64,000 nucleotides of DNA. Source: Candidatus Zixiibacteriota bacterium. GTDB lineage: Bacteria > RBG-13-66-14 > B26-G2 > WVWN01. Both the position numbers and the translations under genes were made by a program. The DNA is taken from contig JAUWLW010000007.1 of the NCBI GenBank assembly GCA_030613505.1, positions 6,360 to 70,359 on the forward strand. The letters are read 5' to 3'. Positions 1-64,000 of this stretch are shown piece after piece. Each line of letters begins with the position of its first letter. The stretch's first letter is position 1. Under the pieces are notes generated by a model that saw nothing but the letters and a program-made list of their open reading frames with translations, had not been told where the DNA came from and ran no database searches.

Positions 1-414
1 GTAATCCAGCGAGGAGTCCACGCCGTTGGAAGAACTCTCGGTTTTGAACTCGTCGTACTCTTCGGTGGGCGGACGGTGTACCAAATTATACGAGTTGCCG
101 TACGAGACGCTCAAGCGCCACGGCGTAGGCGGGTCGTAGTCGATGCTAAGGCTGGTGTTCCTTCCGCGCGAGGACCTGTTGTCCTCGGGGTTATAGCCGT
201 TATCGAGCGACGTCGACGTTGCGAAGTCCAGGTTGCGGGTCAGCGGTACGTTGTACGACACGCTCCCGCTGGCGTTTTTAGAATCGCTTTGCGAGTAGTA
301 GTTGAAGTCAAACGTTTTGGCGGATTCGGCCTCCTCGCCGCCCTCGTCGGCTTGCGCGGACGAGAGGAGGATGGGTACCGCGAAGATTAAGAAGTATTTA
401 ATCGCTGATTTCAT
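1..414 (-). CDS. Secreted/outer-membrane-like hypothetical protein, 5' part only (continues past the window start)
   Basis: Minus-strand ATG at 414 gives MKSAIKYFLIFAVPILLSSAQADEGGEE... (a signal peptide), and the frame stays open to position 1. It starts 14 nt downstream of the deoB stop (same strand). It is absent from the ORF track because there is no stop inside the window. Confidence 0.55.
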   Translation of the reverse strand, partial: MKSAIKYFLIFAVPILLSSAQADEGGEEAESAKTFDFNYYSQSDSKNASGSVSYNVPLTRNLDFATSTSLDNGYNPEDNRSSRGRNTSLSIDYDPPTPWRLSVSYGNSYNLVHRPPTEEYDEFKTESSSNGVDSSLDY

Positions 415-1603
415 TTAAAAACGACGTGCCGGCCGCCAGCGGGCCGACGGCGAAGTTCTCCGCGACGGTCTGGCCTACGTCTGCGAGCGTAGCCCTCGTG
501 CCTAGCGGGACGCCGCGACCGATGCGTCGGTGCCACGCGAGGAGGGGCGTATATTCGCGGCTGTGGTCCGTGCTGGGCGTCGTCGGGTCGTTGCCGTGGT
601 CCGAAAGGATTAGTATTAAATCGCGCGCGTCCGTCTCACTCTCGACGGACGGCAAAGCGGCGTCGAAATCCTCCAGGGCCCGGGCGTAGCCCTCTACGTC
701 GTTGCGATGGCCGTATACCGTATCCGTGTCGTTCAGGTTGACGAACAGCAGGCCTTCGAACTCGTCGCGTAGTTCGTTTTTAACGGTGCTGACGCCGTCG
801 GCGTTGTCCTTCGTGTGGCTGCAGTCGGTGAAGCCGCGGCCGGCGAAAATGTCGTCAACTTTGCCGACGCCCCTTACGTCGAATCCGCTTTCGCTGAGTT
901 CGACTAGTAACGTGGGAGCCGGCGGGGGTAACGAATAGTCGCGACGGGCATCGTTACGCCGGTAAAACGAGCCGACGTCGCCCGCGAAAGGGCGTACGAT
1001 TACTCTACCGACGGCGTACGGCCTCTTCATAGCGCCGCGAGCTTTCCGGCCGATGTCGTAGAGCTCGTCGAGCGGTACGACGTCGACGTGGGCGGCTATC
1101 TGGCAAACGCTGTCGGCCGACGTGTAGAGTATCAAAGCGCCGGTCCGAAGGTGTTCTTCGCCCAATTCGGCGATTATTCGCGTACCGGACGCGGCCCGGT
1201 TGCCTATGAACTCGCGGCCTGTCGCCGCCCTCAACTTTTCTACCGTGTCCCGCGGGAACCCCTCCGGGAAGAGGGGAAAGCTCTTTTTTAAAACGACGCC
1301 GGCGATCTCCCAATGGCCGCTGGTGGAATCTTTGCCTACCGCGGTCATCGTCAACTTGCCGTATCCACCGGTAACGGCGGTTTCTTCAAAGCCGGGAAGG
1401 CGCGTCAAACGGTTAAGGCCCCGTGCGGCGAGGTGGGGGAGACGCAGTCGTCCTCGCGCGTTGACGACGTTGCCCAAACTGTCGGACCCCTCGTCGCCGA
1501 ATTCGCTCGCATCCGGCAATTCGCCAATTCCGACGCCGTCGAGTATAATAACGATAACGCGGTCGAACCGTCTATTCGTCCTAGTCACGGCGAAGCGCGG
1601 CAA
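398..1603 (-). CDS. deoB: Phosphopentomutase
   Basis: 401 aa with ILDGVGIGELPD near the N-terminus and overall DeoB/alkaline-phosphatase-superfamily signatures. The true start may be the GTG at 1588 (MTRTNRRFDRVIVIILDG), which would overlap the mtnA stop by 8 nt. Confidence 0.9.
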   Translation of the reverse strand: MPRFAVTRTNRRFDRVIVIILDGVGIGELPDASEFGDEGSDSLGNVVNARGRLRLPHLAARGLNRLTRLPGFEETAVTGGYGKLTMTAVGKDSTSGHWEIAGVVLKKSFPLFPEGFPRDTVEKLRAATGREFIGNRAASGTRIIAELGEEHLRTGALILYTSADSVCQIAAHVDVVPLDELYDIGRKARGAMKRPYAVGRVIVRPFAGDVGSFYRRNDARRDYSLPPPAPTLLVELSESGFDVRGVGKVDDIFAGRGFTDCSHTKDNADGVSTVKNELRDEFEGLLFVNLNDTDTVYGHRNDVEGYARALEDFDAALPSVESETDARDLILILSDHGNDPTTPSTDHSREYTPLLAWHRRIGRGVPLGTRATLADVGQTVAENFAVGPLAAGTSFLNEISD

Positions 1604-2618
1604 GCGCGGCGCCCAACGGTGGTTTGGCCACGCCCCCCTCCATAATGACCGCGTCTATCAAGTACGCCGGCGTTACGTCGAACGCGGGATTATAAACGTC
1701 CACGCCCACGGGAGCGAAACGGGCGCCGGCGAAAGACGTTACTTCCTCCGGGTTTCGCTCTTCTATCGGAATGTCCGCCCCCGAAGCCATGTCGAAGTCC
1801 ACCGTCGAGAGGGGCGCCGCCACGTAGAAAGGAACCAGGAAATGCCGCGCCAATATCGCTAGATTGAGCGTTCCTATTTTATTAGCGGCGTCGCCGTTAG
1901 CTGCGACGCGGTCGGCGCCGACGACGACGCAGTCGACCTTCCCCTGGGACATTACTGAGGCCGCCATGTCGTCGCAGATTAGGGTGGCCGGGATGCCGGC
2001 TTGCGTCAGCTCCCAGGCCGTCAAGCGCGCCCCCTGCAACAGGGGCCTCGTCTCGTCGACGTAGACCGATACGTTTTTTCCCTCTTCGACCGCGGCGTAC
2101 ACGACGCCCAGAGCGGTGCCATAGTCGACCGTCGCCAACGCGCCGGCGTTGCAGTGGGTTAGAACCGTAGCGCCGTCTTCCAGAAGGGCGGCGCCGAACT
2201 TGCCCAAGCGGCGGTTGGCCTCCCGGTCCTCTTCCTCGATAGCTTTCGCCTCGCGCTCGAGCCGTTCGTAAAGTTCTTGGGCCGAAGCCTCTTGCCCTTG
2301 GGCCGCGGCTTCCATCCGGCGGACGGCCCACGCCAAGTTGACCGCTGTCGGCCGCGCCGCCGCCAATAACTCGGCCGCCCGGGCGACGTGCTCCCGCAAT
2401 TCTTCGGGCGACGAATTTTTTGCGGAATGCGCGGCAAGCAATACGCCGTACGCCGCGGCGACGCCGATAGCCGGCGCGCCCCGGACGACGAGGCGGTGGA
2501 TGGCGTCCCGGACTTCTTCGGCCGAGTCGCAACGCTTTATAACCAGCTCCGAAGGTAAGAGCGTCTGGTCGACGAGCTCGAGCGCATCGCCGGCCCATTT
2601 TAACGTCGGCAGCCGCAC
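1581..2618 (-). CDS. mtnA: Methylthioribose-1-phosphate isomerase (eIF-2B alpha/beta/delta-like family)
   Basis: 345 aa; the N-terminus 'LKWAGDALELVDQTLLP' and the GADRVAANGDAANKIGT motif are typical of MtnA. Confidence 0.85.
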   Translation of the reverse strand: MRLPTLKWAGDALELVDQTLLPSELVIKRCDSAEEVRDAIHRLVVRGAPAIGVAAAYGVLLAAHSAKNSSPEELREHVARAAELLAAARPTAVNLAWAVRRMEAAAQGQEASAQELYERLEREAKAIEEEDREANRRLGKFGAALLEDGATVLTHCNAGALATVDYGTALGVVYAAVEEGKNVSVYVDETRPLLQGARLTAWELTQAGIPATLICDDMAASVMSQGKVDCVVVGADRVAANGDAANKIGTLNLAILARHFLVPFYVAAPLSTVDFDMASGADIPIEERNPEEVTSFAGARFAPVGVDVYNPAFDVTPAYLIDAVIMEGGVAKPPLGAALAALRRD

Positions 2619-2822
2619 GTTTTGGATTCCTCCACGTTAAATAGCGATTGTATTTAAAACCAGGGTTTAAGTCAAGTGCTAACGCGTTCTCCCTATTGCG
2701 CTTGGTAAAAGGTTTATGGTAGATTTCAACGGTATGAGCGTTTATAGTAAGGCCTTGCCGACGTTTGTATATTACCCGGCCGCGGGTATATGTCGACGAC
2801 CCGGGTTCGGTCGATAGCATAG

Positions 2823-3268
2823 AAATGGTGAACGAAAAGAAGTTGGACGCAGGTGCCGGGCGGCAAGCGATATTGAAGCCCGAGCTAGAGGAAAGGCCGC
2901 CGCTGGGCCCGGTGGTGGCCGTCGTGCGTTTCGCGGCGCCCTGGTGGCGCGGCGCGGCGCGGCGTAGGTACGGAAAGTTCCTGGACGGCTTAGTCGCCGC
3001 TTTTCGGATCCGCGCCCGGGACGAGCCGGACCTGACGGTTACCGAGGAGGGTAACCGCGTCGTCGTCCGGCGCCGCCTCGACGACGGGCGCACCGAGGTA
3101 CGCCTCGAGCGCGACGGCCGTGCCCGCGGTACGTTATACTGCGACCGCCGCGAACTGGAAAACTTATACGTCTTGGGGGTCGTAGCCGGCGCAAAGGTAT
3201 ATCGCTCCGAGAAGATGGAGAAAGAGGCGCCGGGAACGCCGAGGGAAGATGCCGACAATAGCGGATAA
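2823..3268 (+). CDS. Hypothetical protein
   Basis: Longest non-antisense ORF in the 200-bp-plus gap between mtnA and yggS (start taken at MVNEKK). No recognisable domain. Overlaps the yggS start by 20 nt. Confidence 0.35.
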
Positions 3269-3932
3269 CGTGAGGACGGTCTTGGACCGCATTGCAACCG
3301 CCGCTGCGCGGGCCGGTCGGAACCCGGAAGATGTAGCGCTCGTAGCCGCCGCGAAGACGCGGAGCGCGGCGCAGGTCCGCGCCGTCGTTGAGGCGGGCGT
3401 AAAATTCGTGGGCGAAAATCGCGTCCAGGAAGCCGAGGCCAAAATGGCCGAACTGGCGGATGTCGATTGCGCATGGCATATGATAGGACACCTTCAGCGC
3501 AATAAGGCGGCGAAAGCAGTGCGGTTCTTCGACGTGGTCCAGTCGCTAGACAGCCCGCGGCTGGCGGATGAGCTTCAAAAGAGGGCCGCGGCGGCCGATA
3601 AAGTTATGACCGTCTTGCTGGAGGTTAATACGAGCGGGGAGGAGACCAAGTACGGCGTGGTGCCCGAAGCAGCGGCGGATTTCGCGGCGTACGTCGCCAC
3701 TTGCGCCAACCTCCGCGTCGAGGGTTTAATGACCATCGGCCCGCTCGGCGCGGGCCCGGCTACTACGGTGGCCGCGTTCCAAACGCTACGCGACCTCTTC
3801 GAAAAAATAGCGCCGTCTTTAGGCGGCGATTTCCGGTGGCTCTCTATGGGAATGACGGACGACTTCGAGCTAGCCGTCGAGGAAGGCTCGAACATGGTTA
3901 GGGTGGGGAGGGCGCTATTCGGCTCACGCTAG
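3249..3932 (+). CDS. yggS: YggS-family pyridoxal-phosphate homeostasis protein (alanine racemase N-terminal fold)
   Basis: 227 aa; the FVGENRVQEAEAKMAEL motif, the HMIGHLQRNKAA motif, and a C-terminal FELAVEEGSNMVRVGRALFG are classic YggS/PLPHP. Confidence 0.9.
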   Translation: MPTIADNVRTVLDRIATAAARAGRNPEDVALVAAAKTRSAAQVRAVVEAGVKFVGENRVQEAEAKMAELADVDCAWHMIGHLQRNKAAKAVRFFDVVQSLDSPRLADELQKRAAAADKVMTVLLEVNTSGEETKYGVVPEAAADFAAYVATCANLRVEGLMTIGPLGAGPATTVAAFQTLRDLFEKIAPSLGGDFRWLSMGMTDDFELAVEEGSNMVRVGRALFGSR

Positions 3933-4465
3933 ACTATTTCGTAGTTCTCGGCGTGCGGGTTCGCGAGGAGGCCGCGCGAACGTTCGCGGGCGACGAGGAT
4001 TTCTTTGACGTATTTCGGGTCCGCGCCGGGCGCGAGCTTGATAGTCCATGCGACACCACGGCCGGCAGCCACGACGGCGTCGTACCCCAGCTCGATCGCC
4101 AAATGGCGACACAGCGACTCGTCGAAAAGCCCTTCGCGCGGGTACACGAGCGCGACGTAACTGTCGTCCTTCGATAATGGCCTTTCGACGGTTTGCACTA
4201 CGAAGGTCTCTTTATTGGGATTGGCAAACACGGTGGTGCCGGCCGCGATTTCGCTCAAGTACGCAAGCGCCGCCGCTTCTTCTCCCGCTACGGCCACGCG
4301 GTAGTAGTCTTGGCGGTTTAAATCGGCCAGGATGTCGCCGTACCCCAGCCGATCCGTCAAAGTCTGGCGAGCCGTAAGCGCTATGCGGTCTACGACCCTG
4401 AGAGTTACAAAAAGCTCCAACTCGACGTGTTTAGCCGTCTTCAACGCCACGCGTAAAAGTAACAT
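3929..4465 (-). CDS. Hypothetical protein
   Basis: 178 aa ORF with coherent codon usage. Its stop overlaps the yggS end (convergent). No domain recognised. Confidence 0.55.
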   Translation of the reverse strand: MLLLRVALKTAKHVELELFVTLRVVDRIALTARQTLTDRLGYGDILADLNRQDYYRVAVAGEEAAALAYLSEIAAGTTVFANPNKETFVVQTVERPLSKDDSYVALVYPREGLFDESLCRHLAIELGYDAVVAAGRGVAWTIKLAPGADPKYVKEILVARERSRGLLANPHAENYEIV

Positions 4466-4501
4466 TATTCCTCTCAGGACGCAACGTCAATGTCTCCGCG
4501 T

Positions 4502-4530
4502 TTGACGACGTGGCACGGGTATGGTATATT
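4502..4530 (+). promoter_or_regulatory. Putative sigma70 promoter (TTGACG-17 nt-TATATT) upstream of the DUF4388 gene
   Basis: TTGACG at 4502-4507, a 17-nt spacer, and TATATT at 4525-4530, about 40 nt before the CDS start at 4572. Confidence 0.45.
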
Positions 4531-4571
4531 CGCGCTGTCGCGCGAGAGGGTTTTATCCGGCGGTAGATTAA

Positions 4572-5498
4572 ATGGATATTGAGAAAAACGGCGAGTTAGA
4601 CAAAACGAGCCCGGCGGAAATCTTCGCGGCCGTCCATCGCGCACGCGCGTACGGCGTCATTCATTTCAAAAGCGCCGGTGGGGAGACCGTATTCGTTACG
4701 TTTAAGCGCGGCCTGGCCCAGCACGCTTACGGCAAAGCAGGTGAAGGGGAGGCAGCGGTAAAGGTAGTGCTAAATTGGCGGGAAGGAGAGTACCGCTTTA
4801 TCGAGGACGTAATACCGGATGAAGAAAATTTCCCGGTCAACGTACCGCCGGGGATCGCTGTAGCGCTGGGCGTCGGTAAGGGCGAGGGACTCGAGGGGGC
4901 GGCGTTGGCGAAGGTGCCGCCGCTACCTATCTTGACGGCGGGCGAACCGGCGGGCCAGGTCTCGCCCAAGGATGCGGGGGACCTTTTCGGCGAACTAGAA
5001 AAGGGGAAATTCACCGGTTGTTGCGCGGTCGGCCCACCGACGGAGCGGTTGGGTTTGTTTTTGTTTATCGAGGGTGCCGCGATCGGCGGCCTTATGTGGG
5101 ATTGCGACAGTTTCAGGCGCGGCGACGAAGCGGCGACGGCTTTGGAGAAGGTCTTCGAACGAATAAAAGGGGAACTCGAGCTATTTAGCGCGGGCGAAGA
5201 GGTCGCGTCGGCGATAGCGGTGGCCTTTGCCGGTCATTTAGCCATCGCGCGGATGCCTTCGGCCGCTATTAATATGGAGGAATATCTGTCGTGGGCCCGT
5301 AAGGTCGGGCTCACCGGTTTGGTTTCGATTATCGCCGGCGAAAAAGCCGCGAATATTTTGATAAAAAACGGCGACGTCCTCGGGGCCGTCGTCGCCCCCG
5401 ACGCGACGGTCAACGCCGAGGCCGACGAGGCGTTGGCGTTGTTTTATGCGCGGGAGGCAACCGTCGAGGCTTACGCCACAAAGGCCGGGATTATTTAA
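4572..5498 (+). CDS. DUF4388-domain protein (PATAN/receiver-like N-terminus)
   Basis: 308 aa. The N-terminus (GELDKTSPAEIFAAVHRARAYGVIHFKS) resembles the DUF4388 N-terminus and is paralogous in architecture to the protein at 18140. Confidence 0.65.
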   Translation: MDIEKNGELDKTSPAEIFAAVHRARAYGVIHFKSAGGETVFVTFKRGLAQHAYGKAGEGEAAVKVVLNWREGEYRFIEDVIPDEENFPVNVPPGIAVALGVGKGEGLEGAALAKVPPLPILTAGEPAGQVSPKDAGDLFGELEKGKFTGCCAVGPPTERLGLFLFIEGAAIGGLMWDCDSFRRGDEAATALEKVFERIKGELELFSAGEEVASAIAVAFAGHLAIARMPSAAINMEEYLSWARKVGLTGLVSIIAGEKAANILIKNGDVLGAVVAPDATVNAEADEALALFYAREATVEAYATKAGII

Positions 5499-5534
5499 CA
5501 TACGAACGCGGCTTATACCGGGAGGTTTCGTCGA

Positions 5535-6389
5535 CTAAGCGAATGCCATAAAGACAACGCCCGCGGTTATGGCGAACGCGCCACCCATACGGCGCCACCG
5601 CCCTCCTTCCCCCAAGAATCGGGCACCGAAGAGTACGCTGAATATCATGCCGACGTTGCGCGCGGCGCCGACGTACGAGACGAACGTCATATTGAGCGCG
5701 ACGAGCGCACACAGGAATCCGCCCATAGCGACGACGCCGACGGCCGCGACGAGCAGAAAGTGGCGGTATACATACCGGGCCGCGGCGAAGAGAGGGCGGG
5801 TAACCACACAATATACGCCCAGCGTAGCCGCGGCGACGAGCCACGCCATGTAGATAGCGGCGTACGGCGAGACGAAACCGATAGCCCATTTATAACAAAT
5901 GTGATGGGCCGCGATGGCGGCGCCGGTCAACAGGGAAAGTAGAACCGCGGCGGCGGTCACGCGCGCGCCGCGTCCGGGCCAGGCGACGGTACTTATCCCC
6001 GCTACGATTAGGGCGATGCCGACGTAACCCAGAAGCGTAACGTCTTCCGCAAGCAGGAATAAGCCGCCCGCGAGGATGAATAGCGGCGCCGAGCCCCGGC
6101 TCACCGGGTAAACAAGGGAGAGGTCGCCGCGGCGGTAAGTATACGTCAGCAGGATAAAATAGGTTCCTTCGATCAAACCTGCAAGCGTAGTCGCGACGAA
6201 CGGCTCGAGGGAATGTGCGTCCAGATGAGGCGCGACGAATATTACGAACGGGGGCGTATATATCGCGAGCGCCGACACGATGGCGCCGAGGAAGAATACC
6301 GACGGGTCCGCAGCCTTTTTAACCAGTAGGTTCCATACGGCCAAAATGAGTCCGGAAGCGATTACCAAGAATATGGCTGCGACAGGCAT
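5535..6389 (-). CDS. EamA/DMT-superfamily transporter
   Basis: 284 aa with about 10 predicted TM helices and two EamA-like halves. Confidence 0.75.
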   Translation of the reverse strand: MPVAAIFLVIASGLILAVWNLLVKKAADPSVFFLGAIVSALAIYTPPFVIFVAPHLDAHSLEPFVATTLAGLIEGTYFILLTYTYRRGDLSLVYPVSRGSAPLFILAGGLFLLAEDVTLLGYVGIALIVAGISTVAWPGRGARVTAAAVLLSLLTGAAIAAHHICYKWAIGFVSPYAAIYMAWLVAAATLGVYCVVTRPLFAAARYVYRHFLLVAAVGVVAMGGFLCALVALNMTFVSYVGAARNVGMIFSVLFGARFLGEGGRWRRMGGAFAITAGVVFMAFA

Positions 6390-6440
6390 AACGGCTCAAA
6401 GAATACCACCGCGGCCGCCTTGGGTCAACGCGAAACCCAA

Positions 6441-6466
6441 ATGTACGTATGCACCCGGTCGTACAT
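6441..6466. promoter_or_regulatory. Perfect inverted repeat ATGTACG-N12-CGTACAT (candidate operator) in a divergent intergenic region
   Basis: 7-bp perfect arms at 6441-6447 and 6460-6466, between the minus-strand EamA transporter gene and the plus-strand lipoprotein gene. Confidence 0.3.
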
Positions 6467-6516
6467 CTCCAGTGCGTCTCCGGCCACGGGGCGTACGCTT
6501 GCCTTTCGTAATCGCG

Positions 6517-6987
6517 ATGGCTTGTGTCACGGCCGCGGTTTTGTGCGCGTCGTGCGGCGACGACGGCGCCGGCCGCGGCGCGCCCGAAATACTCAAGGAG
6601 ATCGCGCCCGAAGAATACGAAAAGCTCGTGGCCGCGGGCGACGTCCCTTCTCGGGATTACGACGAGATGGGTGGAGTTTCGGATGAAGGCCTCGGGAGAG
6701 AGGGAGAGCCGCGCAAAGAATACCGGCGCGCCGGTACCCTTCGGGGAAAGGGGGACGCGGATTCGTTCGAAGTGTACGCTGGATACGATCAGGTCGACGT
6801 CGTATTCACGTGGCCCGAGGGGCAGGTAGATTTTTGGGTTAAAGTCTACGGCCGGGAAGGCGACGAGCTGGGCGACTTCGACTTGGATAAGGGCGAGATC
6901 ATCCAGCTTTTAAACGGCGGGGAGTTTACGGTGGAGATATACTCGAAAGAAGGCGGCGGCTCTTGGTCCGCGACGTATCAGAACTAA
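6517..6987 (+). CDS. Putative secreted/lipoprotein, paralog A (shares a C-terminal domain with 7140..7577)
   Basis: Internal ATG at 6517 (MACVTAAVLCASCGDDG...); an upstream in-frame TTG at 6499 would give a longer signal peptide. C-terminal ...GDELGDFDLDKGEIIQLLNGGEFTVEIYSKEGGGSWSATYQN. The long track ORF from 6280 overlaps the neighbouring transporter gene and is not credible upstream of about 6499. Confidence 0.6.
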   Translation: MACVTAAVLCASCGDDGAGRGAPEILKEIAPEEYEKLVAAGDVPSRDYDEMGGVSDEGLGREGEPRKEYRRAGTLRGKGDADSFEVYAGYDQVDVVFTWPEGQVDFWVKVYGREGDELGDFDLDKGEIIQLLNGGEFTVEIYSKEGGGSWSATYQN

Positions 6988-7054
6988 CGCCGGCGTGGCG
7001 GATAACGCGCGAAACGTAGCGCGCCGCATGAAAAAGGTCAATCGGAGAAAAAAT

Positions 7055-7083
7055 CTTGACACCCGCCGTCATTATTGGTATTT
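7055..7083 (+). promoter_or_regulatory. Putative sigma70 promoter (TTGACA-17 nt-TATTTT)
   Basis: Consensus TTGACA at 7055-7060, a 17-nt spacer, and TATTTT at 7078-7083. An AGGAGG RBS lies at 7126-7131, 8 nt before the TTG start at 7140. Confidence 0.5.
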
Positions 7084-7139
7084 TCTCATCGGAGACAAGA
7101 CGCTATCATTAGTAAATGATTAACTAGGAGGTTCGCTTC

Positions 7140-7577
7140 TTGAAAGTAAAGCTATTTATAACGTTGGCGACGGCGGCGGTGCTGTGCGCCGCGATCATCG
7201 CGTGCAGCTCTTTGAAGGGCGGCGAAGAAGAGAAACCCGCCCCGACACCTACTCCCGCGCCCGCGCCTGAGCCGGAAGTCGGTAAAGTATCGAAAATCAC
7301 GTCCGGAGACACAACAACGCTTTCCGGCATCCTGCGCGGCGCAAACGATTCCAATAAGTTCGATGTCTTCGCGGAAAGCGACTTAATCGAAGTCGAATTC
7401 GATTGGCCGGACGATACGTACTTCCACGTTAAAGTACTCGGCATGGCCGGAGACGAGTTGGGCGACTTTGACTTGAGCGAAGGCGAGGTTATCGAACTTA
7501 CAGGAGGCGGTAAGTTCACGCTGATAGTCTATTCCAGAGGCGGCGACGGCCCCTGGGCGGCGACTTATACCGATTAA
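7140..7577 (+). CDS. Lipoprotein, paralog B of 6517..6987
   Basis: TTG start; MKVKLFITLATAAVLCAAIIAC has a lipobox (IIAC). The C-terminal roughly 90 aa are clearly homologous to paralog A (GDELGDFDLSEGEVIELTGGGKFTLIVYSRGGDGPWAATYTD). Confidence 0.75.
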   Translation: MKVKLFITLATAAVLCAAIIACSSLKGGEEEKPAPTPTPAPAPEPEVGKVSKITSGDTTTLSGILRGANDSNKFDVFAESDLIEVEFDWPDDTYFHVKVLGMAGDELGDFDLSEGEVIELTGGGKFTLIVYSRGGDGPWAATYTD

Positions 7578-7599
7578 TTACGTAAACCCCTCCTCCTTG

Positions 7600-7634
7600 G
7601 GCGTCGGCCTTCGCGGGTCGGCGCCCTTTCTTTA
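7600..7634 (+). terminator. Rho-independent terminator
   Basis: A 10-bp GC-rich stem (GGCGTCGGCC / GGGTCGGCGCC, with G-U pairs) and a 6-nt loop, followed by CCTTTCTTT. Confidence 0.5.
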
Positions 7635-7648
7635 ACGAGGGTCGTTCT

Positions 7649-8050
7649 ATGGTTACGATAGATCTCGACAAACTATTGGCCGCGGCGAGCGCGGTCCGAG
7701 AGCGAGCGTACGCCCCGTATTCGCATTTCGCGGTCGGCGCCGCGGCGTTGGGAAGTGACGGCCGGGTCTACGCGGGAACGAACGTCGAGAACGCCTCGTA
7801 CGGCTTAAGCCTTTGTGCCGAACGCGCCGCCGTGGCCGCGGCCGTTGCGGGCGGCGCGTCGGAGATACTCGCCGTAGCGGTAATCGCCGACCGTCCGGTA
7901 CCGCCCTGCGGCGCGTGCCTTCAGGTGATCGCGGAACTGGGGCCTACGGCTACCGTGGCCTGGGGGGACGGTACGGGCGGTTATAACGTTGCCGAAGTGG
8001 GCGAGCTCTTGACGAAGCCTTTCAGGCTCGAACGGGGCGAAGGTAGGTAG
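7649..8050 (+). CDS. cdd: Cytidine deaminase
   Basis: 133 aa; zinc motifs CAERAA and PCGACLQV, typical of homotetrameric Cdd. Confidence 0.9.
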   Translation: MVTIDLDKLLAAASAVRERAYAPYSHFAVGAAALGSDGRVYAGTNVENASYGLSLCAERAAVAAAVAGGASEILAVAVIADRPVPPCGACLQVIAELGPTATVAWGDGTGGYNVAEVGELLTKPFRLERGEGR

Positions 8051-8238
8051 CAACGCCGTCGTGGGCTTAGCGGGCTGCGGCAAGCGGTTACGCGGGTCGT
8101 GTGGGCAGGATTACTCTGCCAGTATTTTATTTTCGGCCCGTTCGCGGCCGTAGAAGCGGCGTATATAAAATATACAAAAACAACGAACCGGGGGCCAAGC
8201 TTACCTTAACTATCTTTAAATCGCTTGAAATAGAGGAG

Positions 8239-9456
8239 GTGGTTTATTATAATGAAATAATCGAAAAATCGTACGAACATAAAAAAGAAGGCGACGACAG
8301 CGTTTTCGTCACGCGGGCCTCGTCGTACGAAGATAAAGAACTTCGCCGGGCAGTAGAAGCTATAGTGGACGCGGCGGGCGGTTGGGATGAGGTAAGCCCA
8401 CCCGAACGTCCGGTACTAGTAAAGCCAAACCTTATGGCCGCGCGGGAGCCGTCGCGCGCCGTTACGACGCACCCGGCGCTTATTAGAGTTTTAGGAGAGC
8501 TGCTGGCGGCCCGGGGCCGGGACGTGATAATAGGCGATAGCCCGGCCGGCGTCGCCAGAGGAATTAAACGCGTTTGGGAGATCACCGGCGCGGCCGAAGC
8601 GGCGCGCGCAGCTGGAGCGCGGCTAGTATCCTTCGAGGCAGAGGGGTCGGTACCGCGGCCGGTAAAAAGCCGCTTCGTCGAGGAAGTGCGAGTCACGCGT
8701 TTTTGCGACGAGGCGACGGTAATAGGTTTAGCAAAACTCAAGACTCATTTTTTAACGATTTTGACGGGGGCCGTAAAAAATTGCTTGGGCGTAATTCCCG
8801 GCCTGGCGAAAGCCGAGTTGCACCGGCGCGCGCCACACCCGGACGATTTCGCCGAGTTGCTGGTCGATTTAATCCCGGCGTTGGCGCCGAGGTTCAGCTT
8901 CGTGGACGGCGTCGTCGGCTTAGAGGGCGACGGTCCGGCGTCGGGTGACGCGCGTAATTTCGGCCTCGTCGTCGGCGGGTACAACGCCGCCGCCGTGGAC
9001 GCGGTATTGGCACACATCGTGGGTTTTGCCCCGGACGACGTACCGACGGTCAAGCTCAGCATCGAACGCGGCTTGACCCCTCGGGCGCCGGACATAATAC
9101 TGCTTGACGCCAAGTACTCGGACTTGGTTTTCGACGACGTCGCGACGCCCGGCAGCCTGTGGGTAAAGCACTTGCCCCGGCCTTTATTGCGTTTCGCTGG
9201 GCGGCAGTTCATAATTAAACCCGCGGTAAAGGCAGATAAATGCACCGGGTGTGAACGCTGCGTTGAATCTTGCCCGGTAGGGGCGGCGCGCATGGTGGAT
9301 GGCGTCGCCGAAATTGACGCGTCTAAATGCATCGAGTGTTTGTGTTGTTACGAAACTTGCGCGGACGACGCCGTATATTTAAAGCCGTCCCGCGTAGCCC
9401 GTTTATACTACGCGCTGCGCGATTTCAGACACCGCCGCCGGCGGTTACGCGCGTGA
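8239..9456 (+). CDS. DUF362-domain protein fused to a 2x[4Fe-4S] ferredoxin domain
   Basis: DUF362-like core (VLVKPNLMAAREP...IGDSPAG), then C-terminal CTGCERCVESCP and CIECLCCYETC clusters. The start is uncertain: the track start at 8101 lies in an AT-rich, non-coding-looking leader; GTG at 8239 right after AGAGGAGG is an alternative. Confidence 0.65.
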   Translation: MVYYNEIIEKSYEHKKEGDDSVFVTRASSYEDKELRRAVEAIVDAAGGWDEVSPPERPVLVKPNLMAAREPSRAVTTHPALIRVLGELLAARGRDVIIGDSPAGVARGIKRVWEITGAAEAARAAGARLVSFEAEGSVPRPVKSRFVEEVRVTRFCDEATVIGLAKLKTHFLTILTGAVKNCLGVIPGLAKAELHRRAPHPDDFAELLVDLIPALAPRFSFVDGVVGLEGDGPASGDARNFGLVVGGYNAAAVDAVLAHIVGFAPDDVPTVKLSIERGLTPRAPDIILLDAKYSDLVFDDVATPGSLWVKHLPRPLLRFAGRQFIIKPAVKADKCTGCERCVESCPVGAARMVDGVAEIDASKCIECLCCYETCADDAVYLKPSRVARLYYALRDFRHRRRRLRA

Positions 9457-9487
9457 GTTCGTCGGACGCCTAATAGGCGGAGGTAAC

Positions 9488-9859
9488 GTGAAGACCATAG
9501 CTCTTATTCTGTTATCCGTGACGTTGGGCGTCACCGGCCAGATATTCCTGAAACAGGGCGTCTCGGCCGACGGACCTATAACCGGCTTGAACCGGGCTTT
9601 ATTGGTCACGTTTTTTAGGCCGCTGGTCCTTTTGGGCCTATTTTGCTACGGCCTTTCGTCAATATCTTGGCTGGTCGTCTTGAGCCGAACCGAGCTCTCG
9701 TTCGCGTACCCCATGATCGCGCTCGGTTACGTCTTTGTGTTTTTCCTCTCGTGGTGGTTTTTCGGAGAACACGTGACGTGGATAAGAATAGCAGGCTTAT
9801 TCCTTATATGCTTCGGCGTCGTGTTGGTGGCGATTACGAAACCGCCGGGTACTCAATAA
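9488..9859 (+). CDS. Small DMT-superfamily membrane protein (EamA/ArnE-like, 4 TM)
   Basis: 123 aa with a GTG start and four hydrophobic helices, and an ArnE/SMR-like architecture. Confidence 0.6.
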   Translation: MKTIALILLSVTLGVTGQIFLKQGVSADGPITGLNRALLVTFFRPLVLLGLFCYGLSSISWLVVLSRTELSFAYPMIALGYVFVFFLSWWFFGEHVTWIRIAGLFLICFGVVLVAITKPPGTQ

Positions 9860-9860
9860 T

Positions 9861-10544
9861 ATGGTTAAACCCTATTTCCCCAACGATATGAAAAAGGCTC
9901 TAGCTCTCCAGCGAGAATTAGCAGGGTTGGTAAAGCACGCGGGCCGGCCAAGACGTGTGCGTCGCGTGGCGGGCGTAGACGTCGCGTACCACCGCGGCCG
10001 GTCGCTGAACGTATGCGCCGTCGTCATTCTCTCGTACCCGGGGCTTGAGACGGAGGAGATCGTCTGCCGGCAGGGTCCTACGCCGTTCCCGTACGTACCC
10101 AGTTTATTGAGCTTTCGCGAAGCGCCCTTGTGCTTCGATATTCTTGAGTCCCTCCGTAAGAAATTCGACATTCTTTTAGTAGACGGCCAGGGGATCGCCC
10201 ACCCGCGCCGTTTCGGTATCGCTTCCCACCTCGGCGTCCTCCTCGACGTACCCACCATCGGCTGTGCGAAATCCCGCCTGATAGGCAAAGGACCGAAGAG
10301 ATTGGGCAAAACTAAAGGCTCCCGCGGTTCGCTAACCCACAACGACGAGCACGTAGGCACCGTGCTAAGGACTCGTACCGGCGTCAAACCGATGTACGTG
10401 TCCGTAGGCCACCGCAGCCGCCTCGATTGGGCTGAAGACCTGGTTCTCGAGCTAACCCCTCGCTTCCGCATCCCCGAACCTATCTCCCGCGCCCACAACG
10501 TCGTGACTAAGGAACGCCTAAGGATGGACATTGAAAATCATTAG
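9861..10544 (+). CDS. nfi: Endonuclease V (deoxyinosine 3' endonuclease)
   Basis: YVPSLLSFREAP, DGQGIAHPRRFGIASHLGV and TIGCAKSRL motifs; an alternative ATG lies at 9888. Confidence 0.85.
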   Translation: MVKPYFPNDMKKALALQRELAGLVKHAGRPRRVRRVAGVDVAYHRGRSLNVCAVVILSYPGLETEEIVCRQGPTPFPYVPSLLSFREAPLCFDILESLRKKFDILLVDGQGIAHPRRFGIASHLGVLLDVPTIGCAKSRLIGKGPKRLGKTKGSRGSLTHNDEHVGTVLRTRTGVKPMYVSVGHRSRLDWAEDLVLELTPRFRIPEPISRAHNVVTKERLRMDIENH

Positions 10545-10586
10545 TTTTGAGGTCGTTAACTATTACCAATTAATACGATTAATTAA

Positions 10587-11237
10587 GTGAGTATAACCGC
10601 GGAAGATTTCGTAAAATTAGTGAAAGGACGTCGCTCGGTACGGACGATGTCCCCTGAGCCTATTCCTCGAGAACATTTGGATGCGATCATCGAATGCGGT
10701 CTTTTTGCCCCATCCGGTTCGAACCAGCAACCTTGGCATTTTGCGGTTGTTACAGATAGAAAATTAATAAATAAGATGAAAGATGCTGCGGTGGCGAAAG
10801 TCGAATTAATAAAAAGTAGGATATCGTCCGCCAGCGCGCAACGGAGTTTCGACGGATATATTCAGTACATAACGTTCTTTGGTAACTCGTCGGCCGTAAT
10901 CTGTTGTTTCTTCGAGCCTTACCGCGCGCTACTCGAGCGGCTACTAAACAGGTACGCGCCTGAAATATCGGTCAGTACGCGCGAAAACGCATCTATACAA
11001 AGCGTCGCCGCAGCGGTAGAGAATATGTTGTTGGCGGCGCACGCCTTCGGGTACGTGGGGTGTTGGATGACCGGGCTGCTAATAGCGAAGGAAGACATCG
11101 AGGCGCTGGTGAAACCGGAGGGAAAATGGGAACTTATCGCGATGGTCGCGCTAGGCCACCGGCGCGAGGGCAAGGGTGCGCCGCAAGCGCCTGAAAGACG
11201 GCCTAGGGATGAAACGGTATCGTATTTCGGGGAATGA
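10587..11237 (+). CDS. Nitroreductase-family protein
   Basis: RRSVRTMSPEPIPREHLDAIIECGLFAPSGSNQQPWHF is a classic nitroreductase N-terminus; GTG start. Confidence 0.85.
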   Translation: MSITAEDFVKLVKGRRSVRTMSPEPIPREHLDAIIECGLFAPSGSNQQPWHFAVVTDRKLINKMKDAAVAKVELIKSRISSASAQRSFDGYIQYITFFGNSSAVICCFFEPYRALLERLLNRYAPEISVSTRENASIQSVAAAVENMLLAAHAFGYVGCWMTGLLIAKEDIEALVKPEGKWELIAMVALGHRREGKGAPQAPERRPRDETVSYFGE

Positions 11238-11241
11238 CGCC

Positions 11242-12024
11242 GTGGTATACGTTATTTCGAAAAACGTAAAATTCGCGTTCGCGGCGTTAGCGATAGCGTA
11301 TGCGGTCGCAGGTTGTAGCGGGTCGGCTGAAGACGCCCAAGGAACGCCCGCAGCGGTGCCTGAAGCGACGGTAGTGGTCCTTAACGGTGCCGGTAGAGCC
11401 GAGGTCTGCGAGGCGGTTGCCGCTCAGCTCGGCGCGGAATTACCGGGCGGCGTCGAGAATTATAGAAACGGCGACGAGTTGGACTATTCCGTTAGCGAAA
11501 CGCTAATAAGGTGCGACGAACGTTATCGAGCGCAAGCCGAGGGTATACGGGGAAAATTGGGCTTCGGCGTTGTTTCGTATAAAAAAGGGCTGGATAGTAT
11601 CGAAGTAGTCGTAGGCTGGGATGCGCCGCCCCCGTCGTTTGACGAGCCGCCGGCGAACGGGGTATATATCGATAAGTCGGAGAAGGCGGTGTATTCCTTC
11701 CAAGACGGCGACCTCGCAAATATTTGGCCGTGCGCCACCGGAAAGGCCGAGACGCCGACTCCCACCGGCCGCTTCGAAGTTACCGTGACGCTGGAAAAAC
11801 CGACCTGGTATTGGGAGGGTAAAGCTATTCCGCCCGGGCCGGACAACGGCTTAGGTGATTGGTTCATCGGGATTAATAAGAAAGGTTACGGCCTTCACGG
11901 CACGAACGAACCACCCAGCATAGGTACCGCCGCTTCGCACGGTTGCGTGCGGATGTACAACGACGACGCGGGCGCCTTGGTTAAACTTGTTTCGCCCGGA
12001 ACGCCGGTAGTCATCGTGGAATAA
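11242..12024 (+). CDS. L,D-transpeptidase lipoprotein (LytR_C-like N-terminal domain plus YkuD domain)
   Basis: GTG start right after the nitroreductase stop. Lipobox AVAGC. YkuD catalytic motif HGTNEPPSIGTAASHGCVRM. Confidence 0.8.
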   Translation: MVYVISKNVKFAFAALAIAYAVAGCSGSAEDAQGTPAAVPEATVVVLNGAGRAEVCEAVAAQLGAELPGGVENYRNGDELDYSVSETLIRCDERYRAQAEGIRGKLGFGVVSYKKGLDSIEVVVGWDAPPPSFDEPPANGVYIDKSEKAVYSFQDGDLANIWPCATGKAETPTPTGRFEVTVTLEKPTWYWEGKAIPPGPDNGLGDWFIGINKKGYGLHGTNEPPSIGTAASHGCVRMYNDDAGALVKLVSPGTPVVIVE

Positions 12025-12051
12025 GGTTGGCTGCGGGAACTTTTTGTTAAA

Positions 12052-13005
12052 TTGGCGCGGAGGTCGAAGATGCCGGAAGAAAAATGCCCCAATTGCGGTA
12101 CGGCGTACGAGTCTGACGCGACGTTTTGCATAAATTGCGGCGCGAAACGTGAGGAAGCGCCGAAAGACGAACAACCCGAAACCCCGGCGGCCGCGGCCCC
12201 CGCGGAACCGCCTGCGGAAGACGAGCCGCCGCCGGCGAAAGAAGCCGCGGACGCCGAAGCGCCGCCACCGTTACGTCCTCAGTCCGAAGAGAAAGTCCTG
12301 GAGCACGTCGACGACGAAATGGAAAAAGCGGTACCGGAAGAGCCGAAGAAAAAGAGTAAGAAGGGTTGTTGTGTCGTCGCGGTCATCGGCGGCGTAATCG
12401 TCTTATTGGCGGTGGCTTGCGGCCTGACCATATACTTAAAGTATCCAGGCATGCTGGAGGAATGGGGCGTAGTCGTGGGCGGCGAGGGGTTCACTCACAA
12501 CTTCGCGGTCGTTACGGAAGAAGATATCGCGGTATGGCAAAAGGGCGAGGGTACGGTCGTCAAACAAGAAAAAGAGATGTTGAAGGTCCGGAACGCGCTG
12601 GTGGGCGTAAACTACGACCCCGGGACAAATTATTCGGCTTCGTGTACCGTCTTCGTCCAAAATGTCGAAAACGAGGAGGGGTGGGCCGGCCTCGTTATGC
12701 GCGTGAATCCGAAGGGCGGGGACCGGTACGCTTTCGGGATATTGCCCAAGAAAAAGCTCGCCCGTATTAATAAGATCGCGGGTGCGGGCGAGCCGCTGGT
12801 TCTCGCCAGCGCCCGCGTCGCCGCTTTGCGGGTTGGGATGCCGTTCACCGTAAACGCGACCGTTTCCGGCAACGACCTTACGATGGAAATAAACGGTACG
12901 GTGGTAGGCCAGGCCACGGACATCGGCTTACTCGAGGGCCCGATGGGCTTCGAGGTTCGCGGTGCTACGGCCTACTTCGACGATTTGAGAGTGCGGCCCG
13001 AATAA
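12052..13005 (+). CDS. Zinc-ribbon membrane protein with a C-terminal beta-sandwich (DUF1080/LamG-like) domain
   Basis: CPNCGTAYESDATFCINCG zinc ribbon, a Pro/Glu-rich linker, one TM (CCVVAVIGGVIVLLAVACGL), then an extracytoplasmic domain ending FDDLRVRPE. Confidence 0.6.
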   Translation: MARRSKMPEEKCPNCGTAYESDATFCINCGAKREEAPKDEQPETPAAAAPAEPPAEDEPPPAKEAADAEAPPPLRPQSEEKVLEHVDDEMEKAVPEEPKKKSKKGCCVVAVIGGVIVLLAVACGLTIYLKYPGMLEEWGVVVGGEGFTHNFAVVTEEDIAVWQKGEGTVVKQEKEMLKVRNALVGVNYDPGTNYSASCTVFVQNVENEEGWAGLVMRVNPKGGDRYAFGILPKKKLARINKIAGAGEPLVLASARVAALRVGMPFTVNATVSGNDLTMEINGTVVGQATDIGLLEGPMGFEVRGATAYFDDLRVRPE

Positions 13006-13039
13006 AGTACTCGGGTCGCCGACTCGTGCGGAGGTAACT

Positions 13040-13879
13040 TTGCACCCCGTTGTTTGGAGAATTACCGACACGATGGCGATCAAGTCGTACGGCATCGCGA
13101 TCGCGGTTGCGTTTGTTTTGGGTATCTTACTCACGGCCCGGCACGCCCGCAAAGTGGGCTTGAAGTTCAACGATTTCGTGGACATGGGTTTCTGGGTTGT
13201 TATCGCCGCCATAGTGGGCGGCCGCATTTTCTATATCCTATTCAACCTGCAGGACTACATCCAAAGGCCGATCGCAATCGTGCAAATATGGCACGGCGGC
13301 CTTATATTCTACGGCGGCCTTTTCGCCGCCGTTTTAACCGCCATCATTTTCGCGAAGCGTCGCGGCATCCCGGTTTGGTTGGGCGGCGACTTGATAGCGC
13401 CCCAGATCGCGCTCGGCTACGCCATAACGCGCGTTGGCTGCTTCCTAAACGGATGCTGTTTCGGCAAGGCTACTTCTTTGCCGTGGGGCGTCGAATTCCC
13501 GCTGGGATGCGGGGCCGGCCGGTATATCGGCGAGCTCTCTTTCGCGGCGTTCTTCTCGGGCCAGGCCGACGCCGTCATCCGCCTCCATCCGGTGCAGCTA
13601 TACGCCGCCGCGGCAAACCTCGTCATCTTCGCTTTGTTGCTAGTCGCCTGGCGGCGCCGCGGCTTCGACGGTCAGATCTTCTGGTATTATACGGTGTTAT
13701 ACGCCGTCTACCGGTTCGCGATCGAGTTTCTCCGTGGAGACAACCAACCTTTGGCGTTAAGCCTCACGACGGCGCAAATCATGAGCATAACGCTGTTCGC
13801 GTGCTCGCTCGTCGCGTGGTTCAATCTGCGCGCGCGAGGCGTGATACACGGCGCCGCGGCCGCTAAAATGACTAAATGA
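13040..13879 (+). CDS. lgt: Prolipoprotein diacylglyceryl transferase
   Basis: Lgt signature HGGLIFYGGL, plus TRVGCFLNGCCFGK and multiple TM helices. Confidence 0.9.
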   Translation: MHPVVWRITDTMAIKSYGIAIAVAFVLGILLTARHARKVGLKFNDFVDMGFWVVIAAIVGGRIFYILFNLQDYIQRPIAIVQIWHGGLIFYGGLFAAVLTAIIFAKRRGIPVWLGGDLIAPQIALGYAITRVGCFLNGCCFGKATSLPWGVEFPLGCGAGRYIGELSFAAFFSGQADAVIRLHPVQLYAAAANLVIFALLLVAWRRRGFDGQIFWYYTVLYAVYRFAIEFLRGDNQPLALSLTTAQIMSITLFACSLVAWFNLRARGVIHGAAAAKMTK

Positions 13880-15168
13880 CGCGTATATGGCTCGACGAGC
13901 TAGGCCGGCACGTCGGCGAAGAAGTCGAAGTCGGCGGTTGGGTTTTTAATTTCCGCAGCAGCGGGAAGATCCATTTTATCCAGCTCCGCGACGGTACGGC
14001 GCGCGTGCAGGCGGTATGCGCCGAGGATAACGTCTCCGACGATGTCTTCGCCCGGTGCGACGGGCTCGCGTTGGAATCGTCGGTGCGCGTCGTAGGCGCC
14101 GTCCGCGAAGACGCCCGGGCGCCGGGTGGCGTCGAACTGGTTGTTAAAGACCTTGAGATATTATCGGCGGCGCTGGAATTTCCCATCCAGAAGAAAGAAC
14201 ACGGCGTCGACTTTTTATTGGACCGCCGGCACTTGTGGCTGCGTTCGCCGCGCCAGGAGGCTGTCCTCAAAGTGCGGTCGGCCGTCGAACGAGCCATAGC
14301 CGACTTCTTCGACGGGCGCGGTTTCGTGCGCGTGGATGCCCCTATCCTGACGCCCACGTCGCCCGAGGGCACGACGACGCTGTTTCAAACGGACTACTTC
14401 GGCGAACCGGCCTTCCTGAGCCAGAGCGGCCAACTCTACATGGAGGCCGCGGCTGCGGCGTTCGGTAAGGTATATTGCGCCGGTCCGACCTTCCGCGCCG
14501 AGAAATCGAAGACCAGGCGCCACGTAATGGAATTTTGGATGATTGAGCCTGAGGTCGCGTTCCTCGACCACGAGGGAAACATATCGTTGGCGGAAGATTT
14601 GGTATCAGCGATCGTGAGTGGCGTATTAGCGCGGCGCCGAGCCGAGCTCGACGTCTTGGAGCGCGACGTCGCCGCGCTCGAGCGCGTCAAGCCGCCGTTC
14701 CCGCGCGTTACGTACGACGAGGCTCACAAACTCCTTGCGGCCAAAGGCTACGACTTCCCGTGGGGCGGGGACTTGGGCGGCGACGAGCAAACGGCCCTCG
14801 CGGAGGAGTACGACACGCCCTTTTTCGTCGAGAAGTTCCCGGTCTCGGCCAAGGCTTTTTATATGAAGAGGTGCGAAGACGACGCGCGTTTAACGTATTC
14901 CATAGACGTATTCGCGCCGGAGGGCTACGGCGAGATAGTAGGGGGCTCGTGCCGCGAAGAGGATTTGGACAAGCTTATCGAAAACGTCGCAGCTCACAAG
15001 CTTCCGCCGGAACCTCTCGAGTGGTACCTGGACCTCAGGCGTTACGGCGCGGTTCCGATGGCGGGTTTCGGCCTCGGTTTGGGGCGGACCGTAATGTGGA
15101 TCTGCGGCCTTAAGCACATACGAGAAGCCATACCTTTTCCGCGGATGTTGAACCGTTTTTATCCCTGA
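13876..15168 (+). CDS. asnS: Asparagine--tRNA ligase
   Basis: 430 aa class-II aaRS; TFRAEKSKTRRHVMEFWMIEPEVAF matches the AsnRS motif (E. coli [21 protein letters not shown]). Confidence 0.85.
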   Translation: MTRIWLDELGRHVGEEVEVGGWVFNFRSSGKIHFIQLRDGTARVQAVCAEDNVSDDVFARCDGLALESSVRVVGAVREDARAPGGVELVVKDLEILSAALEFPIQKKEHGVDFLLDRRHLWLRSPRQEAVLKVRSAVERAIADFFDGRGFVRVDAPILTPTSPEGTTTLFQTDYFGEPAFLSQSGQLYMEAAAAAFGKVYCAGPTFRAEKSKTRRHVMEFWMIEPEVAFLDHEGNISLAEDLVSAIVSGVLARRRAELDVLERDVAALERVKPPFPRVTYDEAHKLLAAKGYDFPWGGDLGGDEQTALAEEYDTPFFVEKFPVSAKAFYMKRCEDDARLTYSIDVFAPEGYGEIVGGSCREEDLDKLIENVAAHKLPPEPLEWYLDLRRYGAVPMAGFGLGLGRTVMWICGLKHIREAIPFPRMLNRFYP

Positions 15169-15217
15169 CGAAGCGCGCGTACGCCGAAAGGCCGACGCGC
15201 CGACTTCGGCGTTTCGC

Positions 15218-15607
15218 TTGCAAGATTCGGCGACGAACGGCGGTATACGCGTCACTCCGTTCAAACGGATGGCGTACGTCCTCTCCGGCTTAGCGTACAA
15301 CCGGCACGTGGGGCCGGTCGTGCTTGCCGTCGTAGTCGGCCTCGCCGCGATCGGCTTCCGCGAGCTGGTCCGTTTTTTCAATTTCATTTTACTGGAACGC
15401 GCCTGGGCCGAGGCTACGCCGCCGTACGGCCGCGCTACGTTGCCCGTGATTACCGGCGGCGGCGGATTGGTAGTCGGCCTACTCGTACACTATCTCGCCC
15501 CGGAGGCGAAAGGCTCGGGCATACCGGACGTTATAGGTGCCGCAAAACGGTGGGAATGTGGGCCGAAGGTCGCTAGCCCCGGCCGATCAACGGCCCTAAT
15601 ACTGTGA
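15218..15607 (+). pseudogene. Truncated ClC chloride-channel/antiporter N-terminal fragment (remnant)
   Basis: Encodes ClC helix B-D-like sequence with the selectivity-filter motif GSGIPDV (LAPEAKGSGIPDVIGA), but stops after about 110-129 aa. A full ClC is more than 400 aa. No continuation in any frame, and a CNNM gene starts at 15604. Confidence 0.4.
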
Positions 15608-16824
15608 GTAACGCCACGCTCAGCTTATTACTTTTAGCCGCCCTTTCGGCCGGCGCGTTGTTTTCCGTTGCCGAGAGCGCGTTGTTTTCTCTGGGAAGCG
15701 TCCGGTTGCGACGGATGAAGCTGCGCCGCAGGCTTACGGCCCCTCTCGTGCGTTCTTTTCTGGTCCGGCCTCGCCAACTCCTCGTGACGGTGGTTATCGG
15801 CAATATGTTCGCGCTGGCCGCGGCCGCTTCTCTTGCGACGGCGTTGGGCGTCCGCGTTAATCCGCTGTACGGGCCGGCCATAGCCGCGGCCGTCACGACG
15901 GTCATAGTGTTCGTATTTGCCGAAACCCTTCCCAAAACGTTAGGCGTCGCCTGGCCTGAAAAAGGCGCGGCTTTAACCTCGCCGTTCCTCAAGCTCGTAT
16001 TCTGGGTTTTATACCCGTTGAACCGGGCCGCGCTCGCCTTAACCGATTTCTTGGCAGGGCGGCCGCAACGGCGGAGTTTGGACCCGGGCGTAGAGGATAT
16101 CTACGGCCTGCTCAGAGAGAGCGAGGCCGGAGGTATTTTGGACGACGTCGAGAGAGAAATGATCGAGCGGGTGGTGGCGTTCGCGGACCGCACGGCGGGG
16201 GAGATTGCAACCCCCCGCACGAAGATATTCGCCCTCAACGCCGATACAACCTTTCAGGAGGCAGCGCGTACCGTCGCGGATTCGCCGTACGCCCGCATAC
16301 CAGTTTACGAAGATAATCTCGAGAACGTAATCGGTATTCTCTACGTCAAGGATATTTTGCTCGCCGGAGACGAGCCACCACCTAACCTCCGCGAGTCCGT
16401 GCGCCCCGCATATTTCGTGCCCGATAGCCAACCCGCGGTCGATCTTTTCGTCGATTTTATAAGGAACCGTACGCACATAGCGCTGGTCGTAGACGAGTAC
16501 GGCTCGCTAGACGGTTTAGTAACGATGACGGACGTTCTCGGGGAGATAATCGGCGAACCGGCGCAACCCGTCAAGTACGTCGGCGCGAGGCGGTTTATCG
16601 TCGCGGCCGACACGGACCTCGACGATTTCAACGATTTAACGGGTTCCAACCTCCAGGACGAAGATGCGGAGACTTTGGCCGGGTATCTATTGAACCGGTT
16701 CGGCCGCATACCGGCCGTAGGCGAGGAGTACCGCGAGGGCGACCTTAAATTTACGGTCGAGGCTGCGGAACCACATCGGTTAACCGAAGTTATGGTCGAA
16801 AAAGCCCGAGGGTTGGAGGCTTAG
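15604..16824 (+). CDS. CNNM/CorC-HlyC family transporter (DUF21 TM domain, CBS pair, CorC_HlyC)
   Basis: 406 aa with a GTG start and the canonical DUF21 N-terminus, then CBS pair and C-terminal transporter-associated domain. Confidence 0.85.
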   Translation: MSNATLSLLLLAALSAGALFSVAESALFSLGSVRLRRMKLRRRLTAPLVRSFLVRPRQLLVTVVIGNMFALAAAASLATALGVRVNPLYGPAIAAAVTTVIVFVFAETLPKTLGVAWPEKGAALTSPFLKLVFWVLYPLNRAALALTDFLAGRPQRRSLDPGVEDIYGLLRESEAGGILDDVEREMIERVVAFADRTAGEIATPRTKIFALNADTTFQEAARTVADSPYARIPVYEDNLENVIGILYVKDILLAGDEPPPNLRESVRPAYFVPDSQPAVDLFVDFIRNRTHIALVVDEYGSLDGLVTMTDVLGEIIGEPAQPVKYVGARRFIVAADTDLDDFNDLTGSNLQDEDAETLAGYLLNRFGRIPAVGEEYREGDLKFTVEAAEPHRLTEVMVEKARGLEA

Positions 16825-18066
16825 TTGGGGATAATCTACCTACTACTAGTAATAGCGTTATTGTTCGCCGCCGGGTTTTTTTCGTCGGCCGAGACGGCGG
16901 TCTTGGCGGCCAACCGTATGCGGTTGCGGCACCTCGCCGCCGTGGGCAACCGCCGCGCGGCCCGCGTCTTGTCGTTTCTGGAAAAACCAGACACCTTTCT
17001 CACGTCCATCCTATTTGGCAACAACGTTTCGTTGGTCGTCGCGACGTCGCTCTTAACCGTATTGATCGCCCGTTATTCGGGCGAGGCCGCGAGCGTCGTC
17101 GTTGCGACGCTCGCCATGACGGCCCTCCTAACCATATTTTCCGAAATTATCCCCAAATCGGTCGTCCTCGAGGACGCGGATTATTTCGCCATGTCCTTCG
17201 CGCCCGTCATCGGCTTTCTGGAGACGTTGTTTAAGCCCGTGGTTTGGGCCACCAACGTCGTCGCCGGCGGGTTGCTCGGCCTGGTGCGCGTTCGGGCGGA
17301 GCGGCTGCCGTTCGCGACGCGGGAGGAGCTGCGCGCCATACTCACGTCCCGGCAGCCGCGGACCAGGACCGAAATCGTCCAGCGCCGCATGATACGGCGC
17401 ATCTTCGGTTTCGGCGAAACGACGGCGAAGGACGTTATGGTGCCGCTCGCCGACGTAGTCGCGTTACCGGAAACGGCGACCAAGAAGGACATCGTCGCGG
17501 CGTTGGGGCTAAGCGGCTTCTCGAGCTACCCCGTTTATAGAGTTCGCCGCGAGGATATCGTAGGCGTCGTCGTGGCGCGCGATTTCACCACGTCACCCGC
17601 GGATGCACCCGTAAAAACCAACCTATGGATGCCGTTGTTCGTTTCAACCGGGGCAAGTATCGAGACCCTCCTGCCGCGCCTGGCGAAGCGGCGAGTAGAT
17701 ATGGCCGTAGTCCGAAACGAGAGCGGCCGCGCGGTCGGCATAGTGACCGAGGAGGACATCGTCGAAGAGGTGGTAGGGGAGATCGAGGACGAATATAATT
17801 GGGGGTCGCAAGGGTTGATCCGTCACGGCGACGGTTATGCCGCGGACGCCCGCTTGGCGGTAAACTATTTTAATGAACGAATGCCGGTGCCGTTGCCGCG
17901 AGGGGATTATATTACGGTGGGCGGTTTTCTGGCCTCGCGGTTGGGGCGGGTGCCCAAATCCGGCGACGAATACGTTTGGCCGCCGTACCGTTTCCGGGTT
18001 TTGAGGGCTACGCCGCGGGCGGCGCGTCTTATCAGCGTTGAGACCCTTAAGGCGAACGGTAACTAG
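16825..18066 (+). CDS. CNNM/CorC-HlyC family transporter, tandem paralog
   Basis: 413 aa with the same architecture; the TTG start immediately abuts the upstream stop (zero gap). Confidence 0.85.
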   Translation: MGIIYLLLVIALLFAAGFFSSAETAVLAANRMRLRHLAAVGNRRAARVLSFLEKPDTFLTSILFGNNVSLVVATSLLTVLIARYSGEAASVVVATLAMTALLTIFSEIIPKSVVLEDADYFAMSFAPVIGFLETLFKPVVWATNVVAGGLLGLVRVRAERLPFATREELRAILTSRQPRTRTEIVQRRMIRRIFGFGETTAKDVMVPLADVVALPETATKKDIVAALGLSGFSSYPVYRVRREDIVGVVVARDFTTSPADAPVKTNLWMPLFVSTGASIETLLPRLAKRRVDMAVVRNESGRAVGIVTEEDIVEEVVGEIEDEYNWGSQGLIRHGDGYAADARLAVNYFNERMPVPLPRGDYITVGGFLASRLGRVPKSGDEYVWPPYRFRVLRATPRAARLISVETLKANGN

Positions 18067-18139
18067 GCGGCTCAAAGGGGTTGCGAAAGGAAGCGGCGAA
18101 GGTTATACTTCGACGTAAAGACCCCAGGTCGGTACCGAT

Positions 18140-19333
18140 ATGGCATTAAAAGGCGATCTCGAGACTATCAACCTCCCGGACATACTTCAACTCCTTAGTT
18201 CGGCCAGGAAAACCGGCGCCCTTTCCATCCGGCGGGGCGCCGAAGAGAAGCGTTTATATTTCAGAGACGGGATGCTGGTTTACGCCTCGAGCACGGACGA
18301 GCGCGAGAAATTGGGCAGCGTTCTTGTACGGGAAGGTTATATCGAACAAGATACCGTCAAGGGGGCGAGGGTGTCGCAGAATAAGTCGGGGCGCCCGTTC
18401 GGCCTTTGCCTGTTGGAACAAGGCAAAATTCCGCACGAAAAGCTCGTCGCCGGTTTGAAGACGCAAGGCCGGATGATTATTACCAACCTCTTCAACTGGT
18501 GGGGTGGCGAGTTCGAATTCTTGGAGGGCGACCAGGCCTGGCCGGAGGAGATCTCTATCGGTTTCGACGTCCAGGGGATAATCATGGACGCCGCAACCGC
18601 CGTCGATGAATGGAACCGCATCAAGGGAATGCTGCCCGACCTGGAAGTCGTACTGGAGGTCGTGCCCGCGCCGGCGCAGGGGAAAGGAGGGGTACAGTTC
18701 GACGCCGAGCAATGGCACGTACTCTCGCTGGTGAACGGCCGCCGCTCGGTGGTCGACATCGCGGCCGCCAGTAACCTCTCCGACATCGAGACGTGCTCGG
18801 TCGCGTGTCGTTTGCTGGACGGGGGCTTCGTGCGTCCCGTAGGCGTCAAAGCTCGGGAGGCGACGGCGCCGGCCGCGGAGACCTCCGGCGCCGTGGCCTT
18901 GCTCGATATCTACAATGAGCTCTTCGCGCAAGTAATATTCGCCGTGTCCGAAGAAGCGGGCGAGGAAGCGATCCGGAAGTTGAGCGAAGCCGCCGCGGCG
19001 AGATGCGACACCCTACCGCATTTGAGAGGTTGCTGGCAACTTACCCAGGGCGTCCTCAGTAAGCGTTGTGTTCTGAAGAACCTAGTCTTGGAGGACCCTG
19101 AGACGCGCGACGAAGAGCTGGCCGCATCCCTCTTCGAGTTATTTCGGTACGAGCTTTCATCTACCGCGCAAATCCTAACTAGGCCCCGCCAAGCCGCGCT
19201 TATACAAGACCTGCAACCGCTTGCGGCGACACTGCTCAAGAAACACGACTCGAAATTGGTGGATTCGGGCGTACGGCGCGTTCTGAGCCGTTTCCTTTCG
19301 CCCACCGAAGTATCATATGCCGAAGCTGAATGA
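18140..19333 (+). CDS. DUF4388-domain protein
   Basis: N-terminus LKGDLETINLPDILQLLSSARKTGALSI is the hallmark DUF4388 motif; 397 aa. Confidence 0.7.
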   Translation: MALKGDLETINLPDILQLLSSARKTGALSIRRGAEEKRLYFRDGMLVYASSTDEREKLGSVLVREGYIEQDTVKGARVSQNKSGRPFGLCLLEQGKIPHEKLVAGLKTQGRMIITNLFNWWGGEFEFLEGDQAWPEEISIGFDVQGIIMDAATAVDEWNRIKGMLPDLEVVLEVVPAPAQGKGGVQFDAEQWHVLSLVNGRRSVVDIAAASNLSDIETCSVACRLLDGGFVRPVGVKAREATAPAAETSGAVALLDIYNELFAQVIFAVSEEAGEEAIRKLSEAAAARCDTLPHLRGCWQLTQGVLSKRCVLKNLVLEDPETRDEELAASLFELFRYELSSTAQILTRPRQAALIQDLQPLAATLLKKHDSKLVDSGVRRVLSRFLSPTEVSYAEAE

Positions 19334-20444
19334 CGACGCGGCCGCGCCGCATTTGGAGTTAGCGGAGAAGCGGCTCCGTTCACTCGTAGATATCTCGCGC
19401 GCCTTTTCCAAGGAGGTGGAGCTCTCCGCCCTGTTGGCGGTAGTAGCTCGCAGAACTTCGGATGCTATCGGCACGGAACGTACGTCGGTATTCCTGCGCG
19501 ACCCCGAATGCCGCGAACTTTGGACCGTCGTGGCCGAGGGCGAGCTGCGTGAAATCCGCATCCCCGAAGACGCCGGCATCGCCGGGTGGGTAGCGATGCG
19601 GGGCGAACCTGCCGTCGTCTCGGACGTTACTAACGACCCGCGGTGGAACAAAGAGGTCGACCGCAAGACCGGGTATACTACGAGGAACATCCTCTGCGTT
19701 CCAATGGACGACGCCCAGGGCGAACGCTTGGGCGTCTTCCAGTGCCTCAACCGGACCCAAGGCAGCTTCACCGAAGACGACGTAAAGTTCCTTCAGGCCA
19801 TAGCGTCCCAGGCCGCGATCTACATCCAGAACGCGCGCCTTTTAGAAGCCCGCAAACAGATGTTCGACAGCCTGGTCGATACCCTCGCCGAAACCATCGA
19901 ATCCCGCGACCCGCTCACCGCCGGCCACAGCCGCGGCGTTATGCGATACGCGGTAGGCGCGGCCAAAAAAATGGGTTTGCAGGCCGACGACTTAGAGGTG
20001 ATCCGTTACGCCGCGTTGCTGCACGACTACGGGAAGATCGGCGTCCCCGACCACATCTTGCGCAAACCGACGGTGCTGACGCCTGCGGAGTACGAGGTAA
20101 TTAAAAAACACGTTCTACATACGCAACAGATACTGGCCCGGATACACTTCGAAGAGCGGTTGCGCGACGTACCGGCGGTGGCGGCCCACCATCACGAACG
20201 CCTCGACGGTTCCGGTTACCCCAAGGGGCTTCGCGGCGAAGACATATCGCCCGGGGGGAAGGTCATCGCCGTCGCCGACGTCTTCGACGCCATGACGTCC
20301 CGCCGCCACTACCGCGGCCCTATGAGCGTAAACCAAGCCGTGGAGCTCATCAGCGACGGCGCCGGTTCGCAATTCGATGCCGACGTAGTCGAGGCGCTTA
20401 AGCGTTATCTGGTCGAAGAGGGGACCCTATCGGCCGGAGATTAA
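19317..20444 (+). CDS. GAF-domain HD-GYP phosphodiesterase (c-di-GMP)
   Basis: N-terminal GAF domain, then HD domain (LLHDYGK) and HHHERLDGSGYP (the HD-GYP signature). Overlaps the upstream gene by 17 nt. Confidence 0.85.
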   Translation: MPKLNDDAAAPHLELAEKRLRSLVDISRAFSKEVELSALLAVVARRTSDAIGTERTSVFLRDPECRELWTVVAEGELREIRIPEDAGIAGWVAMRGEPAVVSDVTNDPRWNKEVDRKTGYTTRNILCVPMDDAQGERLGVFQCLNRTQGSFTEDDVKFLQAIASQAAIYIQNARLLEARKQMFDSLVDTLAETIESRDPLTAGHSRGVMRYAVGAAKKMGLQADDLEVIRYAALLHDYGKIGVPDHILRKPTVLTPAEYEVIKKHVLHTQQILARIHFEERLRDVPAVAAHHHERLDGSGYPKGLRGEDISPGGKVIAVADVFDAMTSRRHYRGPMSVNQAVELISDGAGSQFDADVVEALKRYLVEEGTLSAGD

Positions 20445-20445
20445 G

Positions 20446-21015
20446 ATGGATACCAGCGTTTGGAAAGAAATCGTCGACCTACTCGAGGGCGGAGACGCCG
20501 CCGCGGCGCTCGAGCGGTGTCGTCTTTATTGGGACGAAGCGGGCGGCCTGCCGCGCCGCGCATCGGGCGAGAACTCGTTGCGGGAGTTCAACCGCCGCCT
20601 TACGGTTTGGCAGCAAATAGAGCTTTACGTCGGCGAAGTCGACCGACGTCCCGAGAACCCTCGCTCGTGGAAGCTTTTAGGGTACGCGTACATGTGGAGC
20701 GGGTTATATATACCGGTATTGCTGCGGGCGGCCGAACAAGCTTTGCTCGCGAGTGTCGCCCGCGAAGACGACGAAGCGTTGGTAGCCAACCTGGAAGAGA
20801 AAATGGAATTGTGCCGGCAGGCTCTCGCCGGCGGCAAAGAGGCCCGCACCGAGATCGCCGGGGGCGAAGGGCTTTTCGCCGAAACATTTGACGTTTTCCC
20901 GGCCGAGGTCCCTATGCCCGAGGCGTTCGTTAGCGCGCGTATAGTCGCGTTGCCGGCGTTGAAAGTTACGGCCGCGGTAATCGCGCCCGACCTTTTAGAT
21001 GTCCTTGACCGTTGA
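20446..21015 (+). CDS. Hypothetical protein (operonic with the HD-GYP gene)
   Basis: 189 aa; it starts 2 nt after the HD-GYP stop. No domain recognised. Confidence 0.5.
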   Translation: MDTSVWKEIVDLLEGGDAAAALERCRLYWDEAGGLPRRASGENSLREFNRRLTVWQQIELYVGEVDRRPENPRSWKLLGYAYMWSGLYIPVLLRAAEQALLASVAREDDEALVANLEEKMELCRQALAGGKEARTEIAGGEGLFAETFDVFPAEVPMPEAFVSARIVALPALKVTAAVIAPDLLDVLDR

Positions 21016-21023
21016 GGTAGCCT

Positions 21024-21410
21024 ATGGACCGCAAACTAGTAGGCCGATGTGGTAAATTTTGCGGCGAATGCCGGATTTATATTGCCGCTCACGCCGACGA
21101 TCCCCAGACGGTCACCGAACTCGCCCGCGAAATGGGCGTCGAGCCCGAACGTATAAATTGCACTGGATGCCAGGGCCCCGCCGAAACTTGTTATAACGCC
21201 CAATGTAAGATCGCCGTCTGCCTCGACGAAAGGGGCTACCGTTATTGCGCGCAATGTGCCGAGATAAACGACTGTACCAAGTACGCCCAAAATAACGTTG
21301 AGTTCGACGGCCGTCCCAAAATCTACTCTAATCAATTAAAGGCCTGGGGCGAGGAACGCTGGTTGAGGTTCCACCTCGGCGACGCCGGCGAAGGTCCCGA
21401 CGAGGATTAG
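21024..21410 (+). CDS. DUF3795-like Cys-rich protein
   Basis: GRCGKFCGECRIY N-terminal motif and multiple CxxC pairs; 128 aa. Confidence 0.6.
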   Translation: MDRKLVGRCGKFCGECRIYIAAHADDPQTVTELAREMGVEPERINCTGCQGPAETCYNAQCKIAVCLDERGYRYCAQCAEINDCTKYAQNNVEFDGRPKIYSNQLKAWGEERWLRFHLGDAGEGPDED

Positions 21411-21428
21411 CACCGAGGAGTTACAGGT

Positions 21429-21689
21429 TTGGCCCGCAACGCGGATGGGAACCAGGGGCCCGGCCTGGTTGGACGTTGTGGCCTATTTTGCGGAAGCTGC
21501 GCTATTTACGCCGATTTGGATGAAAGGTACACGGGTATAAAAAGCCGCAACTTAACGCGGCGGCGGGAGCTCGGCGACGCGGCGTGGCTGGCTGAGCAAC
21601 GCGCCGAACGCGCGTGCAGCCGGTGCGGTCGGCCCTTAATATACGGCGACGACGAGTGCGCCTACTGCGGCGCGACGAGGACGGCGTAA
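21429..21689 (+). CDS. DUF3795-like Cys-rich small protein (paralog of the upstream gene)
   Basis: GRCGLFCGSCAIY parallels the upstream gene; CSRCGRP and CAYCG pairs; 86 aa. Confidence 0.55.
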   Translation: MARNADGNQGPGLVGRCGLFCGSCAIYADLDERYTGIKSRNLTRRRELGDAAWLAEQRAERACSRCGRPLIYGDDECAYCGATRTA

Positions 21690-21691
21690 GA

Positions 21692-22165
21692 ATGTCAAGG
21701 CCGGGACGGGAAATTGAAGACGTCGACGCGCTCGCCAAAGCCGCCGTTAACCTCTTCTGCGAAGGTTTCAATTGAGCGGAAGCCGTGGCGACCGCGGTGA
21801 GCGGTTTCTTCGGCGCCGGCGAAAGTTGTTTACCCCGTGTCGCCACCTGCTTCGGTGCTGGTCTGGGCCGGCGGGGTGAGATATGCGGCGCCTTGGCCGG
21901 AGCGTTAATTGCGGTCGGTTTACGGCACGGGAGGCGTGAGGGCGAAGGGGACGAGGCGAAAGAACGGTCCTACGAGCGCGCCGCGTACGTGGTCGGGGCC
22001 TTCCGCGAACGCTTCGGCACGATCCTGTGCCGCGAGTTGATCGACCTGGATTTAAGCGAACCGGAAGGGCGGGAGACTTACCAGCGTAAAAATATCCGAG
22101 ACAAGTACTGCGTCGATTACGTGACGGCCGCGGTAAAGGCGGCTTACGAGGCAATCGGCTCTTAA
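21692..22165 (+). CDS. C_GCAxxG_C_C-family putative redox protein with an in-frame TGA (candidate selenocysteine, U28)
   Basis: ATG at 21692 (2 nt after the upstream stop) gives MSRPGREIEDVDALAKAAVNLFCEGFN-[TGA at 21773-21775]-AEAVATAVSGFFGAGESC...GEICGALAGALIAVGL...ILCRELI...KYCVDYV. The TGA falls at the family's first conserved Cys (N-C-A-Q-A-V consensus). A SECIS-like hairpin lies at 21782-21814. The track only calls the downstream part from GTG 21785. Confidence 0.5.
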
Positions 22166-22213
22166 CGGTCGCACTTGAGCGCAAATAGCCGCCGGGGGGC
22201 GGCTTTTAAAATA

Positions 22214-23509
22214 ATGGTCGCCGCAAGCTTGTGGTTCACGGATTTAATCGTTCGCAAACGCGACGGCAAGGCCGTCGCCGACGACGATTGGCGCCGTTTC
22301 GTAGAAGCGCTCGGAGCCGGCGAGCTCCCCGATTACCAGATATCAGCGCTTCTCATGGCCGTATACTTCCGGGGAATGACCGTCGAGGAAACGGCGGCGT
22401 TGACGGCGGCCATGGCCGCTTCGGGCGAACAATTAGTGCTCGACGAGGGACCGTACGTCGATAAACATTCGACAGGCGGCGTGGGCGATGCTGTAACGCT
22501 CGTTGCCGTGCCCTGGGCGGCGGCTTGCGGGGCACGGATAGCTAAGCTCTCGGGCCGTAGCTTGGGACATACGGGCGGCACCGTCGACAAACTGGAAGCC
22601 ATCCCCGGTATAAACCTATCGCTCACCGCCGAGGAGCTAAAAGAGCAAGCGAACCGCGTTGGGTGCGCCGTCGCCGAAGCGCACGCCGTTGCGCCCGCGG
22701 ATGAAATCATCTACGCGCTCCGGGACGCCACGGCTACGGTGGAGGCGTTACCCTTAATGGTCTCCAGCATATTGAGCAAAAAACTCGCCGGCGGAGCTCC
22801 CGCTTTCGTCTTCGACGTCAAAGCGGGTAGGGGAGCCTTCGCCAAAGAAGAGAATTACGCTCGCGAGCTCGGCGGTAGTTTGATCGCCGCGGCTAAAGCG
22901 TCCGGTCGGAAGGCCGTCGCCGTAATCACGTCCATGGACCAGCCGTTGGGGCGCACCGTGGGTAACGCGCTCGAGGTCGCGGAGGCGGTTGAGACGTTAC
23001 AGGGCCGGGGCCCCGACGACTTGCTCGAGGTTTCGGCTGTGATCGCCGCCGAGATGCTGACCGTGGCGGGCATCGCCGGCCCGGAAGAAGCGCGACGCCG
23101 CTTGGAAGCGACCCTTGAGAAAGGGGAGGCTTTCGCGAAGCTCGACGAGATGGCGCGCGCCCAGGGTGCCCCCGCCGAATGGTGGACTCGCCTTCCGGAA
23201 GCGGCGAAGACGGCTCCCGTGAAAGCCGAACGGGGAGGGTACGTATCGGGTTTGGACGCCTTCGCCGTAGCCCGGGCGGCCAACACGCTTGGGGCGGGCC
23301 GGCAGGTAAAAGAGGACGTCGTTGACCCGGCGGTCGGCGTCGTCCTGCACAAGAAGGCAGGGGAACCGGTATCGGCCGGCGACGTGTTGATGACCCTTCG
23401 CTACAACGACGACGAGCGCTTGCGCCGGTCCCTCGAATTCGCGCGAGTCGCCTTCGACGTCGGCGAAAAGCCTACGCCGCGTCCGTTAATACTCGGGGTA
23501 TTGCGATAG
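22214..23509 (+). CDS. Thymidine / pyrimidine-nucleoside phosphorylase
   Basis: HSTGGVGD motif, SGRSLGHTGGTVDKLE, and the overall family-2 phosphorylase architecture. Start taken at MVAASLW (the track ORF starts at 22175). Confidence 0.85.
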   Translation: MVAASLWFTDLIVRKRDGKAVADDDWRRFVEALGAGELPDYQISALLMAVYFRGMTVEETAALTAAMAASGEQLVLDEGPYVDKHSTGGVGDAVTLVAVPWAAACGARIAKLSGRSLGHTGGTVDKLEAIPGINLSLTAEELKEQANRVGCAVAEAHAVAPADEIIYALRDATATVEALPLMVSSILSKKLAGGAPAFVFDVKAGRGAFAKEENYARELGGSLIAAAKASGRKAVAVITSMDQPLGRTVGNALEVAEAVETLQGRGPDDLLEVSAVIAAEMLTVAGIAGPEEARRRLEATLEKGEAFAKLDEMARAQGAPAEWWTRLPEAAKTAPVKAERGGYVSGLDAFAVARAANTLGAGRQVKEDVVDPAVGVVLHKKAGEPVSAGDVLMTLRYNDDERLRRSLEFARVAFDVGEKPTPRPLILGVLR

Positions 23510-23533
23510 TGCCCACGGCGCTTTGGAAAGGCC

Positions 23534-25483
23534 ATGTTTAAATTACGCCCCATCCTAGTCGTAGCAGTTATCGGCGGCGGCTCGCTGGCTGCTTCTTTCA
23601 CTTTCTTCTACCATCAAGAAGGACACCGCGAGGGTTTATTTGCTTTGGCGAGCCACGGCGTCCATCTCATTCTGTTCGCCGCGCTGGCTTGGTCGGCTTA
23701 CTTCGTGGGCAGGGCGGCGTCCCGATACGTATTTCGCCAAAGCCGGACCTATTGGGAGGTCGACGTTGCGTTGGGGTTCGCCGTCTTCGGCACGGCCGCC
23801 TTTGCGTTGGCCGCAACCCACCTTCTTTACGCGTGGCTTGTCCGGGGCGTGGTATTACTTGTTATTACGCTGTCGGCGCCGCTATGGTGGCGCTACGTCC
23901 GCGACGTACCGGCTTCCGTACGACGGAAGTGGAGCGGCGCCTCGGCCGGCGTCGTCGCCGTGGTCGCCGCCTCCATTCCATTCGCGCTCGCGGTCTTGGT
24001 GCGGGTGGGTTTGCCGCCCGTTGAATGGGACGTTTTGGTTTACCATCTCTATTTACCCAAGGTCTTCGCCGAGGCTCACAGCTTCGTCTACCTGCCGCGC
24101 CTAGTATATGCGTCTATGCCGCTCGGCGCCGAGATGATATTCACGTGGGCGTACCTGTGGGACGGCTTGGGCGCCGCGGCGGCCGTCGCGCCGCTCCTGA
24201 ATATCTTATTAGTCGTAGCAACGTGGCGGTTGGCGCGCCGCTACGTTGACGACCTTTGGGCCGCGGCGGCGGCGGCCTTGCTTCTCTTCACTCCCAGCTT
24301 CGCAACCGCGGTCGGTTCGTCGTACGTAGACTTCGTCGTCGGCGCCTTCGTCGTAATGGCTTTAGTCGCTTATTTAAACGGCTTCCGGCGTTACGCCGAC
24401 GCGGCCTTGGCGGGCGTATTACTCGGCGCGGCATTGGCCGTAAAGTATACTGGGATATACGCGGTCATCGCGCTTCTACCCGTAATCTTCGTGGACGTTA
24501 TCAAGCGGAAGTTGCCGCTCCGTTACGCGGCGGCGTTTCTGATCACCGCCTTCGCCGTCGTCTCCCCGTGGCTCGTCAAGGCTCTAGTCGAACGCGGCAA
24601 TCCTGTCTTCCCGGTTTTGTACGGCGTCTTCGGCGGCCACGACCTGTCGCCCGAGGCGGCGGCGGGAATCCTCCCAGCGTTACGGCGCATCGGCATGGGC
24701 CGCAGCGCGGCCGATTATCTACTGCTCCCATACCGCGTTTCGGCCCTCGGCGGCAGCGGCTACGGCCGTTTCGCCGGCAGCCTCTGGCCATTTAGTTTTC
24801 TTATCGTACCATTTGCGCTGGTCTGGTTCCGGCGATGGCGGTTGCTGACCTTTACGGTCCTCTATTTCGCCGCGTGGGCTTTTATGTCACAGCAACTCCG
24901 TTTTTTAAGTGCGGCGTACGCGACGCTTGCCGTGTTGTCGGCGGGTGTTTTCGCCGCTGCAGCCGACGTCTTCAAAGGTCAGGCGCGCGCCGTAAGCCGC
25001 TTCGCATTCGTCGGTTTAATATTGATATTGGGTTACGTACTTAACGTGCCGAACATCTTAACGGGTTTGGGGAGTTTACATTACTACGAGAAAGGCGGCG
25101 CCGAAGCGTACCTGCGCGAAAACGCGCCGTGCTACGCGGCCGACGAGTTCGTCAACGATGAACTCCCCAAAGACGCAGTCATCCTGTTGCTGTTCGACAA
25201 TTGCCTCTTATACCTGAAACGTCCTGCTATCTACGACTCGTTTTTAGACGCGTCGGTAACGATATACGAAATCCAGAAGTTAAAAAGCCCGGCTGGGGTG
25301 GCGGCATACGTTGACGGGCTCGGCGCGACCCACATTATGACCTATCGCGTCGGCGCGGCGTTCTTTTGGAATTATTACGAGCGGTCGACGCGGCGCTTAT
25401 GGGAGGCGTACCTGGCGCGGTACACGACGGCCATATACGACGACGGTTATTACGAAATACGCGCGCTCGAGCGCCGCGGGTGA
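23534..25483 (+). CDS. Polytopic membrane protein, GT-C-fold glycosyltransferase-like (ArnT/PMT/DUF2029-like)
   Basis: 649 aa with about 12 or more TM helices, conserved YHLYLPKVFAEAHSFVYLPRLVYASMPLGAEMIFTWAY and a C-terminal soluble domain. Confidence 0.75.
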   Translation: MFKLRPILVVAVIGGGSLAASFTFFYHQEGHREGLFALASHGVHLILFAALAWSAYFVGRAASRYVFRQSRTYWEVDVALGFAVFGTAAFALAATHLLYAWLVRGVVLLVITLSAPLWWRYVRDVPASVRRKWSGASAGVVAVVAASIPFALAVLVRVGLPPVEWDVLVYHLYLPKVFAEAHSFVYLPRLVYASMPLGAEMIFTWAYLWDGLGAAAAVAPLLNILLVVATWRLARRYVDDLWAAAAAALLLFTPSFATAVGSSYVDFVVGAFVVMALVAYLNGFRRYADAALAGVLLGAALAVKYTGIYAVIALLPVIFVDVIKRKLPLRYAAAFLITAFAVVSPWLVKALVERGNPVFPVLYGVFGGHDLSPEAAAGILPALRRIGMGRSAADYLLLPYRVSALGGSGYGRFAGSLWPFSFLIVPFALVWFRRWRLLTFTVLYFAAWAFMSQQLRFLSAAYATLAVLSAGVFAAAADVFKGQARAVSRFAFVGLILILGYVLNVPNILTGLGSLHYYEKGGAEAYLRENAPCYAADEFVNDELPKDAVILLLFDNCLLYLKRPAIYDSFLDASVTIYEIQKLKSPAGVAAYVDGLGATHIMTYRVGAAFFWNYYERSTRRLWEAYLARYTTAIYDDGYYEIRALERRG

Positions 25484-25675
25484 GCCGCATCGTTCCAAGC
25501 CGAGAAGAGCCGCGGCGTGTGCACGGCGGCCGTGATGCTAAAACATTTAGACCCGTCCGCTCCGTGAAACGCGGGCGGTGTCGAACACGATGGGGCTTGA
25601 TATCGCCCGACGTAATCGCTATAATCTTAACGCTGACGTAAGTTTTTTTAAAACGGCGGTATTCGAGGAGAAGCG

Positions 25676-27646
25676 ATGTTGCGAAAATTGCAGGCTGTCG
25701 CCGCGGCGGTAGTCGTCACCGCGAGCGTGTTAGCGTCGGTGGCCGCGTTTTTCTACTATCACCAGAATCGCCTCGACATATTAACGGTTATCGCTAACGA
25801 GGTCGTGCACGTTTTCCTCTTCTTCGCGCTGGCATGGGCGGCGTATTTCGTGGGTCGGCTTGTCTACCGCTCAGTCTTTCGCCAACGCCAACCGTATTGG
25901 GAAATCCAGCTCGCGCTGGGTTTTATAATATTCGGCTTGGCCGCTTTCGCCTTAGCCGCCGTCCATTTGCTATACCCTTGGGTCGTCCGTGGCATCGTTC
26001 TAGTCATACTCGGGTTATCGGCCCCCCTCTTTTGGCGTTACGTTAACGAATTCGGAAATTTTTTAAAGGACCGATTGTCGTCTTTAACCCTCGGGCCGCT
26101 CGTCGTCGCGGCCGCCGTAGCGCCGCTTGTCGCCGCAGCCCTTATACGCGTCGGCCTGCCGCCGTTCGAGTGGGACTCCCTCGTCTACCATATCTACGTT
26201 CCTAAAATTTACGCCGCGGCTCACGGCTTCGTGTACTTACCGCGTCTAGCGTATTCGTCCATGCCGTTGGGCCCGGAGATGATGTTCACGTGGGCGTACG
26301 TATGGGACGGCGTCGGCTGCGCCGCCGCGGTGGCGCCGTTGATAAATTTCTTAATGGTCGTCGTGACTTGGCGGTTGGCGCGGCGGTATGTGGACAACCT
26401 ATGGGCCACGGCCGCGGCCGCCTTTCTCTTTATTACCCCCTCTTTTTTAGTTTATTTCTCCTCGGCGTACGTGGATATGATATTGGGCGCTTTTGCGTTA
26501 ATGTCGTTCTTTATTTATTTACGGGGGTTTAGAAGTTATGGCGAAGCGGCGCTCGCGGGCGTCCTCTTGGGCGCCGCGTTGGGCGTAAAATATACCGGCG
26601 TGTACGCGTTGATCGGCTTGGCCCCCATTTTAATTACCGATTTATTCCGTCGTCGCGCTTCTCTCCGCCACGTGGCCGTATTTCTCACCGTGGCCTTTTT
26701 TACGGTATTACCCTGGTTGGGGAAAGCGTTCGTAGAACGGGGAAACCCGGTATTCCCATCGCTTTACAATATTTTCGGCGGCCGGGACTTATCGCCCGTA
26801 GCCGCGGAAAAAGTCTTGGTATGGCAAAAATCGATAGGAATGGGGCGCGACCCCATAGATTACGTACTTTTACCGTACCGCGTATCTTTCCAAGCTGACT
26901 CCGGCTACGAAAAGTTCGACGGCTTTCTGTTGCCCTTTAGCCTTGTCGGCGTATTGCTATCCTTAATTTGGTTCCGGCGGTGGCGGTTGATAACGTACAC
27001 GGCTTTTTACTTCGTCGCGTGGGCGTTTTTAGCGTCTCAACAATTAAGGTTTTTAAGCGCGGCCTTCGCGACGTCCACGATTTTAACCGTGGGAGTTTTC
27101 GCACATATAACGGCGTCTTTTAGAAGCTCGGTGCGTTCGGCGTTGACGTTTATTTTGGTCGGTTCGGGAATAACCTTCGGATACGCCGTCACGGCGTTTG
27201 GGGTCTGTTACTACGTCCCTGACGCGTTGAAATATCTCATGAGCCGCGACGTCGACAGTTATTTATTACGAACAGTACCCGTATATCCCGCAGACAAATT
27301 CGTGAACGAAAATTTACCCGAGGACGCCGTAATTTTGATGATTTTTAACGACCATTTGCTATACTTGGAAAGAAAGGCTATATACGACTCGTTTTTCGAG
27401 GCGTCTGAAACGTTGATCCACGTAGCGACGCTAAACACGCCGTCAGAGGTCGCGGATTACGTCGACGAGCTGGGGGCAACGCACATTTTCACGGGCCAAT
27501 TCGCCACGAGCTATTTCTGGAGTCATTACGATCCCGCAACGCGTGTCCTTTGGCAAGCGTACCTCAATGGGTATACCGACGTGATTTACGACGACGGCGA
27601 AATCGAGATTCGTGTCATAAAGAACCGCGCGGCGACTCGTTTTTAA
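25676..27646 (+). CDS. GT-C-like membrane protein, tandem paralog of 23534..25483
   Basis: 656 aa, collinear with the upstream paralog (YHIYVPKIYAAAHGFVYLPRLAYSSMPLGPEMMFTWAY). A possible -10 TATAAT lies at 25619-25624. Confidence 0.75.
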   Translation: MLRKLQAVAAAVVVTASVLASVAAFFYYHQNRLDILTVIANEVVHVFLFFALAWAAYFVGRLVYRSVFRQRQPYWEIQLALGFIIFGLAAFALAAVHLLYPWVVRGIVLVILGLSAPLFWRYVNEFGNFLKDRLSSLTLGPLVVAAAVAPLVAAALIRVGLPPFEWDSLVYHIYVPKIYAAAHGFVYLPRLAYSSMPLGPEMMFTWAYVWDGVGCAAAVAPLINFLMVVVTWRLARRYVDNLWATAAAAFLFITPSFLVYFSSAYVDMILGAFALMSFFIYLRGFRSYGEAALAGVLLGAALGVKYTGVYALIGLAPILITDLFRRRASLRHVAVFLTVAFFTVLPWLGKAFVERGNPVFPSLYNIFGGRDLSPVAAEKVLVWQKSIGMGRDPIDYVLLPYRVSFQADSGYEKFDGFLLPFSLVGVLLSLIWFRRWRLITYTAFYFVAWAFLASQQLRFLSAAFATSTILTVGVFAHITASFRSSVRSALTFILVGSGITFGYAVTAFGVCYYVPDALKYLMSRDVDSYLLRTVPVYPADKFVNENLPEDAVILMIFNDHLLYLERKAIYDSFFEASETLIHVATLNTPSEVADYVDELGATHIFTGQFATSYFWSHYDPATRVLWQAYLNGYTDVIYDDGEIEIRVIKNRAATRF

Positions 27647-27686
27647 GCGTCGAGTTGCCGCGACGTCGAGTTCATAAGACCCATAT

Positions 27687-29022
27687 AATGAATAGGTTAA
27701 ACAAAGGATTTTTAAGTATATTGTTATTATCCTCTGGCGGGTTTTTACTTATGAACCCGGGTACCGGCCTTTGTGACGAAAAAACAGCGGTTGGAATAGA
27801 ACCGGTGGAAACGGATGAACGCGGAGCTAAAATAAAAGAAGGGGCCGAGGAACCTTATCACGTCGAAGCGGACGTCACGGAAGGTTATTATACCGCCGGC
27901 GATCAGGTCCTGCACGGCATCGGCAACGTCGTTATAGTACACGCCGGGACCACTATTACCTGCGACGAGGCATATTCGTACGAAGCGGATAAATTGGCGA
28001 CGCTTCTCGGCAACGTGACGGTAAAGAACGACGTAAAGAAATATACGTTAACCTCCGGATACGCCGAATATCGGCGCGACGATAAGCTCTCGGTGGCTAC
28101 CAAGAGCCCCAGGCTGGTCATAGAACGAGACCGGCCCATAACGATAACCGCGGATATAATGCGGATGTGGACGGACGAGGATTACAGCGAAGCCGCCGGC
28201 GACGTTAAAATAGTTTCTGAAGATGTGGAAGGTTACGGCCAGAAATTAAAATACTTTGGTAAAGAGGATAGGGTAGAATTGAGCGGAAAGCCGGTGGTAC
28301 GCCAGAAGGATAGCCGCCTGGCGGGCGACGTAATAACGCTTTTCCTCGCGGAGGAGAAGTTGCGCCGCGCCGTCGCCGAAGGCTCCGCCCGTATTTTATA
28401 TTTCTCCCGAAACGAAGAGAAAGAGGAAGAAGAAGGGACTGAGGAGGAAGCGGCTGGAGAACAAGGAGAAAGCGGGACGCCGGAACCGGCTGCGACCGCC
28501 GCCGAATCGAGTGAGGGGGCGCCGCCGACCGTCGCGACGGCCGAAGGCGAAGCGGGCGCGAGCACGGTTCCTACGGAAAAGACTGGGGTAGGCGCAGACG
28601 AAGAAGGAGAAGAACCCCCTTCCGGGCGGGTGGAGGCCGCCGGCCGGAGGATAGAAGGTTACTTCACGGACGGCATTCTCGAGCAGGTGGACATCGTCGG
28701 CGACGCAGAAGGCCACTATTGGCCTTTTGACGAGTTCGGCCGTGAGACAGGCGAACAGGTGGACGCTGTCGGCGACCTAATCCGAATAAAGATGGACGAC
28801 GGCGAGGTCAAGAAAATTATCGTGGAAGGCAACGCGGAAGGCGTATACCGACCGGCTAAAGCCGAGGGGAGAAGCGGCGTGACGCAAATGGCGGGCGACC
28901 GGATCTCGGTCTTCGTTACGGAGCGCGAAGTACGGCGCATCGTCGTCTTCGGCCGCGCCCGAGGTTCGTACTTTACGGAGGAAACGCCCGCCGCCAAAGA
29001 ACGCGAGGTTTCCGGTGGCTAG
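27687..29022 (+). CDS. LptA/OstA-family periplasmic LPS-transport-like protein, unusually long with an acidic low-complexity linker
   Basis: Start at [22 protein letters not shown] (signal peptide); the track ORF start at 27550 is probably too early. OstA-like segments ([23 protein letters not shown]...). An [21 protein letters not shown] linker. A second OstA-like region. It lies directly upstream of lptB. Confidence 0.6.
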
Positions 29023-29812
29023 GGTCGCAACCGAAGATGGAATCAGGGAGGTTATTTCACCGTCGCGGGCGGCCGAAGCGAAAAAGGCCGACGCGGTTCT
29101 GAGGACCGACGACCTCGTAAAGATCTACTCCGGGCGGCGCGTGGTGGACCATGTATCAATCGACGTAAAACCGGGCGAGATCGTGGGTCTTTTGGGCCCA
29201 AACGGCGCCGGGAAGACGACTACGTTCTACATGATCGTCGGCCTCATTAAACCCAACGCCGGCAGGATATTTCTCGGCCCGAAAGAATTAACCAATTTGC
29301 CGATGTACAAACGAGCGCGGCGGGGCGTGGGTTATTTATCGCAAGAAGCGTCGATATTTAGAAAATTAAACGTCGAGGAAAACATCCTCGCCGTGCTGGA
29401 GGTCATGCATTGGAACGCTCGCGAGCGCAAACGGCGCGCTTTGGAATTGCTCAGCGTTATGGGCGTAGACCACCTGTCAAAAGCGAAAGCTTATACGCTT
29501 TCGGGCGGCGAACGCCGGCGAGTGGAAATCGCGCGTGCCCTCGCGTCGGAACCGTTGTACCTCTTGCTGGACGAACCGTTCGCCGGCATTGACCCTCTGG
29601 CCGTCGAAGACATCCAAAACATCGTTTTACAGTTGCAGAAGGCGGGGCTGGGGATCCTAATTACGGACCACAACGTCCGCGAAACCCTCGAGATAACGCA
29701 CCGCGCTTATATAATGTTCGAAGGCCAAATACTGATATCGGGCGACGCCGAAAAACTTATCAACGACCCGGAAGCTCGCAAGATTTACCTGGGCGAAAGG
29801 TTCCGTATGTAA
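29015..29812 (+). CDS. lptB: LPS export ABC transporter ATP-binding protein
   Basis: Walker [25 protein letters not shown] signature, and [14 protein letters not shown] start overlapping the upstream stop by 8 nt. Classic position upstream of rpoN. Confidence 0.9.
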
Positions 29813-29836
29813 CGGCCCGGACGCTAAGCTGCCGAC

Positions 29837-31210
29837 ATGAAAATTATCCAGAGACTGGAACAACGCCAAATAATATCGCAACGACTCCAGCAGTCGCTCC
29901 GCCTCCTCACGTTGAACAATCTGGAAATAGAGGATGCCATCGAAGAAGAATTGGAAACCAACCCGGTCTTGGAATGGGAACCGAGCCTCTCCGTCGGCGA
30001 GAGCGTTCGACCTTCTCTTGCTGAGCGCGTAGAGAATATCGACTGGCAGGATTACTTCGAAAACGCGTCGCGGGGTGGATATTTTGCCGAGAGCGAAGAT
30101 GAGTTCGACCAATTCGCGTCGGCCCCCGGCACGCCCGTTACGTTGGCCGAGTATCTCATGCTTCAACTCGAAGTCTCGGGCGTCACCGATTCGGACTTCG
30201 AACTGGCGGCGGGCATTATTTCGGCGCTCGACCTCGACGGATATTTACGCGTTCCAGTAGCGTCCGTCGCCGAGGAGATGGGTGTAGAGCCGAGCGAAGC
30301 AGCGCGTGTTTTAATCAAAATCGTCCAGAACCTCGAACCCCGCGGGGTGGGCGCGCGCGATCTTAGAGAAGCGCTATTCTTACAATACCAAGAGGTTAGC
30401 GACGAGGCGCCGCCGCTGGCAGGCGTAATAATCGACAAATATTTAGAACAAACCGTAACCAAATCACCGTCGGAGCTAGCGGCCAAATTTAAGGTATCAC
30501 AGCCGGAAGTGGAAGAAGCGATCGATTTCATAAAAAGCCTCGAGCCTCGCCCGGGCAGGGCTTTCGGCGGCGAGACAAACCCGTCCCTAATTCCCGACGT
30601 TCGCATCGAGCTTGTCGCGGGAAACGTCGAAATTACGCTGTTGGACGACAGGGTCGGGCGCCTATACATAAGCCCACGCTACCGCGCGTTGCTGGCCGGC
30701 GACGGCGACCCGGACCAGGAAACCGTTCGCTTTTTAAAAAACCGTTTGACGGCCGCGGCGTCGTTCATCCGCGCCATCCACCAGCGACGCCGCACCCTTG
30801 AGCGGGTGGTCGCCGCTATATTTAAACGCCAACGCGAGTTCCTCGTCGTCGGCGAGCCCGGCCTTAAACCCCTTACGATGGAGGAAATAGCGGAACAAGT
30901 CGGTTTCCACGTCTCTACGGTCTCCCGGGCCGTCGCGCGAAAAGTGGCGGATACGCCCCCGGGCGTTTATCTCTTGAAGTACTTCTTTACGGGACGTGTT
31001 CAGGCGGCCGAAGGGCCGGTATCGGTGAAACGCGTCAAAGCCGTACTGGAAGATATTATCGAGGACGAGAATAAAAACACGCCGCTGTCGGACGAAGAAT
31101 TGGCCGCGGAGCTATCCGAACGCGGCATACGCGTTGCGAGGCGGACGGTCGCGAAGTATCGCCGAGAGCTTAAAATCCCCGGAAAATATGGTAGGATGCA
31201 GAGAGTGTGA
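29837..31210 (+). CDS. rpoN: RNA polymerase sigma-54 factor
   Basis: 457 aa; the N-terminal Gln/Leu-rich region I and the C-terminal RpoN box ARRTVAKYRRELKIP. Confidence 0.9.
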   Translation: MKIIQRLEQRQIISQRLQQSLRLLTLNNLEIEDAIEEELETNPVLEWEPSLSVGESVRPSLAERVENIDWQDYFENASRGGYFAESEDEFDQFASAPGTPVTLAEYLMLQLEVSGVTDSDFELAAGIISALDLDGYLRVPVASVAEEMGVEPSEAARVLIKIVQNLEPRGVGARDLREALFLQYQEVSDEAPPLAGVIIDKYLEQTVTKSPSELAAKFKVSQPEVEEAIDFIKSLEPRPGRAFGGETNPSLIPDVRIELVAGNVEITLLDDRVGRLYISPRYRALLAGDGDPDQETVRFLKNRLTAAASFIRAIHQRRRTLERVVAAIFKRQREFLVVGEPGLKPLTMEEIAEQVGFHVSTVSRAVARKVADTPPGVYLLKYFFTGRVQAAEGPVSVKRVKAVLEDIIEDENKNTPLSDEELAAELSERGIRVARRTVAKYRRELKIPGKYGRMQRV

Positions 31211-32531
31211 CGTAGCCATTGTGGGCGGCGGCCCGGCGGGTTACCCGGCCGCGGTACGTGCCGCCCGGCTCGGCGCCGACGTCGTTTTAGTGGAGACGGG
31301 TCGTTTGGGCGGGACTTGCCTTAACGTCGGCTGTATTCCAACGAAGTTTTATTGCCGGCGCAGCGCTACCGATACCCGTCCCTGGCGCGACGTCGTCGCC
31401 GATAAGGACAAACTGGTCGACGAGCTCGTCGCGGGAATTGAATTCCTGTTCGCAAAGCGCGGCGTAGAGTTCGTACGTGGGCGGGGTCGTCTGGCCGGCG
31501 ACGGCGAGGTTGCCGTCGACGGCGACGCGAATTTCGTAATAAAAGCGCGGAAAGGGATATTGTACGCGCCCGGTTCCGTGACGCTGTCTCTTCCGGTGAT
31601 GCCGGTCGACCACCGGCTCGTCCTGGAGAGCGACGACCTTGTCGATTCGCCGCTCGATTTTAAAAGCCTCGTAGTCGTAGGCGGCGGCGCCATAGGGCTC
31701 GAGTGGGCTACTATATGCCGACGGCGCGGCGTCGAAGTGACCGTGGTAGAGATGATGCCTCAGGTTCTACCGGGGCTCGACGCGGACGTCGCGCGGCGCC
31801 TTGCCGGCCTTATGAAACGCGCAGGCGTCAAGATAATGTTGGACGCCAAAGTAGAGAAGCTGGAAAAGCGCGGCGACGGCGTCGCCGTCTGCCTATCGGA
31901 CGGCCGGGTGCTGGAGGCGGAAAGGGCGCTGTTCGCCGTGGGCCGGCAGGCGAATATCGACGAAGAGGAACTTCGGTCGGTAGGCGTAGAGAGCGACTGT
32001 CGCCGCATCAAAACGACACCGGCGATGGCGACCACGGCCGAAGGCATCTGGGCCGCGGGCGACGCCGCCGGCGTCGGGCCGATGTTGGCGCACGTCGCCA
32101 CTCGGCAAGGCTTAGCGGCGGTGGAGAATATGCTGGGCGGCCACAAAGAGATGGACTACGACCGCGTACCTTGGGCCGTCTTCTCGGACCCGGAGGCGGC
32201 GGGCGTGGGTTTGAACGCGAACCACGCCCGGGAACGCGGCATCGCCGCGCGGGAGGGGAAGGCCGACTACCGGGCGTTGGGGCGCCCGCGCGCCGACGGT
32301 TTCGTCGACGGCTTTTTTAAAATCCTGGCGGTGGAAGAGGACGGTAAGATATTGGGCGCCCACGCCGTCGGCCACGACGCCGCGGAAATCGTCCAAATCG
32401 TGTCCGCGGCTATGGCGTGCAACGCGAGCGTGACTGAGCTTGGTGAATTCATAGCCATACACCCAACGTACGCCGAGCTGGTCGCGGAAGCCTTGGAGGA
32501 CTGGCAGGGCTTGGCGACGCATAAGCCTTAA
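31188..32531 (+). CDS. lpd: Dihydrolipoyl dehydrogenase
   Basis: Redox-active disulfide motif GGTCLNVGCIPTK, an FAD-binding GGGPAGY, and NAD-binding GGGAIGLE. Start at MVGCRECDVAIVGGG (overlaps the rpoN end by 23 nt; the track ORF starts at 31134). Confidence 0.85.
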   Translation: MVGCRECDVAIVGGGPAGYPAAVRAARLGADVVLVETGRLGGTCLNVGCIPTKFYCRRSATDTRPWRDVVADKDKLVDELVAGIEFLFAKRGVEFVRGRGRLAGDGEVAVDGDANFVIKARKGILYAPGSVTLSLPVMPVDHRLVLESDDLVDSPLDFKSLVVVGGGAIGLEWATICRRRGVEVTVVEMMPQVLPGLDADVARRLAGLMKRAGVKIMLDAKVEKLEKRGDGVAVCLSDGRVLEAERALFAVGRQANIDEEELRSVGVESDCRRIKTTPAMATTAEGIWAAGDAAGVGPMLAHVATRQGLAAVENMLGGHKEMDYDRVPWAVFSDPEAAGVGLNANHARERGIAAREGKADYRALGRPRADGFVDGFFKILAVEEDGKILGAHAVGHDAAEIVQIVSAAMACNASVTELGEFIAIHPTYAELVAEALEDWQGLATHKP

Positions 32532-32534
32532 ACT

Positions 32535-33419
32535 TTGCGAACGTACGAGAGCGAACGTATTCCCGCGTGGTTGCGACGGCCCGTAACCGACCGCGTCGGC
32601 CGGGGGCCCGCGCGCCGCGCCGTTGCGGAGGTGAACACCGTATGCCAGGAAGCCCGGTGTCCGAACCGCGGCCGGTGTATGGGGGAGGATAGAACGGCTG
32701 CTTTTCTGCTAATGGGGCCCGGTTGTTCGCGCGATTGCCGGTTTTGCTCGGTGTCGCACGGCCCTAAATTCCTTGACCCGGGGGAGCCGGAGAAAGTCGC
32801 CCGGGCCGCGGCCGCACTCGAGCTGGAGTACGTCGTCCTCACCTCCACTACCCGCGACGACCTGGCCGACGGCGGCGCGGACCACGTAACCGCGACCGTC
32901 GAAGCCGTCCGCGCTACGGTGGCCGACGCCGACGTCGAAGTATTGGCGCCGGACTTCGCGGGGACTCGCCGCTCCGTAAACCGGGTGGCGTCGGCGCCGA
33001 TAGCGGTGTTCGGCCACAACGTCGAGACCGTACCGCGTTTGTACGGCGGCGTTCGGCCGGGAGCCGAATACAAACGGTCGCTAAACGTATTAGCGTGGGC
33101 GGCGGAAGCCGGCGCGTTGACGAAGTCGGCCTTGCTAGTAGGTCTGGGCGAAGAGAAGGATGAAGTTTGCGCCGTTTTACGGGATTTACGGTCGGTCGGC
33201 GTTTCGATCGTCGCGATAGGGCAGTACTTCAGGCCGACCACGCGCCAACTAGCGGTAGCTCGCTTCTGGGGACCTCGAGCTTTCGAGGAACTCGAGGCGA
33301 CGGCACGCACGATGGGCTTCTTGGACGCGGCTTGCGCTCCGTACGTTCGTTCCTCGTACCAGGCCGGTAGCATATATCGCCGCGTAAACGGCGCCCGCCC
33401 GAAATCCGCCGCCGCTTGA
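32535..33419 (+). CDS. lipA: Lipoyl synthase
   Basis: Auxiliary-cluster motif CQEARCPNRGRC and radical-SAM cluster motif CSRDCRFC. Confidence 0.9.
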   Translation: MRTYESERIPAWLRRPVTDRVGRGPARRAVAEVNTVCQEARCPNRGRCMGEDRTAAFLLMGPGCSRDCRFCSVSHGPKFLDPGEPEKVARAAAALELEYVVLTSTTRDDLADGGADHVTATVEAVRATVADADVEVLAPDFAGTRRSVNRVASAPIAVFGHNVETVPRLYGGVRPGAEYKRSLNVLAWAAEAGALTKSALLVGLGEEKDEVCAVLRDLRSVGVSIVAIGQYFRPTTRQLAVARFWGPRAFEELEATARTMGFLDAACAPYVRSSYQAGSIYRRVNGARPKSAAA

Positions 33420-33498
33420 AAATAATACCGTGGCTATGTTAAACTAGGTTCCGGTGACGCCGATTTTTACCCTTTGCCACCGTAATATTTAGCATTAG

Positions 33499-34053
33499 AT
33501 GGAGGTCGTACACGTGGGGTTGCAGATTACCGGGAAGCGCGTCGACGTTACGGACGCGATGAAAATTTATATCGGTAAAAAGATAGGTAAAATTACGAAA
33601 AGGCTTAGGGAAGTCCAGGATGTCATCGTAACGTTGAGGATAGAGAGGTACCATCATATCGCCGAGATTACTATCGTGGCCGACTATTTGACGATAAGGG
33701 GCGAGGGCAATACCGCCGACATGTATTCGTCCATAGATATAGCTTCCAACAAGATCGAAAAACAGATAAGGAAGTACCGCAGTAGGATCCAGAGCCGCCG
33801 CGTTGCACGTCCCGAAAAAATACGCGAGGCCGTTATGACGGTATACGACCATCAGGCCATGGCGAGGGAACAGGACACGCGCGTTATCGTCAGCGTTGAT
33901 AAGATACCGGTGAAACCTATGACCGTGGAGGAAGCGGTCATGGAAATGGATCTAATGAGCCAGGATTTTTTAGTATTTAAAAACGCAGAAACGGATGAGG
34001 TAAGCGTTATCTACCACCGCCGCGACGGCAACATCGGCTTAATTGAACCTTAA
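33499..34053 (+). CDS. hpf: Ribosome hibernation-promoting factor (long form)
   Basis: 184 aa; an N-terminal RaiA/HPF fold and a C-terminal dimerisation extension. Conserved position between rpoN and ptsN. Confidence 0.85.
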   Translation: MEVVHVGLQITGKRVDVTDAMKIYIGKKIGKITKRLREVQDVIVTLRIERYHHIAEITIVADYLTIRGEGNTADMYSSIDIASNKIEKQIRKYRSRIQSRRVARPEKIREAVMTVYDHQAMAREQDTRVIVSVDKIPVKPMTVEEAVMEMDLMSQDFLVFKNAETDEVSVIYHRRDGNIGLIEP

Positions 34054-34113
34054 GGCCGGGACGCTGCCGTCGATGCGCCCTTCGGGCGTACTGAAATGTG
34101 AGGTGACTTAGCC

Positions 34114-34572
34114 GTGAAGATTTCGGATTTCGTCGATCCAAGTGGTATAAAATTGGAGATAGCAGCCCAGGATAAAGACGGTGTCCTCCGTGAGCTCGTC
34201 GCGCTAGCTGCCGAAACCGGCAAAATAAACGACGAATTAGCGATCTTGAAAGCGGTGCGGGAGAGGGAAAACCTGTGCAGTACCGGGTTTGAGAACGGCG
34301 CCGCGATACCGCACCCGCGCCAAGGCCATCCCGACGTCGTCAAAGAATTGGTCGCCGTGTTCGCCCGCTCGTCAGAGGGAATCGACTTCGAAGCGCTCGA
34401 CGAGAAGCCCGTACATTTATTCTTTCTCCTCTGCGCGCCCACTGACAGCGAACATCTCCGGGCGCTGGCTAAGCTTTCGCGCTTCCTCAAAAAGGAAGCC
34501 GTTCGCAAAAGGCTCTTGGAGGCGAAAACGCCGGACGATATATTGGCGGCAATAAAAGAGGAAGAGGTCTAA
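34114..34572 (+). CDS. ptsN: PTS EIIA-Ntr-type nitrogen regulatory protein
   Basis: 152 aa fructose/mannitol-type EIIA fold with the active-site region FENGAAIPHPR; GTG start. Confidence 0.85.
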   Translation: MKISDFVDPSGIKLEIAAQDKDGVLRELVALAAETGKINDELAILKAVRERENLCSTGFENGAAIPHPRQGHPDVVKELVAVFARSSEGIDFEALDEKPVHLFFLLCAPTDSEHLRALAKLSRFLKKEAVRKRLLEAKTPDDILAAIKEEEV

Positions 34573-34579
34573 GGTCCGG

Positions 34580-35605
34580 ATGGCGAGACGCCGGAAGGAG
34601 ATCGTCAACGTCGAAGAATTATCTCTGGGCGGCACGAAGCCGCCCGTCGGCGTAACGGTCGGCGAAATGTTCGCCGAGATGGAGGCGACCCTCAAGTTAT
34701 CCTCGGTCGAGGACAATGGCGGGTTCGACCGGCGCGTGCGCGGCACGGAAATTAACCGGCCGGGTTTGGCCATTGCGGGTTACTTCGATCGTTTTTCGCA
34801 TCGCCAGGTGCAGGTCCTCGGCATGACGGAGCTCTCGTACTTGGCCAGTATAACCGAAAGAAAACGCTCGGATATATTCAACAAAATCACGTCGTACGAC
34901 GGTTTACCTTGCTTCGTTGTCGCGCGCGGACGGAGGCCGCCGCCGGCCCTAAAAGTCTCCGCACGTAATCGGGGAATACCCGTAGCCGTGTCGGGGCGAC
35001 GCACCACTGACGTAATAGCACTCCTCTCCGACCACCTCCGCGACAAGTTCGCCCCCCGGCTGGCCTTTCACGGCGATTTGCTCGACGTCTACGGCGTCGG
35101 CGTTCTTATCCTCGGCCCCGCCGCGGTCGGTAAAAGCGAATGCGCCTTGGATCTAATCGGCCGCGGCCATCGCATCGTTGCCGACGACGTGGTGTACGTG
35201 CGACGCCGCATAACGGGAGAACTCGTCGGCGATACCAAGGAGAGTATTCGCGAACATATAGAAATACGCGGTTTAGGCGTACTGAACGTCAAGCAATTAT
35301 TCGGCATCCGTGCCGTCCGCAAGTCGAAGAACGTGGAGCTTATCGTAAAGATCGAATTGCTGGACCCCAAAGAGGATTACGACCGTACGGGGCTCGACAG
35401 GACGGTCGTCAACATCCTCGGCATTGAAGCCCCTTTCATCGTTATTCCAGTGGTACCGGGTAAAAGCATTTCGTCGCTCGTAGAAGTCGCGGCGCTGGAC
35501 TATCTATTGAAGCGTTACGGCTTCGACGCCGCCCGCGTTTTTAACGAAAAACTACGCGCCGAAATCGCCACCAACTACCAGCCGGATAAAAAAGGAAAAC
35601 CATGA
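34580..35605 (+). CDS. hprK: HPr kinase/phosphorylase
   Basis: P-loop GPAAVGKSE and a C-terminal catalytic domain with the HIEIRGLGVLNV signature. Confidence 0.9.
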   Translation: MARRRKEIVNVEELSLGGTKPPVGVTVGEMFAEMEATLKLSSVEDNGGFDRRVRGTEINRPGLAIAGYFDRFSHRQVQVLGMTELSYLASITERKRSDIFNKITSYDGLPCFVVARGRRPPPALKVSARNRGIPVAVSGRRTTDVIALLSDHLRDKFAPRLAFHGDLLDVYGVGVLILGPAAVGKSECALDLIGRGHRIVADDVVYVRRRITGELVGDTKESIREHIEIRGLGVLNVKQLFGIRAVRKSKNVELIVKIELLDPKEDYDRTGLDRTVVNILGIEAPFIVIPVVPGKSISSLVEVAALDYLLKRYGFDAARVFNEKLRAEIATNYQPDKKGKP

Positions 35606-36024
35606 CCGGAATCATAATCGTCGCCCACGGCGAGTTGGCCGGCGAGCTAGTAAATTCGGTCGCAATGATAATGGGACGCGTTCCCTTGTTGCGGGCCGTA
35701 GGTCTCGGCAGCGACCAGAGCCTGGACGACTTAAAGCGCGAAATTGAAGAGGCGTGGCAAGAGCTCGAGCGCGGAGGCGCCCGACAGATCCTGGTCTTGG
35801 TCGACATGTTCGGCGGCTCTTGCTCGAACGTAGCGGCGCGTCTCGTCTGCGACAGCGAACCGGGGCAAATCGCCGTCGTAACGGGCGTTAACCTTCCCAT
35901 GGTTTTGGAGGCGTCCATCGACCGCGACCTGTATCAATTGAAGGATTTAGTGGATAAGGTAGTGAAAGCCGGTAGGAAATCCATCGTCGACGTCCGGGCC
36001 GTTCTGGCCGAAAAACTCCGTTAA
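35602..36024 (+). CDS. PTS mannose/fructose/sorbose-family EIIA component
   Basis: MTGIIIVAHGELAGEL (active-site His10-type EIIA-Man N-terminus); 140 aa. Confidence 0.8.
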   Translation: MTGIIIVAHGELAGELVNSVAMIMGRVPLLRAVGLGSDQSLDDLKREIEEAWQELERGGARQILVLVDMFGGSCSNVAARLVCDSEPGQIAVVTGVNLPMVLEASIDRDLYQLKDLVDKVVKAGRKSIVDVRAVLAEKLR

Positions 36025-36047
36025 GTGACGTCGAGCGTCCGTTAAAG

Positions 36048-36533
36048 ATGGGCGTCTTATTGTACAGGGTAGACGACCGTTTGATACACGGCCAGGTCGT
36101 CGTCGGTTGGGGGCGTTTTCTAAAGATCAATTCTATACTGGTATGCAGTGAACGGGTAGCGGACGACGAATTGGCTCGTACGATGATGGAGATGGGCGCG
36201 CCGGCGGACGTCAAGGTAGAGGTGCTACGGCCGAAGGAGGCCGCGGCGAAGCTCAACCGCGACGCCTTCGCCGAGCGCGACGCCATCGTACTTTTCGAAA
36301 CGCCGGCCGACGCCCTCTACCTTTTAAATATGAACGTAAAAATCGAGAAGTTAAACATCGGCGGTATGCACTTCCGCCCCGGGAAACGGCAGATAATGGA
36401 AAGCGTTTCGGTGGACAAAGAAGACTGCCGGGCGCTCCACGAACTCTCCGCCCGGAACGTCGAGGTTTACTTCCAGATGGTACCGCAAGCCCGGCCGGTA
36501 GAGATCATTTCGAAGCTGCCGTGCGACCTATGA
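36048..36533 (+). CDS. PTS mannose-family EIIB component
   Basis: LYRVDDRLIHGQVVVGW is the EIIB-Man active-site His motif. Confidence 0.85.
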   Translation: MGVLLYRVDDRLIHGQVVVGWGRFLKINSILVCSERVADDELARTMMEMGAPADVKVEVLRPKEAAAKLNRDAFAERDAIVLFETPADALYLLNMNVKIEKLNIGGMHFRPGKRQIMESVSVDKEDCRALHELSARNVEVYFQMVPQARPVEIISKLPCDL

Positions 36534-38611
36534 ACGGCCCGCCGTCGAGGCTGAGCGAAACGTTTGGAGAGCGGGACGGGCGGTTAATATTCGCCTTCGC
36601 GGTACACGACCATCAACCCGTCGGCAACTTCCCGGAAGTCGTAGCGCGCGTTCACGAACGTGCGTACGCACCCTTCTTCGAAGTCGTAAAGCGGCACCCC
36701 TGCGTCAAGTTCTCGCTTCATATATCGGGGGCCTTATTAGAGTGGATGGAGAGCGAAGCGCCGGACGCGGTTACCGCGATCAGGGAAATGGTGGCGGAAG
36801 GACAGTGCGAAATACTGACGGGCACGTATTACGAAGCCCTTGCGCCGGTGGCACCCGAGCACGACGTTAAAAGCTCGATCGTCGCGTACGCCGCCAAATT
36901 AGCGAACGTTTTCGGCGCTGAAACCGGGGGAATGTGGCTTGCCGAAAGGGTTTACGAGCCGCACTTGCCGAGCATCTTGGCCGACGCCAACGTACGCTAT
37001 ACGGCCTTGGACGATTGGCATTTTCGGACCGCGGGGATCGCGCCCGACGAGCTCGACCGTCCGTGGTTGGCCGAGCACCAGGGCGCGACCGTGACGGCGT
37101 GCCCCATATCGGAACGCTTGCGGTACTCGGTACCGTTCGCACCGGCGGGCGAAGTTATCGGTTACCTCAGAGAATTATACGAAGCGGGGGCGCGGATGGC
37201 GTGCCTCGCCGACGACGGCGAAAAATTCGGCGAGTGGCCCGGCACTCATAAACTCTGCTACGAGGACGGTTGGTTGGACGCATTCTTCGCGGCGCTAGCT
37301 GACAACGGCGATTGGCTGCGCGTAACAACGTTGGGAGAGGCGGTCGCCGCCGTACCCGCCGCGGGCCCCGCGTACCTTCCGGCAACCTCATACCGAGAGA
37401 TGACGCGTTGGGCCTTGCCGACCGAAACGCAGCGGCGCCTCGAGCGATTGGGGCCCGACTTTGCCGCCAGCGACCTGGTTACGGGGGGCGGGTTCCGCTC
37501 TTTCTTCCAGAAGTACGCCGAAGTTAACTTCTTCCACAAGCGAGTCCAAGAAGTTAGTCGGCGTTTGGAAGAGGTAGACGACCGCCCCGATATGCAAGCG
37601 GACCGGATCCGGCGCCACCTTTGGCGGGCGGAAGCCAACGATGCCTATTGGCACGGTGTCTTCGGCGGCTTCTACTTACCGCATCTCCGCCGGGGCGTTA
37701 AAAACGAACTCGTCCGCGCCGAAGAGATGCTCGACCATTATTTAGGAACTTCGGCGAGCGAGCAAATAGGCGACTTGGACGCAGACGGCGTGGCCGAAAT
37801 CACGTTGAAGAACGAAAACGTCGTGGCTGTGCTTACGGCACAGGGTTTAGCGGCGGTGGAATTCACGCGGCGTTCGCCGCCGGCCGTTCTGACCGACGTT
37901 CCGGCCAGGCGCCCCGAACCTTATCACGATAAGCTGGTAGCGCTCGAAGACGGCGGCGACGGCGCGCCGAAGACAATACACGCGCCGCACCGTGTCAAAG
38001 AATCCGGCCTTGAAAATTACCTCATTTACGACCGGCATCCTAAAAGGTTATTCCTGGAGCGCCTGTTCGAAGGCGATGCGGACGCCGAGGCGTACGCGCG
38101 CGAGGATGCGGCTGAGTTCGTACCGTTTTCGTGGGGTAGGCCTGTTCGAGACGCCGGCGGTTGGCGCGTCCGCGGCGCGCTTAACGCCAGGCCGCGCGCG
38201 ACGGTAGAAGTGGATAAAAAAATCGCGCTATCCGAACGGGGCCTTGCTTTGAACTACCTATTTTCCACGAAACTCTCTAAGCCGACGATCCTTGGGATAG
38301 AATTAACTTTAAATATTAGGTCCGAATCGCCTGGTCACGCGTTTCTTAGAAGCCGTGGCGAGTTCGGGTGTAACGACGTTTTCGCGGCTCCCGAAGAGAC
38401 AGCGTTCGTGATAGCCGACCGCCTCGCCGAATGGGAGATAACTTTAACGCTCGAGCCCGCCTACGCGCTGTGGCACGCGCCGATATATACCGTCAATCGT
38501 TCAGAGTGCGGTTTCGAAAAGGTTTACCAAGGGTCGTCTTTTTTCTTTTGGCGGCGGCAACCGGAAGGCGATAGCAGCTTCGAAAGTAGCATCGCATTAA
38601 AGGTCAGCTGA
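36521..38611 (+). CDS. Glycoside hydrolase family 57 (alpha-glucan-active; amylase/4-alpha-glucanotransferase-like) with C-terminal extension
   Basis: GH57 region I FAVHDHQP, the nucleophile region GGMWLAERVYEP, the acid/base region ADDGEKFGEWPG, and no signal peptide. It overlaps the EIIB stop and ends 5 nt before EIIC. Confidence 0.75.
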   Translation: MRPMNGPPSRLSETFGERDGRLIFAFAVHDHQPVGNFPEVVARVHERAYAPFFEVVKRHPCVKFSLHISGALLEWMESEAPDAVTAIREMVAEGQCEILTGTYYEALAPVAPEHDVKSSIVAYAAKLANVFGAETGGMWLAERVYEPHLPSILADANVRYTALDDWHFRTAGIAPDELDRPWLAEHQGATVTACPISERLRYSVPFAPAGEVIGYLRELYEAGARMACLADDGEKFGEWPGTHKLCYEDGWLDAFFAALADNGDWLRVTTLGEAVAAVPAAGPAYLPATSYREMTRWALPTETQRRLERLGPDFAASDLVTGGGFRSFFQKYAEVNFFHKRVQEVSRRLEEVDDRPDMQADRIRRHLWRAEANDAYWHGVFGGFYLPHLRRGVKNELVRAEEMLDHYLGTSASEQIGDLDADGVAEITLKNENVVAVLTAQGLAAVEFTRRSPPAVLTDVPARRPEPYHDKLVALEDGGDGAPKTIHAPHRVKESGLENYLIYDRHPKRLFLERLFEGDADAEAYAREDAAEFVPFSWGRPVRDAGGWRVRGALNARPRATVEVDKKIALSERGLALNYLFSTKLSKPTILGIELTLNIRSESPGHAFLRSRGEFGCNDVFAAPEETAFVIADRLAEWEITLTLEPAYALWHAPIYTVNRSECGFEKVYQGSSFFFWRRQPEGDSSFESSIALKVS

Positions 38612-38615
38612 GGAA

Positions 38616-39332
38616 ATGTTAGAGGGGTTCGTATTATTGGCGTGCGCGGAACGGGCGATTTGCGTCGCGTTCGTCGGCGCTCTATTAGGGTTGGATAACA
38701 TCGCCATAGGCCAATTTATGTTGGCGCAACCGGCGGTAGGCGCCGTTTTAGTCGGCTATATGGTGGGCGAGCCGTTGTTGGGCGTGTGGGCGGCGTTAAC
38801 GTTCCAACTTCTATGGTTGGGCCAGATCCCCGTCGGCGCATACGTTCCGCCAAGCGCACCGATTACGGCCATTGCCGCGGTCGGTTTGGCCGGGCCCTCG
38901 GCGGCGCCGTTGCCGGCTCGAGCGGTCGCGGCGGCGTTCCTCGCTATACCGGTCGGCGTATTGGCGGGCAAGCTGGATTTTTGGATTAAAAGCCGAAACG
39001 TCGGCATTTTGCACCGGAGCGAGAACGATTTGCTAGACGGTAGGCCGCTCGCGCTCGGCGGCGCGGTTATAAAAGGCGTGGCGAATTTTTTCTTGAAAGA
39101 CTTTTTCCTCCTGCTTGTGGCAATCTTCGTCGGCTCGGCGTTGCTCACGTTGGCGTTAAGGCACATAACGCCGGGTTGGTACCCCGGCTTGGAGCTCGCG
39201 TTCGTAATTTCGCCCGCCGTGGGCATCGGCGCCGCGTTGAAGGTTTACTGGAAGGCCCGGAACCTGGCGGCTTTCGGCGTCGGCGCCGTAGTCGCGGCCG
39301 CCGTCGCCTTTATATTCTCGTTCTTAATATGA
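38616..39332 (+). CDS. PTS mannose-family EIIC component
   Basis: 238 aa polytopic membrane protein with EIIC-Man-like topology and a Gly-rich loop. Confidence 0.8.
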   Translation: MLEGFVLLACAERAICVAFVGALLGLDNIAIGQFMLAQPAVGAVLVGYMVGEPLLGVWAALTFQLLWLGQIPVGAYVPPSAPITAIAAVGLAGPSAAPLPARAVAAAFLAIPVGVLAGKLDFWIKSRNVGILHRSENDLLDGRPLALGGAVIKGVANFFLKDFFLLLVAIFVGSALLTLALRHITPGWYPGLELAFVISPAVGIGAALKVYWKARNLAAFGVGAVVAAAVAFIFSFLI

Positions 39333-40108
39333 AACGCACGAGACAGCAGGGTGACCCGCCGTTGCCGCGCCGCACGCGCGCGGAGATGATAATCCGTTCG
39401 TTGTTCATCCAGGCTACGAACAATTTCGAGCGTATGCTGTCGTTGGGATTTTTATTCGCGCTATGGCCGGTGGTGAAGAGGTTATACCGTACACCCGAAA
39501 AGCGTCGAGAAGTCGTGATCAGGCATCTATCTTTTTTTAATACGCAGCCGTACTTCGCGAATTGTATTTTGGGCGTCGTAGCACATGTCGAGCTCGACCG
39601 CGGCGAGAACTTGAACGTTGAGGTTGCGAATATAAAAAACGCCATGATGGGTGCTCTCGGCGCTCTGGGCGACGACTTGTTCTGGACGGGCCTGATGCCT
39701 GCGGCGGCTTTATTAGCGCTGGTTTTTTACGGCGCTCTGCCGGGCTACGCCCTCGTCGGCGCGATCTCGGCGCTAGTTGTATATAACGTCTTCCATTTTT
39801 GGGCGAGGATAAAGCTCTTTAACGTGGGCCTGAGACTCGGTCGCAGGGTAACGAGTTATCTGAAAATGCTTCGCCTTCCTCGTTTTGCCGTGAGCGTCAA
39901 AGTAGTCGCTTCATTTCTTTTGGGGGCGTTTACGGTGGCCGTAATGTGGCGTGCAATACAAACCGGCTTCGGAGGTTTCGGAGCCGCGGCGGCGGTGGGC
40001 GGCGCCGTGCTCGCGTCGGTAGTCGTCCAAAGTTTAGGCGTTAAGCCGGGGCTGTGTTGGTACCTGGTGGCCGCGGCCGCGACGGTCGTGGGAGTGCTGA
40101 CGGCGTAG
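39329..40108 (+). CDS. PTS mannose-family EIID component
   Basis: ATG overlapping the EIIC stop (ATGA). RHLSFFNTQPYFANCILGVVAHVE matches the EIID-Man signature. The track ORF from 39176 is over-extended. Confidence 0.8.
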   Translation: MKRTRQQGDPPLPRRTRAEMIIRSLFIQATNNFERMLSLGFLFALWPVVKRLYRTPEKRREVVIRHLSFFNTQPYFANCILGVVAHVELDRGENLNVEVANIKNAMMGALGALGDDLFWTGLMPAAALLALVFYGALPGYALVGAISALVVYNVFHFWARIKLFNVGLRLGRRVTSYLKMLRLPRFAVSVKVVASFLLGAFTVAVMWRAIQTGFGGFGAAAAVGGAVLASVVVQSLGVKPGLCWYLVAAAATVVGVLTA

Positions 40109-40113
40109 GTCTT

Positions 40114-40383
40114 ATGGCGGCGATTCGTAAAAAGGTTACGGTTCAGCAAAAGTACGGCTTACACGCGCGCCCGGCGTCGTCGTTCGTGAAGCTTGCCCGT
40201 GTATTCGAAGCCGACATAATACTGGAAAAGAATGGCGAGCGCGTCAACGGCAAATCTATTATGGGCGTCATGATGTTGGCCGTGTCCCGGGGCGAAACGG
40301 TATACCTGGAAGTGGATGGTCCCGACAGGGAGCGCGCGTGCGAACGGCTTAAATCATTTCTGGAAGACGGTACCGACGAGTAA
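40114..40383 (+). CDS. ptsH: Phosphocarrier protein HPr
   Basis: GLHARPAS active-site His15 motif and a Ser46 region (NGKSIMGVMML); 89 aa from MAAIRKK. Confidence 0.85.
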   Translation: MAAIRKKVTVQQKYGLHARPASSFVKLARVFEADIILEKNGERVNGKSIMGVMMLAVSRGETVYLEVDGPDRERACERLKSFLEDGTDE

Positions 40384-40389
40384 CTAGAC

Positions 40390-42141
40390 GTGAGAGAGTT
40401 TACAGGCATTCCGGCAAGTGGCGGCGTAGCGCTTGGTAGAGCGTTCGTCGTAGCCCCGCGCGAGCTGACGGTCGAGCGGCGCGATATAGCCCTCGACGAG
40501 GTCGAGGCGGAACAAATGCGGCTGGAGCGGGCGCTCGCCGTAACGCGCGACGAGTTCGCGTCGCTGCGGGACGAGGTCAAAAAACACGAGGCGTCGATAC
40601 GGGCCGAGATATTGGACGCGTACATGTTGGTACTGGACGACGAAATGCTGACCGAAAAAGCTCGCGATATGATCCGCGAAGATAGGGTATCGGCCGAGTA
40701 CGCGTTCAAAACGACGCTCGACGAAATGCTCGTGGTCTTTGAGGCTATGGAAGACCCGTACTTCCGCGAGCGCGCCGTAGATTTGCGGGGCGTCGGCAAC
40801 CGCGTCGTAATGAACCTTCTGGGCGTGGCCTACCGTCTTTTCGAGGACGTTAGTGATAATTCGATACTCGTGGCCCACGACCTGCCGCCCTCCGACGCGG
40901 CCGCGCTGCCGCGCGAAAAAGTCGGCGCCATCGTTACCGAAGTCGGTAGCCGGACATCCCACACCGCGATTATAGCCCGCAGCATGGAGGTGCCGGCGGT
41001 AGTAGGCGCCGACGGCGTCGTTGGTTACGTCCGCGCGGGAGACAGTTTGGTCGTGGACGGCATAAACGGGCGCGTTGTCGTAAACCCGACCGACGAGGTC
41101 GAGGCGAGCTACGAGGAATTGGGGCGCGAACTATTGGCGGAAGAAAAACGCCGCGCCCGAGTGGCAGAACTCCCCGCAACGACGCTCGACGGATACCGGA
41201 TAGAGCTCTCGGCTAATATCGAACTCTTAGCCGAACTCGAAGCCGTAGCACGCCACGGCTGCGACGGCGTCGGCTTGTACCGTACGGAGTTCTTATTCCT
41301 GCACCGGAGCGACTTGCCGTCCGAAGAGGAACAACTGGACGCGTATCGGAAAGTAGCCGAGGCCTCCTTTCCGCACTCCTGCATTATCAGAACCATCGAC
41401 ATCGGCGGCGATAAGTTTTTATCTTTTCCCGAGGTGGCTCGTGAGATCAACCCTTTCCTCGGCTTACGCGCGATACGGTTTTGCCTCAAGCGCCGGGATA
41501 TATTCCGGACGCAACTTCGCGCTATCTTGCGAACTACCGCGTACGGGAAAGTAAAGATTATGTTTCCCATGATTTCCGACGTGGAGGAACTGCGCACCGC
41601 CAAAGAAATTCTGGCGGACGTTAAGCGCGAGCTCGAGCGGGAAGGGCGTTTCGTCGACGAAGCGCTCGAAGTGGGCATTATGGTCGAGGTCCCGTCGGCG
41701 GCGCTCAGCGCCGACTTATTGGCCCAGGAGTGCGACTTCTTCAGCTTGGGTACCAACGACTTAATCCAATACACTTTGGCGGTCGACCGGGGCAACGAAA
41801 AAATCGCCTATCTATACGAGCCCTTTCACCCCGCGGTACTGAAGCTTATAAAAACAACCGCCGACGCCGCCCATCGTAATAGTATATGGATAGGTATATG
41901 CGGCGAAATGATCGCGGACCCCAAAGCGGCCATACTTTTGTTGGGCCTGTCCTTCGACGAATTCAGCGCGAGCCCGGCTTCCGTTCCGGATATCAAGATA
42001 GCCTTGAGGGCTGCGCGGTACGTCGACGCGCGCCGGGTCGCCGAACGGGCAGTCACAATGACGTCAGCTTCTGAGATTCGGTCTTTTTTAACCCGCGAGC
42101 TAGCCGAAATGGGCGTACCGGCGGTTCGATGCCAATGGTAA
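40390..42141 (+). CDS. ptsI: Phosphoenolpyruvate-protein phosphotransferase (Enzyme I)
   Basis: 583 aa with the phosphohistidine domain GSRTSHTAIIARSMEVPAVVG and a C-terminal PEP-utilising domain (GICGEM); GTG start. Confidence 0.9.
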   Translation: MREFTGIPASGGVALGRAFVVAPRELTVERRDIALDEVEAEQMRLERALAVTRDEFASLRDEVKKHEASIRAEILDAYMLVLDDEMLTEKARDMIREDRVSAEYAFKTTLDEMLVVFEAMEDPYFRERAVDLRGVGNRVVMNLLGVAYRLFEDVSDNSILVAHDLPPSDAAALPREKVGAIVTEVGSRTSHTAIIARSMEVPAVVGADGVVGYVRAGDSLVVDGINGRVVVNPTDEVEASYEELGRELLAEEKRRARVAELPATTLDGYRIELSANIELLAELEAVARHGCDGVGLYRTEFLFLHRSDLPSEEEQLDAYRKVAEASFPHSCIIRTIDIGGDKFLSFPEVAREINPFLGLRAIRFCLKRRDIFRTQLRAILRTTAYGKVKIMFPMISDVEELRTAKEILADVKRELEREGRFVDEALEVGIMVEVPSAALSADLLAQECDFFSLGTNDLIQYTLAVDRGNEKIAYLYEPFHPAVLKLIKTTADAAHRNSIWIGICGEMIADPKAAILLLGLSFDEFSASPASVPDIKIALRAARYVDARRVAERAVTMTSASEIRSFLTRELAEMGVPAVRCQW

Positions 42142-43091
42142 ATAAAGCTCTATATATTTCGTTGGCGTTGGCCGCTTTGGCCTGCCGCAGCGACCTGCTC
42201 TTGGGCAAGGTCGAGGGCGTGGCTGCCAATATTTACGCCCCCAACGGCCGGACGCCGGCTTACCGCGCGGAAGTCGCGGTCGCCGACGTCAAGCCGGGTG
42301 GCTACTACGGCGAGGCCGTTACGTCGGCCAGCGGTTATTTCACTATAACTGTCATACCCGACGGGTCATACCGCGCTAACGTAACCTCGCCGAACGGCTT
42401 GTTAAAAAGCAATTTCCACGCCGACGTCGTCGACGGCTATTCGGCGGGCGGCGTCGAAGTGTTACTGGCGCCGGCGAGAGCCGGTACGTTCGTTAACGTC
42501 CCTGGCCGTTATGACGATATGGGGACGATCTTCGTAGACCTCGGCTACCGATATAAAACCCTCGGCGTAGAAGCGCTCGCCCAAAAGCAAAACCCGTTGC
42601 GGGGCGCGGACATAGTGTGCCTCAACAGCGGCGTCGATACGACGTGGGCTCAGAACGAGACGGTTATTAAGAACTTAAAATCGTTCGTGGAAAAGGGAGG
42701 GCGCCTGATAGCGACGGATCAAGCGTGGCCGTTTGTCAAGGCTTCGTGGCCGGGGAAAGTAACCTGGCCGACCGACCCGGCCGTAGGGAGTCCGTATCAA
42801 GACGTCGAGGGGGCATTCGTCGACGCCGACCTAAAAAGATGCGCTGCGGTTCCGAGGTGGCGGTTAAGGTACGACCTGGGGAACTGGGCCGTCCCGACCG
42901 ATACGACAGGTACGGTTTTCGTTCGCGGCGACGTCGAAACGACGTCCGGCAAAAGGGCCAACGCGCCGTTGCTCATCGGATTTGGATACGGCCGCGGCTT
43001 CGTCTCCTTCGGCACGTTCGATTGGCGAACGCAATATCGGCATGGCCGGCTGGCGACCCGCGTCTTTAACTATCTTATAACTAATAAGTAA
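42129..43091 (+). CDS. Secreted hypothetical protein (N-terminal CarboxypepD_reg-like beta-sandwich)
   Basis: Signal peptide ALYISLALAALAC; the SGYFTITVIPDGSYRANV motif is typical of carboxypeptidase-regulatory-like domains. Confidence 0.55.
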   Translation: MPMVNKALYISLALAALACRSDLLLGKVEGVAANIYAPNGRTPAYRAEVAVADVKPGGYYGEAVTSASGYFTITVIPDGSYRANVTSPNGLLKSNFHADVVDGYSAGGVEVLLAPARAGTFVNVPGRYDDMGTIFVDLGYRYKTLGVEALAQKQNPLRGADIVCLNSGVDTTWAQNETVIKNLKSFVEKGGRLIATDQAWPFVKASWPGKVTWPTDPAVGSPYQDVEGAFVDADLKRCAAVPRWRLRYDLGNWAVPTDTTGTVFVRGDVETTSGKRANAPLLIGFGYGRGFVSFGTFDWRTQYRHGRLATRVFNYLITNK

Positions 43092-43169
43092 TATTGAGAA
43101 TACGTCAATTGTGCCGCCGCGTCCCGGCGGCCTATACGGGCGCGTCGAGCGGCGCGCTCTTCGTGTACC

Positions 43170-43694
43170 ATGAAAAAAGAACCTGGGGTTCTTCCAATTT
43201 TAGGAGTGATAGCCGCCCCCGGCGTATCGCTGGAAGACGTCGTCCGGGCGGCGAACGACGAACTCTTCGAAACGGCGCAAAGTACCGAACCGGTACCCTT
43301 CTGCTTGACCGACTACTACCAACAGGAGATGGGGACGGGACTTATACGCCTTTGGCGCGCCGGCACACGGCTGGTCCCACCTTCGGCGCTCGCCGACCAC
43401 AAGTTGACCGGAGCAGCGCTGGAAGACCGGTGGCGTCAGGGGGGCGACAGGCGAGTTAACCTCGACCCGGGGTACGTTTCGGCGCTGCAAATGGTGCTCG
43501 CGACGACTAAGCCGCTGCCGCAAGCGATTTACCTCCGCGACGGCATCTACGCGGTCGTCGAGCTTATTTATCGTGACCGGGCTTTCGCAGCGTTGCCGTG
43601 GACGTACCCCGACTACCGGAAAGCCGCGGCGGAAAACCTGTTCGAACCTTTCCGGTCGCACTTTTTAAAGCTACGGCGGGAAAAGGAGAAGTAA
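43170..43694 (+). CDS. Hypothetical protein (possibly DUF4416-like)
   Basis: 174 aa; it ends 6 nt before tsaE. The family assignment is from memory and weak. Confidence 0.5.
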   Translation: MKKEPGVLPILGVIAAPGVSLEDVVRAANDELFETAQSTEPVPFCLTDYYQQEMGTGLIRLWRAGTRLVPPSALADHKLTGAALEDRWRQGGDRRVNLDPGYVSALQMVLATTKPLPQAIYLRDGIYAVVELIYRDRAFAALPWTYPDYRKAAAENLFEPFRSHFLKLRREKEK

Positions 43695-43699
43695 GCACC

Positions 43700-44164
43700 T
43701 TGCGAGTGACGGTTACCGATTCTCCCCAAGCGACGGCGGTGCTAGGCGAAAAGCTCGCGGGTGCATTACCGCCGGGTGCCGTTATCCTACTGAACGGCGA
43801 CCTGGGAGGTGGCAAGACGACTTTCGTAGGAGGCTTGGCGCGGGGTTTAAAAGCAGCGCAGGAGGCACGGAGCCCGAGCTTCACGCTCGTGCGGGAATAC
43901 GGCCCGCTAGTACACGTGGACTTGTACCGGCTCGACGCGGCGGAAGCCGCCGGCCTCGGCTGGGAAGACTATCTCGACGACAAGCGAATCGTCGCCGTGG
44001 AATGGAGCTCGCACCTACCTCCCGGCTTTTGGGGCAAAGGTTCCTTTTTAATAAAGCTATATTTCGAAATTGTAGACGAGAAACGCCGGCGGATAGTTTT
44101 GAAATGCGGCGAATCGGCCGCGGCGAAGCTCCGGCGGCGGCTCGAGCGTTTATTTTGCGTGTAG
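43700..44164 (+). CDS. tsaE: tRNA threonylcarbamoyladenosine biosynthesis protein TsaE
   Basis: LNGDLGGGKTTFVGGLARGL P-loop, SPSFTLVREY and VHVDLYRL motifs. TTG start at 43700 (the track ORF begins upstream at 43598). Confidence 0.8.
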   Translation: MRVTVTDSPQATAVLGEKLAGALPPGAVILLNGDLGGGKTTFVGGLARGLKAAQEARSPSFTLVREYGPLVHVDLYRLDAAEAAGLGWEDYLDDKRIVAVEWSSHLPPGFWGKGSFLIKLYFEIVDEKRRRIVLKCGESAAAKLRRRLERLFCV

Positions 44165-44793
44165 TCGCATTAGAGACTTCTACTACTCGGGCCTCCGTAG
44201 CGTTCGTGGATGCTGCGTCGTCTTTCGAGGCGGCTCGCCGCATAGACGCGAAAGGGCGTTTGTCGCGCGTTTTAATACCGGCCCTCCGAGAGTTGGGAAA
44301 GGAGGCGTGGCCGGTGGCGGAAGCGGATTTGATAGTGACGGCGAGCGGGCCCGGGTCGTTCACGGGCCTCAGGGTCGGCATGGCCGCGGCCAAGGGTTTG
44401 GCGTTCGTCACCGGTTTGCCGCTCGTAGCCGTGTCCTCGCTCGCCGCCGTCGCGGCGGCGGCCCGCGACGACGGCGTCGTGGTAACGGCGTTGGACGCCC
44501 GGGGCGGTTATTATTTCTACGCCGCTTACGACAACACGGGTTCTTATCCGGAGGAAATCCTGGCCGCCGATATTGGAGACGAGGCTGCCTTAGCGAGTTT
44601 GCCGTACGACGTGTACGCCGGCCCGGTGACGCCGCCGGCCTGGCTCAGACCGGGCCGGCCGGCGGGCCGCTGGCTCGAGGTATGGCCCGACGCCGCGGTA
44701 TTAGGTCGGTTGGGCGCTCGGGCGTTCGACCGCCGTGGCCCCGACGACGTAGCGACGCTTCGGCCTTATTACCTTAAAAGAGGGCAAGTGTGA
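44155..44793 (+). CDS. tsaB: tRNA threonylcarbamoyladenosine biosynthesis protein TsaB
   Basis: TTG start giving MRVVALETSTTRASVAF. ASGPGSFTGLRVGMAAAKGLA motif. Overlaps tsaE by 10 nt. Confidence 0.8.
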   Translation: MRVVALETSTTRASVAFVDAASSFEAARRIDAKGRLSRVLIPALRELGKEAWPVAEADLIVTASGPGSFTGLRVGMAAAKGLAFVTGLPLVAVSSLAAVAAAARDDGVVVTALDARGGYYFYAAYDNTGSYPEEILAADIGDEAALASLPYDVYAGPVTPPAWLRPGRPAGRWLEVWPDAAVLGRLGARAFDRRGPDDVATLRPYYLKRGQV

Positions 44794-45260
44794 AAGTTAC
44801 GTTAAGGTCCGCGGAACCGGGTGACGTGCCGGCGATAAGCACCATCGAAAAGACGGCGTTTCCTTGTCCCTGGCCCGAGCGCGCCCTCTACGGCGAAATC
44901 GAAAACGACTTGGCTACGTTCAAAGTCTTATCGCTCGAGGGAAAGGTGATAGGCTACTACGACTTGTGGATATGCGCCGACGAGGCCCATCTACTAAACG
45001 TTGCCGTCGCGCCGCGGGCGCGGCGCCGAGGATACGGTACGGTATTAGTAAAGGACGCGATCGGCGAAGCTGAAAGCCGCGGCTGCCGCCGGATCGTTTT
45101 GGAGGTACGACCCGGCAACTGCGCTGCGATTTGCCTCTACGGAGAATTTGGTTTCAAAACCGTAGCGCGCTGGCCGCGTTATTACGCGAACGGCGAAGAC
45201 GCCGACGTTATGTTAAAAGACCTTGGGGCCGCCCCCAATACGTCGAAAGGCGCCCGCTGA
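44790..45260 (+). CDS. rimI: Ribosomal-protein-alanine N-acetyltransferase
   Basis: GNAT motifs (RRRGYGTVLV); canonical tsaE-tsaB-rimI order; GTG start overlapping tsaB by 4 nt. Confidence 0.85.
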   Translation: MKVTLRSAEPGDVPAISTIEKTAFPCPWPERALYGEIENDLATFKVLSLEGKVIGYYDLWICADEAHLLNVAVAPRARRRGYGTVLVKDAIGEAESRGCRRIVLEVRPGNCAAICLYGEFGFKTVARWPRYYANGEDADVMLKDLGAAPNTSKGAR

Positions 45261-45291
45261 CCGGCCTCTTTATTAAATTACCGGTTTGGAT

Positions 45292-46020
45292 TTACCTCAA
45301 TCTCAGAACGCGGTGAACCTGCGGTATAAGCCGCACGTCCGGGAGGATCGTCGTGAGTTGGGTAGTGAGGACAAGTAGCCGCTCCGCTTCGCCGGGAGGA
45401 GGAGGTTTTTCGTCGTAACGCGGTTGGACGATGAAGGGAATATGGCCCCCCACGTCCGCGACGAGGCGGGCCGCTTCCATAACTTCTCTCTCTCCGGTGT
45501 CCGGGCCCACGACGACCTTAACGTAGCAAGTTTTTTGCATGGCGATCGTGAGGAAGTTTTTAGTTGCGTTAACCGGCAAACGCCGTTCCGAGAACGACGG
45601 GAGCTTTACGTCTACGGCGACGACGTCGATCCTCGGTATCACCTCCGCCAACTCGCGGTGATGGTAACCCCGCGTTTCGAGTAAAACGTGTTTACCCGTT
45701 TCGGAAAGACGGGTCAGGAGGAGGGACAAAAAACCGGGTTGCTCCAGCGGCTCGCCACCCGTGATCGCGAGGAACGGGAGACCTCGCAGGAGGGGCGTCG
45801 CGTGTGCCGTTAGGTCGACGACCTTCACCGGGTTGGCAACGACTTTGGCGGTGGGGCCGTGAATGGGGAATTGCGACATTTGCGTCCGCGCGCGGGGCGT
45901 ATCGCAACGCTCGCATGCCGCCTGGCACCCGCCGAACCGAATGAACAACATCGGCGTGCCGACCAGCGGCCCCTCGCCCTGGACGCTTATAAATACTTCG
46001 TCAATATACCCTTTCAGCAT
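45292..46020 (-). CDS. queE: 7-carboxy-7-deazaguanine synthase (radical SAM)
   Basis: FIRFGGCQAACERCDT has the CxxxCxxC cluster motif with QueE-type context; 242 aa; last gene of the que operon. Confidence 0.8.
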   Translation of the reverse strand: MLKGYIDEVFISVQGEGPLVGTPMLFIRFGGCQAACERCDTPRARTQMSQFPIHGPTAKVVANPVKVVDLTAHATPLLRGLPFLAITGGEPLEQPGFLSLLLTRLSETGKHVLLETRGYHHRELAEVIPRIDVVAVDVKLPSFSERRLPVNATKNFLTIAMQKTCYVKVVVGPDTGEREVMEAARLVADVGGHIPFIVQPRYDEKPPPPGEAERLLVLTTQLTTILPDVRLIPQVHRVLRLR

Positions 46021-46574
46021 ACGCCCCTGACTTTACCAAGCGCTTCGACGAAACGTTCCACTTCGTCAACATATCTGGACATCACGACCGCGGCCAGTTC
46101 CTCGGCGTCAACGCCCAGCCGTCCCAGGTCGGAGACCTCTACCGGCGCGCCGGTACCGTCTACGTTGACGCCGAAGTGTATGATCGCCGACGTAGGCGAC
46201 GACGTGGCTATGGAGACCGTCAACTTGCCGTCCCCCGCGTAAACGTCGTCCCCTTCGCGCCGAAGCGGCGCTTGCGGCGCCCGCCGCCGCACTTCCTCCA
46301 GGATGATGGCGGCCAACAGGCGTTGTCGCCATATGGCTTCCGCCAGCGCCAAGCCGAAGTGTTCGACGATGAAATGCAGCATCCGCGCGGCGACGATCTT
46401 CGCGCCGGCGTGCCGGTCCGCCAGGTCCACAAGGTTTTCCGTGGGAACGTCGCAGGGCCCGACGAAAGCGACGATGGCGTCGCCCGCGACGCCGAAGTTC
46501 TTCAACGCGAAATGGCCGTACAGCTCGGTATAGGGCCGTTCGGTACGTTCGAAATAAGTTTTTAGGGATACCAC
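46014..46574 (-). CDS. Conserved hypothetical protein embedded in the queD-queC-queE operon (possibly DUF366-like)
   Basis: 186 aa with no recognised catalytic motif, translationally coupled to queE (7-nt overlap) and 54 nt downstream of queC. Confidence 0.55.
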   Translation of the reverse strand: MVSLKTYFERTERPYTELYGHFALKNFGVAGDAIVAFVGPCDVPTENLVDLADRHAGAKIVAARMLHFIVEHFGLALAEAIWRQRLLAAIILEEVRRRAPQAPLRREGDDVYAGDGKLTVSIATSSPTSAIIHFGVNVDGTGAPVEVSDLGRLGVDAEELAAVVMSRYVDEVERFVEALGKVRGVC

Positions 46575-46627
46575 GTTGCCATTTAAAATCGATAATCAAA
46601 CCGTTTTAAAACCAATAGTTCTGTAAA

Positions 46628-47320
46628 TCATTTCTTTCGCAACGGCCCGCCGAATATTTCCTCGCGCAGCTCGGGATAACCCGCCGCTTCCACCGCCGCC
46701 GCGGTACGCCGGCAGGAGGCGCAACGCCCACAAGGCCGCGGCCCCTCGCCGTAACACGGATATACGTACCTCAGCGGTACGCCCATACGAACCGCTCTTT
46801 TCACTATAGCAGCTTTTCCCAGCGAGCTCGTATACGACACGAGCTTGACCTTGCCGGCCGTAGAGTAGCCAAGCGCGCGGTTCGCGGCCTTCACGAACGC
46901 CGCCGAGTTATCGGGGAAGTAAGCCGCCTCGTCGGCGTTGAAGCCGGCTACCACTACGTGGGCGCCGAGAGCTTCGGCGAACGCCGCGCCAACGGCCACG
47001 AAGACGCCGTTCCTGTTCGGCACCCAAACCGCATCTACGTCCGAAAGGCGAGAGGGGAGGGGCGCGCCTACTTCGCCTAGTCGTCGCGGCAATAGGTCGC
47101 GAAACCACGGCAACGGAACGAGCCGCCGGTCGATGCCGTAATAAGCGCATAGTTTCTTTGCCGCGCGGGCCTCTGCCCGGGCCGCCCGGTGGCCGTAGTC
47201 GAAGGTCAGCGCCAGTGCCGGCGCGCGGTAACGCCGGGCGAGCGCCAGGTTGAGGGCGGAATCGAGGCCTCCGGATAGCAGGACAACGGCGTTATAGGTC
47301 CGGGACGAACGACGCGGCAT
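46628..47320 (-). CDS. queC: 7-cyano-7-deazaguanine synthase
   Basis: PP-loop VLLSGGLDS and a C-terminal zinc-binding CxxC...CxxC (CGRCASC). Confidence 0.85.
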   Translation of the reverse strand: MPRRSSRTYNAVVLLSGGLDSALNLALARRYRAPALALTFDYGHRAARAEARAAKKLCAYYGIDRRLVPLPWFRDLLPRRLGEVGAPLPSRLSDVDAVWVPNRNGVFVAVGAAFAEALGAHVVVAGFNADEAAYFPDNSAAFVKAANRALGYSTAGKVKLVSYTSSLGKAAIVKRAVRMGVPLRYVYPCYGEGPRPCGRCASCRRTAAAVEAAGYPELREEIFGGPLRKK

Positions 47321-47669
47321 ATTTCGGCGACTCCTCGACCGTTACGCGGCGCAACGTCGCGCCCAGCGCTTTGACCTTCGGCGCCAATTTCTCATAAACG
47401 AAGGCCGCGACGTTTTCCGCGGTGGCGTTGCGGGCCGAAAACGCGGGTAACTCGTTCAAATTCCGGTGGTCCAAAACTTCCAGCACGTCGCCAAGGTGCT
47501 TGCTTAATTCCTTGAAGTCTACGGCGATTCCTATTTCGTTCAAGGTGGCAGCTTCGGCGACGACGGTTACGGCGAAGTTATGGCCGTGCAGCCTTTCGCA
47601 CGAGCCGTCATACCCGCGAACCGCGTGCGCGGCCGCGAACCGACCCTCGACCTTAACTAGATAAGCCAT
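47292..47669 (-). CDS. queD: 6-carboxy-5,6,7,8-tetrahydropterin synthase
   Basis: 125 aa PTPS fold with the zinc and catalytic motif CERLHGHNF. Confidence 0.85.
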   Translation of the reverse strand: MAYLVKVEGRFAAAHAVRGYDGSCERLHGHNFAVTVVAEAATLNEIGIAVDFKELSKHLGDVLEVLDHRNLNELPAFSARNATAENVAAFVYEKLAPKVKALGATLRRVTVEESPKYAASFVPDL

Positions 47670-47675
47670 AACTTA

Positions 47676-48317
47676 TTAAATCTCCAAAGGTTTGGTTTCG
47701 AGCATCCTCCCGTGAGCCATTTCTAATAATAGCCCGTACAAAAGGTCCACCTTCTTTGCCAGTTCGGCTAAGGGCCCAGAGTTGTCGACTATAACGTCCG
47801 CCCGAGCACGCTTGCGTTGGTCGTCGAATTGGCGGGATTGGCGGGCGTGGAAATTTTCCTCGCCGTACTTGCTCCACGACCGTTGCTTGCGAACCTCCTC
47901 GGGAGCGTCCACCACGACGACGACGTCGACCGGCAACGCCGTACCCCATTCTACTATAAGAGCCGCGTCTATGACAACCACGTCGGCGTCTTCGTGGGCC
48001 GCCACCTCGCGCTTTATGCGTTCCCACAACGGCGGGTGGACTACGGCATTCAGTCGCTCCGCCGCCTCCTCGGACGCGAACGCTGCTCTAGCTAAAGCGT
48101 TCCTGTCGACGTCGCCGCAAGCCATGAATATGGATGGTCCGAACGCTGCTCGTAGTTCTTTTTTTACGCGGCTCGACGTCGCCAAAACTTCCCGGCCCAA
48201 GGCGTCCGCGTCAATAATCGGAACCCCCTTCTTGGATAATAACTCGGCGACGGTACTCTTCCCGGCGCCGATTAACCCCGTAAGACCTACTACCAGCGTT
48301 TTGGACGACGTAACCAC
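47676..48317 (-). CDS. coaE: Dephospho-CoA kinase
   Basis: LVVGLTGLIGAGKSTVAE P-loop and a DADAL motif. Confidence 0.85.
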   Translation of the reverse strand: MVTSSKTLVVGLTGLIGAGKSTVAELLSKKGVPIIDADALGREVLATSSRVKKELRAAFGPSIFMACGDVDRNALARAAFASEEAAERLNAVVHPPLWERIKREVAAHEDADVVVIDAALIVEWGTALPVDVVVVVDAPEEVRKQRSWSKYGEENFHARQSRQFDDQRKRARADVIVDNSGPLAELAKKVDLLYGLLLEMAHGRMLETKPLEI

Positions 48318-48397
48318 GTATAATTTCTAACATTATATAAAACGAAACGCAAGTTTTTTCCTTGCTTTTATGGTAGTTACGTGATAATGTCCTTTAA

Positions 48398-49522
48398 GTG
48401 GAGAATAGTTTAGTCTGTTACGTTATTCGGAATTTAATAGTCGTTTTAGCCTTAGCTACGGCCGCCGCGCTGGCCGCCGACGAGATTCACCTACAAAAGG
48501 ATCTCTTTTCCGAAATACGAGGGATACCGGAAGTTGAAAGAGCGATGTTTAAAGAGGTTAACCGGGTTAGGGAAGAGCAAGGGTTACCTCCCCTTACGCA
48601 CGACGACGGTTTGACGGCCGCGGCGCGTCAGCACTCCGACGAGATGACACGGCTTTATTATTTTGCTCACGATTCGCCGACCCCCGGTTTAAAAAACGTT
48701 TTGGGCCGCGTCTACAGCGCCGGCCTTACGGATATATCGGTCGCGGAGAACCTGGCCTCCGAGAACAGCGTGCCCCCTTCCGCCGACGCGGAAGAGGTGG
48801 GCCGCAAACTCACCAAGCTATTCCTCGCGAGCGAATATCATCGCGAAAACATCCTCGACCGCCGTTTCACGCATTCGGGTATCGGGTGCGTGGCCTCCGA
48901 AGAAGGGACGCTTTTCTGTACCCAGGTCTTCTCTAAACGCTCCATAAAATTTAAAAAGATAAAACTCAAAAAGGAAACTGCTAACGTCCTGAAAGTGACC
49001 TTAACGCTAAAAACAGACGATTTGGTCGGCGTATGGTTAGACGAAGTTAATACCCGCATATTCGAACCCGAAAACGGTTCCGTAGCGGTCGACCTGTGGT
49101 TCCGCGTTGCCGGCGGCCCGCACAAAGTTGTCTTCGCGAGCCGACCTGCGGACGAATTCGGTACCATGAAAGGCTTCTTTATGGGCAAATTCGACCCGGC
49201 GAAACCGTTCGACTTCAGCGCCGGGATAACCGACGTTGACGTTACTTCGGAGAACCGAGAGCACGGAGAATCGACCATCTACGTCCTGGAGACCGAGGGG
49301 GAACTATTGACGAACGCCGAAGGCTTAAAAATAGCAGACGGCAACGTCCAAAACATTATTAAATTGAGGGGTAAAAAATTCAAAACGAAATACCCTATAT
49401 TGGCCGGGTCCGGCTTGCACGAAATATATTTCGTAACGGGTAACGAAACGGCCCACGGCCTAAAAGTAGACGCCGACCGCCCGCTCGCCGAGGCTTTCCG
49501 TCAAACGGTACCGGGAGATTAA
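48398..49522 (+). CDS. Secreted CAP/SCP-domain protein with C-terminal domain of unknown function
   Basis: Signal peptide; CAP (SCP/PR-1-like) region (VNRVREEQGLPPLTHDDGLTAAARQHSDEM...HRENIL..HSGIG). Confidence 0.6.
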   Translation: MENSLVCYVIRNLIVVLALATAAALAADEIHLQKDLFSEIRGIPEVERAMFKEVNRVREEQGLPPLTHDDGLTAAARQHSDEMTRLYYFAHDSPTPGLKNVLGRVYSAGLTDISVAENLASENSVPPSADAEEVGRKLTKLFLASEYHRENILDRRFTHSGIGCVASEEGTLFCTQVFSKRSIKFKKIKLKKETANVLKVTLTLKTDDLVGVWLDEVNTRIFEPENGSVAVDLWFRVAGGPHKVVFASRPADEFGTMKGFFMGKFDPAKPFDFSAGITDVDVTSENREHGESTIYVLETEGELLTNAEGLKIADGNVQNIIKLRGKKFKTKYPILAGSGLHEIYFVTGNETAHGLKVDADRPLAEAFRQTVPGD

Positions 49523-49529
49523 CGTTATT

Positions 49530-50477
49530 ATGAAGGTAGTTACGGCCGCCGAACGTACGAGCGAAGTGCTCGCCCAGATAGCGGACTTAAAAAAAGCTAA
49601 GAACGCGGCCTTCCTGGTGCACAATTACCAGATCGCCGAAGTCCAAGACATAGGGGATTTCGTCGGCGATTCCTTGGGGTTGGCTCAGGTCGCGGCCCAA
49701 ACCGACGCCGACGTCATCGTCTTATGCGGCGTTAGGTTTATGGCCGAGACAGCGAAGTTACTCAATCCGGAAAAGGCGATACTCTTACCGGAACAAGATG
49801 CAAATTGCCCTATGGCGCAGATGGTCCGCCCTGGAGACGTTTTGGCGCTCAAAGAGAAACACCCCGGCGCGGTCGTCGTATCGTACGTAAACACGACCGC
49901 GGCGACGAAAGCCGTGACCGACGTTTGTTGCACATCGGCCAACGCCGTAAAAGTCGTTTCTTCCATCCCGGAGGACCGCGAGATAATATTTACCCCCGAC
50001 CAACACCTGGGCGCGTTTGTGCGCAAAATGACCGGGCGCGACTTGATTATTTGGCCGGGGTGTTGCCCCACCCACGCCCGCGTTACCGCGGAGATGGTCC
50101 TGGAGGTCAAGGGTGAACACCCGGGCGCCGAAGTCGTGGTACACCCGGAATGCCGTATGGAGGTAATCGAGCTCGCGGACGCCGTGCGTTCCACGAGCGG
50201 TATGCTCAAGTACTGCGCAGAGTCGGCTGCCTCCGACTTCTTAATAGGTACCGAGAAGGGGATGCTGTACCCGTTGAAGAAACGCTGCCCCGGGAAAAAA
50301 TTCTGGCCCGTGGCCGAGGAGATGGTCTGCCCGAACATGAAGCTGACCAATCTCGAAAGCGTCCGTGCCGCGCTCGAGGATATGCAATACGAGATAACGG
50401 TGCCGCCGGATATCGCCGAACCCGCCCGACGGGCGATAGACCGCATGTTGGAGATAGGGCGGGAAAGCGGGAACTGA
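49530..50477 (+). CDS. nadA: Quinolinate synthase
   Basis: VHNYQIAEVQDIGDFVGDSL, the Cys ligands and the overall 3-repeat NadA architecture. Confidence 0.9.
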   Translation: MKVVTAAERTSEVLAQIADLKKAKNAAFLVHNYQIAEVQDIGDFVGDSLGLAQVAAQTDADVIVLCGVRFMAETAKLLNPEKAILLPEQDANCPMAQMVRPGDVLALKEKHPGAVVVSYVNTTAATKAVTDVCCTSANAVKVVSSIPEDREIIFTPDQHLGAFVRKMTGRDLIIWPGCCPTHARVTAEMVLEVKGEHPGAEVVVHPECRMEVIELADAVRSTSGMLKYCAESAASDFLIGTEKGMLYPLKKRCPGKKFWPVAEEMVCPNMKLTNLESVRAALEDMQYEITVPPDIAEPARRAIDRMLEIGRESGN

Positions 50478-50483
50478 GGAACG

Positions 50484-51326
50484 TTGGCCGTGCCGGCCGA
50501 TTCGGATTGGGATGACGTCATATCTCGGGCTCTCCAAGAGGACGTGGGCACAGGAGATCTGACGACTACTTTGCTCGGCGTCGGCGACGTACAGGCGCGA
50601 GCCGCGGTCGTCGCCCGCGACGACGGCGTCCTTTTCGGGATGGAAGTTGCGCACCGCGTCTTTCGTGCGTTAGACCGCCGGGTAATATTCAGAACCGTGG
50701 TAGAGGACGGTCGTAAATTTTCCGCGGGCCGGGCCGTGGCGAGGTTACAGGGGCCGGCCGGGCCGATATTGGCCGGCGAAAGGGTGGCGCTAAACTTTAT
50801 ACAACGGCTCTCGGGCATCGCGACGTTGACGGCGGCGTTCGTCGCGCGCGCCGATAACGTAACGGTGACGATACTAGATACGCGGAAGACGACGCCTGGC
50901 CTACGTTCGCTCGAGAAGGCCGCAGTACGGGCGGGAGGCGGCGAAAACCACCGCCTCGGCCTTTACGACGGCATCATGGTGAAGGACAGCCACAAATGGT
51001 TATGCGGCGGCGTTGCGGAAGCGGTTAAAAAAGCGCAAGAGAAACGCGGCCGCGGTATGCCGATTTATGTCGAGGTTGAAACCGCCGCGGAGGCGGAAGA
51101 GGCTGCAGCGGCTGGAGCCGACGTTATTATGCTCGATAACTTCGACCCCGACGCCGCGAGCGATGCATGCATCGCTATTGAAGGCCGCGCCGTCGTAGAG
51201 GTCTCGGGCGGCGTCACGTTGTCGAACGTAGCGGCGTACGCCCGCACGGGCGCGACACGCATATCCGTGGGCGCCCTGACCCATTCTGCGCCGGCGCTCG
51301 ATTTCTCCTTGGAAGTGGAGATTTAA
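50484..51326 (+). CDS. nadC: Nicotinate-nucleotide pyrophosphorylase (carboxylating)
   Basis: EDVGTGDLTT N-terminal motif and the QPRTase C-terminal TIM-like domain. Confidence 0.9.
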   Translation: MAVPADSDWDDVISRALQEDVGTGDLTTTLLGVGDVQARAAVVARDDGVLFGMEVAHRVFRALDRRVIFRTVVEDGRKFSAGRAVARLQGPAGPILAGERVALNFIQRLSGIATLTAAFVARADNVTVTILDTRKTTPGLRSLEKAAVRAGGGENHRLGLYDGIMVKDSHKWLCGGVAEAVKKAQEKRGRGMPIYVEVETAAEAEEAAAAGADVIMLDNFDPDAASDACIAIEGRAVVEVSGGVTLSNVAAYARTGATRISVGALTHSAPALDFSLEVEI

Positions 51327-51344
51327 GCCGCCGGGGGTAACGTC

Positions 51345-51698
51345 ATGGTTGAAGATTTTCTAAGCGACCGCCACAAGATATTTTACTCCATCGGCGAGGT
51401 CTCGGCGCTCACCGGCCTTAAAAGTCATATCCTCCGGTACTGGGAATCGGAGTTCCCGACGCTGAAGCCAGAGAAAAGGTCCAACGGCCGGCGCGCGTAT
51501 CGCAAGGCCGATATCCTGTTGATATTAGCCATAAAGAAATTGTTGTACAAAGAAGGCTACACCATCGCCGGAGCCCGCAAGAAACTCGCCGCCGCGCGCC
51601 GGCGGCCGAGCCAGGACAAGGATATGCTCGCCCAGCTCCGCGACGACCTCGAAAACTTGTTGGGCGTTCTCCGCGCCGAGAAGCGAAAGAAGCGGTAA
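51345..51698 (+). CDS. MerR-family transcriptional regulator
   Basis: HTH region YSIGEVSALTGLKSHILRYWESEF (MerR N-terminal) followed by a coiled-coil C-terminus. Confidence 0.75.
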   Translation: MVEDFLSDRHKIFYSIGEVSALTGLKSHILRYWESEFPTLKPEKRSNGRRAYRKADILLILAIKKLLYKEGYTIAGARKKLAAARRRPSQDKDMLAQLRDDLENLLGVLRAEKRKKR

Positions 51699-51721
51699 CC
51701 GCTCGGGGGGCGGGAAGCAAC

Positions 51722-51750
51722 TTGCATTTAAAGAGCCTATTTATTATAAT
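51722..51750 (+). promoter_or_regulatory. sigma70 promoter (TTGCAT-17 nt-TATAAT) for tRNA-Pro
   Basis: TTGCAT at 51722-51727, a 17-nt spacer, and TATAAT at 51745-51750; the tRNA begins at 51786. Confidence 0.5.
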
Positions 51751-51785
51751 AAACGGTCGCACGTCTACCGTGCGGCCGCGAATAT

Positions 51786-51859
<74 letters not shown>

Positions 51860-51869
51860 AAAATGTAAA

Positions 51870-51897
51870 GGAGACTCTCCAGGGAGCCTCCTTTTTT
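51870..51897 (+). terminator. Rho-independent terminator after tRNA-Pro(CGG)
   Basis: GGAGACUCUCC...AGGGAGCCUCC stem (about 9 bp with 1 mismatch) followed by UUUUUU. Confidence 0.55.
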
Positions 51898-51999
51898 ATG
51901 GTATACGCCAAAACGAACGACGTAAGGAAGTCCGGAAAATCGCCCTGGTCGCGCAAGGCCGTCGCCGAACGAAACGCCGCCGCGAGACGAATTTTTAGG

Positions 52000-52028
52000 T
52001 TGCCGCGCCGGCTCTTTTCATATATTAT
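52000..52028 (+). promoter_or_regulatory. sigma70-like promoter (TTGCCG-17 nt-TATTAT) for the second tRNA-Pro
   Basis: TTGCCG at 52000-52005, a 17-nt spacer, and TATTAT at 52023-52028; the tRNA begins at 52040. Confidence 0.4.
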
Positions 52029-52039
52029 ATTAATAGCCT

Positions 52040-52113
52040 TGGGGGCGTAGCGCAGTCCGGTAGCGCACCTGTATGGGGGGCAGGTGGTCGGAGGTTCAAA
52101 TCCTCTCGCCCCC
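52040..52113 (+). tRNA. tRNA-Pro (anticodon GGG)
   Basis: Acceptor GGGGGCG/CGCCCCC, anticodon stem CCUGU/GCAGG with loop AUGGGGG, T-arm GGAGG-UUCAAAU-CCUCU, discriminator A. Confidence 0.85.
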
Positions 52114-52162
52114 AAATTACCGCCACCGCGGCCCGCCGGGATCGCGCGTCGGCAATTTTTAT

Positions 52163-52615
52163 ATGTCAATACAAGTAAGCGTAATCGGCGACGCGGCCGC
52201 CGAGCCGGGGCTCGCCGAGACCGCCTACGAAGTCGGCCGTCGAGCCGCCGAACGCGGATGGGTCGTAATCACAGGCGGCCTGGGGGGTGCTATGGAAGCC
52301 GCGAGCAGGGGAGCCAAGGAAGCGGGGGGCACGACCGTAGGCATCCTTCCGACGTACGACGCCGCAGCCGCCAACGAATACGTCGAAATAATTATCCCCA
52401 CCGGATTGGGCCACGCGCGGAACGCAATGGTCGTCGCCGCGGCCGCCGGCGTGATAGCCGTTGGGGGTCGATACGGTACGCTCTCCGAAATCGCGCTGGC
52501 CTTAAAACTCGGCAAACCAGTAGTAGGAATAAATACCTGGCCCGGCATAGAGGGGGTATGGCCGGCACCGGATGCCGAACGCGCGATAAATAAGCTCGCG
52601 TCGTTATTAGAGTAA
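52163..52615 (+). CDS. LOG-family (SLOG/TIGR00725-like) Rossmann-fold protein
   Basis: ATG at 52163 (MSIQVSVIGDAA...). GGLGGAMEAASRGA and GGRYGTLSEIALA correspond to LOG-family motifs. The track ORF from 52073 overlaps the tRNA and is over-extended. Confidence 0.65.
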   Translation: MSIQVSVIGDAAAEPGLAETAYEVGRRAAERGWVVITGGLGGAMEAASRGAKEAGGTTVGILPTYDAAAANEYVEIIIPTGLGHARNAMVVAAAAGVIAVGGRYGTLSEIALALKLGKPVVGINTWPGIEGVWPAPDAERAINKLASLLE

Positions 52616-52621
52616 ACGAAG

Positions 52622-52909
52622 ATGCCTTCTGCCGATGTCGTTAGGCGCAGGTTATTATTTTCGGGTATAGTCCAAGGGGTGGGGTTCCGCTATTGGGCGG
52701 TGCGCGAATCGGCGGCCTTTAGCGTGACCGGCTACGTGCGGAACTTGTACGACGGCTCGGTGGAGGCCGTTCTGGAAGGGCCGCGCGACGACGTGACGAA
52801 CTTCGAACGGGTTCTCCGAGAAGGGCCGCCCTACGGTCGCATCCGTCGCGTGGACGGGATGGATGAGGAGCCGAGGGGAAAATTCGCATCGTTCGACGTT
52901 AAATTTTGA
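52622..52909 (+). CDS. acyP: Acylphosphatase
   Basis: 95 aa; the GIVQGVGFRYW and GYVRNLYDGSVEAV motifs. Confidence 0.85.
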   Translation: MPSADVVRRRLLFSGIVQGVGFRYWAVRESAAFSVTGYVRNLYDGSVEAVLEGPRDDVTNFERVLREGPPYGRIRRVDGMDEEPRGKFASFDVKF

Positions 52910-54756
52910 AAGGGGTGAAAATAATGTTTAGGTATAGACTATGCGCGGTTGCATTTTGCGTTGTTTTACTGTGCCCCGCGGTTACTGGCGCGACTCTCGA
53001 AGAGTTCGACGAAGTGCCGGTTACGCGTTGGGTTGACGGCGGCGGCGCAGAGCTAAAAACGCTCGAGCAAGTAAGGGCTTCGTGGTCGTCCAATTCGCCC
53101 TTCTTCATCGTACCCGTAAGACCTCCTCAACGGCGCGGGAACGTATGTTGTATCGTCGTCAACGACTCGCTTTACCCGAAAGTCGAACAAAAACTGGCGC
53201 GCGATTTCGTCGGCGCACTCGAGCGCGAGGGGTACACCGTAAATATATACCGTACGGCAGGCGGCGAGCCCAAAGACCTTCGCGATTTCTTAATCGGGCG
53301 ATATAACCAAGCCAGCGGGGAATTCACTGCCATATTCGTCGGCGACCTGCCGGTAGCCATGTTCGAGATCGAGGGCGGTTTTGAAAACGGTAAGCCGTTC
53401 CCCTGTGACCTCTTCTACATGGACCTCGACGGCGTATGGAAGGACGAGGGTTACGAGGAGGGCGTCTACGACGTACACGAGGGCGCGGTGGAAGCCGACA
53501 TCCGGTTCGGACGCTTGACCGCTGGCCCGCTGTCGTACGGTAGCTCCGTAGAAGCCGACCTCGTAAACCATTATATCGACAAGGTTTTGGCTTGCCGCGC
53601 CGGCGAACTCCGTTGCCTGGACAAAGCGCTATGTTACGTAGACGACGATTGGGAGCCGTGGGGACTCGAGTGGGCGAATAATTTACGTCTCGCTTATCCC
53701 GACGCCGACGCCGTGTACGACCCATACACAACGTGGGATACCGACTACGAAACCCGCCTTCGTCACGACTACGAATTCATTCAAGTTTGCGTGCACTCTA
53801 ATCCTCTCCTCCACCAATTCTTGCGCCCGGGCAGCCGCTCGAGCTATACGTATATGAGCGAACTCCACACCATCAAACCCTTGGCTCTTTTCTACAATCT
53901 ATTCGCGTGCTACAACGCCCGTTTCACCGAGACCGACTACATGGCCGGGTGGTACGCTTTTATGAACAACGACTACGGCCTAGCGGCGGTAGGCTCGACC
54001 AAAAGCGGGGGGATGTTGCACTTCGACGACTTCTACCGCCCCCTCGGCGGCGGAAAGACGCTCGGCGAAGCCTTCCGCTATTGGCTCGCGAAATGGGCGG
54101 ACGCCAACGGCAAAACGAGCCGTGACTGGCACTACGGCATGACCGTCGTCGGCGACCCGACGTTGCGTATAAGGCCGGACTATATCCCCGTCCTCATCCG
54201 CGGCTTCTCGGCCCGGAACGTTGGCGACGCCGTAGCGTTGGCGTGGGATTACGACCGCTTTTTTCCGGTACGCGGTTTTAACCTTTATCGCGCGTCGGGT
54301 GTGAGCGGACTTTCGGACTACAACCGCGTTAACCGCGCCCTGATCACCGGAACGCCGCCCATGCGGTACGTCGACGAAGGCGTATCGTCGGGGAGGACTT
54401 ATACGTACGAACTCGAAGCCATTAAGGGTACTGCCCGGCGAATAGTGGCGTCGGTCGACGTCGACGTAAAGGGGAAAAGGCCGCTGTCATTCGCTCTCGC
54501 ACCACCTAGCCCCAACCCGGCCTACCATCAGACGACGATAAGGTTCGCCGTCCGGGGCCCCGGCGCCACGCTGGCCGTTTACGACGTCAAAGGACGTAAA
54601 ATCAAGCAGTTCGACATATCGTCGGCAGGCCCGGGCCTCGTTACGTGGCAATTGAACGGCGGCGACGGTCGGCCCCTGGCGCCGGGCATATACATCATAA
54701 GGCTCCAAAACGGCCTTGACGTCGCCGCAGCCAGGCTCGTCGTGGTCCGCCGTTGA
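52906..54756 (+). CDS. Secreted protein with putative clan-CD (gingipain/C25-like) peptidase-like domain and C-terminal T9SS/FlgD-Ig-like sorting domain
   Basis: Signal peptide (AVAFCVVLLCPAVTGA). Central region with candidate His/Cys segments (VCVHSN, LFACYNARF); the peptidase assignment is tentative. The C-terminal roughly 80 aa (PSPNPAYHQTTIRFAV...LAVYDVKGRKIKQF...WQLNGGDGRPLAPGIYIIRL) match the por-secretion/FlgD-Ig C-terminal domain pattern. Confidence 0.6.
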   Translation: MKGVKIMFRYRLCAVAFCVVLLCPAVTGATLEEFDEVPVTRWVDGGGAELKTLEQVRASWSSNSPFFIVPVRPPQRRGNVCCIVVNDSLYPKVEQKLARDFVGALEREGYTVNIYRTAGGEPKDLRDFLIGRYNQASGEFTAIFVGDLPVAMFEIEGGFENGKPFPCDLFYMDLDGVWKDEGYEEGVYDVHEGAVEADIRFGRLTAGPLSYGSSVEADLVNHYIDKVLACRAGELRCLDKALCYVDDDWEPWGLEWANNLRLAYPDADAVYDPYTTWDTDYETRLRHDYEFIQVCVHSNPLLHQFLRPGSRSSYTYMSELHTIKPLALFYNLFACYNARFTETDYMAGWYAFMNNDYGLAAVGSTKSGGMLHFDDFYRPLGGGKTLGEAFRYWLAKWADANGKTSRDWHYGMTVVGDPTLRIRPDYIPVLIRGFSARNVGDAVALAWDYDRFFPVRGFNLYRASGVSGLSDYNRVNRALITGTPPMRYVDEGVSSGRTYTYELEAIKGTARRIVASVDVDVKGKRPLSFALAPPSPNPAYHQTTIRFAVRGPGATLAVYDVKGRKIKQFDISSAGPGLVTWQLNGGDGRPLAPGIYIIRLQNGLDVAAARLVVVRR

Positions 54757-55742
54757 GGAAGAAAGTGGCAAAAAAACCACGCCCGGACAAAAGTCCCGAA
54801 AAACCGGACCGTCTCGACGAAAAGGCGGAAGCCGAAGAAGAAGACGCCCTCGGCCCCGACCAGATCTCCGAGGTCATAGACGAGCTCGAGTCGGAGAAGG
54901 AATACGAGGCCAACCTCGTGCGGGCATACCTGTCGGATATCTGCAAGATCTCCATTCTAACTAAAGAGGAAGAAATCGAGCTGGCTCGGAAGATAGAGAA
55001 GGGCGACGCCGACGCCAGGGCGAAGATGATCGTCTCCAACTTGCGCCTCGTCGTAAACGTAGCGAAGCAGTTTATCGGCCGGGGGATGTTTTTCCTAGAC
55101 CTCATAGAGGAAGGGAACCTAGGGCTCATCCGCGCGGTAGAGAAATTCTCTTACCATAAAGGTTTTCGGTTCAGCACGTACGCGACGTGGTGGATTCGGC
55201 AGACTATTAACCGAGCGCTGATAAACCAGGGTAGAACGATAAGGGTACCGGTACACGTCGTCGACCTCACCAAGAAATATTTCCGTACTTTGCAAAGACT
55301 GGCTCACGAGCTGGAACGGGAACCCGCGCCGGCGGAAGTAGCAACTGTCATGGGTATCTCGCAGGAACAGGTTGAACGGATCCTCTTATCGTCGCGAAGG
55401 ACCTACAAACTGGACGCGGATTTACCGGGGGCCGAGAGGTCCCTCTTGGAGAAAGTCGAGGACGACAAGGCCGAGGCGCCGTACGCCACGGCTTATTTGC
55501 TCGTGCGGTACGGCAGACTAGCCGAATTAATGAAACGTCTCAGCAAACGTGAACAGGAAGTTTTACGGATGAGGTTCGGCCTTGACGGTTACGAACAACT
55601 TACCTTGAAAAAGACCGGCGAGAAATTGGGGATAACGCGCGAACGCGTACGGCAAATCGAGAAAGAGGCTTTGAATAAATTACGTCAAATGGCCAAGGCC
55701 GAGGGGGGAGTAACCGACGGTTTGTTCGGCGACGTTACATAA
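54753..55742 (+). CDS. RNA polymerase sigma factor, sigma70 family (RpoD/RpoS-like, compact)
   Basis: Region 2 (DLIEEGNLGLIRAVEKF...YATWWIRQ), region 3, and region 4.2 (LGITRERVRQIEKEAL); 329 aa; an acidic N-terminus. Confidence 0.9.
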   Translation: MRKKVAKKPRPDKSPEKPDRLDEKAEAEEEDALGPDQISEVIDELESEKEYEANLVRAYLSDICKISILTKEEEIELARKIEKGDADARAKMIVSNLRLVVNVAKQFIGRGMFFLDLIEEGNLGLIRAVEKFSYHKGFRFSTYATWWIRQTINRALINQGRTIRVPVHVVDLTKKYFRTLQRLAHELEREPAPAEVATVMGISQEQVERILLSSRRTYKLDADLPGAERSLLEKVEDDKAEAPYATAYLLVRYGRLAELMKRLSKREQEVLRMRFGLDGYEQLTLKKTGEKLGITRERVRQIEKEALNKLRQMAKAEGGVTDGLFGDVT

Positions 55743-55769
55743 CGTCGTGCCGGCCGAAAGGAGCGTTAA

Positions 55770-56294
55770 GTGGTCGAAGAGAAGTTGAAAAGTCGTATCC
55801 GGGACGTTCCCGATTGGCCTAAAGAAGGGATCATATTTAAAGACATAACGACCCTGCTGCGAGATCCGGAGGCTTTCAAGCTCGCCGTAGACGCCTTGGC
55901 CGATAGATATCGCGACCGCGATATTAACTGCGTGGCTTCCGTAGAAGCCAGGGGTTTTATCTTGGGCGCTCCCGTAGCTTACCTCCTTGACGTAGGTTTC
56001 GTGCCCATACGCAAACCGGGCAAATTGCCCTGCGAAACGCGGCGCGAAGAATACGAACTGGAATACGGGACCGACGCCGTAGAAGTGCATGCCGACGCTT
56101 TCGACGCCGGCGACCGAGTACTGGTATGTGACGACCTCCTGGCGACGGGCGGCACGGCGCTCGCTACGGCGAGGCTGGTGGAATCTTGCGACGCGACCGT
56201 GGAAGCTTTCGTATTCCTAGTCGAACTTGACTTTTTGTCGGGGCGCGATAAGATCCGCGACTACGAAGTGTTTTCGATAATCCATTACGACTAG
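55770..56294 (+). CDS. apt: Adenine phosphoribosyltransferase
   Basis: PRPP-binding motif VLVCDDLLATGGT and the flexible loop GKLPCETRREEYELEYG; GTG start. Confidence 0.9.
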   Translation: MVEEKLKSRIRDVPDWPKEGIIFKDITTLLRDPEAFKLAVDALADRYRDRDINCVASVEARGFILGAPVAYLLDVGFVPIRKPGKLPCETRREEYELEYGTDAVEVHADAFDAGDRVLVCDDLLATGGTALATARLVESCDATVEAFVFLVELDFLSGRDKIRDYEVFSIIHYD

Positions 56295-56308
56295 TTTAGC
56301 ACGCAATA

Positions 56309-56337
56309 TTGCACGAAACGCTTTATTATGTTATATA
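56309..56337 (+). promoter_or_regulatory. sigma70 promoter (TTGCAC-17 nt-TATATA) for tRNA-Arg
   Basis: TTGCAC at 56309-56314, a 17-nt spacer, and TATATA at 56332-56337; the tRNA begins at 56357. Confidence 0.45.
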
Positions 56338-56356
56338 TTATATTCGGAGAGCCGGA

Positions 56357-56430
56357 AGCGCCCGTAGCTCAGCCGGATAGAGCGGTGGTTTCCTAAACCA
56401 TAGGTCGGAGGTTCGAATCCTCTCGGGCGC
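56357..56430 (+). tRNA. tRNA-Arg (anticodon CCU)
   Basis: Acceptor GCGCCCG/CGGGCGC, D-arm GCUC/GAGC, anticodon stem GUGGU/ACCAU with loop UUCCUAA, T-arm GGAGG-UUCGAAU-CCUCU. Confidence 0.85.
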
Positions 56431-56453
56431 AAAAGGCCGTCCTTGGAGCCGAT

Positions 56454-57944
56454 ATGGAATTTTACCTAAATATCAACGGGAACCAACGCGGGCCGCTAGA
56501 CGAAGCCGAATTCCGCGAACTGGTGCGGAACAAGGCCGTGTCGCAGGAAGACTACGTTTGGGAAGCGAAGCAGGGTAGGTGGATTAAAATCAAATTCTAC
56601 GCGGAGCTGGCCGCGGTTTTCGAAGAGGAAACGACCGCCCCGCCCGCGGAGGAAGAAGGATATTTTATCAACGTCGAAGGCAAAACCGGCGGCCCGTTCC
56701 TCAAGGATGCCATAATCAAAGAAATTGAAAGAGGCCGTTTCCAACGTTCCCATTTCGTCTGGGACGCCGAATCTAACCGATGGTTAAAAGCCTCGGAACA
56801 CGCCGTATTCGCGGAATTACTTACCGAAGCCACGCCCCCGAAGGCCGTAAAAAAATATTACCTCAGTAAAGAAGGTGCGCGTTACGGCCCATTCGAATTC
56901 GGAGAAGTCGAAGAAAAGATTTTGAGCGGCGAGTTCGACCGGAGCCACTACGCTTGGGAACCGCAACTGAAGAAGTGGGTGGAACTCGCCGAGGTAGCCG
57001 ACTTCGCGGATATATTCGCCGATTTAGCGGCTCCGGAACCGGAAGTTCCCCCGCCCATGCCGGTCCCGGAACCGACGACGCCGGCGCCGCCTGGCCCGGT
57101 CGCACCGCCGGAAAGGGCACCTCCGGAACCCATGCCGGCCCCGCCCGCCGAGGCGGGTTTAGCTCCGCCGCTCGAGTTGGCCGCTCCGCCTACGGAGCCA
57201 AAACCCCCCCCGGGACCGGTAGGGGTCCAACCTTTAGCCCCAGGCGCGGAACCGGCGATTACGCCGCCGGGAAGAGGTATCCCGGAGCCCCAAGTGGGAG
57301 ATCTGGTTTCGATTTCCATACCCCCTCCTACGGCCGACGATAAACCGCCGCCACCCGACGTGTCGAAAGTCTCGGTCGACGAGGTCGAGTTTAAGAAAGT
57401 ATCAGCTGAGGAAGAAGAAGTTGCGTTGGGGAAGGGTAAAGACGTAAAGATCGACCGCACGGTCGTATTGGATCTCTCGCGGCCTTCGTTTATCAGGCGC
57501 TTCGCAGCGCAATTGGTAGACCTATTCTTTATAAGCCTTTCTTATTTCGCCGTCGCTCTTATATTCAGCTTTTTGGAGATGAACCCGTACCTGCCGGGGC
57601 CCGACAGGTACTATTACCAACAATGGTTTTGGGGCGTGATAGTGGGCATAGGCCTCTTCTATTTCCTCGTCCGCGACGGGGGCGGCGCCAGTATCGGTAA
57701 GCGGATTATGGGGTTGCGGGTCGTTAAATATGGCGATTACGACCGGCCGGCGAACGTGGTTAACTCGATAATGCGTAATATTACGCTACTCATACCGCTC
57801 TTAAACATATTGGACGTAGTATACGCGTATACGGACCCTAAAGGCCGTAGGGTCGGCGATCGCGCGGCCGGTACGATATTGACGGAGTCTCACGAAATGA
57901 ATTACCTCCGGGAGCAACGCGCGATTCTCGATGAAATCTACTAA
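56454..57944 (+). CDS. Three GYF-like (DUF4339) repeats, Pro-rich linker and C-terminal RDD-family membrane domain
   Basis: Three roughly 60-aa repeats of the pattern Y...NG...GP....E...LV..G.....VW...........ELA. A PEPxPPP-rich linker. An RDD-like TM domain (RRFAAQLVDLFF...RDGGGASIGKRIMGLRVV). Confidence 0.7.
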   Translation: MEFYLNINGNQRGPLDEAEFRELVRNKAVSQEDYVWEAKQGRWIKIKFYAELAAVFEEETTAPPAEEEGYFINVEGKTGGPFLKDAIIKEIERGRFQRSHFVWDAESNRWLKASEHAVFAELLTEATPPKAVKKYYLSKEGARYGPFEFGEVEEKILSGEFDRSHYAWEPQLKKWVELAEVADFADIFADLAAPEPEVPPPMPVPEPTTPAPPGPVAPPERAPPEPMPAPPAEAGLAPPLELAAPPTEPKPPPGPVGVQPLAPGAEPAITPPGRGIPEPQVGDLVSISIPPPTADDKPPPPDVSKVSVDEVEFKKVSAEEEEVALGKGKDVKIDRTVVLDLSRPSFIRRFAAQLVDLFFISLSYFAVALIFSFLEMNPYLPGPDRYYYQQWFWGVIVGIGLFYFLVRDGGGASIGKRIMGLRVVKYGDYDRPANVVNSIMRNITLLIPLLNILDVVYAYTDPKGRRVGDRAAGTILTESHEMNYLREQRAILDEIY

Positions 57945-58482
57945 CACCGATATCCTATTACGGAACCGGAGAGTGTTCGCCAACGCCAGGGATGCGGCGT
58001 TTGCGAATGCCGGTAGCTTAATCGACGAAATCCTTGCCCGTTACGGCGAAAACGGCGCCGAGTTAATGGACCCGGATGAACTAAAAAACTTAATGGCGGC
58101 GCTTGTCGACCGCCTTTACCACGCCCGATATTTCGCTAGGTTATCGGCCGGGGGTAACAACCTGCATCCTCCGCCGGAAATCGATTACGTTGAGCAAGCC
58201 TATTTAGACCACGTCGAGACGACCTATTCCTACTCGCGTTCTATTAACCGTTTCGTACATCACGAACTACTCATCGATTCCTTTGTGCGCGAGCACCCGG
58301 ACGTTTCAGAGGACTTTAAAACTTACCTCGCGGAGATACGTAAAAGCGACGCGAACTTAATATACATAAATCTTCGGAGTTTAAGGGAACGTATGCGCGT
58401 CTTCGCCCGTTATGTGGACCGTCCGGCCGCCGTCGCGGCCGAATACTTCAAACACCCTCTCGGCGTCGAGCAAGGAGAATAA
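57931..58482 (+). CDS. Hypothetical protein
   Basis: 183 aa; ATG overlapping the upstream stop by 14 nt. No domain recognised. Confidence 0.5.
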   Translation: MKSTNTDILLRNRRVFANARDAAFANAGSLIDEILARYGENGAELMDPDELKNLMAALVDRLYHARYFARLSAGGNNLHPPPEIDYVEQAYLDHVETTYSYSRSINRFVHHELLIDSFVREHPDVSEDFKTYLAEIRKSDANLIYINLRSLRERMRVFARYVDRPAAVAAEYFKHPLGVEQGE

Positions 58483-58956
58483 ATGGCCAAGTACGTCTTC
58501 CGCATTATATGCCTGCTTTCGGCGTTGACCTTATTATACCCGTCGGTATCGCCGGCCAAAACGGCCAAACCCGTAATAGCGGTTTTTAATTTCGAAACCG
58601 TAAATACAACCGACTACCTGGGTCCGGTAACCGCTCGTTACCTGATGACGGCGCTAGCCTATTTGGGTAAATATAAGGTTATCGAACCGGAAAAAATCGA
58701 AAAGGTTTTGGAGGGCGCCGGTATCGGCGAGGGCGAAGCCATCGAGACAGGGACGGCCGCAACGTTGGGAAAGAAGTTGGGGGCTATGGTGGCGTGCCGC
58801 GGCAAAGTAACAAAAAAAGGCAATAAATATACTATTACCGTTGATTTTATAAGTACGGCCAACGCCGCCGTCATTACCTCTAATAGCGCGAACGTAACGG
58901 GCGAAGCAAACCTATCAAAAGGTATCGACCGTATAGTTGGTCTAACGAAAGATTGA
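58483..58956 (+). CDS. Secreted hypothetical protein
   Basis: Signal peptide (IICLLSALTLLYPSVSPA); 157 aa. Confidence 0.55.
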   Translation: MAKYVFRIICLLSALTLLYPSVSPAKTAKPVIAVFNFETVNTTDYLGPVTARYLMTALAYLGKYKVIEPEKIEKVLEGAGIGEGEAIETGTAATLGKKLGAMVACRGKVTKKGNKYTITVDFISTANAAVITSNSANVTGEANLSKGIDRIVGLTKD

Positions 58957-59639
58957 GGTCGCTACTAGCCAGGCGGAACTCTTTTTTTACCGTGGCCGCG
59001 GCGGCTTTTTTATTAAACGCTGTGGCCGCTCGGGGCCAAAGCGATACTGCAGCCTTCGCCGAGGTGTTGGATGAAGCCGTCGGTTTCGCCCGGGGCGGCG
59101 ACCGCGAGAAGGCGAGCGAGGTTTTTTTGGAGCTCGCGTCCGAATACCCGGGTGAAGCCGCTATACTGTATAACCTCGCTTTAACGTACGAATTCGACGC
59201 AGACGGGAACCGGTACAAAGGTGAAAACCTAAACCTGGCCGCGTCGTATTACGAGGAGGCGTTGGCAGCAGATCCGCGCTTCAGCCCCGCTCGATTCAAC
59301 GTCGCGGTCGTATGGCATAAACTGGGTTATTTAGAAGAAGCCGCGCGCAAGTACCGCCTTATTGCGAAGGGTGGAGGGGAATTAGGTCGTCGCGCGGAAT
59401 ATAACCTGGCCTTGGTATTGAGGGAGAGGGGCCTAACCGAAGAAGCTGCCGATATCTTAAAACAAGGTGAGGGAGTTTACGACGACGTATCGCGCGTACG
59501 GTTGTTGGCGCTGTTGGCCGAAGACGCCGGCGAGGTGGGGAGAGCCATCCGCCTTTGGAAACGAGCGTTAGCGCTGGGCGACAACGCCGTTTTGAACGCG
59601 CTGGCCGTAAAACACCTTCAGGCCCTTCGGGGTTACTGA
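58953..59639 (+). CDS. Tetratricopeptide-repeat protein (secreted)
   Basis: Signal peptide; TPR-like repeats (AAILYNLALTYEF, AEYNLALVLRERG); a TTG start overlapping the upstream stop. Confidence 0.7.
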   Translation: MRSLLARRNSFFTVAAAAFLLNAVAARGQSDTAAFAEVLDEAVGFARGGDREKASEVFLELASEYPGEAAILYNLALTYEFDADGNRYKGENLNLAASYYEEALAADPRFSPARFNVAVVWHKLGYLEEAARKYRLIAKGGGELGRRAEYNLALVLRERGLTEEAADILKQGEGVYDDVSRVRLLALLAEDAGEVGRAIRLWKRALALGDNAVLNALAVKHLQALRGY

Positions 59640-59667
59640 ATATGCGATGAGGAGGCGTTAATTGGGC

Positions 59668-60612
59668 ATGTCTTCTAAAAGATGGTGGCTAATGGGCGGA
59701 GGAGCGGCCTTATTCGCGCTGCTCATGATAATCGTCGCTTTGGCCGTACTCTGCCGCGTTCTGCCCGAGGTCAAAGCTTATTCCCCGTTAGGCAAGAAGA
59801 TCGCGGTATTGGACATACGAGGGTCGATTATATCATCAGAGGATACCATCAAGATAATCCACTCGTACCGGGACGACCCGACGGTCGCCGCCGTCGTCCT
59901 TTACATCGATAGCCCGGGGGGCGGGGTAGCGCCGTCTCAGGAGATCTACACTGAATTACTACAGTTAAAAGAGAAAGATAAAAAAGTATACGCGTATATG
60001 TCCAACCTCGGCGCTTCGGGAGGGTATTACGTCGCGTGCGCGAGCGATAAAATTTACGCCTCGCCCGGTACCCTTACCGGGTCCATCGGCGTTATTTTAA
60101 CCTTCACTAACGTGGAGGGCCTTTTCGGTAAGATAGGCCTCTCGAGCAAAACCATCAAGAGCGGCCGCTATAAGGATATCGGCTCGCCGTTCCGGCCCAT
60201 GACGCCCGAAGAAGAAGCCTTGCTAGGCGAAACGGTGGACGACGTATACGAGCAGTTCCTCGATACGGTAATCGAGGCGCGGCGGGACGCCATATCCGAT
60301 AAGCTCGAAGACGCAGGCGTCGAGAAACCCACGAAATACCGCGTGCGCCGGTACGTCATGGAATATGCCGACGGCCGGATATTCTCGGGCCGGCAAGCCC
60401 AAGAGCTTGGGTTTGTCGATGAGCTGGGTAATTTCCAAAAATGTCTGAAAGACGTCGCGCGGGAGATCGGCGTCAAGGGACGTCCTACTATCGTGAGGAA
60501 AAAGACCAAGGAGAGATCTCTTTACGACGTACTCTTCGGGCGCGTTCGCGCCGAACTCCTGGGTTTGGGCGAACCAACAACCCGTGTAGAATTGAAATAC
60601 TCTCTCTATTAA
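59668..60612 (+). CDS. sppA: Signal peptide peptidase SppA (36K type, S49)
   Basis: N-terminal TM; catalytic region SNLGASGGYYVACASDKIYASPGTLTGSIGV with the Ser nucleophile. Confidence 0.85.
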   Translation: MSSKRWWLMGGGAALFALLMIIVALAVLCRVLPEVKAYSPLGKKIAVLDIRGSIISSEDTIKIIHSYRDDPTVAAVVLYIDSPGGGVAPSQEIYTELLQLKEKDKKVYAYMSNLGASGGYYVACASDKIYASPGTLTGSIGVILTFTNVEGLFGKIGLSSKTIKSGRYKDIGSPFRPMTPEEEALLGETVDDVYEQFLDTVIEARRDAISDKLEDAGVEKPTKYRVRRYVMEYADGRIFSGRQAQELGFVDELGNFQKCLKDVAREIGVKGRPTIVRKKTKERSLYDVLFGRVRAELLGLGEPTTRVELKYSLY

Positions 60613-60691
60613 AGAGGGGGTCGGTCGCCGTCGACCAAGAGGGCCGGCGTTACGCAAGGGAAGTTAAACCGTTAACTCAGGGAGTCGCGAC

Positions 60692-61657
60692 GTGCGTAAA
60701 TCAGCTATATTATTATCCTGCTTTACCCTAGTCCTCGTAATCGGTTGTGCTAAACAAGCCGAGGAAGCCCCCCTAGTCGGCGAAAAAGAACTCTACGAAG
60801 AGAAAGCCGCCCCCGAGGCCGCACCCACCGCGCCCGGCGAAGACCTGAAATACAAACGGGCCGAGGGCGAAATGCCGGCCAGAGGAGCTACCGACGCGGC
60901 CGAAGGTGAACGGGCCGACCTAACCGATGTCTTAGGAGGCGTGGCTGAAGCCGCAGACGTCGCCGGCGAATTAAAACTCATAAAAACAGCCGACCTAACG
61001 TGCGAGATCGACGACGTCGATGAGGGCTTCGAACAGGTGTATGCCGTCGCGGCGGCCGAGAGAGCGCTCGTCGTCGGCACCAACCGTGCCGTAGCCGAAG
61101 AAGGTTACGTATTCGGTTCGGTGACGTTAAAAGTCCATCCGTCGAAGTTCGACGAAACGGTGAGGGCTTTACGGGAAATAGGGCGGCTGGTGTCGGAGAG
61201 TAGTACGACGGAAGACGTTACACAGGAATACGTAGACGTCCAAGCGCGCCTCGAAAACGCCGAAGCGACGCGCGCCCGTTACCTGGAGATCCTGGCGATA
61301 CGCGCCGGCACGGTACCCGACATCCTGGAAGTGGAGCGGGAGATCGAACGCGTAACTGAAAATATCGAACGTTTCAAAGGCCAAATCCGCTACTTCGACG
61401 CTCAAATAGGATTGTCTACTATCACCATCCACTTCGAACAACCTCACGCCGCCGTTCCTACCGGTTACAGCTTCGTAAAAGCCGTAAAAGACGCGTTCCG
61501 TATCGCGGTCCGCATCTGTATTTTCTTAGTCCAAGCCGTTATCGTATTGCTGCCTTTTATAATATTATTAATAATTATGGTATTGGTAATCAGGCTCATC
61601 GTATGGTCTATACAACGGCGTAGGCGTAAGGCTAAACAAGCGGCTATAGACGCCTAA
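60692..61657 (+). CDS. Lipoprotein with C-terminal TM anchor (DUF4349-like)
   Basis: GTG start; lipobox LVIGC; a coiled-coil central region; a very hydrophobic C-terminal helix, then RRRRKAK. Confidence 0.6.
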   Translation: MRKSAILLSCFTLVLVIGCAKQAEEAPLVGEKELYEEKAAPEAAPTAPGEDLKYKRAEGEMPARGATDAAEGERADLTDVLGGVAEAADVAGELKLIKTADLTCEIDDVDEGFEQVYAVAAAERALVVGTNRAVAEEGYVFGSVTLKVHPSKFDETVRALREIGRLVSESSTTEDVTQEYVDVQARLENAEATRARYLEILAIRAGTVPDILEVEREIERVTENIERFKGQIRYFDAQIGLSTITIHFEQPHAAVPTGYSFVKAVKDAFRIAVRICIFLVQAVIVLLPFIILLIIMVLVIRLIVWSIQRRRRKAKQAAIDA

Positions 61658-61752
61658 GGGTACAGCTCCTTCGGCTAACATTCGACCTAAAAGGTCGACT
61701 ACCGTTCGGGAACGGGTCAAGGCGTGCGTCGATAGCGCGGAGGTTATACGAA

Positions 61753-62079
61753 ATGACTAAAGCGGATTTAGCCCGTTCGATAGCGAAAAAACACAACCTA
61801 ACGCAAAAAGAAGCGGTAAGCGTCGTAGACGCCGTCCTCGAAACTATAACCGACGCTCTGGCACAGGGCGATAAAGTTGAGCTTCGTGGTTTCGGTTCTT
61901 TCGCAGTTAAAAACCGACCCGCACGTACAGCGCGAAATCCGAAAACAGGTGAACGAGTCTCCGTACCTCCGAAAGTTACTCCGGCTTTTAAGGCTTCTAA
62001 AGCATTAAAAAAACTACTAGCGGAAGAGCGGTACGAGGTAGAGGTACCGTCCGAACAACAAACCGAGAATATGAGGTGA
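61753..62079 (+). CDS. HU/IHF-family DNA-binding protein
   Basis: MTKADLARSIAKKHNLTQKEA...RGFGSFAVKNRPARTARNPKTGE is the canonical HU/IHF arm; an IHF-like C-terminal extension. Confidence 0.9.
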   Translation: MTKADLARSIAKKHNLTQKEAVSVVDAVLETITDALAQGDKVELRGFGSFAVKNRPARTARNPKTGERVSVPPKVTPAFKASKALKKLLAEERYEVEVPSEQQTENMR

Positions 62080-62082
62080 AAT

Positions 62083-62172
62083 ATGGGTTGTCCTAGAAAA
62101 AGGAAACGCAAGAAAATAGCAAAGCACAAGAGAAAGAAGAAATCTCGGGCGAATAGGCATAAAAAGAAGTAA
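62083..62172 (+). CDS. Tiny highly basic ORF (29 aa), bS22-like ribosomal protein candidate; not in the ORF track
   Basis: ATG 4 nt after the HU stop, preceded by AGGTGA. It encodes MGCPRKRKRKKIAKHKRKKKSRANRHKKK, which resembles mycobacterial/Bacteroidetes bS22 (MGSVIKKRRKRMAKKKHRKLL...). Confidence 0.4.
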   Translation: MGCPRKRKRKKIAKHKRKKKSRANRHKKK

Positions 62173-62327
62173 GAGGCCGGTGGCTATATTAACATAATAT
62201 GTATTATCAGACATTTACCTATATCCTTGTTTGACCTTTTTATAGTCTTTTTTATCCTTATTTCCCAATCGTTTAAATCCCCATATTTAATATTATCCTT
62301 CACCATCGCGAACTTATTTATATGATT

Positions 62328-62350
62328 AAGCTCCCTTTCTCAGGGAGCTT
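62328..62350. terminator. Perfect 9-bp inverted repeat hairpin (AAGCTCCCT-ttctc-AGGGAGCTT) in a convergent AT-rich spacer
   Basis: It lies 8 nt downstream of the glgA stop (minus strand) and about 155 nt downstream of the bS22-like ORF (plus strand); it may be a bidirectional terminator, and the U-tract is weak on both sides. Confidence 0.4.
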
Positions 62351-62358
62351 TAACGCTA

Positions 62359-63834
62359 CTAGCGTTTTCGCCGTGCCCCTAACTTTTTCCTCTTCGCTAA
62401 CCGGTAAAGCTTCATGTATTCCCTGGCCGAACGTTCCCAAGAAAAATCTTTTCCCATACCGCGCCGCATAATATTCCGCCACCGCCGCGGCCTCGAGTAC
62501 GCCGCTAAGGCCCTTTCTAACGCTTCTACCATGGCTCGCCCGGTATAGCGTTCGAACGCGAAGCCCACGCCCTCCCGCTTACTCTCGTCAGCATCTCTTA
62601 CGGTATCGGCTAAACCGCCTGTCGCTCTAACTACCGGTACGGTACCGTAAGCTAAAGCAATCATTTGCCCCAAACCGCACGGTTCGTAACGTGACGGCAT
62701 CAAAATCATATCGGAGCCGGCGTATATGCGGTGGGCCATCGCGTCGTCGAACATTAAGTGCGACGAGAATTTCTTGGGATGTCGCTTAGCTACTTCTTTA
62801 AAAAGGCGGTGATATTTTCGGTCCCCCGTACCTAACAAGATGTAGCGACACGGCAGCTGCAAGATACTATCGATTCCGTCCACTAGGATATCAAAACCTT
62901 TTTGATCGGCGAGCCGCGAAACTATACTTACCAGCGCCTTTTTATTTTCTTGGGCGAAACCATTCTCCTTCTCGAGCACCTGCTTACACAAAACCTTGCC
63001 TTTGAGATTTTCCGCACGGTAATTAGCCGCTATATGGGGATCTTTTTTCGGATTCCAAATCGTATAATCGATGCCGTTTAGTACGCCGTGCAAATCGGCG
63101 CGCCGCTGGCGGAGAACGCCGTCCATCACGAAGCCGAATTCAGGCGTTTGGATCTCTTCGCAGTATCTTTCGCTGACGGTACTAATCAAGTCCGCGTGAA
63201 GGATACCCGCTTTGAGAAATGAGAATTGGCCGAAGAATTCCAAGTCATTCATCACGAAGCGGTCCCAGCTAACGTTCGTAATCGGAAAATATTTCTTATC
63301 GAAGTTCCCCTGATACCCGGTGTTATGTATAGTAAATAACGTCCCGGTACCGGCGAATTCTTCAGCATAATGGTCTTTGACGTACACCGGAACCAAGCCC
63401 GTCTGCCAGTCGTGCGCGTTTATGCAGGCGGGATTTATTTTTTCGGCGAGGATGAGTTCCAGCGCGCCGCGGCATAATAACGTGAAGCGTTCCGCGTTGT
63501 CGGGATAATCGATTCCCTTTTCCTGATATAAACCGTCCCGGTAGAAGTAGGGGTCGTAGGCTAAAAAGAAAGCCGTTATATCCGTATCCGGTATATTAGT
63601 CGCGTAGACGGTAGTCGTTATTGTGTTGACGCCCACCGGCACCGTTAAACGCCCTACCCTCTTCTCGCCAAAGCCTCCCCGGGCCACCTCTTTGTAGTAA
63701 GGCATTATGAGCGTCGGCTTGGCGCCTACTTTTGCTAACGCTTTAGGAAGAGAACCGGCGACGTCGGCCAAACCACCCGTTTTAGCGAACGGTACGGCTT
63801 CCGAAACGACCAGAACAACTTTCAACCTAGCCAT
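62359..63834 (-). CDS. glgA: Glycogen synthase (ADP-glucose type, GT5)
   Basis: N-terminal EAVPFAKTGGLADVAGSLPKAL (KTGGL motif); 491 aa. Confidence 0.9.
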   Translation of the reverse strand: MARLKVVLVVSEAVPFAKTGGLADVAGSLPKALAKVGAKPTLIMPYYKEVARGGFGEKRVGRLTVPVGVNTITTTVYATNIPDTDITAFFLAYDPYFYRDGLYQEKGIDYPDNAERFTLLCRGALELILAEKINPACINAHDWQTGLVPVYVKDHYAEEFAGTGTLFTIHNTGYQGNFDKKYFPITNVSWDRFVMNDLEFFGQFSFLKAGILHADLISTVSERYCEEIQTPEFGFVMDGVLRQRRADLHGVLNGIDYTIWNPKKDPHIAANYRAENLKGKVLCKQVLEKENGFAQENKKALVSIVSRLADQKGFDILVDGIDSILQLPCRYILLGTGDRKYHRLFKEVAKRHPKKFSSHLMFDDAMAHRIYAGSDMILMPSRYEPCGLGQMIALAYGTVPVVRATGGLADTVRDADESKREGVGFAFERYTGRAMVEALERALAAYSRPRRWRNIMRRGMGKDFSWERSAREYMKLYRLAKRKKLGARRKR

Positions 63835-63841
63835 AAAAACC

Positions 63842-64000
63842 TCAGTCGGTACGGTGAGTCCGCAAACATTCCGCCACTTGTTCGGGGACGGTAGGGTTTA
63901 TATAAAAACCGGTCCCCCACTCGAAACCCGCAACCTTCGCCAATTTCGGTATTATTTCGATGTGCCAATGGTAGTGTTCCAGCTCGTCCATGCCGCACGG
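63842..64000 (-). CDS. GalT-family (HIT superfamily) hexose-1-phosphate uridylyl/nucleotidyltransferase, C-terminal part only
   Basis: The minus strand reads ...CGMDELEHYHWHIEIIPKLAKVAGFEWGTGFYINPTVPEQVAECLRTHRTD*, with stop at 63842-63844. The HWHIEIIP motif is the GalT C-terminal half-site. The gene continues beyond the window. Confidence 0.55.
   Translation of the reverse strand, partial: PCGMDELEHYHWHIEIIPKLAKVAGFEWGTGFYINPTVPEQVAECLRTHRTD

Follow-up and report, generated by a model that had tools for sequence, protein, structure and literature searches.

The locus at 21692-22165 raises the question of whether the TGA triplet at 21773-21775 is a stop codon, or whether it lies within a longer gene and is decoded as selenocysteine (Sec). 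The initial annotation of this 64-kb stretch of DNA (the window) had proposed the latter, placing Sec at the first signature cysteine of a C_GCAxxG_C_C protein, with its insertion aided by a hairpin in the message. This proposal has gained support from Sec/Cys pairs among homologs, selection on the codons upstream of the TGA, covariation in the hairpin, and recurrence of the TGA in independent assemblies. From these comparisons, the internal TGA is very probably decoded as Sec, and the gene is a well-supported candidate for Sec recoding that has been mis-annotated as a truncated protein, in a family that already includes selenoproteins.

The reading frame and its internal TGA codon

The proposed coding sequence lies on the forward strand and begins at an ATG (21692-21694) positioned 2 nucleotides past the TAA (21687-21689) of the preceding ORF, with a Shine-Dalgarno-like GAGGA (21677-21681) 10 nucleotides upstream. 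From this ATG to the TAA at 22163-22165, the sole in-frame interruption is the TGA, and translation through it gives a 157-residue protein, a predicted C-GCAxxG-C-C family selenoprotein with Sec as residue 28, in the context ...LFCEGFN-U-AEAVATAV... (the stretch spanning residue 28 reads ...LFCEGFN-U-AEAVATAVSGFFGAGESCLPR). The ORF lister, on the other hand, starts the gene at GTG 21785, for a product of 126 residues. The positions originally assigned to the ATG, the TGA, the GTG and the terminal TAA all check out. So too does the placement of the TGA exactly at the first signature cysteine of PF09719/TIGR01909, as PF09719 aligns to residues 26-153 of the read-through translation, with cysteine at the TGA, from the first position of the profile (87.9 bits; cutoff of 27), a comparison that had been suggested as a check. 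The later signature elements are intact, as had been noted, and supply C65 in GEICGALAG (21884-21886), C113 in ILCRELI (22028-22030, an invariant alignment column) and C140 in KYCVDYV (22109-22111). Together, U28, C65, C113 and C140 make up the four-cysteine signature of the family, and all four fall in invariant or nearly invariant alignment columns.

If the TGA were a real stop, the product would be the 126-residue protein initiated at GTG 21785, and the 27 upstream codons would be either a remnant or a small ORF of their own. All database copies have been annotated in this way by gene callers, and the 126-residue version still scores above the Pfam cutoff, with a match that starts at profile position 10 and has lost the first nine. 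Such a protein would, however, lack the first signature cysteine, one of four nearly invariant residues. Patterns of substitution also argue against a real stop. Across eight close orthologs, pN/pS for the 22 codons 5' of the TGA is 0.39 in the frame that spans the TGA, as compared to 1.47 and 0.91 for the same codons in the other two frames, whereas the 128 codons 3' of the TGA give a value of 0.23. These ratios point to purifying selection on the peptide encoded 5' of the TGA, and only in the frame that runs through it.

Potential translation start sites likewise favour initiation upstream of the TGA. For instance, three of the close orthologs (L001, L010 and L077) have TAAGGAG 8 nucleotides 5' of a TTG start that lies 34 codons before the TGA, and Shine-Dalgarno sequences precede the upstream starts of the more distant homologs L013 (GGAG), L024 (GAGG) and L054 (AAGGAG). 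In contrast, the GTG that follows the TGA has no Shine-Dalgarno sequence in the close orthologs, and only the distant L054 has a GGAG at this position. In the case of L003, L079 and L013, the first start codon past the TGA is found 8-22 codons downstream. Against a real stop, moreover, stands the retention of both frame and TGA in nine diverged close sequences and in five distant lineages, and termination at this codon is considered improbable.

The distribution of the TGA is as follows. It is present in two assemblies with 99.5-99.6% identity to the window (L074 and L075), and at the same codon, within the same conserved flanks, in syntenic orthologs of about 80-86% nucleotide identity that were recovered from JGI, ENA, NCBI and Logan (L001/L002, L003/L009, L010/L081, L076, L077/L078, L079/L080, and L082). 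Counting the window, the close clade comprises nine distinct TGA-containing sequences; at the amino acid level, L001-L003, L009, L010, L076, L077, L079 and L082 are 71-90% identical to the window protein. In a sample of 65 loci, drawn from one-genome-per-species representatives, five more distant homologs have a TGA at exactly this codon: L013 on the Candidatus Coatesbacteria chromosome CP070633, L014, L024 from Thermodesulfobacteriota, L047 from Nitrospiraceae (Nitrospirota), and L054 from Anaerolineae (Chloroflexota). The codon is TGC or TGT in 51 distinct other homologs. By alignment, the site thus has the form of a classic Sec/Cys pair, and homologs with cysteine in place of Sec and with conserved coding sequence upstream, which the initial annotation had put forward as the type of evidence that would support recoding, were found. 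That TGA recurs here in no fewer than five distant lineages, of which four are assigned to different phyla, shows that Sec and cysteine have been exchanged repeatedly at this position. Within the sample, TGA was seen only at the first signature cysteine, but one of the two search patterns demanded a cysteine codon at the second, such that a form with Sec there would escape detection.

Database proteins that correspond to the TGA-bearing genes are 108-126 residues in length, whereas the cysteine forms are 150-162 residues, a difference that is the expected annotation artefact. As a separate observation, the C-terminal half of the family member is apparently frameshifted or degraded in L052 and L065 (Methanophagales/ANME-1) and in L072 (Sporomusa silvacetica); these are possible pseudogenes or assembly errors, and not Sec sites.

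A stem-loop downstream of the TGA codon

TGA is the stop codon of 19 of the 63 predicted genes in the window, and the standard genetic code therefore applies, meaning that decoding of this particular TGA needs a local recoding signal. Immediately downstream, an upper stem-loop with the arrangement GACCGC-GGUGA-GCGGUU (21790-21806) can form, in which 6 base pairs (21790-21795/21801-21806) enclose an apical loop (21796-21800) that sits 21-25 nucleotides after the UGA. The extended hairpin (21782-21814; RNAfold MFE of -24 kcal/mol) adds a lower stem (21782-21785/21811-21814) and middle pairs (21787-21788/21808-21809). The stems and loop had been correctly located in the initial annotation, but the upper stem was given as 4 base pairs, and what was described as a 6x6 internal loop is partly paired.

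The stability of this fold is, by itself, unremarkable for a sequence of such G+C-rich composition (z = -0.75, with 40 of 200 shuffled sequences as stable), and the significance of the hairpin is therefore drawn only from comparison with homologs. When the best single hairpin with a loop 14-32 nucleotides after the codon was taken from each homolog, median energies were -19.0 kcal/mol for TGA sequences versus -12.0 kcal/mol for cysteine sequences (Mann-Whitney p = 1.4e-4), a difference confounded by G+C content and relatedness. Several G+C-rich cysteine homologs fold about equally well by energy. Because hairpin energy alone is a weak discriminator, tests of structure and of register were adopted.

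For the structural test, a hairpin was scored if it had at least 6 consecutive pairs and a G-containing loop of 3-7 nucleotides, centred 19-27 nucleotides after the first base of the codon. Hairpins of this type were found in 12 of 13 distinct TGA sequences and in 7 of 50 cysteine sequences (Fisher p = 2e-7), and the association persists when only independent lineages are considered for the TGA class (6/6 versus 7/50, p = 5e-5). For the register test, nucleotides 18-23 were paired with nucleotides 29-34. In this fixed register, TGA sequences form a mean of 5.08 of the 6 possible pairs and cysteine sequences 2.94, as compared to 1.85-2.77 in registers slid by 1-3 nucleotides; all 6 pairs are formed in 9 of the 13 distinct TGA sequences, and in none of 51 cysteine sequences. 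The window clade, L014 and L054 share the register despite differences in the encoded amino acids. The same hairpin is shifted by one nucleotide in L013, while L024 and L047 possess hairpins of 8-9 base pairs with loops slightly earlier.

Covariation is evident within the stem. The pair 19-33 occurs as A-U, G-C or C-G, and the pairs 20-32 and 21-31 occur as C-G or U-A, all of which are compensatory changes, and four independent lineages have a G-U at nucleotides 25-26 after the UGA. In the close clade, synonymous changes are found in the loop (GGUGA, GGUUA, AGUAG, GGUGG) around an invariant CCGC/GCGG core, and synonymous divergence in the hairpin codons is about half of the gene average (0.28 versus 0.55). 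Pairing is not perfect in every case: a single A-C mismatch interrupts the stem of the TGA ortholog L076, and conservation of the lower stem among orthologs is poor. The stem is broken in the closest cysteine homolog (L083/P0003, 75% identity), which has a 3' arm of GCCGUC rather than GCGGUU. By all three comparative tests, the stem-loop accompanies TGA and not cysteine codons, and covaries, as predicted for a SECIS element; the original suggestion of a SECIS-like hairpin is borne out in its association with TGA and in its compensatory changes. No SECIS family in Rfam matched positions 21650-21900, even at E-values of up to 10, but bacterial SECIS elements are gene-specific, and the lack of a match to Rfam says little.

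Genomic context, Sec machinery and remaining alternatives

In close orthologs, the gene is embedded in a conserved order of genes for a GAF-HD protein, a 189-residue protein, a DUF3795 protein, a variable second DUF3795 protein, the C_GCAxxG_C_C protein, a pyrimidine-nucleoside phosphorylase, and two PMT_2 membrane proteins. Of these neighbours, the DUF3795 and phosphorylase genes persist even in the Coatesbacteria genome. In the window, the conserved upstream DUF3795 gene is found at 21024-21410 (forward strand), followed on the same strand by a second, shorter DUF3795-like ORF of 86 residues (21429-21689). The latter is 155 residues in the sister species L076 (9438-9905), and is absent from L001, L010 and L077. 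In L006, a DUF3795 N-terminus continues in frame into the C-terminal third of the C_GCAxxG_C_C gene (3001-3219, protein P0034). The DUF3795/C_GCAxxG_C_C junction is especially prone to deletion and rearrangement.

Downstream of the gene, a GC-rich hairpin (GCCGCC-GGGG-GGCGGC, 22188-22207, forward strand) followed by TTTT is conserved in orthologs and is probably a transcription terminator; with only 4 T residues, it falls below the T-run threshold of the terminator scan and was not called. If the next gene began at TTG 22175, the start of its longest ORF, it would run through this hairpin; ATG 22214, the start that was called, is the more plausible one. Elsewhere in the window, tandem paralog pairs encode CNNM/CBS/CorC proteins of 406 and 413 residues and PMT_2 glycosyltransferase-like membrane proteins of 649 and 656 residues (15604-18066 and 23534-27646). 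A cluster at 29837-43091 encodes sigma-54 (29837-31210), a pyridine-nucleotide disulfide oxidoreductase (31134-32531), a radical-SAM protein, HPr kinase (34580-35605), a GH57 amylase-type enzyme (36521-38611), a sorbose-type PTS IIC (38616-39332) and PTS enzyme I (40390-42141).

Genes for the Sec machinery (selA, selB, selC and selD) were found neither in the 64-kb window nor in about 1.1 Mb of related flanking sequence. ARAGORN identified no tRNA-Sec in the window and 16 related loci, an Rfam scan of the whole window returned three tRNAs and chance matches only, and a search of 77 sequences (1.14 Mb) for motifs of SelA (SGDK..GGPQ) and SelD (G-C/U-G-C-K) yielded nothing real. Pfam scans of the 20 larger unannotated ORFs of the window revealed housekeeping functions only (among them PTS/HPr kinase, NadA, glycogen enzymes, and sigma factors), and none of the genes within 10 kb on either side is selenium-related. 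The Sec competence of the organism is inferred instead from the conserved TGA, with selection on both sides of it. Two tRNA-Pro genes (CGG and GGG anticodons) spaced 180 nucleotides apart, and one tRNA-Arg gene (CCU), are present in the window (51785-52115 and 56358-56431). A scan of the window for further genes with in-frame TGA codons gave a sole coding-like candidate at 45860 (...LAVGP-U-MGNCDIC...), with coding-like GC3 on both sides; it was rejected as an artefact, because a radical-SAM (QueE-like) gene occupies the opposite strand at this position (45292-46020, reverse strand).

That no Sec machinery is seen in the window is a point in favour of a real stop. Together with the same result for the flanks, it is also a point in favour of read-through without Sec, by which a near-cognate tRNA for tryptophan or cysteine, or a suppressor tRNA, would decode the TGA, and the hairpin would be a generic stimulator. 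Stimulation of read-through by downstream structures does occur in other systems. Read-through of this type, however, is at odds with the specific alternation of the codon with cysteine codons at a conserved signature cysteine, which is a hallmark of Sec, and with the prior recognition of the family as Sec-containing. The hairpin, moreover, has the layout of a bacterial SECIS, with the G-U in its loop shared by the four independent lineages, and TGA serves as an ordinary stop codon in other genes of the window. Read-through without Sec is, if anything, less probable still than termination. An error of sequencing or assembly for TGC or TGT, which had been raised as a possible refutation and for which one substitution (A to C or T) in error-prone metagenome assemblies would suffice, has a negligible probability and is set aside, because the TGA recurs in near-identical assemblies, syntenic orthologs and distant homologs, with at least ten independent assemblies (ENA, NCBI, JGI, Logan), including two strain-level copies of the contig, having the same TGA.

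Decoding of the TGA as Sec is thus the preferred reading, and expression of the gene can be envisaged as follows. Translation would start at ATG 21692, the stem-loop at 21790-21806 would recruit a SelB-type factor with Sec-tRNA to the UGA at 21773, and Sec would be inserted there in place of termination. In the resulting 157-residue protein, the first of the four signature cysteines would be selenocysteine and, with the three remaining cysteines, would most likely create a metal or Fe-S cluster site, or a redox-active selenol-thiol site. Gene callers, in contrast, treat the TGA as a stop and begin the gene at GTG 21785, which yields the truncated 126-residue database entries. The value of the finding is the correction of this annotation, as the database copies of the gene and of its TGA-containing relatives, at about 108-126 residues, are missing the N-terminus and a probable active-site residue. 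Such truncated entries distort family alignments, and lead to an undercount of selenoproteins in uncultured lineages.

Relationship to known selenoproteins and to split-Soret cytochrome c

The window protein scores 60.0 bits against TIGR01909 (cutoff of 47.4), to which NCBIfam has given the name 'C-GCAxxG-C-C family (seleno)protein'. The initial annotation did not recognise an established selenoprotein family here, yet the family has been a predicted selenoprotein family since 2007. Zhang & Gladyshev (2007, PMC1976440) described, with a SECIS figure, a selenoprotein family of the Olavius delta-1 symbiont under the name 'putative redox protein', and the 2022 and 2026 selenoprotein catalogues both include a 'C-GCAxxG-C-C family protein' (2026: PMC13188914). 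A claim of novelty for the family consequently fails, since it is already catalogued as a computationally predicted selenoprotein family. The 2026 catalogue sets apart forms 1 and 2 by different Sec positions; those positions are absent from the catalogue text, the alignments being in figures. MGD8741185.1 is an example of form 1, and WP_012158890.1 of form 2. No U-containing entries for the family were found in the 2007 supplement list or in a profile search of 5.8 billion proteins.

As far as the published descriptions go, the C-GCAxxG-C-C selenoproteins and the window protein have in common the family, a single Sec, cysteine homologs, and a stem-loop 3' of the UGA. They differ in host, as the published examples are from a deltaproteobacterium or a clostridium, whereas the nearest named relatives of the source of the window are Coatesbacteria and Zixibacteria MAGs. 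The family is very large, with more than 5,000 database clusters labelled only as 'putative redox-active'. Experimental information on the family is sparse: one member is acetone-induced in Desulfococcus biacutus, and another sits in an iron-responsive operon in Bacteroides.

The window protein is not a member of the HUGP/GUXX-star fusion selenoproteins (NF045501), against which it scores 67.3 bits with a cutoff of 325. The match is confined to positions 11-154 of a 236-position architecture; the first 154 or so positions of the profile are homologous to the window protein (E-value of 1.4e-18), but the C-terminal extension is missing from it. A model for split-Soret cytochromes (NF047622) gives a weak match of 19.9 bits (cutoff of 400) that covers residues 17-86, including the Sec position, and no CXXCH haem-binding motif is present in the translation of the window protein, which does not belong to the split-Soret cytochromes.

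With regard to the recoding signal, the paradigm is the bacterial SECIS, as in E. coli fdhF, for which bSECISearch places the loop 16-37 nucleotides after the UGA and with a G in the loop. The window hairpin shares this layout, being located within the coding sequence directly 3' of the UGA and possessing a G-U in its loop, and binding by SelB is putative. In sequence, it is unrelated to the fdhF element.

With regard to the protein, a marginal match to split-Soret cytochrome c of Desulfovibrio desulfuricans ATCC 27774 (1H21) was the only result of sequence searches against the PDB. On the basis of a structure model made for the 75%-identical cysteine homolog P0003, the window protein is predicted to be an all-helical domain with the fold of the non-haem iron-centre domain of split-Soret cytochrome c. 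In the sequence alignment with 1H21, two of the signature cysteines fall opposite cysteine residues, C65 (the second) opposite that of GTICGALYGA and C140 (the fourth) opposite that of SERCGRL. The iron centre of split-Soret cytochrome c is reportedly of the [2Fe-2S] type, with four cysteines of this domain as ligands. By analogy, U28, C65, C113 and C140 may form a metal-cluster or redox site whose reactivity is tuned by Sec, with the fold match and the iron centre as described for 1H21 as the basis for a possible role of Sec in metal ligation. The match thus provides a testable functional idea for the family as a whole.

What remains of interest, beyond the annotation, is this idea of a selenium-ligated iron centre and the use of Sec by an uncultured lineage. 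It is conceivable, though rather doubtful, that Sec, as a selenolate, ligates an iron centre of the [2Fe-2S] type such as that of split-Soret cytochrome c, and that Sec at the first cysteine may represent an uncatalogued form, in a candidate-phylum lineage (near Coatesbacteria and Zixibacteria) without reported use of Sec in the literature searched. If true, the protein would be a natural selenium-ligated iron-sulfur protein. The likeness to split-Soret cytochrome c would extend only to the fold of its N-terminal 'novel iron centre' domain: the cytochrome has haem motifs and a cytochrome domain in addition, whereas the window protein would be a stand-alone version of the iron-centre domain in which Sec replaces one of the cysteines.

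Follow-up and report, generated by a model that had tools for sequence, protein, structure and literature searches.

A gene for an alpha-glucan-active enzyme of family GH57 is situated inside a mannose-class phosphotransferase system (PTS) operon, between the genes for EIIB and EIIC, in the stretch of 64,000 nucleotides of a Candidatus Zixiibacteriota bacterium considered in the current analysis and referred to as the window. This location raises the question whether the enzyme is a genuine member of the operon, which type of GH57 enzyme it represents and in what manner alpha-glucan metabolism could be connected with the PTS. The features identified in the region are listed in Table 1.

Table 1. 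Features of the rpoN-linked PTS region of the window and the basis of their assignment.
Feature	Coordinates	Strand	Basis
rpoN (sigma-54)	29837..31210	+	ORF; tblastn; Sigma54_AID/CBD/DBD in the syntenic gene of L001, L002, L004
Dihydrolipoyl-dehydrogenase-like gene (lpd)	31134..32531	+	ORF; Pyr_redox_2/Pyr_redox_dim in syntenic genes
Radical-SAM gene	32535..33419	+	ORF; Radical_SAM in syntenic genes
Candidate sigma-70-like promoter, 79-nt lipA-hpf gap	33416..33445	+	Consensus match only, 9/12 positions; site counts not above shuffles
hpf, long-form ribosome hibernation factor	33499..34053	+	Ribosomal_S30AE and Ribosom_S30AE_C; TIGR00741 above cutoff
ptsN-like EIIA (fructose/Ntr class)	34114..34572	+	PTS_EIIA_2, 124.6 bits; histidine motif AIPHPR
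hprK, HPr(Ser) kinase/phosphorylase	34580..35605	+	Hpr_kinase_N and Hpr_kinase_C; TIGR00679, 320.6 bits, cutoff 240
EIIA, mannose class	35602..36024	+	EIIA-man, 83.8 bits; His9 in motif IIVAHGELA
EIIB, mannose/sorbose class	36048..36533	+	PTSIIB_sorb, 162.2 bits; phosphorylatable His in motif RVDDRLIHGQVV
GH57, 4-alpha-glucanotransferase-type, 693 aa	36530..38611 (alternative start GTG 36521)	+	PF03065, PF09094 and PF09095; 1K1W match
EIIC, mannose class	38616..39332	+	EII-Sor, 70.4 bits
EIID, mannose class	39329..40108	+	EIID-AGA, 139.6 bits; alignment
ptsH (HPr)	40114..40383	+	PTS-HPr, 99.3 bits; TIGR01003 above cutoff; His15 in GLHARPA, Ser46 in NGKSIMG
ptsI (Enzyme I)	40390..42141	+	PEP-utilisers_N, PEP-utilizers and PEP-utilizers_C; TIGR01417, 621 bits
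320-aa conserved ORF	42129..43091	+	13-nt overlap with ptsI stop; hydrophobic N-terminus; no firm family; weak CarboxypepD_reg match
glgA, glycogen synthase (context, outside operon)	62359..63834	-	Glyco_transf_5 and Glycos_transf_1

The ten genes hpf, ptsN, hprK, EIIA-Man, EIIB-Man, GH57, EIIC, EIID, ptsH and ptsI, which a sequence-only reading of the window had listed in this order, have all been recovered in their places from the ORFs and the Pfam and NCBIfam matches as one tight block on the + strand, with every intergenic gap being at most 60 nt. The hprK/IIA and IIC/IID junctions are ATGA overlaps, and the remaining spacings are 23 nt (IIA/IIB), 4 nt (GH57/IIC, where GAGGAA spans the GH57 stop), 5 nt (IID/ptsH) and 6 nt (ptsH/ptsI). 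The start of the GH57 gene is more likely to be the ATG at 36530 than the GTG at 36521, as the former yields a product of 693 residues, identical in length to a homologue of 93% identity (P0001), and makes the gene overlap the EIIB stop by 4 nt (ATGA). The GH57/EIIC and EIIC/EIID junctions are as described earlier, but the length of 696 residues and the 13-nt EIIB/GH57 overlap assume the less likely GTG. Since both junctions of GH57 are overlaps or 4-nt gaps, there is no room for a separate promoter or terminator, and a scan for such sites, with counts equal to those of shuffled sequence, has revealed none flanking GH57. This layout shows GH57 to be an integral cistron, predicted to be translationally coupled, of the rpoN-linked PTS operon hpf-ptsN-hprK-IIA-IIB-GH57-IIC-IID-ptsH-ptsI, in keeping with the membership proposed before.

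The 79-nt lipA-hpf gap is the sole notable intergenic space 5' of the PTS block. The radical-SAM gene preceding it is read as lipA by its position beside lpd, and the conserved order of the cluster, with rpoN near its head, is lptB-rpoN-lpd-lipA-hpf-ptsN-hprK-PTS; the presence of lpd and lipA between rpoN and hpf (31134..33419) is specific to a Coatesbacteria-like clade. The 320-residue ORF is probably the final cistron of the block, and its homologues follow ptsI in L002, L007, L169 and L170. The phosphorylatable His is present in IIA, IIB and HPr, as is Ser46 of HPr. All the EII proteins score below the substrate-specific cutoffs of NCBIfam, and the ptsN-like protein scores below its PtsN equivalog cutoffs.

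The N-terminus of the GH57 protein (MNGPPSRLSETFGERDG...) has no hydrophobic signal-like segment, and the motifs HDHQP, WLAE (as WLAERV) and DDGEKFG pointed out earlier are present. The protein is comprised of three domains (Glyco_hydro_57, AmyA-A_glucT_m and AmyA-gluTrfs_C) and matches the 4-alpha-glucanotransferase of Thermococcus litoralis (TLGT, 1K1W) over its full length (residues 21-675, E 3e-104). All five signature regions are present with both catalytic residues, the nucleophile Glu139 in WLAERV and the proton donor Asp229 in ADDGEKFG, and with the Lys at logo position 23 that marks the 4-alpha-glucanotransferase subfamily (PMC6037648). These features identify a predicted cytoplasmic, catalytically equipped 4-alpha-glucanotransferase, an enzyme type that acts on maltodextrins by disproportionation. 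The branching-enzyme and amylopullulanase clades, named earlier as possible homes for the protein, are excluded, as the domains, the 1K1W match and the signature regions fit the 4-alpha-glucanotransferases. Collinear full-length homology, the three domains, the signature regions, the Glu/Asp pair and the subfamily Lys are shared with TLGT, Pyrococcus furiosus PF0272 and Dictyoglomus thermophilum AmyA, and the predicted cytoplasmic location with the archaeal enzymes, which are used in maltose/maltodextrin metabolism; about one third of the residues, by eye from the alignment, are identical to those of TLGT. Unlike these known enzymes, the one in the window belongs to a mesophilic-type uncultured bacterium, is encoded in a PTS operon and has an activity predicted from sequence.

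An rpoN-linked PTS cluster of the form rpoN-hpf-ptsN-hprK-(rapZ)-IIA-Man-ptsH-ptsI has been proposed to be ancestral in Proteobacteria, and that of Desulfovibrio vulgaris contains a full mannose-class EII (Comas et al. 2008, PMC2405797). The window shares with it the backbone genes, their order and a full IIA/IIB/IIC/IID set between hprK and ptsH-ptsI, but differs in that the EII set is interrupted by GH57 after IIB and before IIC, rapZ is absent, lpd-lipA lie between rpoN and hpf, and the lineage is a Coatesbacteria-like candidate phylum. The available part of PMC2405797 makes no mention of a glycoside hydrolase or transferase cistron in this cluster, and none of the papers found mentions a GH57 cistron in an rpoN-linked PTS operon. 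The complete mannose-family PTS with an inserted GH57 gene thus stands as an arrangement, but its backbone has already been described and only the insert is new.

The sigma-54 dependent levDEFG-sacC levanase operon of Bacillus subtilis also combines a mannose-class PTS with a glycoside hydrolase; SacC, however, is secreted and encoded at the end of the operon, whereas the GH57 of the window is cytoplasmic and encoded between IIB and IIC. A streptococcal mannose-class PTS imports an unsaturated hyaluronan disaccharide for a cytoplasmic unsaturated glucuronyl hydrolase, UGL (PMC6837340). The common element is a poly- or oligosaccharide-cleaving enzyme co-transcribed, in the window by prediction, with mannose-class IIA/IIB/IIC/IID, but UGL acts on the imported disaccharide whereas the window encodes an alpha-1,4-glucan transferase, and the window operon holds general and regulatory PTS genes in addition.

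The gene order of the window is identical in L002-L007, L009, L010, L169 and L170 of the Coatesbacteria-like clade, with GH57 identities of 93-40%, and the IIB-GH57-IIC slot has also been identified in an Eisenbacteria MAG (L018), in another MAG and in many metagenome contigs, with L052 among these loci. Relatives thus retain GH57 together with the PTS genes, contrary to what the sequence-only reading had named as evidence against its proposal. Among 45 informative loci seeded with EIID, the slot is filled by GH57 in 19 and empty in 26, and the insert is therefore optional. The junctions are short in nearly all the filled loci, and separate subclades, each well supported, still have this order and its coupled junctions at GH57 identities of 32-45%. 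The dN/dS of GH57 is 0.13-0.20. As several uncultured lineages of deep divergence have GH57 in this same slot, the arrangement represents a conserved though dispensable module and no chance insertion; two relatives have deletion scars of GH57 next to intact PTS genes, so the PTS can do without it.

GH57 genes are also found beside PTS genes without EIIC/EIID. Omnitrophota encode a tight operon ptsN-yvcK-GH57-ptsH-ptsI in which GH57 overlaps or abuts yvcK and ptsH, a Zixibacteria contig has the order hprK-IIA-IIB-mlaD-like-GH57, and in Rokubacteria GH57 follows rpoN-hpf. The genes rapZ and/or yvcK occur within the same block in the relatives found here. Unrelated genes flank the free GH57 orthologues of KSB1, Acidobacteriota, Thermotogota and Planctomycetota, and neither a residue signature dividing PTS-embedded from free GH57s nor an extra conserved His has been found.

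The active site is complete in most PTS-embedded copies. The nucleophile Glu is absent in 3 of the 337 aligned homologues (P0019, P0036 and P0037), all of them PTS-embedded, and P0036 and P0037 have two more changes in CSR-4, where Glu replaces the Asp that precedes the proton donor and Ala replaces the Glu that follows it. Only two independent events underlie the nucleophile losses, and the single-residue difference of P0019 could be a sequencing error. The three proteins resemble the '4-alpha-glucanotransferase-like' GH57 proteins without catalytic residues (Martinovicova & Janecek 2018, PMC6037648), from which the window's GH57, catalytically complete by sequence, differs; the three copies in the PTS slot nest in a clade of otherwise intact enzymes, and the compared pair (L007/L169) has a dN/dS of 0.19, the same as the intact copies, indicating purifying selection. 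Catalytic glucose release cannot account for this selection, since the pair is devoid of the nucleophile.

The function of the arrangement is proposed tentatively. That alpha-glucan turnover is coupled to the PTS, through glucose salvage, sensing or both, is plausible at somewhat less than an even chance; the identity of the enzyme, its operon membership and the recurrence of the slot are much more secure than this mechanism. Glucose and mannose are the typical substrates of mannose-class EIIs. GH57 4-alpha-glucanotransferases liberate glucose from maltooligosaccharides (PMC9582752; bioRxiv 10.1101/2023.08.25.554913). Maltodextrins from the cell's own glycogen or from uptake would be disproportionated by GH57 with release of free glucose, which the mannose-class EII would phosphorylate with PEP through EI, HPr, IIA and IIB, and the glucose-6-phosphate would enter glycolysis. 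As PTS phosphorylation is normally tied to import and the enzyme is cytoplasmic, this salvage would require either leakage and recapture of glucose or its phosphorylation from inside. Every glucose would drain phosphoryl groups off HPr and the EIIA proteins, and the module would thereby inform the regulatory branch formed by HprK and PtsN, whose genes lie directly upstream, that reserve glucan is being mobilised. A gene for a bifunctional phosphoglucose/phosphomannose isomerase after ptsI in L018 (378 bits, cutoff 295), with tblastn matches after ptsI in many EIID-seeded loci, points to a hexose-6-phosphate as the product of the PTS. The glgA gene, cited earlier at 62.4-63.8 kb in favour of such a coupling, is present but 20 kb away and outside the operon; it shows that the organism can make glycogen and adds little more.

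The tight operons with phosphorelay genes but no EIIC/EIID in Omnitrophota, Zixibacteria and Rokubacteria argue against salvage, as do the two GH57 deletions that left the PTS in place. Together with the nucleophile-less copies, these operons are no less compatible with a regulatory link than with one through uptake. GH57 could serve the phosphorelay as client or adaptor, being bound or phosphorylated by HPr, IIA or IIB or itself gating the EII, such that the PTS phosphorylation state controls alpha-glucan turnover or glucan status is sensed, with a glucan-binding non-catalytic role alone left in some lineages. The exclusive occurrence of nucleophile-less copies in the PTS slot, the selection on them and the regulatory character of the rest of the cluster (rpoN, hpf, ptsN and hprK, with rapZ or yvcK in relatives) agree with this possibility. 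HPr of E. coli likewise regulates and His-phosphorylates the glycogen phosphorylase GlgP (PMC13324651; PMC11046441), an earlier example of glycogen turnover under the control of the phosphorelay in which a PTS phosphocarrier is linked to an alpha-glucan enzyme. That link is one between proteins whose genes lie far from each other, and GlgP belongs to family GT35, whereas in the window an operon-level link to a GH57 enzyme is read from the genes. The complete active site of most embedded copies, the lack of a PTS-specific signature or extra His and the few, partly doubtful, nucleophile losses weigh against a regulatory partnership, which is considered rather unlikely.

Still less likely, the cluster rpoN-hpf-ptsN-hprK-PTS could be an operon of carbon and energy status that captured a glycogen-turnover gene once or a few times and keeps it for convenience of expression, with no direct metabolic or physical tie to the EII. 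The ease with which the insert is lost, its varying position within the cluster in other phyla, the unrelated neighbours of the free orthologues and the missing sequence signature are all consistent with mere co-expression, but the exact coupled order in strongly diverged subclades would be unusual if neutral, and the selection on nucleophile-less copies suggests a slot-specific role. The import of an alpha-glucoside (e.g. maltose or short maltodextrins) or of some other oligosaccharide through EIIC/EIID, for processing, possibly in phosphorylated form, by GH57 in the manner of the streptococcal hyaluronan-disaccharide PTS, is improbable. It has a precedent in that cytoplasmic hydrolase, and the placement of GH57 between EII genes and the distance of EIIC and EIID from every substrate-typed NCBIfam model are in its favour. 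Operons with this EIIC/EIID subfamily but without GH57 are, however, common, two of them by recent deletion, which shows that the transporter works without GH57; the downstream isomerase and the variants without EIIC/EIID also argue against such a substrate. To our knowledge, no mannose-class PTS for alpha-glucosides and no GH57 4-alpha-glucanotransferase accepting 6-phospho-sugars has been described.

The recurrence of the GH57-PTS arrangement across several uncultured phyla points to a previously undescribed link of the turnover of stored glucan with PTS transport and signalling.

A gene encoding a predicted GH57 4-alpha-glucanotransferase has been identified between the IIB and IIC genes of a block of ten ORFs on the forward strand, extending from hpf to ptsI. 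The Pfam assignments of all ten products agree with the gene names proposed in the sequence-only reading. The hpf product has both the N- and C-terminal S30AE domains and, like HPr and Enzyme I, scores at or above the curated NCBIfam cutoff. It is followed by an EIIA_2/PtsN-like protein assigned from Pfam and by HprK, which has both HprK domains in Pfam and exceeds the cutoff of TIGR00679. EIIA-man (PF03610, His9 in VAHGELA), EIIB (PTSIIB_sorb, PF03830, His14 in DDRLIHGQ), IIC (EII-Sor, PF03609) and IID (EIID-AGA, PF03613) are all above the gathering scores and are encoded as separate proteins of a mannose-class PTS Enzyme II (TC 4.A.6). The phosphorylatable histidines of IIA and IIB are also kept in relatives. 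Both motifs required for HprK control are present in HPr (His15 in GLHARPA and Ser46 in NGKSIMG), in addition to HprK itself. None of the EII components reaches a substrate-typed NCBIfam model (ManXYZ, Aga, sorbose and others), all the scores being far below the cutoff, as exemplified by IIC (38.5 against 300) and IID (101.9 against 292.75).

The GH57 gene is a member of this operon. The largest intergenic gap from hpf to ptsI is at most 60 nt, ATGA overlaps are found at hprK/IIA and at IIC/IID, and 4 nt separate the GH57 stop from the IIC start, with a GAGGAA spanning the GH57 stop. The sequence-only reading had placed the start at a GTG (36521) with a 13-nt overlap with EIIB. The in-frame ATG at 36530 gives a protein of 693 aa, the length of a homologue of 93% identity (P0001), and an ATGA overlap with the EIIB stop; the GTG is therefore probably not the real start. 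Promoter- and terminator-like sites occur at the frequency observed in shuffled sequence and none flanks the GH57 gene; a promoter or terminator of its own, which that reading had named as evidence against itself, is rejected. No sigma-54 -24/-12 site was found in the cluster, and Rfam and tRNA scans gave only three tRNAs, all distant from the block, with no Rfam element within it. The glgA gene that had been linked to the system is real; it is situated on the minus strand at a distance of 20 kb and is rejected as an operon partner.

An ORF of 320 aa, hydrophobic at its N-terminus, shares 13 nt with the end of ptsI and may close the operon as its last cistron. Its sole family match, to CarboxypepD_reg, is weak, and the ORF is kept after ptsI in L002, L007, L169 and L170, four of the homologous loci. 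Upstream, rpoN and hpf are separated by an insertion of dihydrolipoyl dehydrogenase-like (lpd) and lipA-like radical-SAM genes, of which lpd overlaps rpoN by 77 nt if a TTG start is taken. This insertion is kept across the Coatesbacteria-like clade, and other phyla that share the backbone lack it.

Coordinates of the features described in the window and in homologous loci (L, loci in other genomes or metagenomes; P, GH57 homologue proteins)
Sequence	Feature	Position	Strand	Remark
Window	hpf to ptsI block	33499-42141	+	ten ORFs
Window	GH57 gene	36530-38611	+	693 aa
Window	ORF after ptsI	42129-43091		320 aa
Window	lpd-lipA insertion	31134-33419
Window	CNNM/CorC-type (CBS domain) transporter genes	15604-18066		two tandem paralogues
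Window	class-II aminoacyl-tRNA synthetase gene	13876-15168		430 aa
L001	truncated GH57 region	10001-13300		CP070633.1
L007	GH57, P0037	1863-3905		WVARGV, E to R
L169	GH57, P0036	8001-10043		WVVQGV, E to Q
L170	GH57, P0019	3688-5745		WLAGRV, E to G
L007	phosphotransacetylase and acetate kinase genes	8538-12938		after PTS block
L169	phosphotransacetylase and acetate kinase genes	14814-17854		after PTS block
L090	IIB-IIC spacer	7037-7287		251 nt
L095	IIB-IIC spacer	7012-7206
L149	ORF between GH57 and IIC	6526-7158		210 aa; also L150
L036	Omnitrophota locus	8152-15730		also L042, L046
L065	Rokubacteria/Methylomirabilota locus	7103-14734		also L014, L030-L032, L038-L040, L044, L049, L055, L059, L067, L070, L082, L083, L087
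L172	Zixibacteria SM1_73 locus	529-8139

The GH57 product belongs to the 4-alpha-glucanotransferase subfamily and has an intact active site. Residues 21-675 align with the solved structure 1K1W of the Thermococcus litoralis enzyme (TLGT) with an E-value of 3e-104. The three-domain architecture of the subfamily is present (Glyco_hydro_57, AmyA-A_glucT_m and the C-terminal AmyA-gluTrfs_C, PF09095, with 130.9 bits over residues 418-684), and the full-length alignment with 1K1W together with PF03065 and PF09094 suggests a fold comprising a (beta/alpha)7 barrel and a helical bundle. All five conserved sequence regions (CSR-1 to CSR-5) defined for the CAZy family GH57 (PMC6037648) are present: HDHQP at residue 26, GQCEIL at 91, WLAERV at 136, ADDGEKFGEW at 227 and AEANDAYWH at 367. 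The nucleophile Glu139 in CSR-3 and the proton donor Asp229 in CSR-4 align with WLTERV and HDDGEKFG of TLGT; over 337 aligned homologues the first position is E in 331 and the second D in all 337. Lys232 in ADDGEKFG corresponds to logo position 23 in CSR-4, where lysine is described by Martinovicova and Janecek (PMC6037648) as a mark of 4-alpha-glucanotransferases. The architecture, this lysine and the match to 1K1W rule out a branching enzyme, an amylopullulanase or an alpha-amylase. Inspection of the N-terminus revealed no signal-like segment, and the enzyme is therefore predicted to be cytoplasmic and of the amylomaltase-like disproportionating type (EC 2.4.1.25), by its sequence an ordinary member of its subfamily.

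The closest GH57 homologues constitute a clade spanning 93% to 40% identity that includes a closed Candidatus Coatesbacteria genome. The order lptB-rpoN-lpd-lipA-hpf-ptsN-hprK-IIA-IIB-GH57-IIC-IID-ptsH-ptsI has been observed in all the contigs read (L002/L003, L004/L005, L006, L007, L009, L010, L169 and L170), and GH57 is thus kept with the PTS genes in relatives down to 40% identity, contrary to the refuting case named in the sequence-only reading. The GH57 of the closed genome (L001) ends prematurely at 517 aa. Beyond it, in inverted orientation, come a class-II aminoacyl-tRNA synthetase gene shortened to 346 aa, as against 430 aa in the window, and an IS200-type Y1 transposase; IIC, IID, ptsH and ptsI are not adjacent. 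The cut GH57, the inverted synthetase fragment and the transposase indicate that the operon is broken there, which suggests either an inversion associated with the IS element or a fault of the assembly.

A screen of 80 GTDB loci holding GH57 4-alpha-glucanotransferase homologues revealed that most are without PTS neighbours (Acidobacteriota, Thermotogota, Planctomycetota, Dictyoglomota and Syntrophia), and the copy in KSB1 genomes is likewise free of PTS genes. The order IIA-IIB-GH57-IIC-IID-ptsH is also encoded in an Eisenbacteria MAG (L018) and in MAG L052, both with rapZ upstream, as in many of the EIID-seeded loci described below; in L018 a gene for a bifunctional phosphoglucose/phosphomannose isomerase follows ptsI. 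Three Omnitrophota loci have abutting genes in the order ptsN-yvcK-GH57-ptsH-ptsI-pgi-nucleotidyltransferase, the last two encoding a cupin-type glucose-6-P isomerase and a sugar-1-P nucleotidyltransferase, with no EII genes within the locus. In Zixibacteria SM1_73 (L172) the order is rpoN-hpf-hprK-IIA-IIB-MlaD/Mce-like-GH57, and no IIC, IID, ptsH or ptsI is present downstream, so GH57 stays there with the soluble EII parts. The order in Rokubacteria/Methylomirabilota is rpoN-hpf-orf-GH57-metK; in seventeen loci of this group GH57 is found about 0.9 kb downstream of rpoN-hpf, past a 265-aa ORF without a Pfam match, and in L065 metK and ahcY lie downstream of GH57.

For an unbiased estimate of frequency, a metagenome scan took an EIID alignment, rather than GH57, as its seed. 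It revealed a widespread backbone, rpoN-hpf-ptsN-hprK-(rapZ)-(yvcK)-IIA-IIB-[GH57]-IIC-IID-ptsH-ptsI-(pgi/pmi), in which the slot between IIB and IIC, where both genes were visible, is occupied by GH57 in 19 of 45 loci and not in the other 26. Nearly all the filled slots have short junctions. The largest metagenomic GH57-containing group (L125-L151) has Zixibacteria and KSB1 as its nearest named relatives, at about 50% identity. An extra ORF follows GH57 in one group; that of L149, found in one sub-lineage of an AT-rich metagenomic group, looks from its sequence like a methyltransferase. The IIB-GH57-IIC slot recurs across deep lineages, and the arrangement noticed in the window is both real and more general than could be seen there, being found in several candidate phyla.

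In a neighbour-joining tree of Enzyme I, one large clade is entirely GH57-minus and the other is mostly GH57-plus with nested minus loci. Two of these nested loci bear deletion scars. One is the sister of the window (L090/L091), with an hprK 84% identical, in whose IIB-IIC spacer GH57 residues 18-44 and 661-692 survive as collinear remnants. In the spacer of the other, L095, sister to L007, part of the C-terminus of GH57 is retained, together with a weak trace of the N-terminus. Each scar corresponds to an independent internal deletion of about 1.9 kb that left the PTS genes on both sides intact; GH57 has therefore been lost at least twice and is dispensable. The GH57 neighbour-joining tree (200 bootstraps) supports subclades at 100%, while its deep nodes and the overall monophyly of the PTS-embedded copies are unsupported.

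The nucleophile Glu is missing in three of the 337 aligned homologues, all of them PTS-embedded, full length and in the usual slot (P0019, P0036 and P0037). P0036 and P0037 share two further changes in CSR-4, where the Asp before the proton donor is replaced by Glu and the Glu after it by Ala. The dN/dS of this GH57 pair (L007 against L169) is 0.19 with dS of 0.41, compared with 0.13-0.20 for intact GH57 pairs and 0.03-0.14 for the neighbouring PTS genes, values that indicate purifying selection on GH57. This selection argues for a role independent of the canonical nucleophile, at least in the L007/L169 lineage, although the losses amount to only two independent events and that in P0019 affects a single residue.

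Glycoside hydrolases are often encoded in PTS operons, and the enzyme is then usually a phospho-sugar hydrolase, a secreted polysaccharidase, as in the lev operon of B. subtilis, or a hydrolase of an imported disaccharide. Unlike levanase-type operons, in which an exported hydrolase frees the PTS substrate outside the cell, the GH57 of the window is without a signal-peptide-like N-terminus. The backbone is the rpoN-linked PTS cluster described by Comas et al. (PMC2405797), in which a single strand carries rpoN, ptsN, hprK, IIA-Man, ptsH and ptsI as a group; these authors report a full mannose-class EII in the Desulfovibrio vulgaris cluster, suggested to be ancestral. In many clusters described there rapZ/yhbJ lies between hprK/ptsN and IIA-Man, whereas hprK of the window overlaps IIA-Man directly. 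The backbone and the enzyme subfamily are thus already known. Literature searches on GH57 with PTS and on DUF1925/DUF1926 gave no description of their combination, in which a cistron for a cytoplasmic alpha-glucan transferase recurs between IIB and IIC in several candidate phyla.

We favour a metabolic coupling of GH57 and the PTS with a consequence for sensing, the manner of cooperation being inferred. The transferase would release glucose from glycogen-derived maltodextrins, and the mannose-class EII would phosphorylate it with PEP as donor. The glucose-6-P would enter glycolysis, a step assisted by the pgi/pmi gene that many relatives carry behind ptsI, and the drain on P~HPr and P~EIIA would inform the HprK/PtsN branch. 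Mere co-expression of GH57 with the PTS genes is another possible explanation, as is the import of an alpha-glucoside by the PTS and its subsequent processing by GH57, for which the streptococcal hyaluronan-disaccharide PTS (PMC6837340) is a precedent.

The main rival is a direct regulatory partnership of GH57 with the phosphorelay. It is favoured by the weak points of metabolic coupling, namely the cytoplasmic origin of the glucose, which poses a problem of topology, the location of GH57 beside phosphorelay genes without a transporter (Omnitrophota and Zixibacteria L172) and the nucleophile-less copies, and it has a precedent in the interaction of E. coli HPr with glycogen phosphorylase (PMC13324651, PMC11046441). 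However, no sequence signature divides embedded from free GH57s: the residue comparison gave three weak PTS-specific positions and no extra conserved His in the embedded copies, and such a signature is rejected. We regard it as rather unlikely that GH57 is a direct client of the phosphorelay, either bound or phosphorylated by HPr, IIA or IIB or docking on EII, with the rpoN-linked PTS of several candidate phyla sensing and controlling reserve alpha-glucan and GH57 in some lineages already a non-catalytic glucan-binding regulator.

Many bacteria that are not known to grow on PTS sugars possess an rpoN-linked PTS, a system whose function is a question of long standing. The retention of GH57 inside it leads to a testable hypothesis that the system handles or senses glucose from the storage glucan of the cell itself, and provides a handle on its function in non-model phyla. 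Natural comparison sets and controls are available in the intact enzymes, in the copies that have lost the nucleophile yet remain under selection, and in the close relatives with clean deletion scars. Operon-level coupling of PTS and glycogen would thereby be extended to phyla known almost only from metagenomes, namely Coatesbacteria-like bacteria, Eisenbacteria, Omnitrophota and Zixibacteria.
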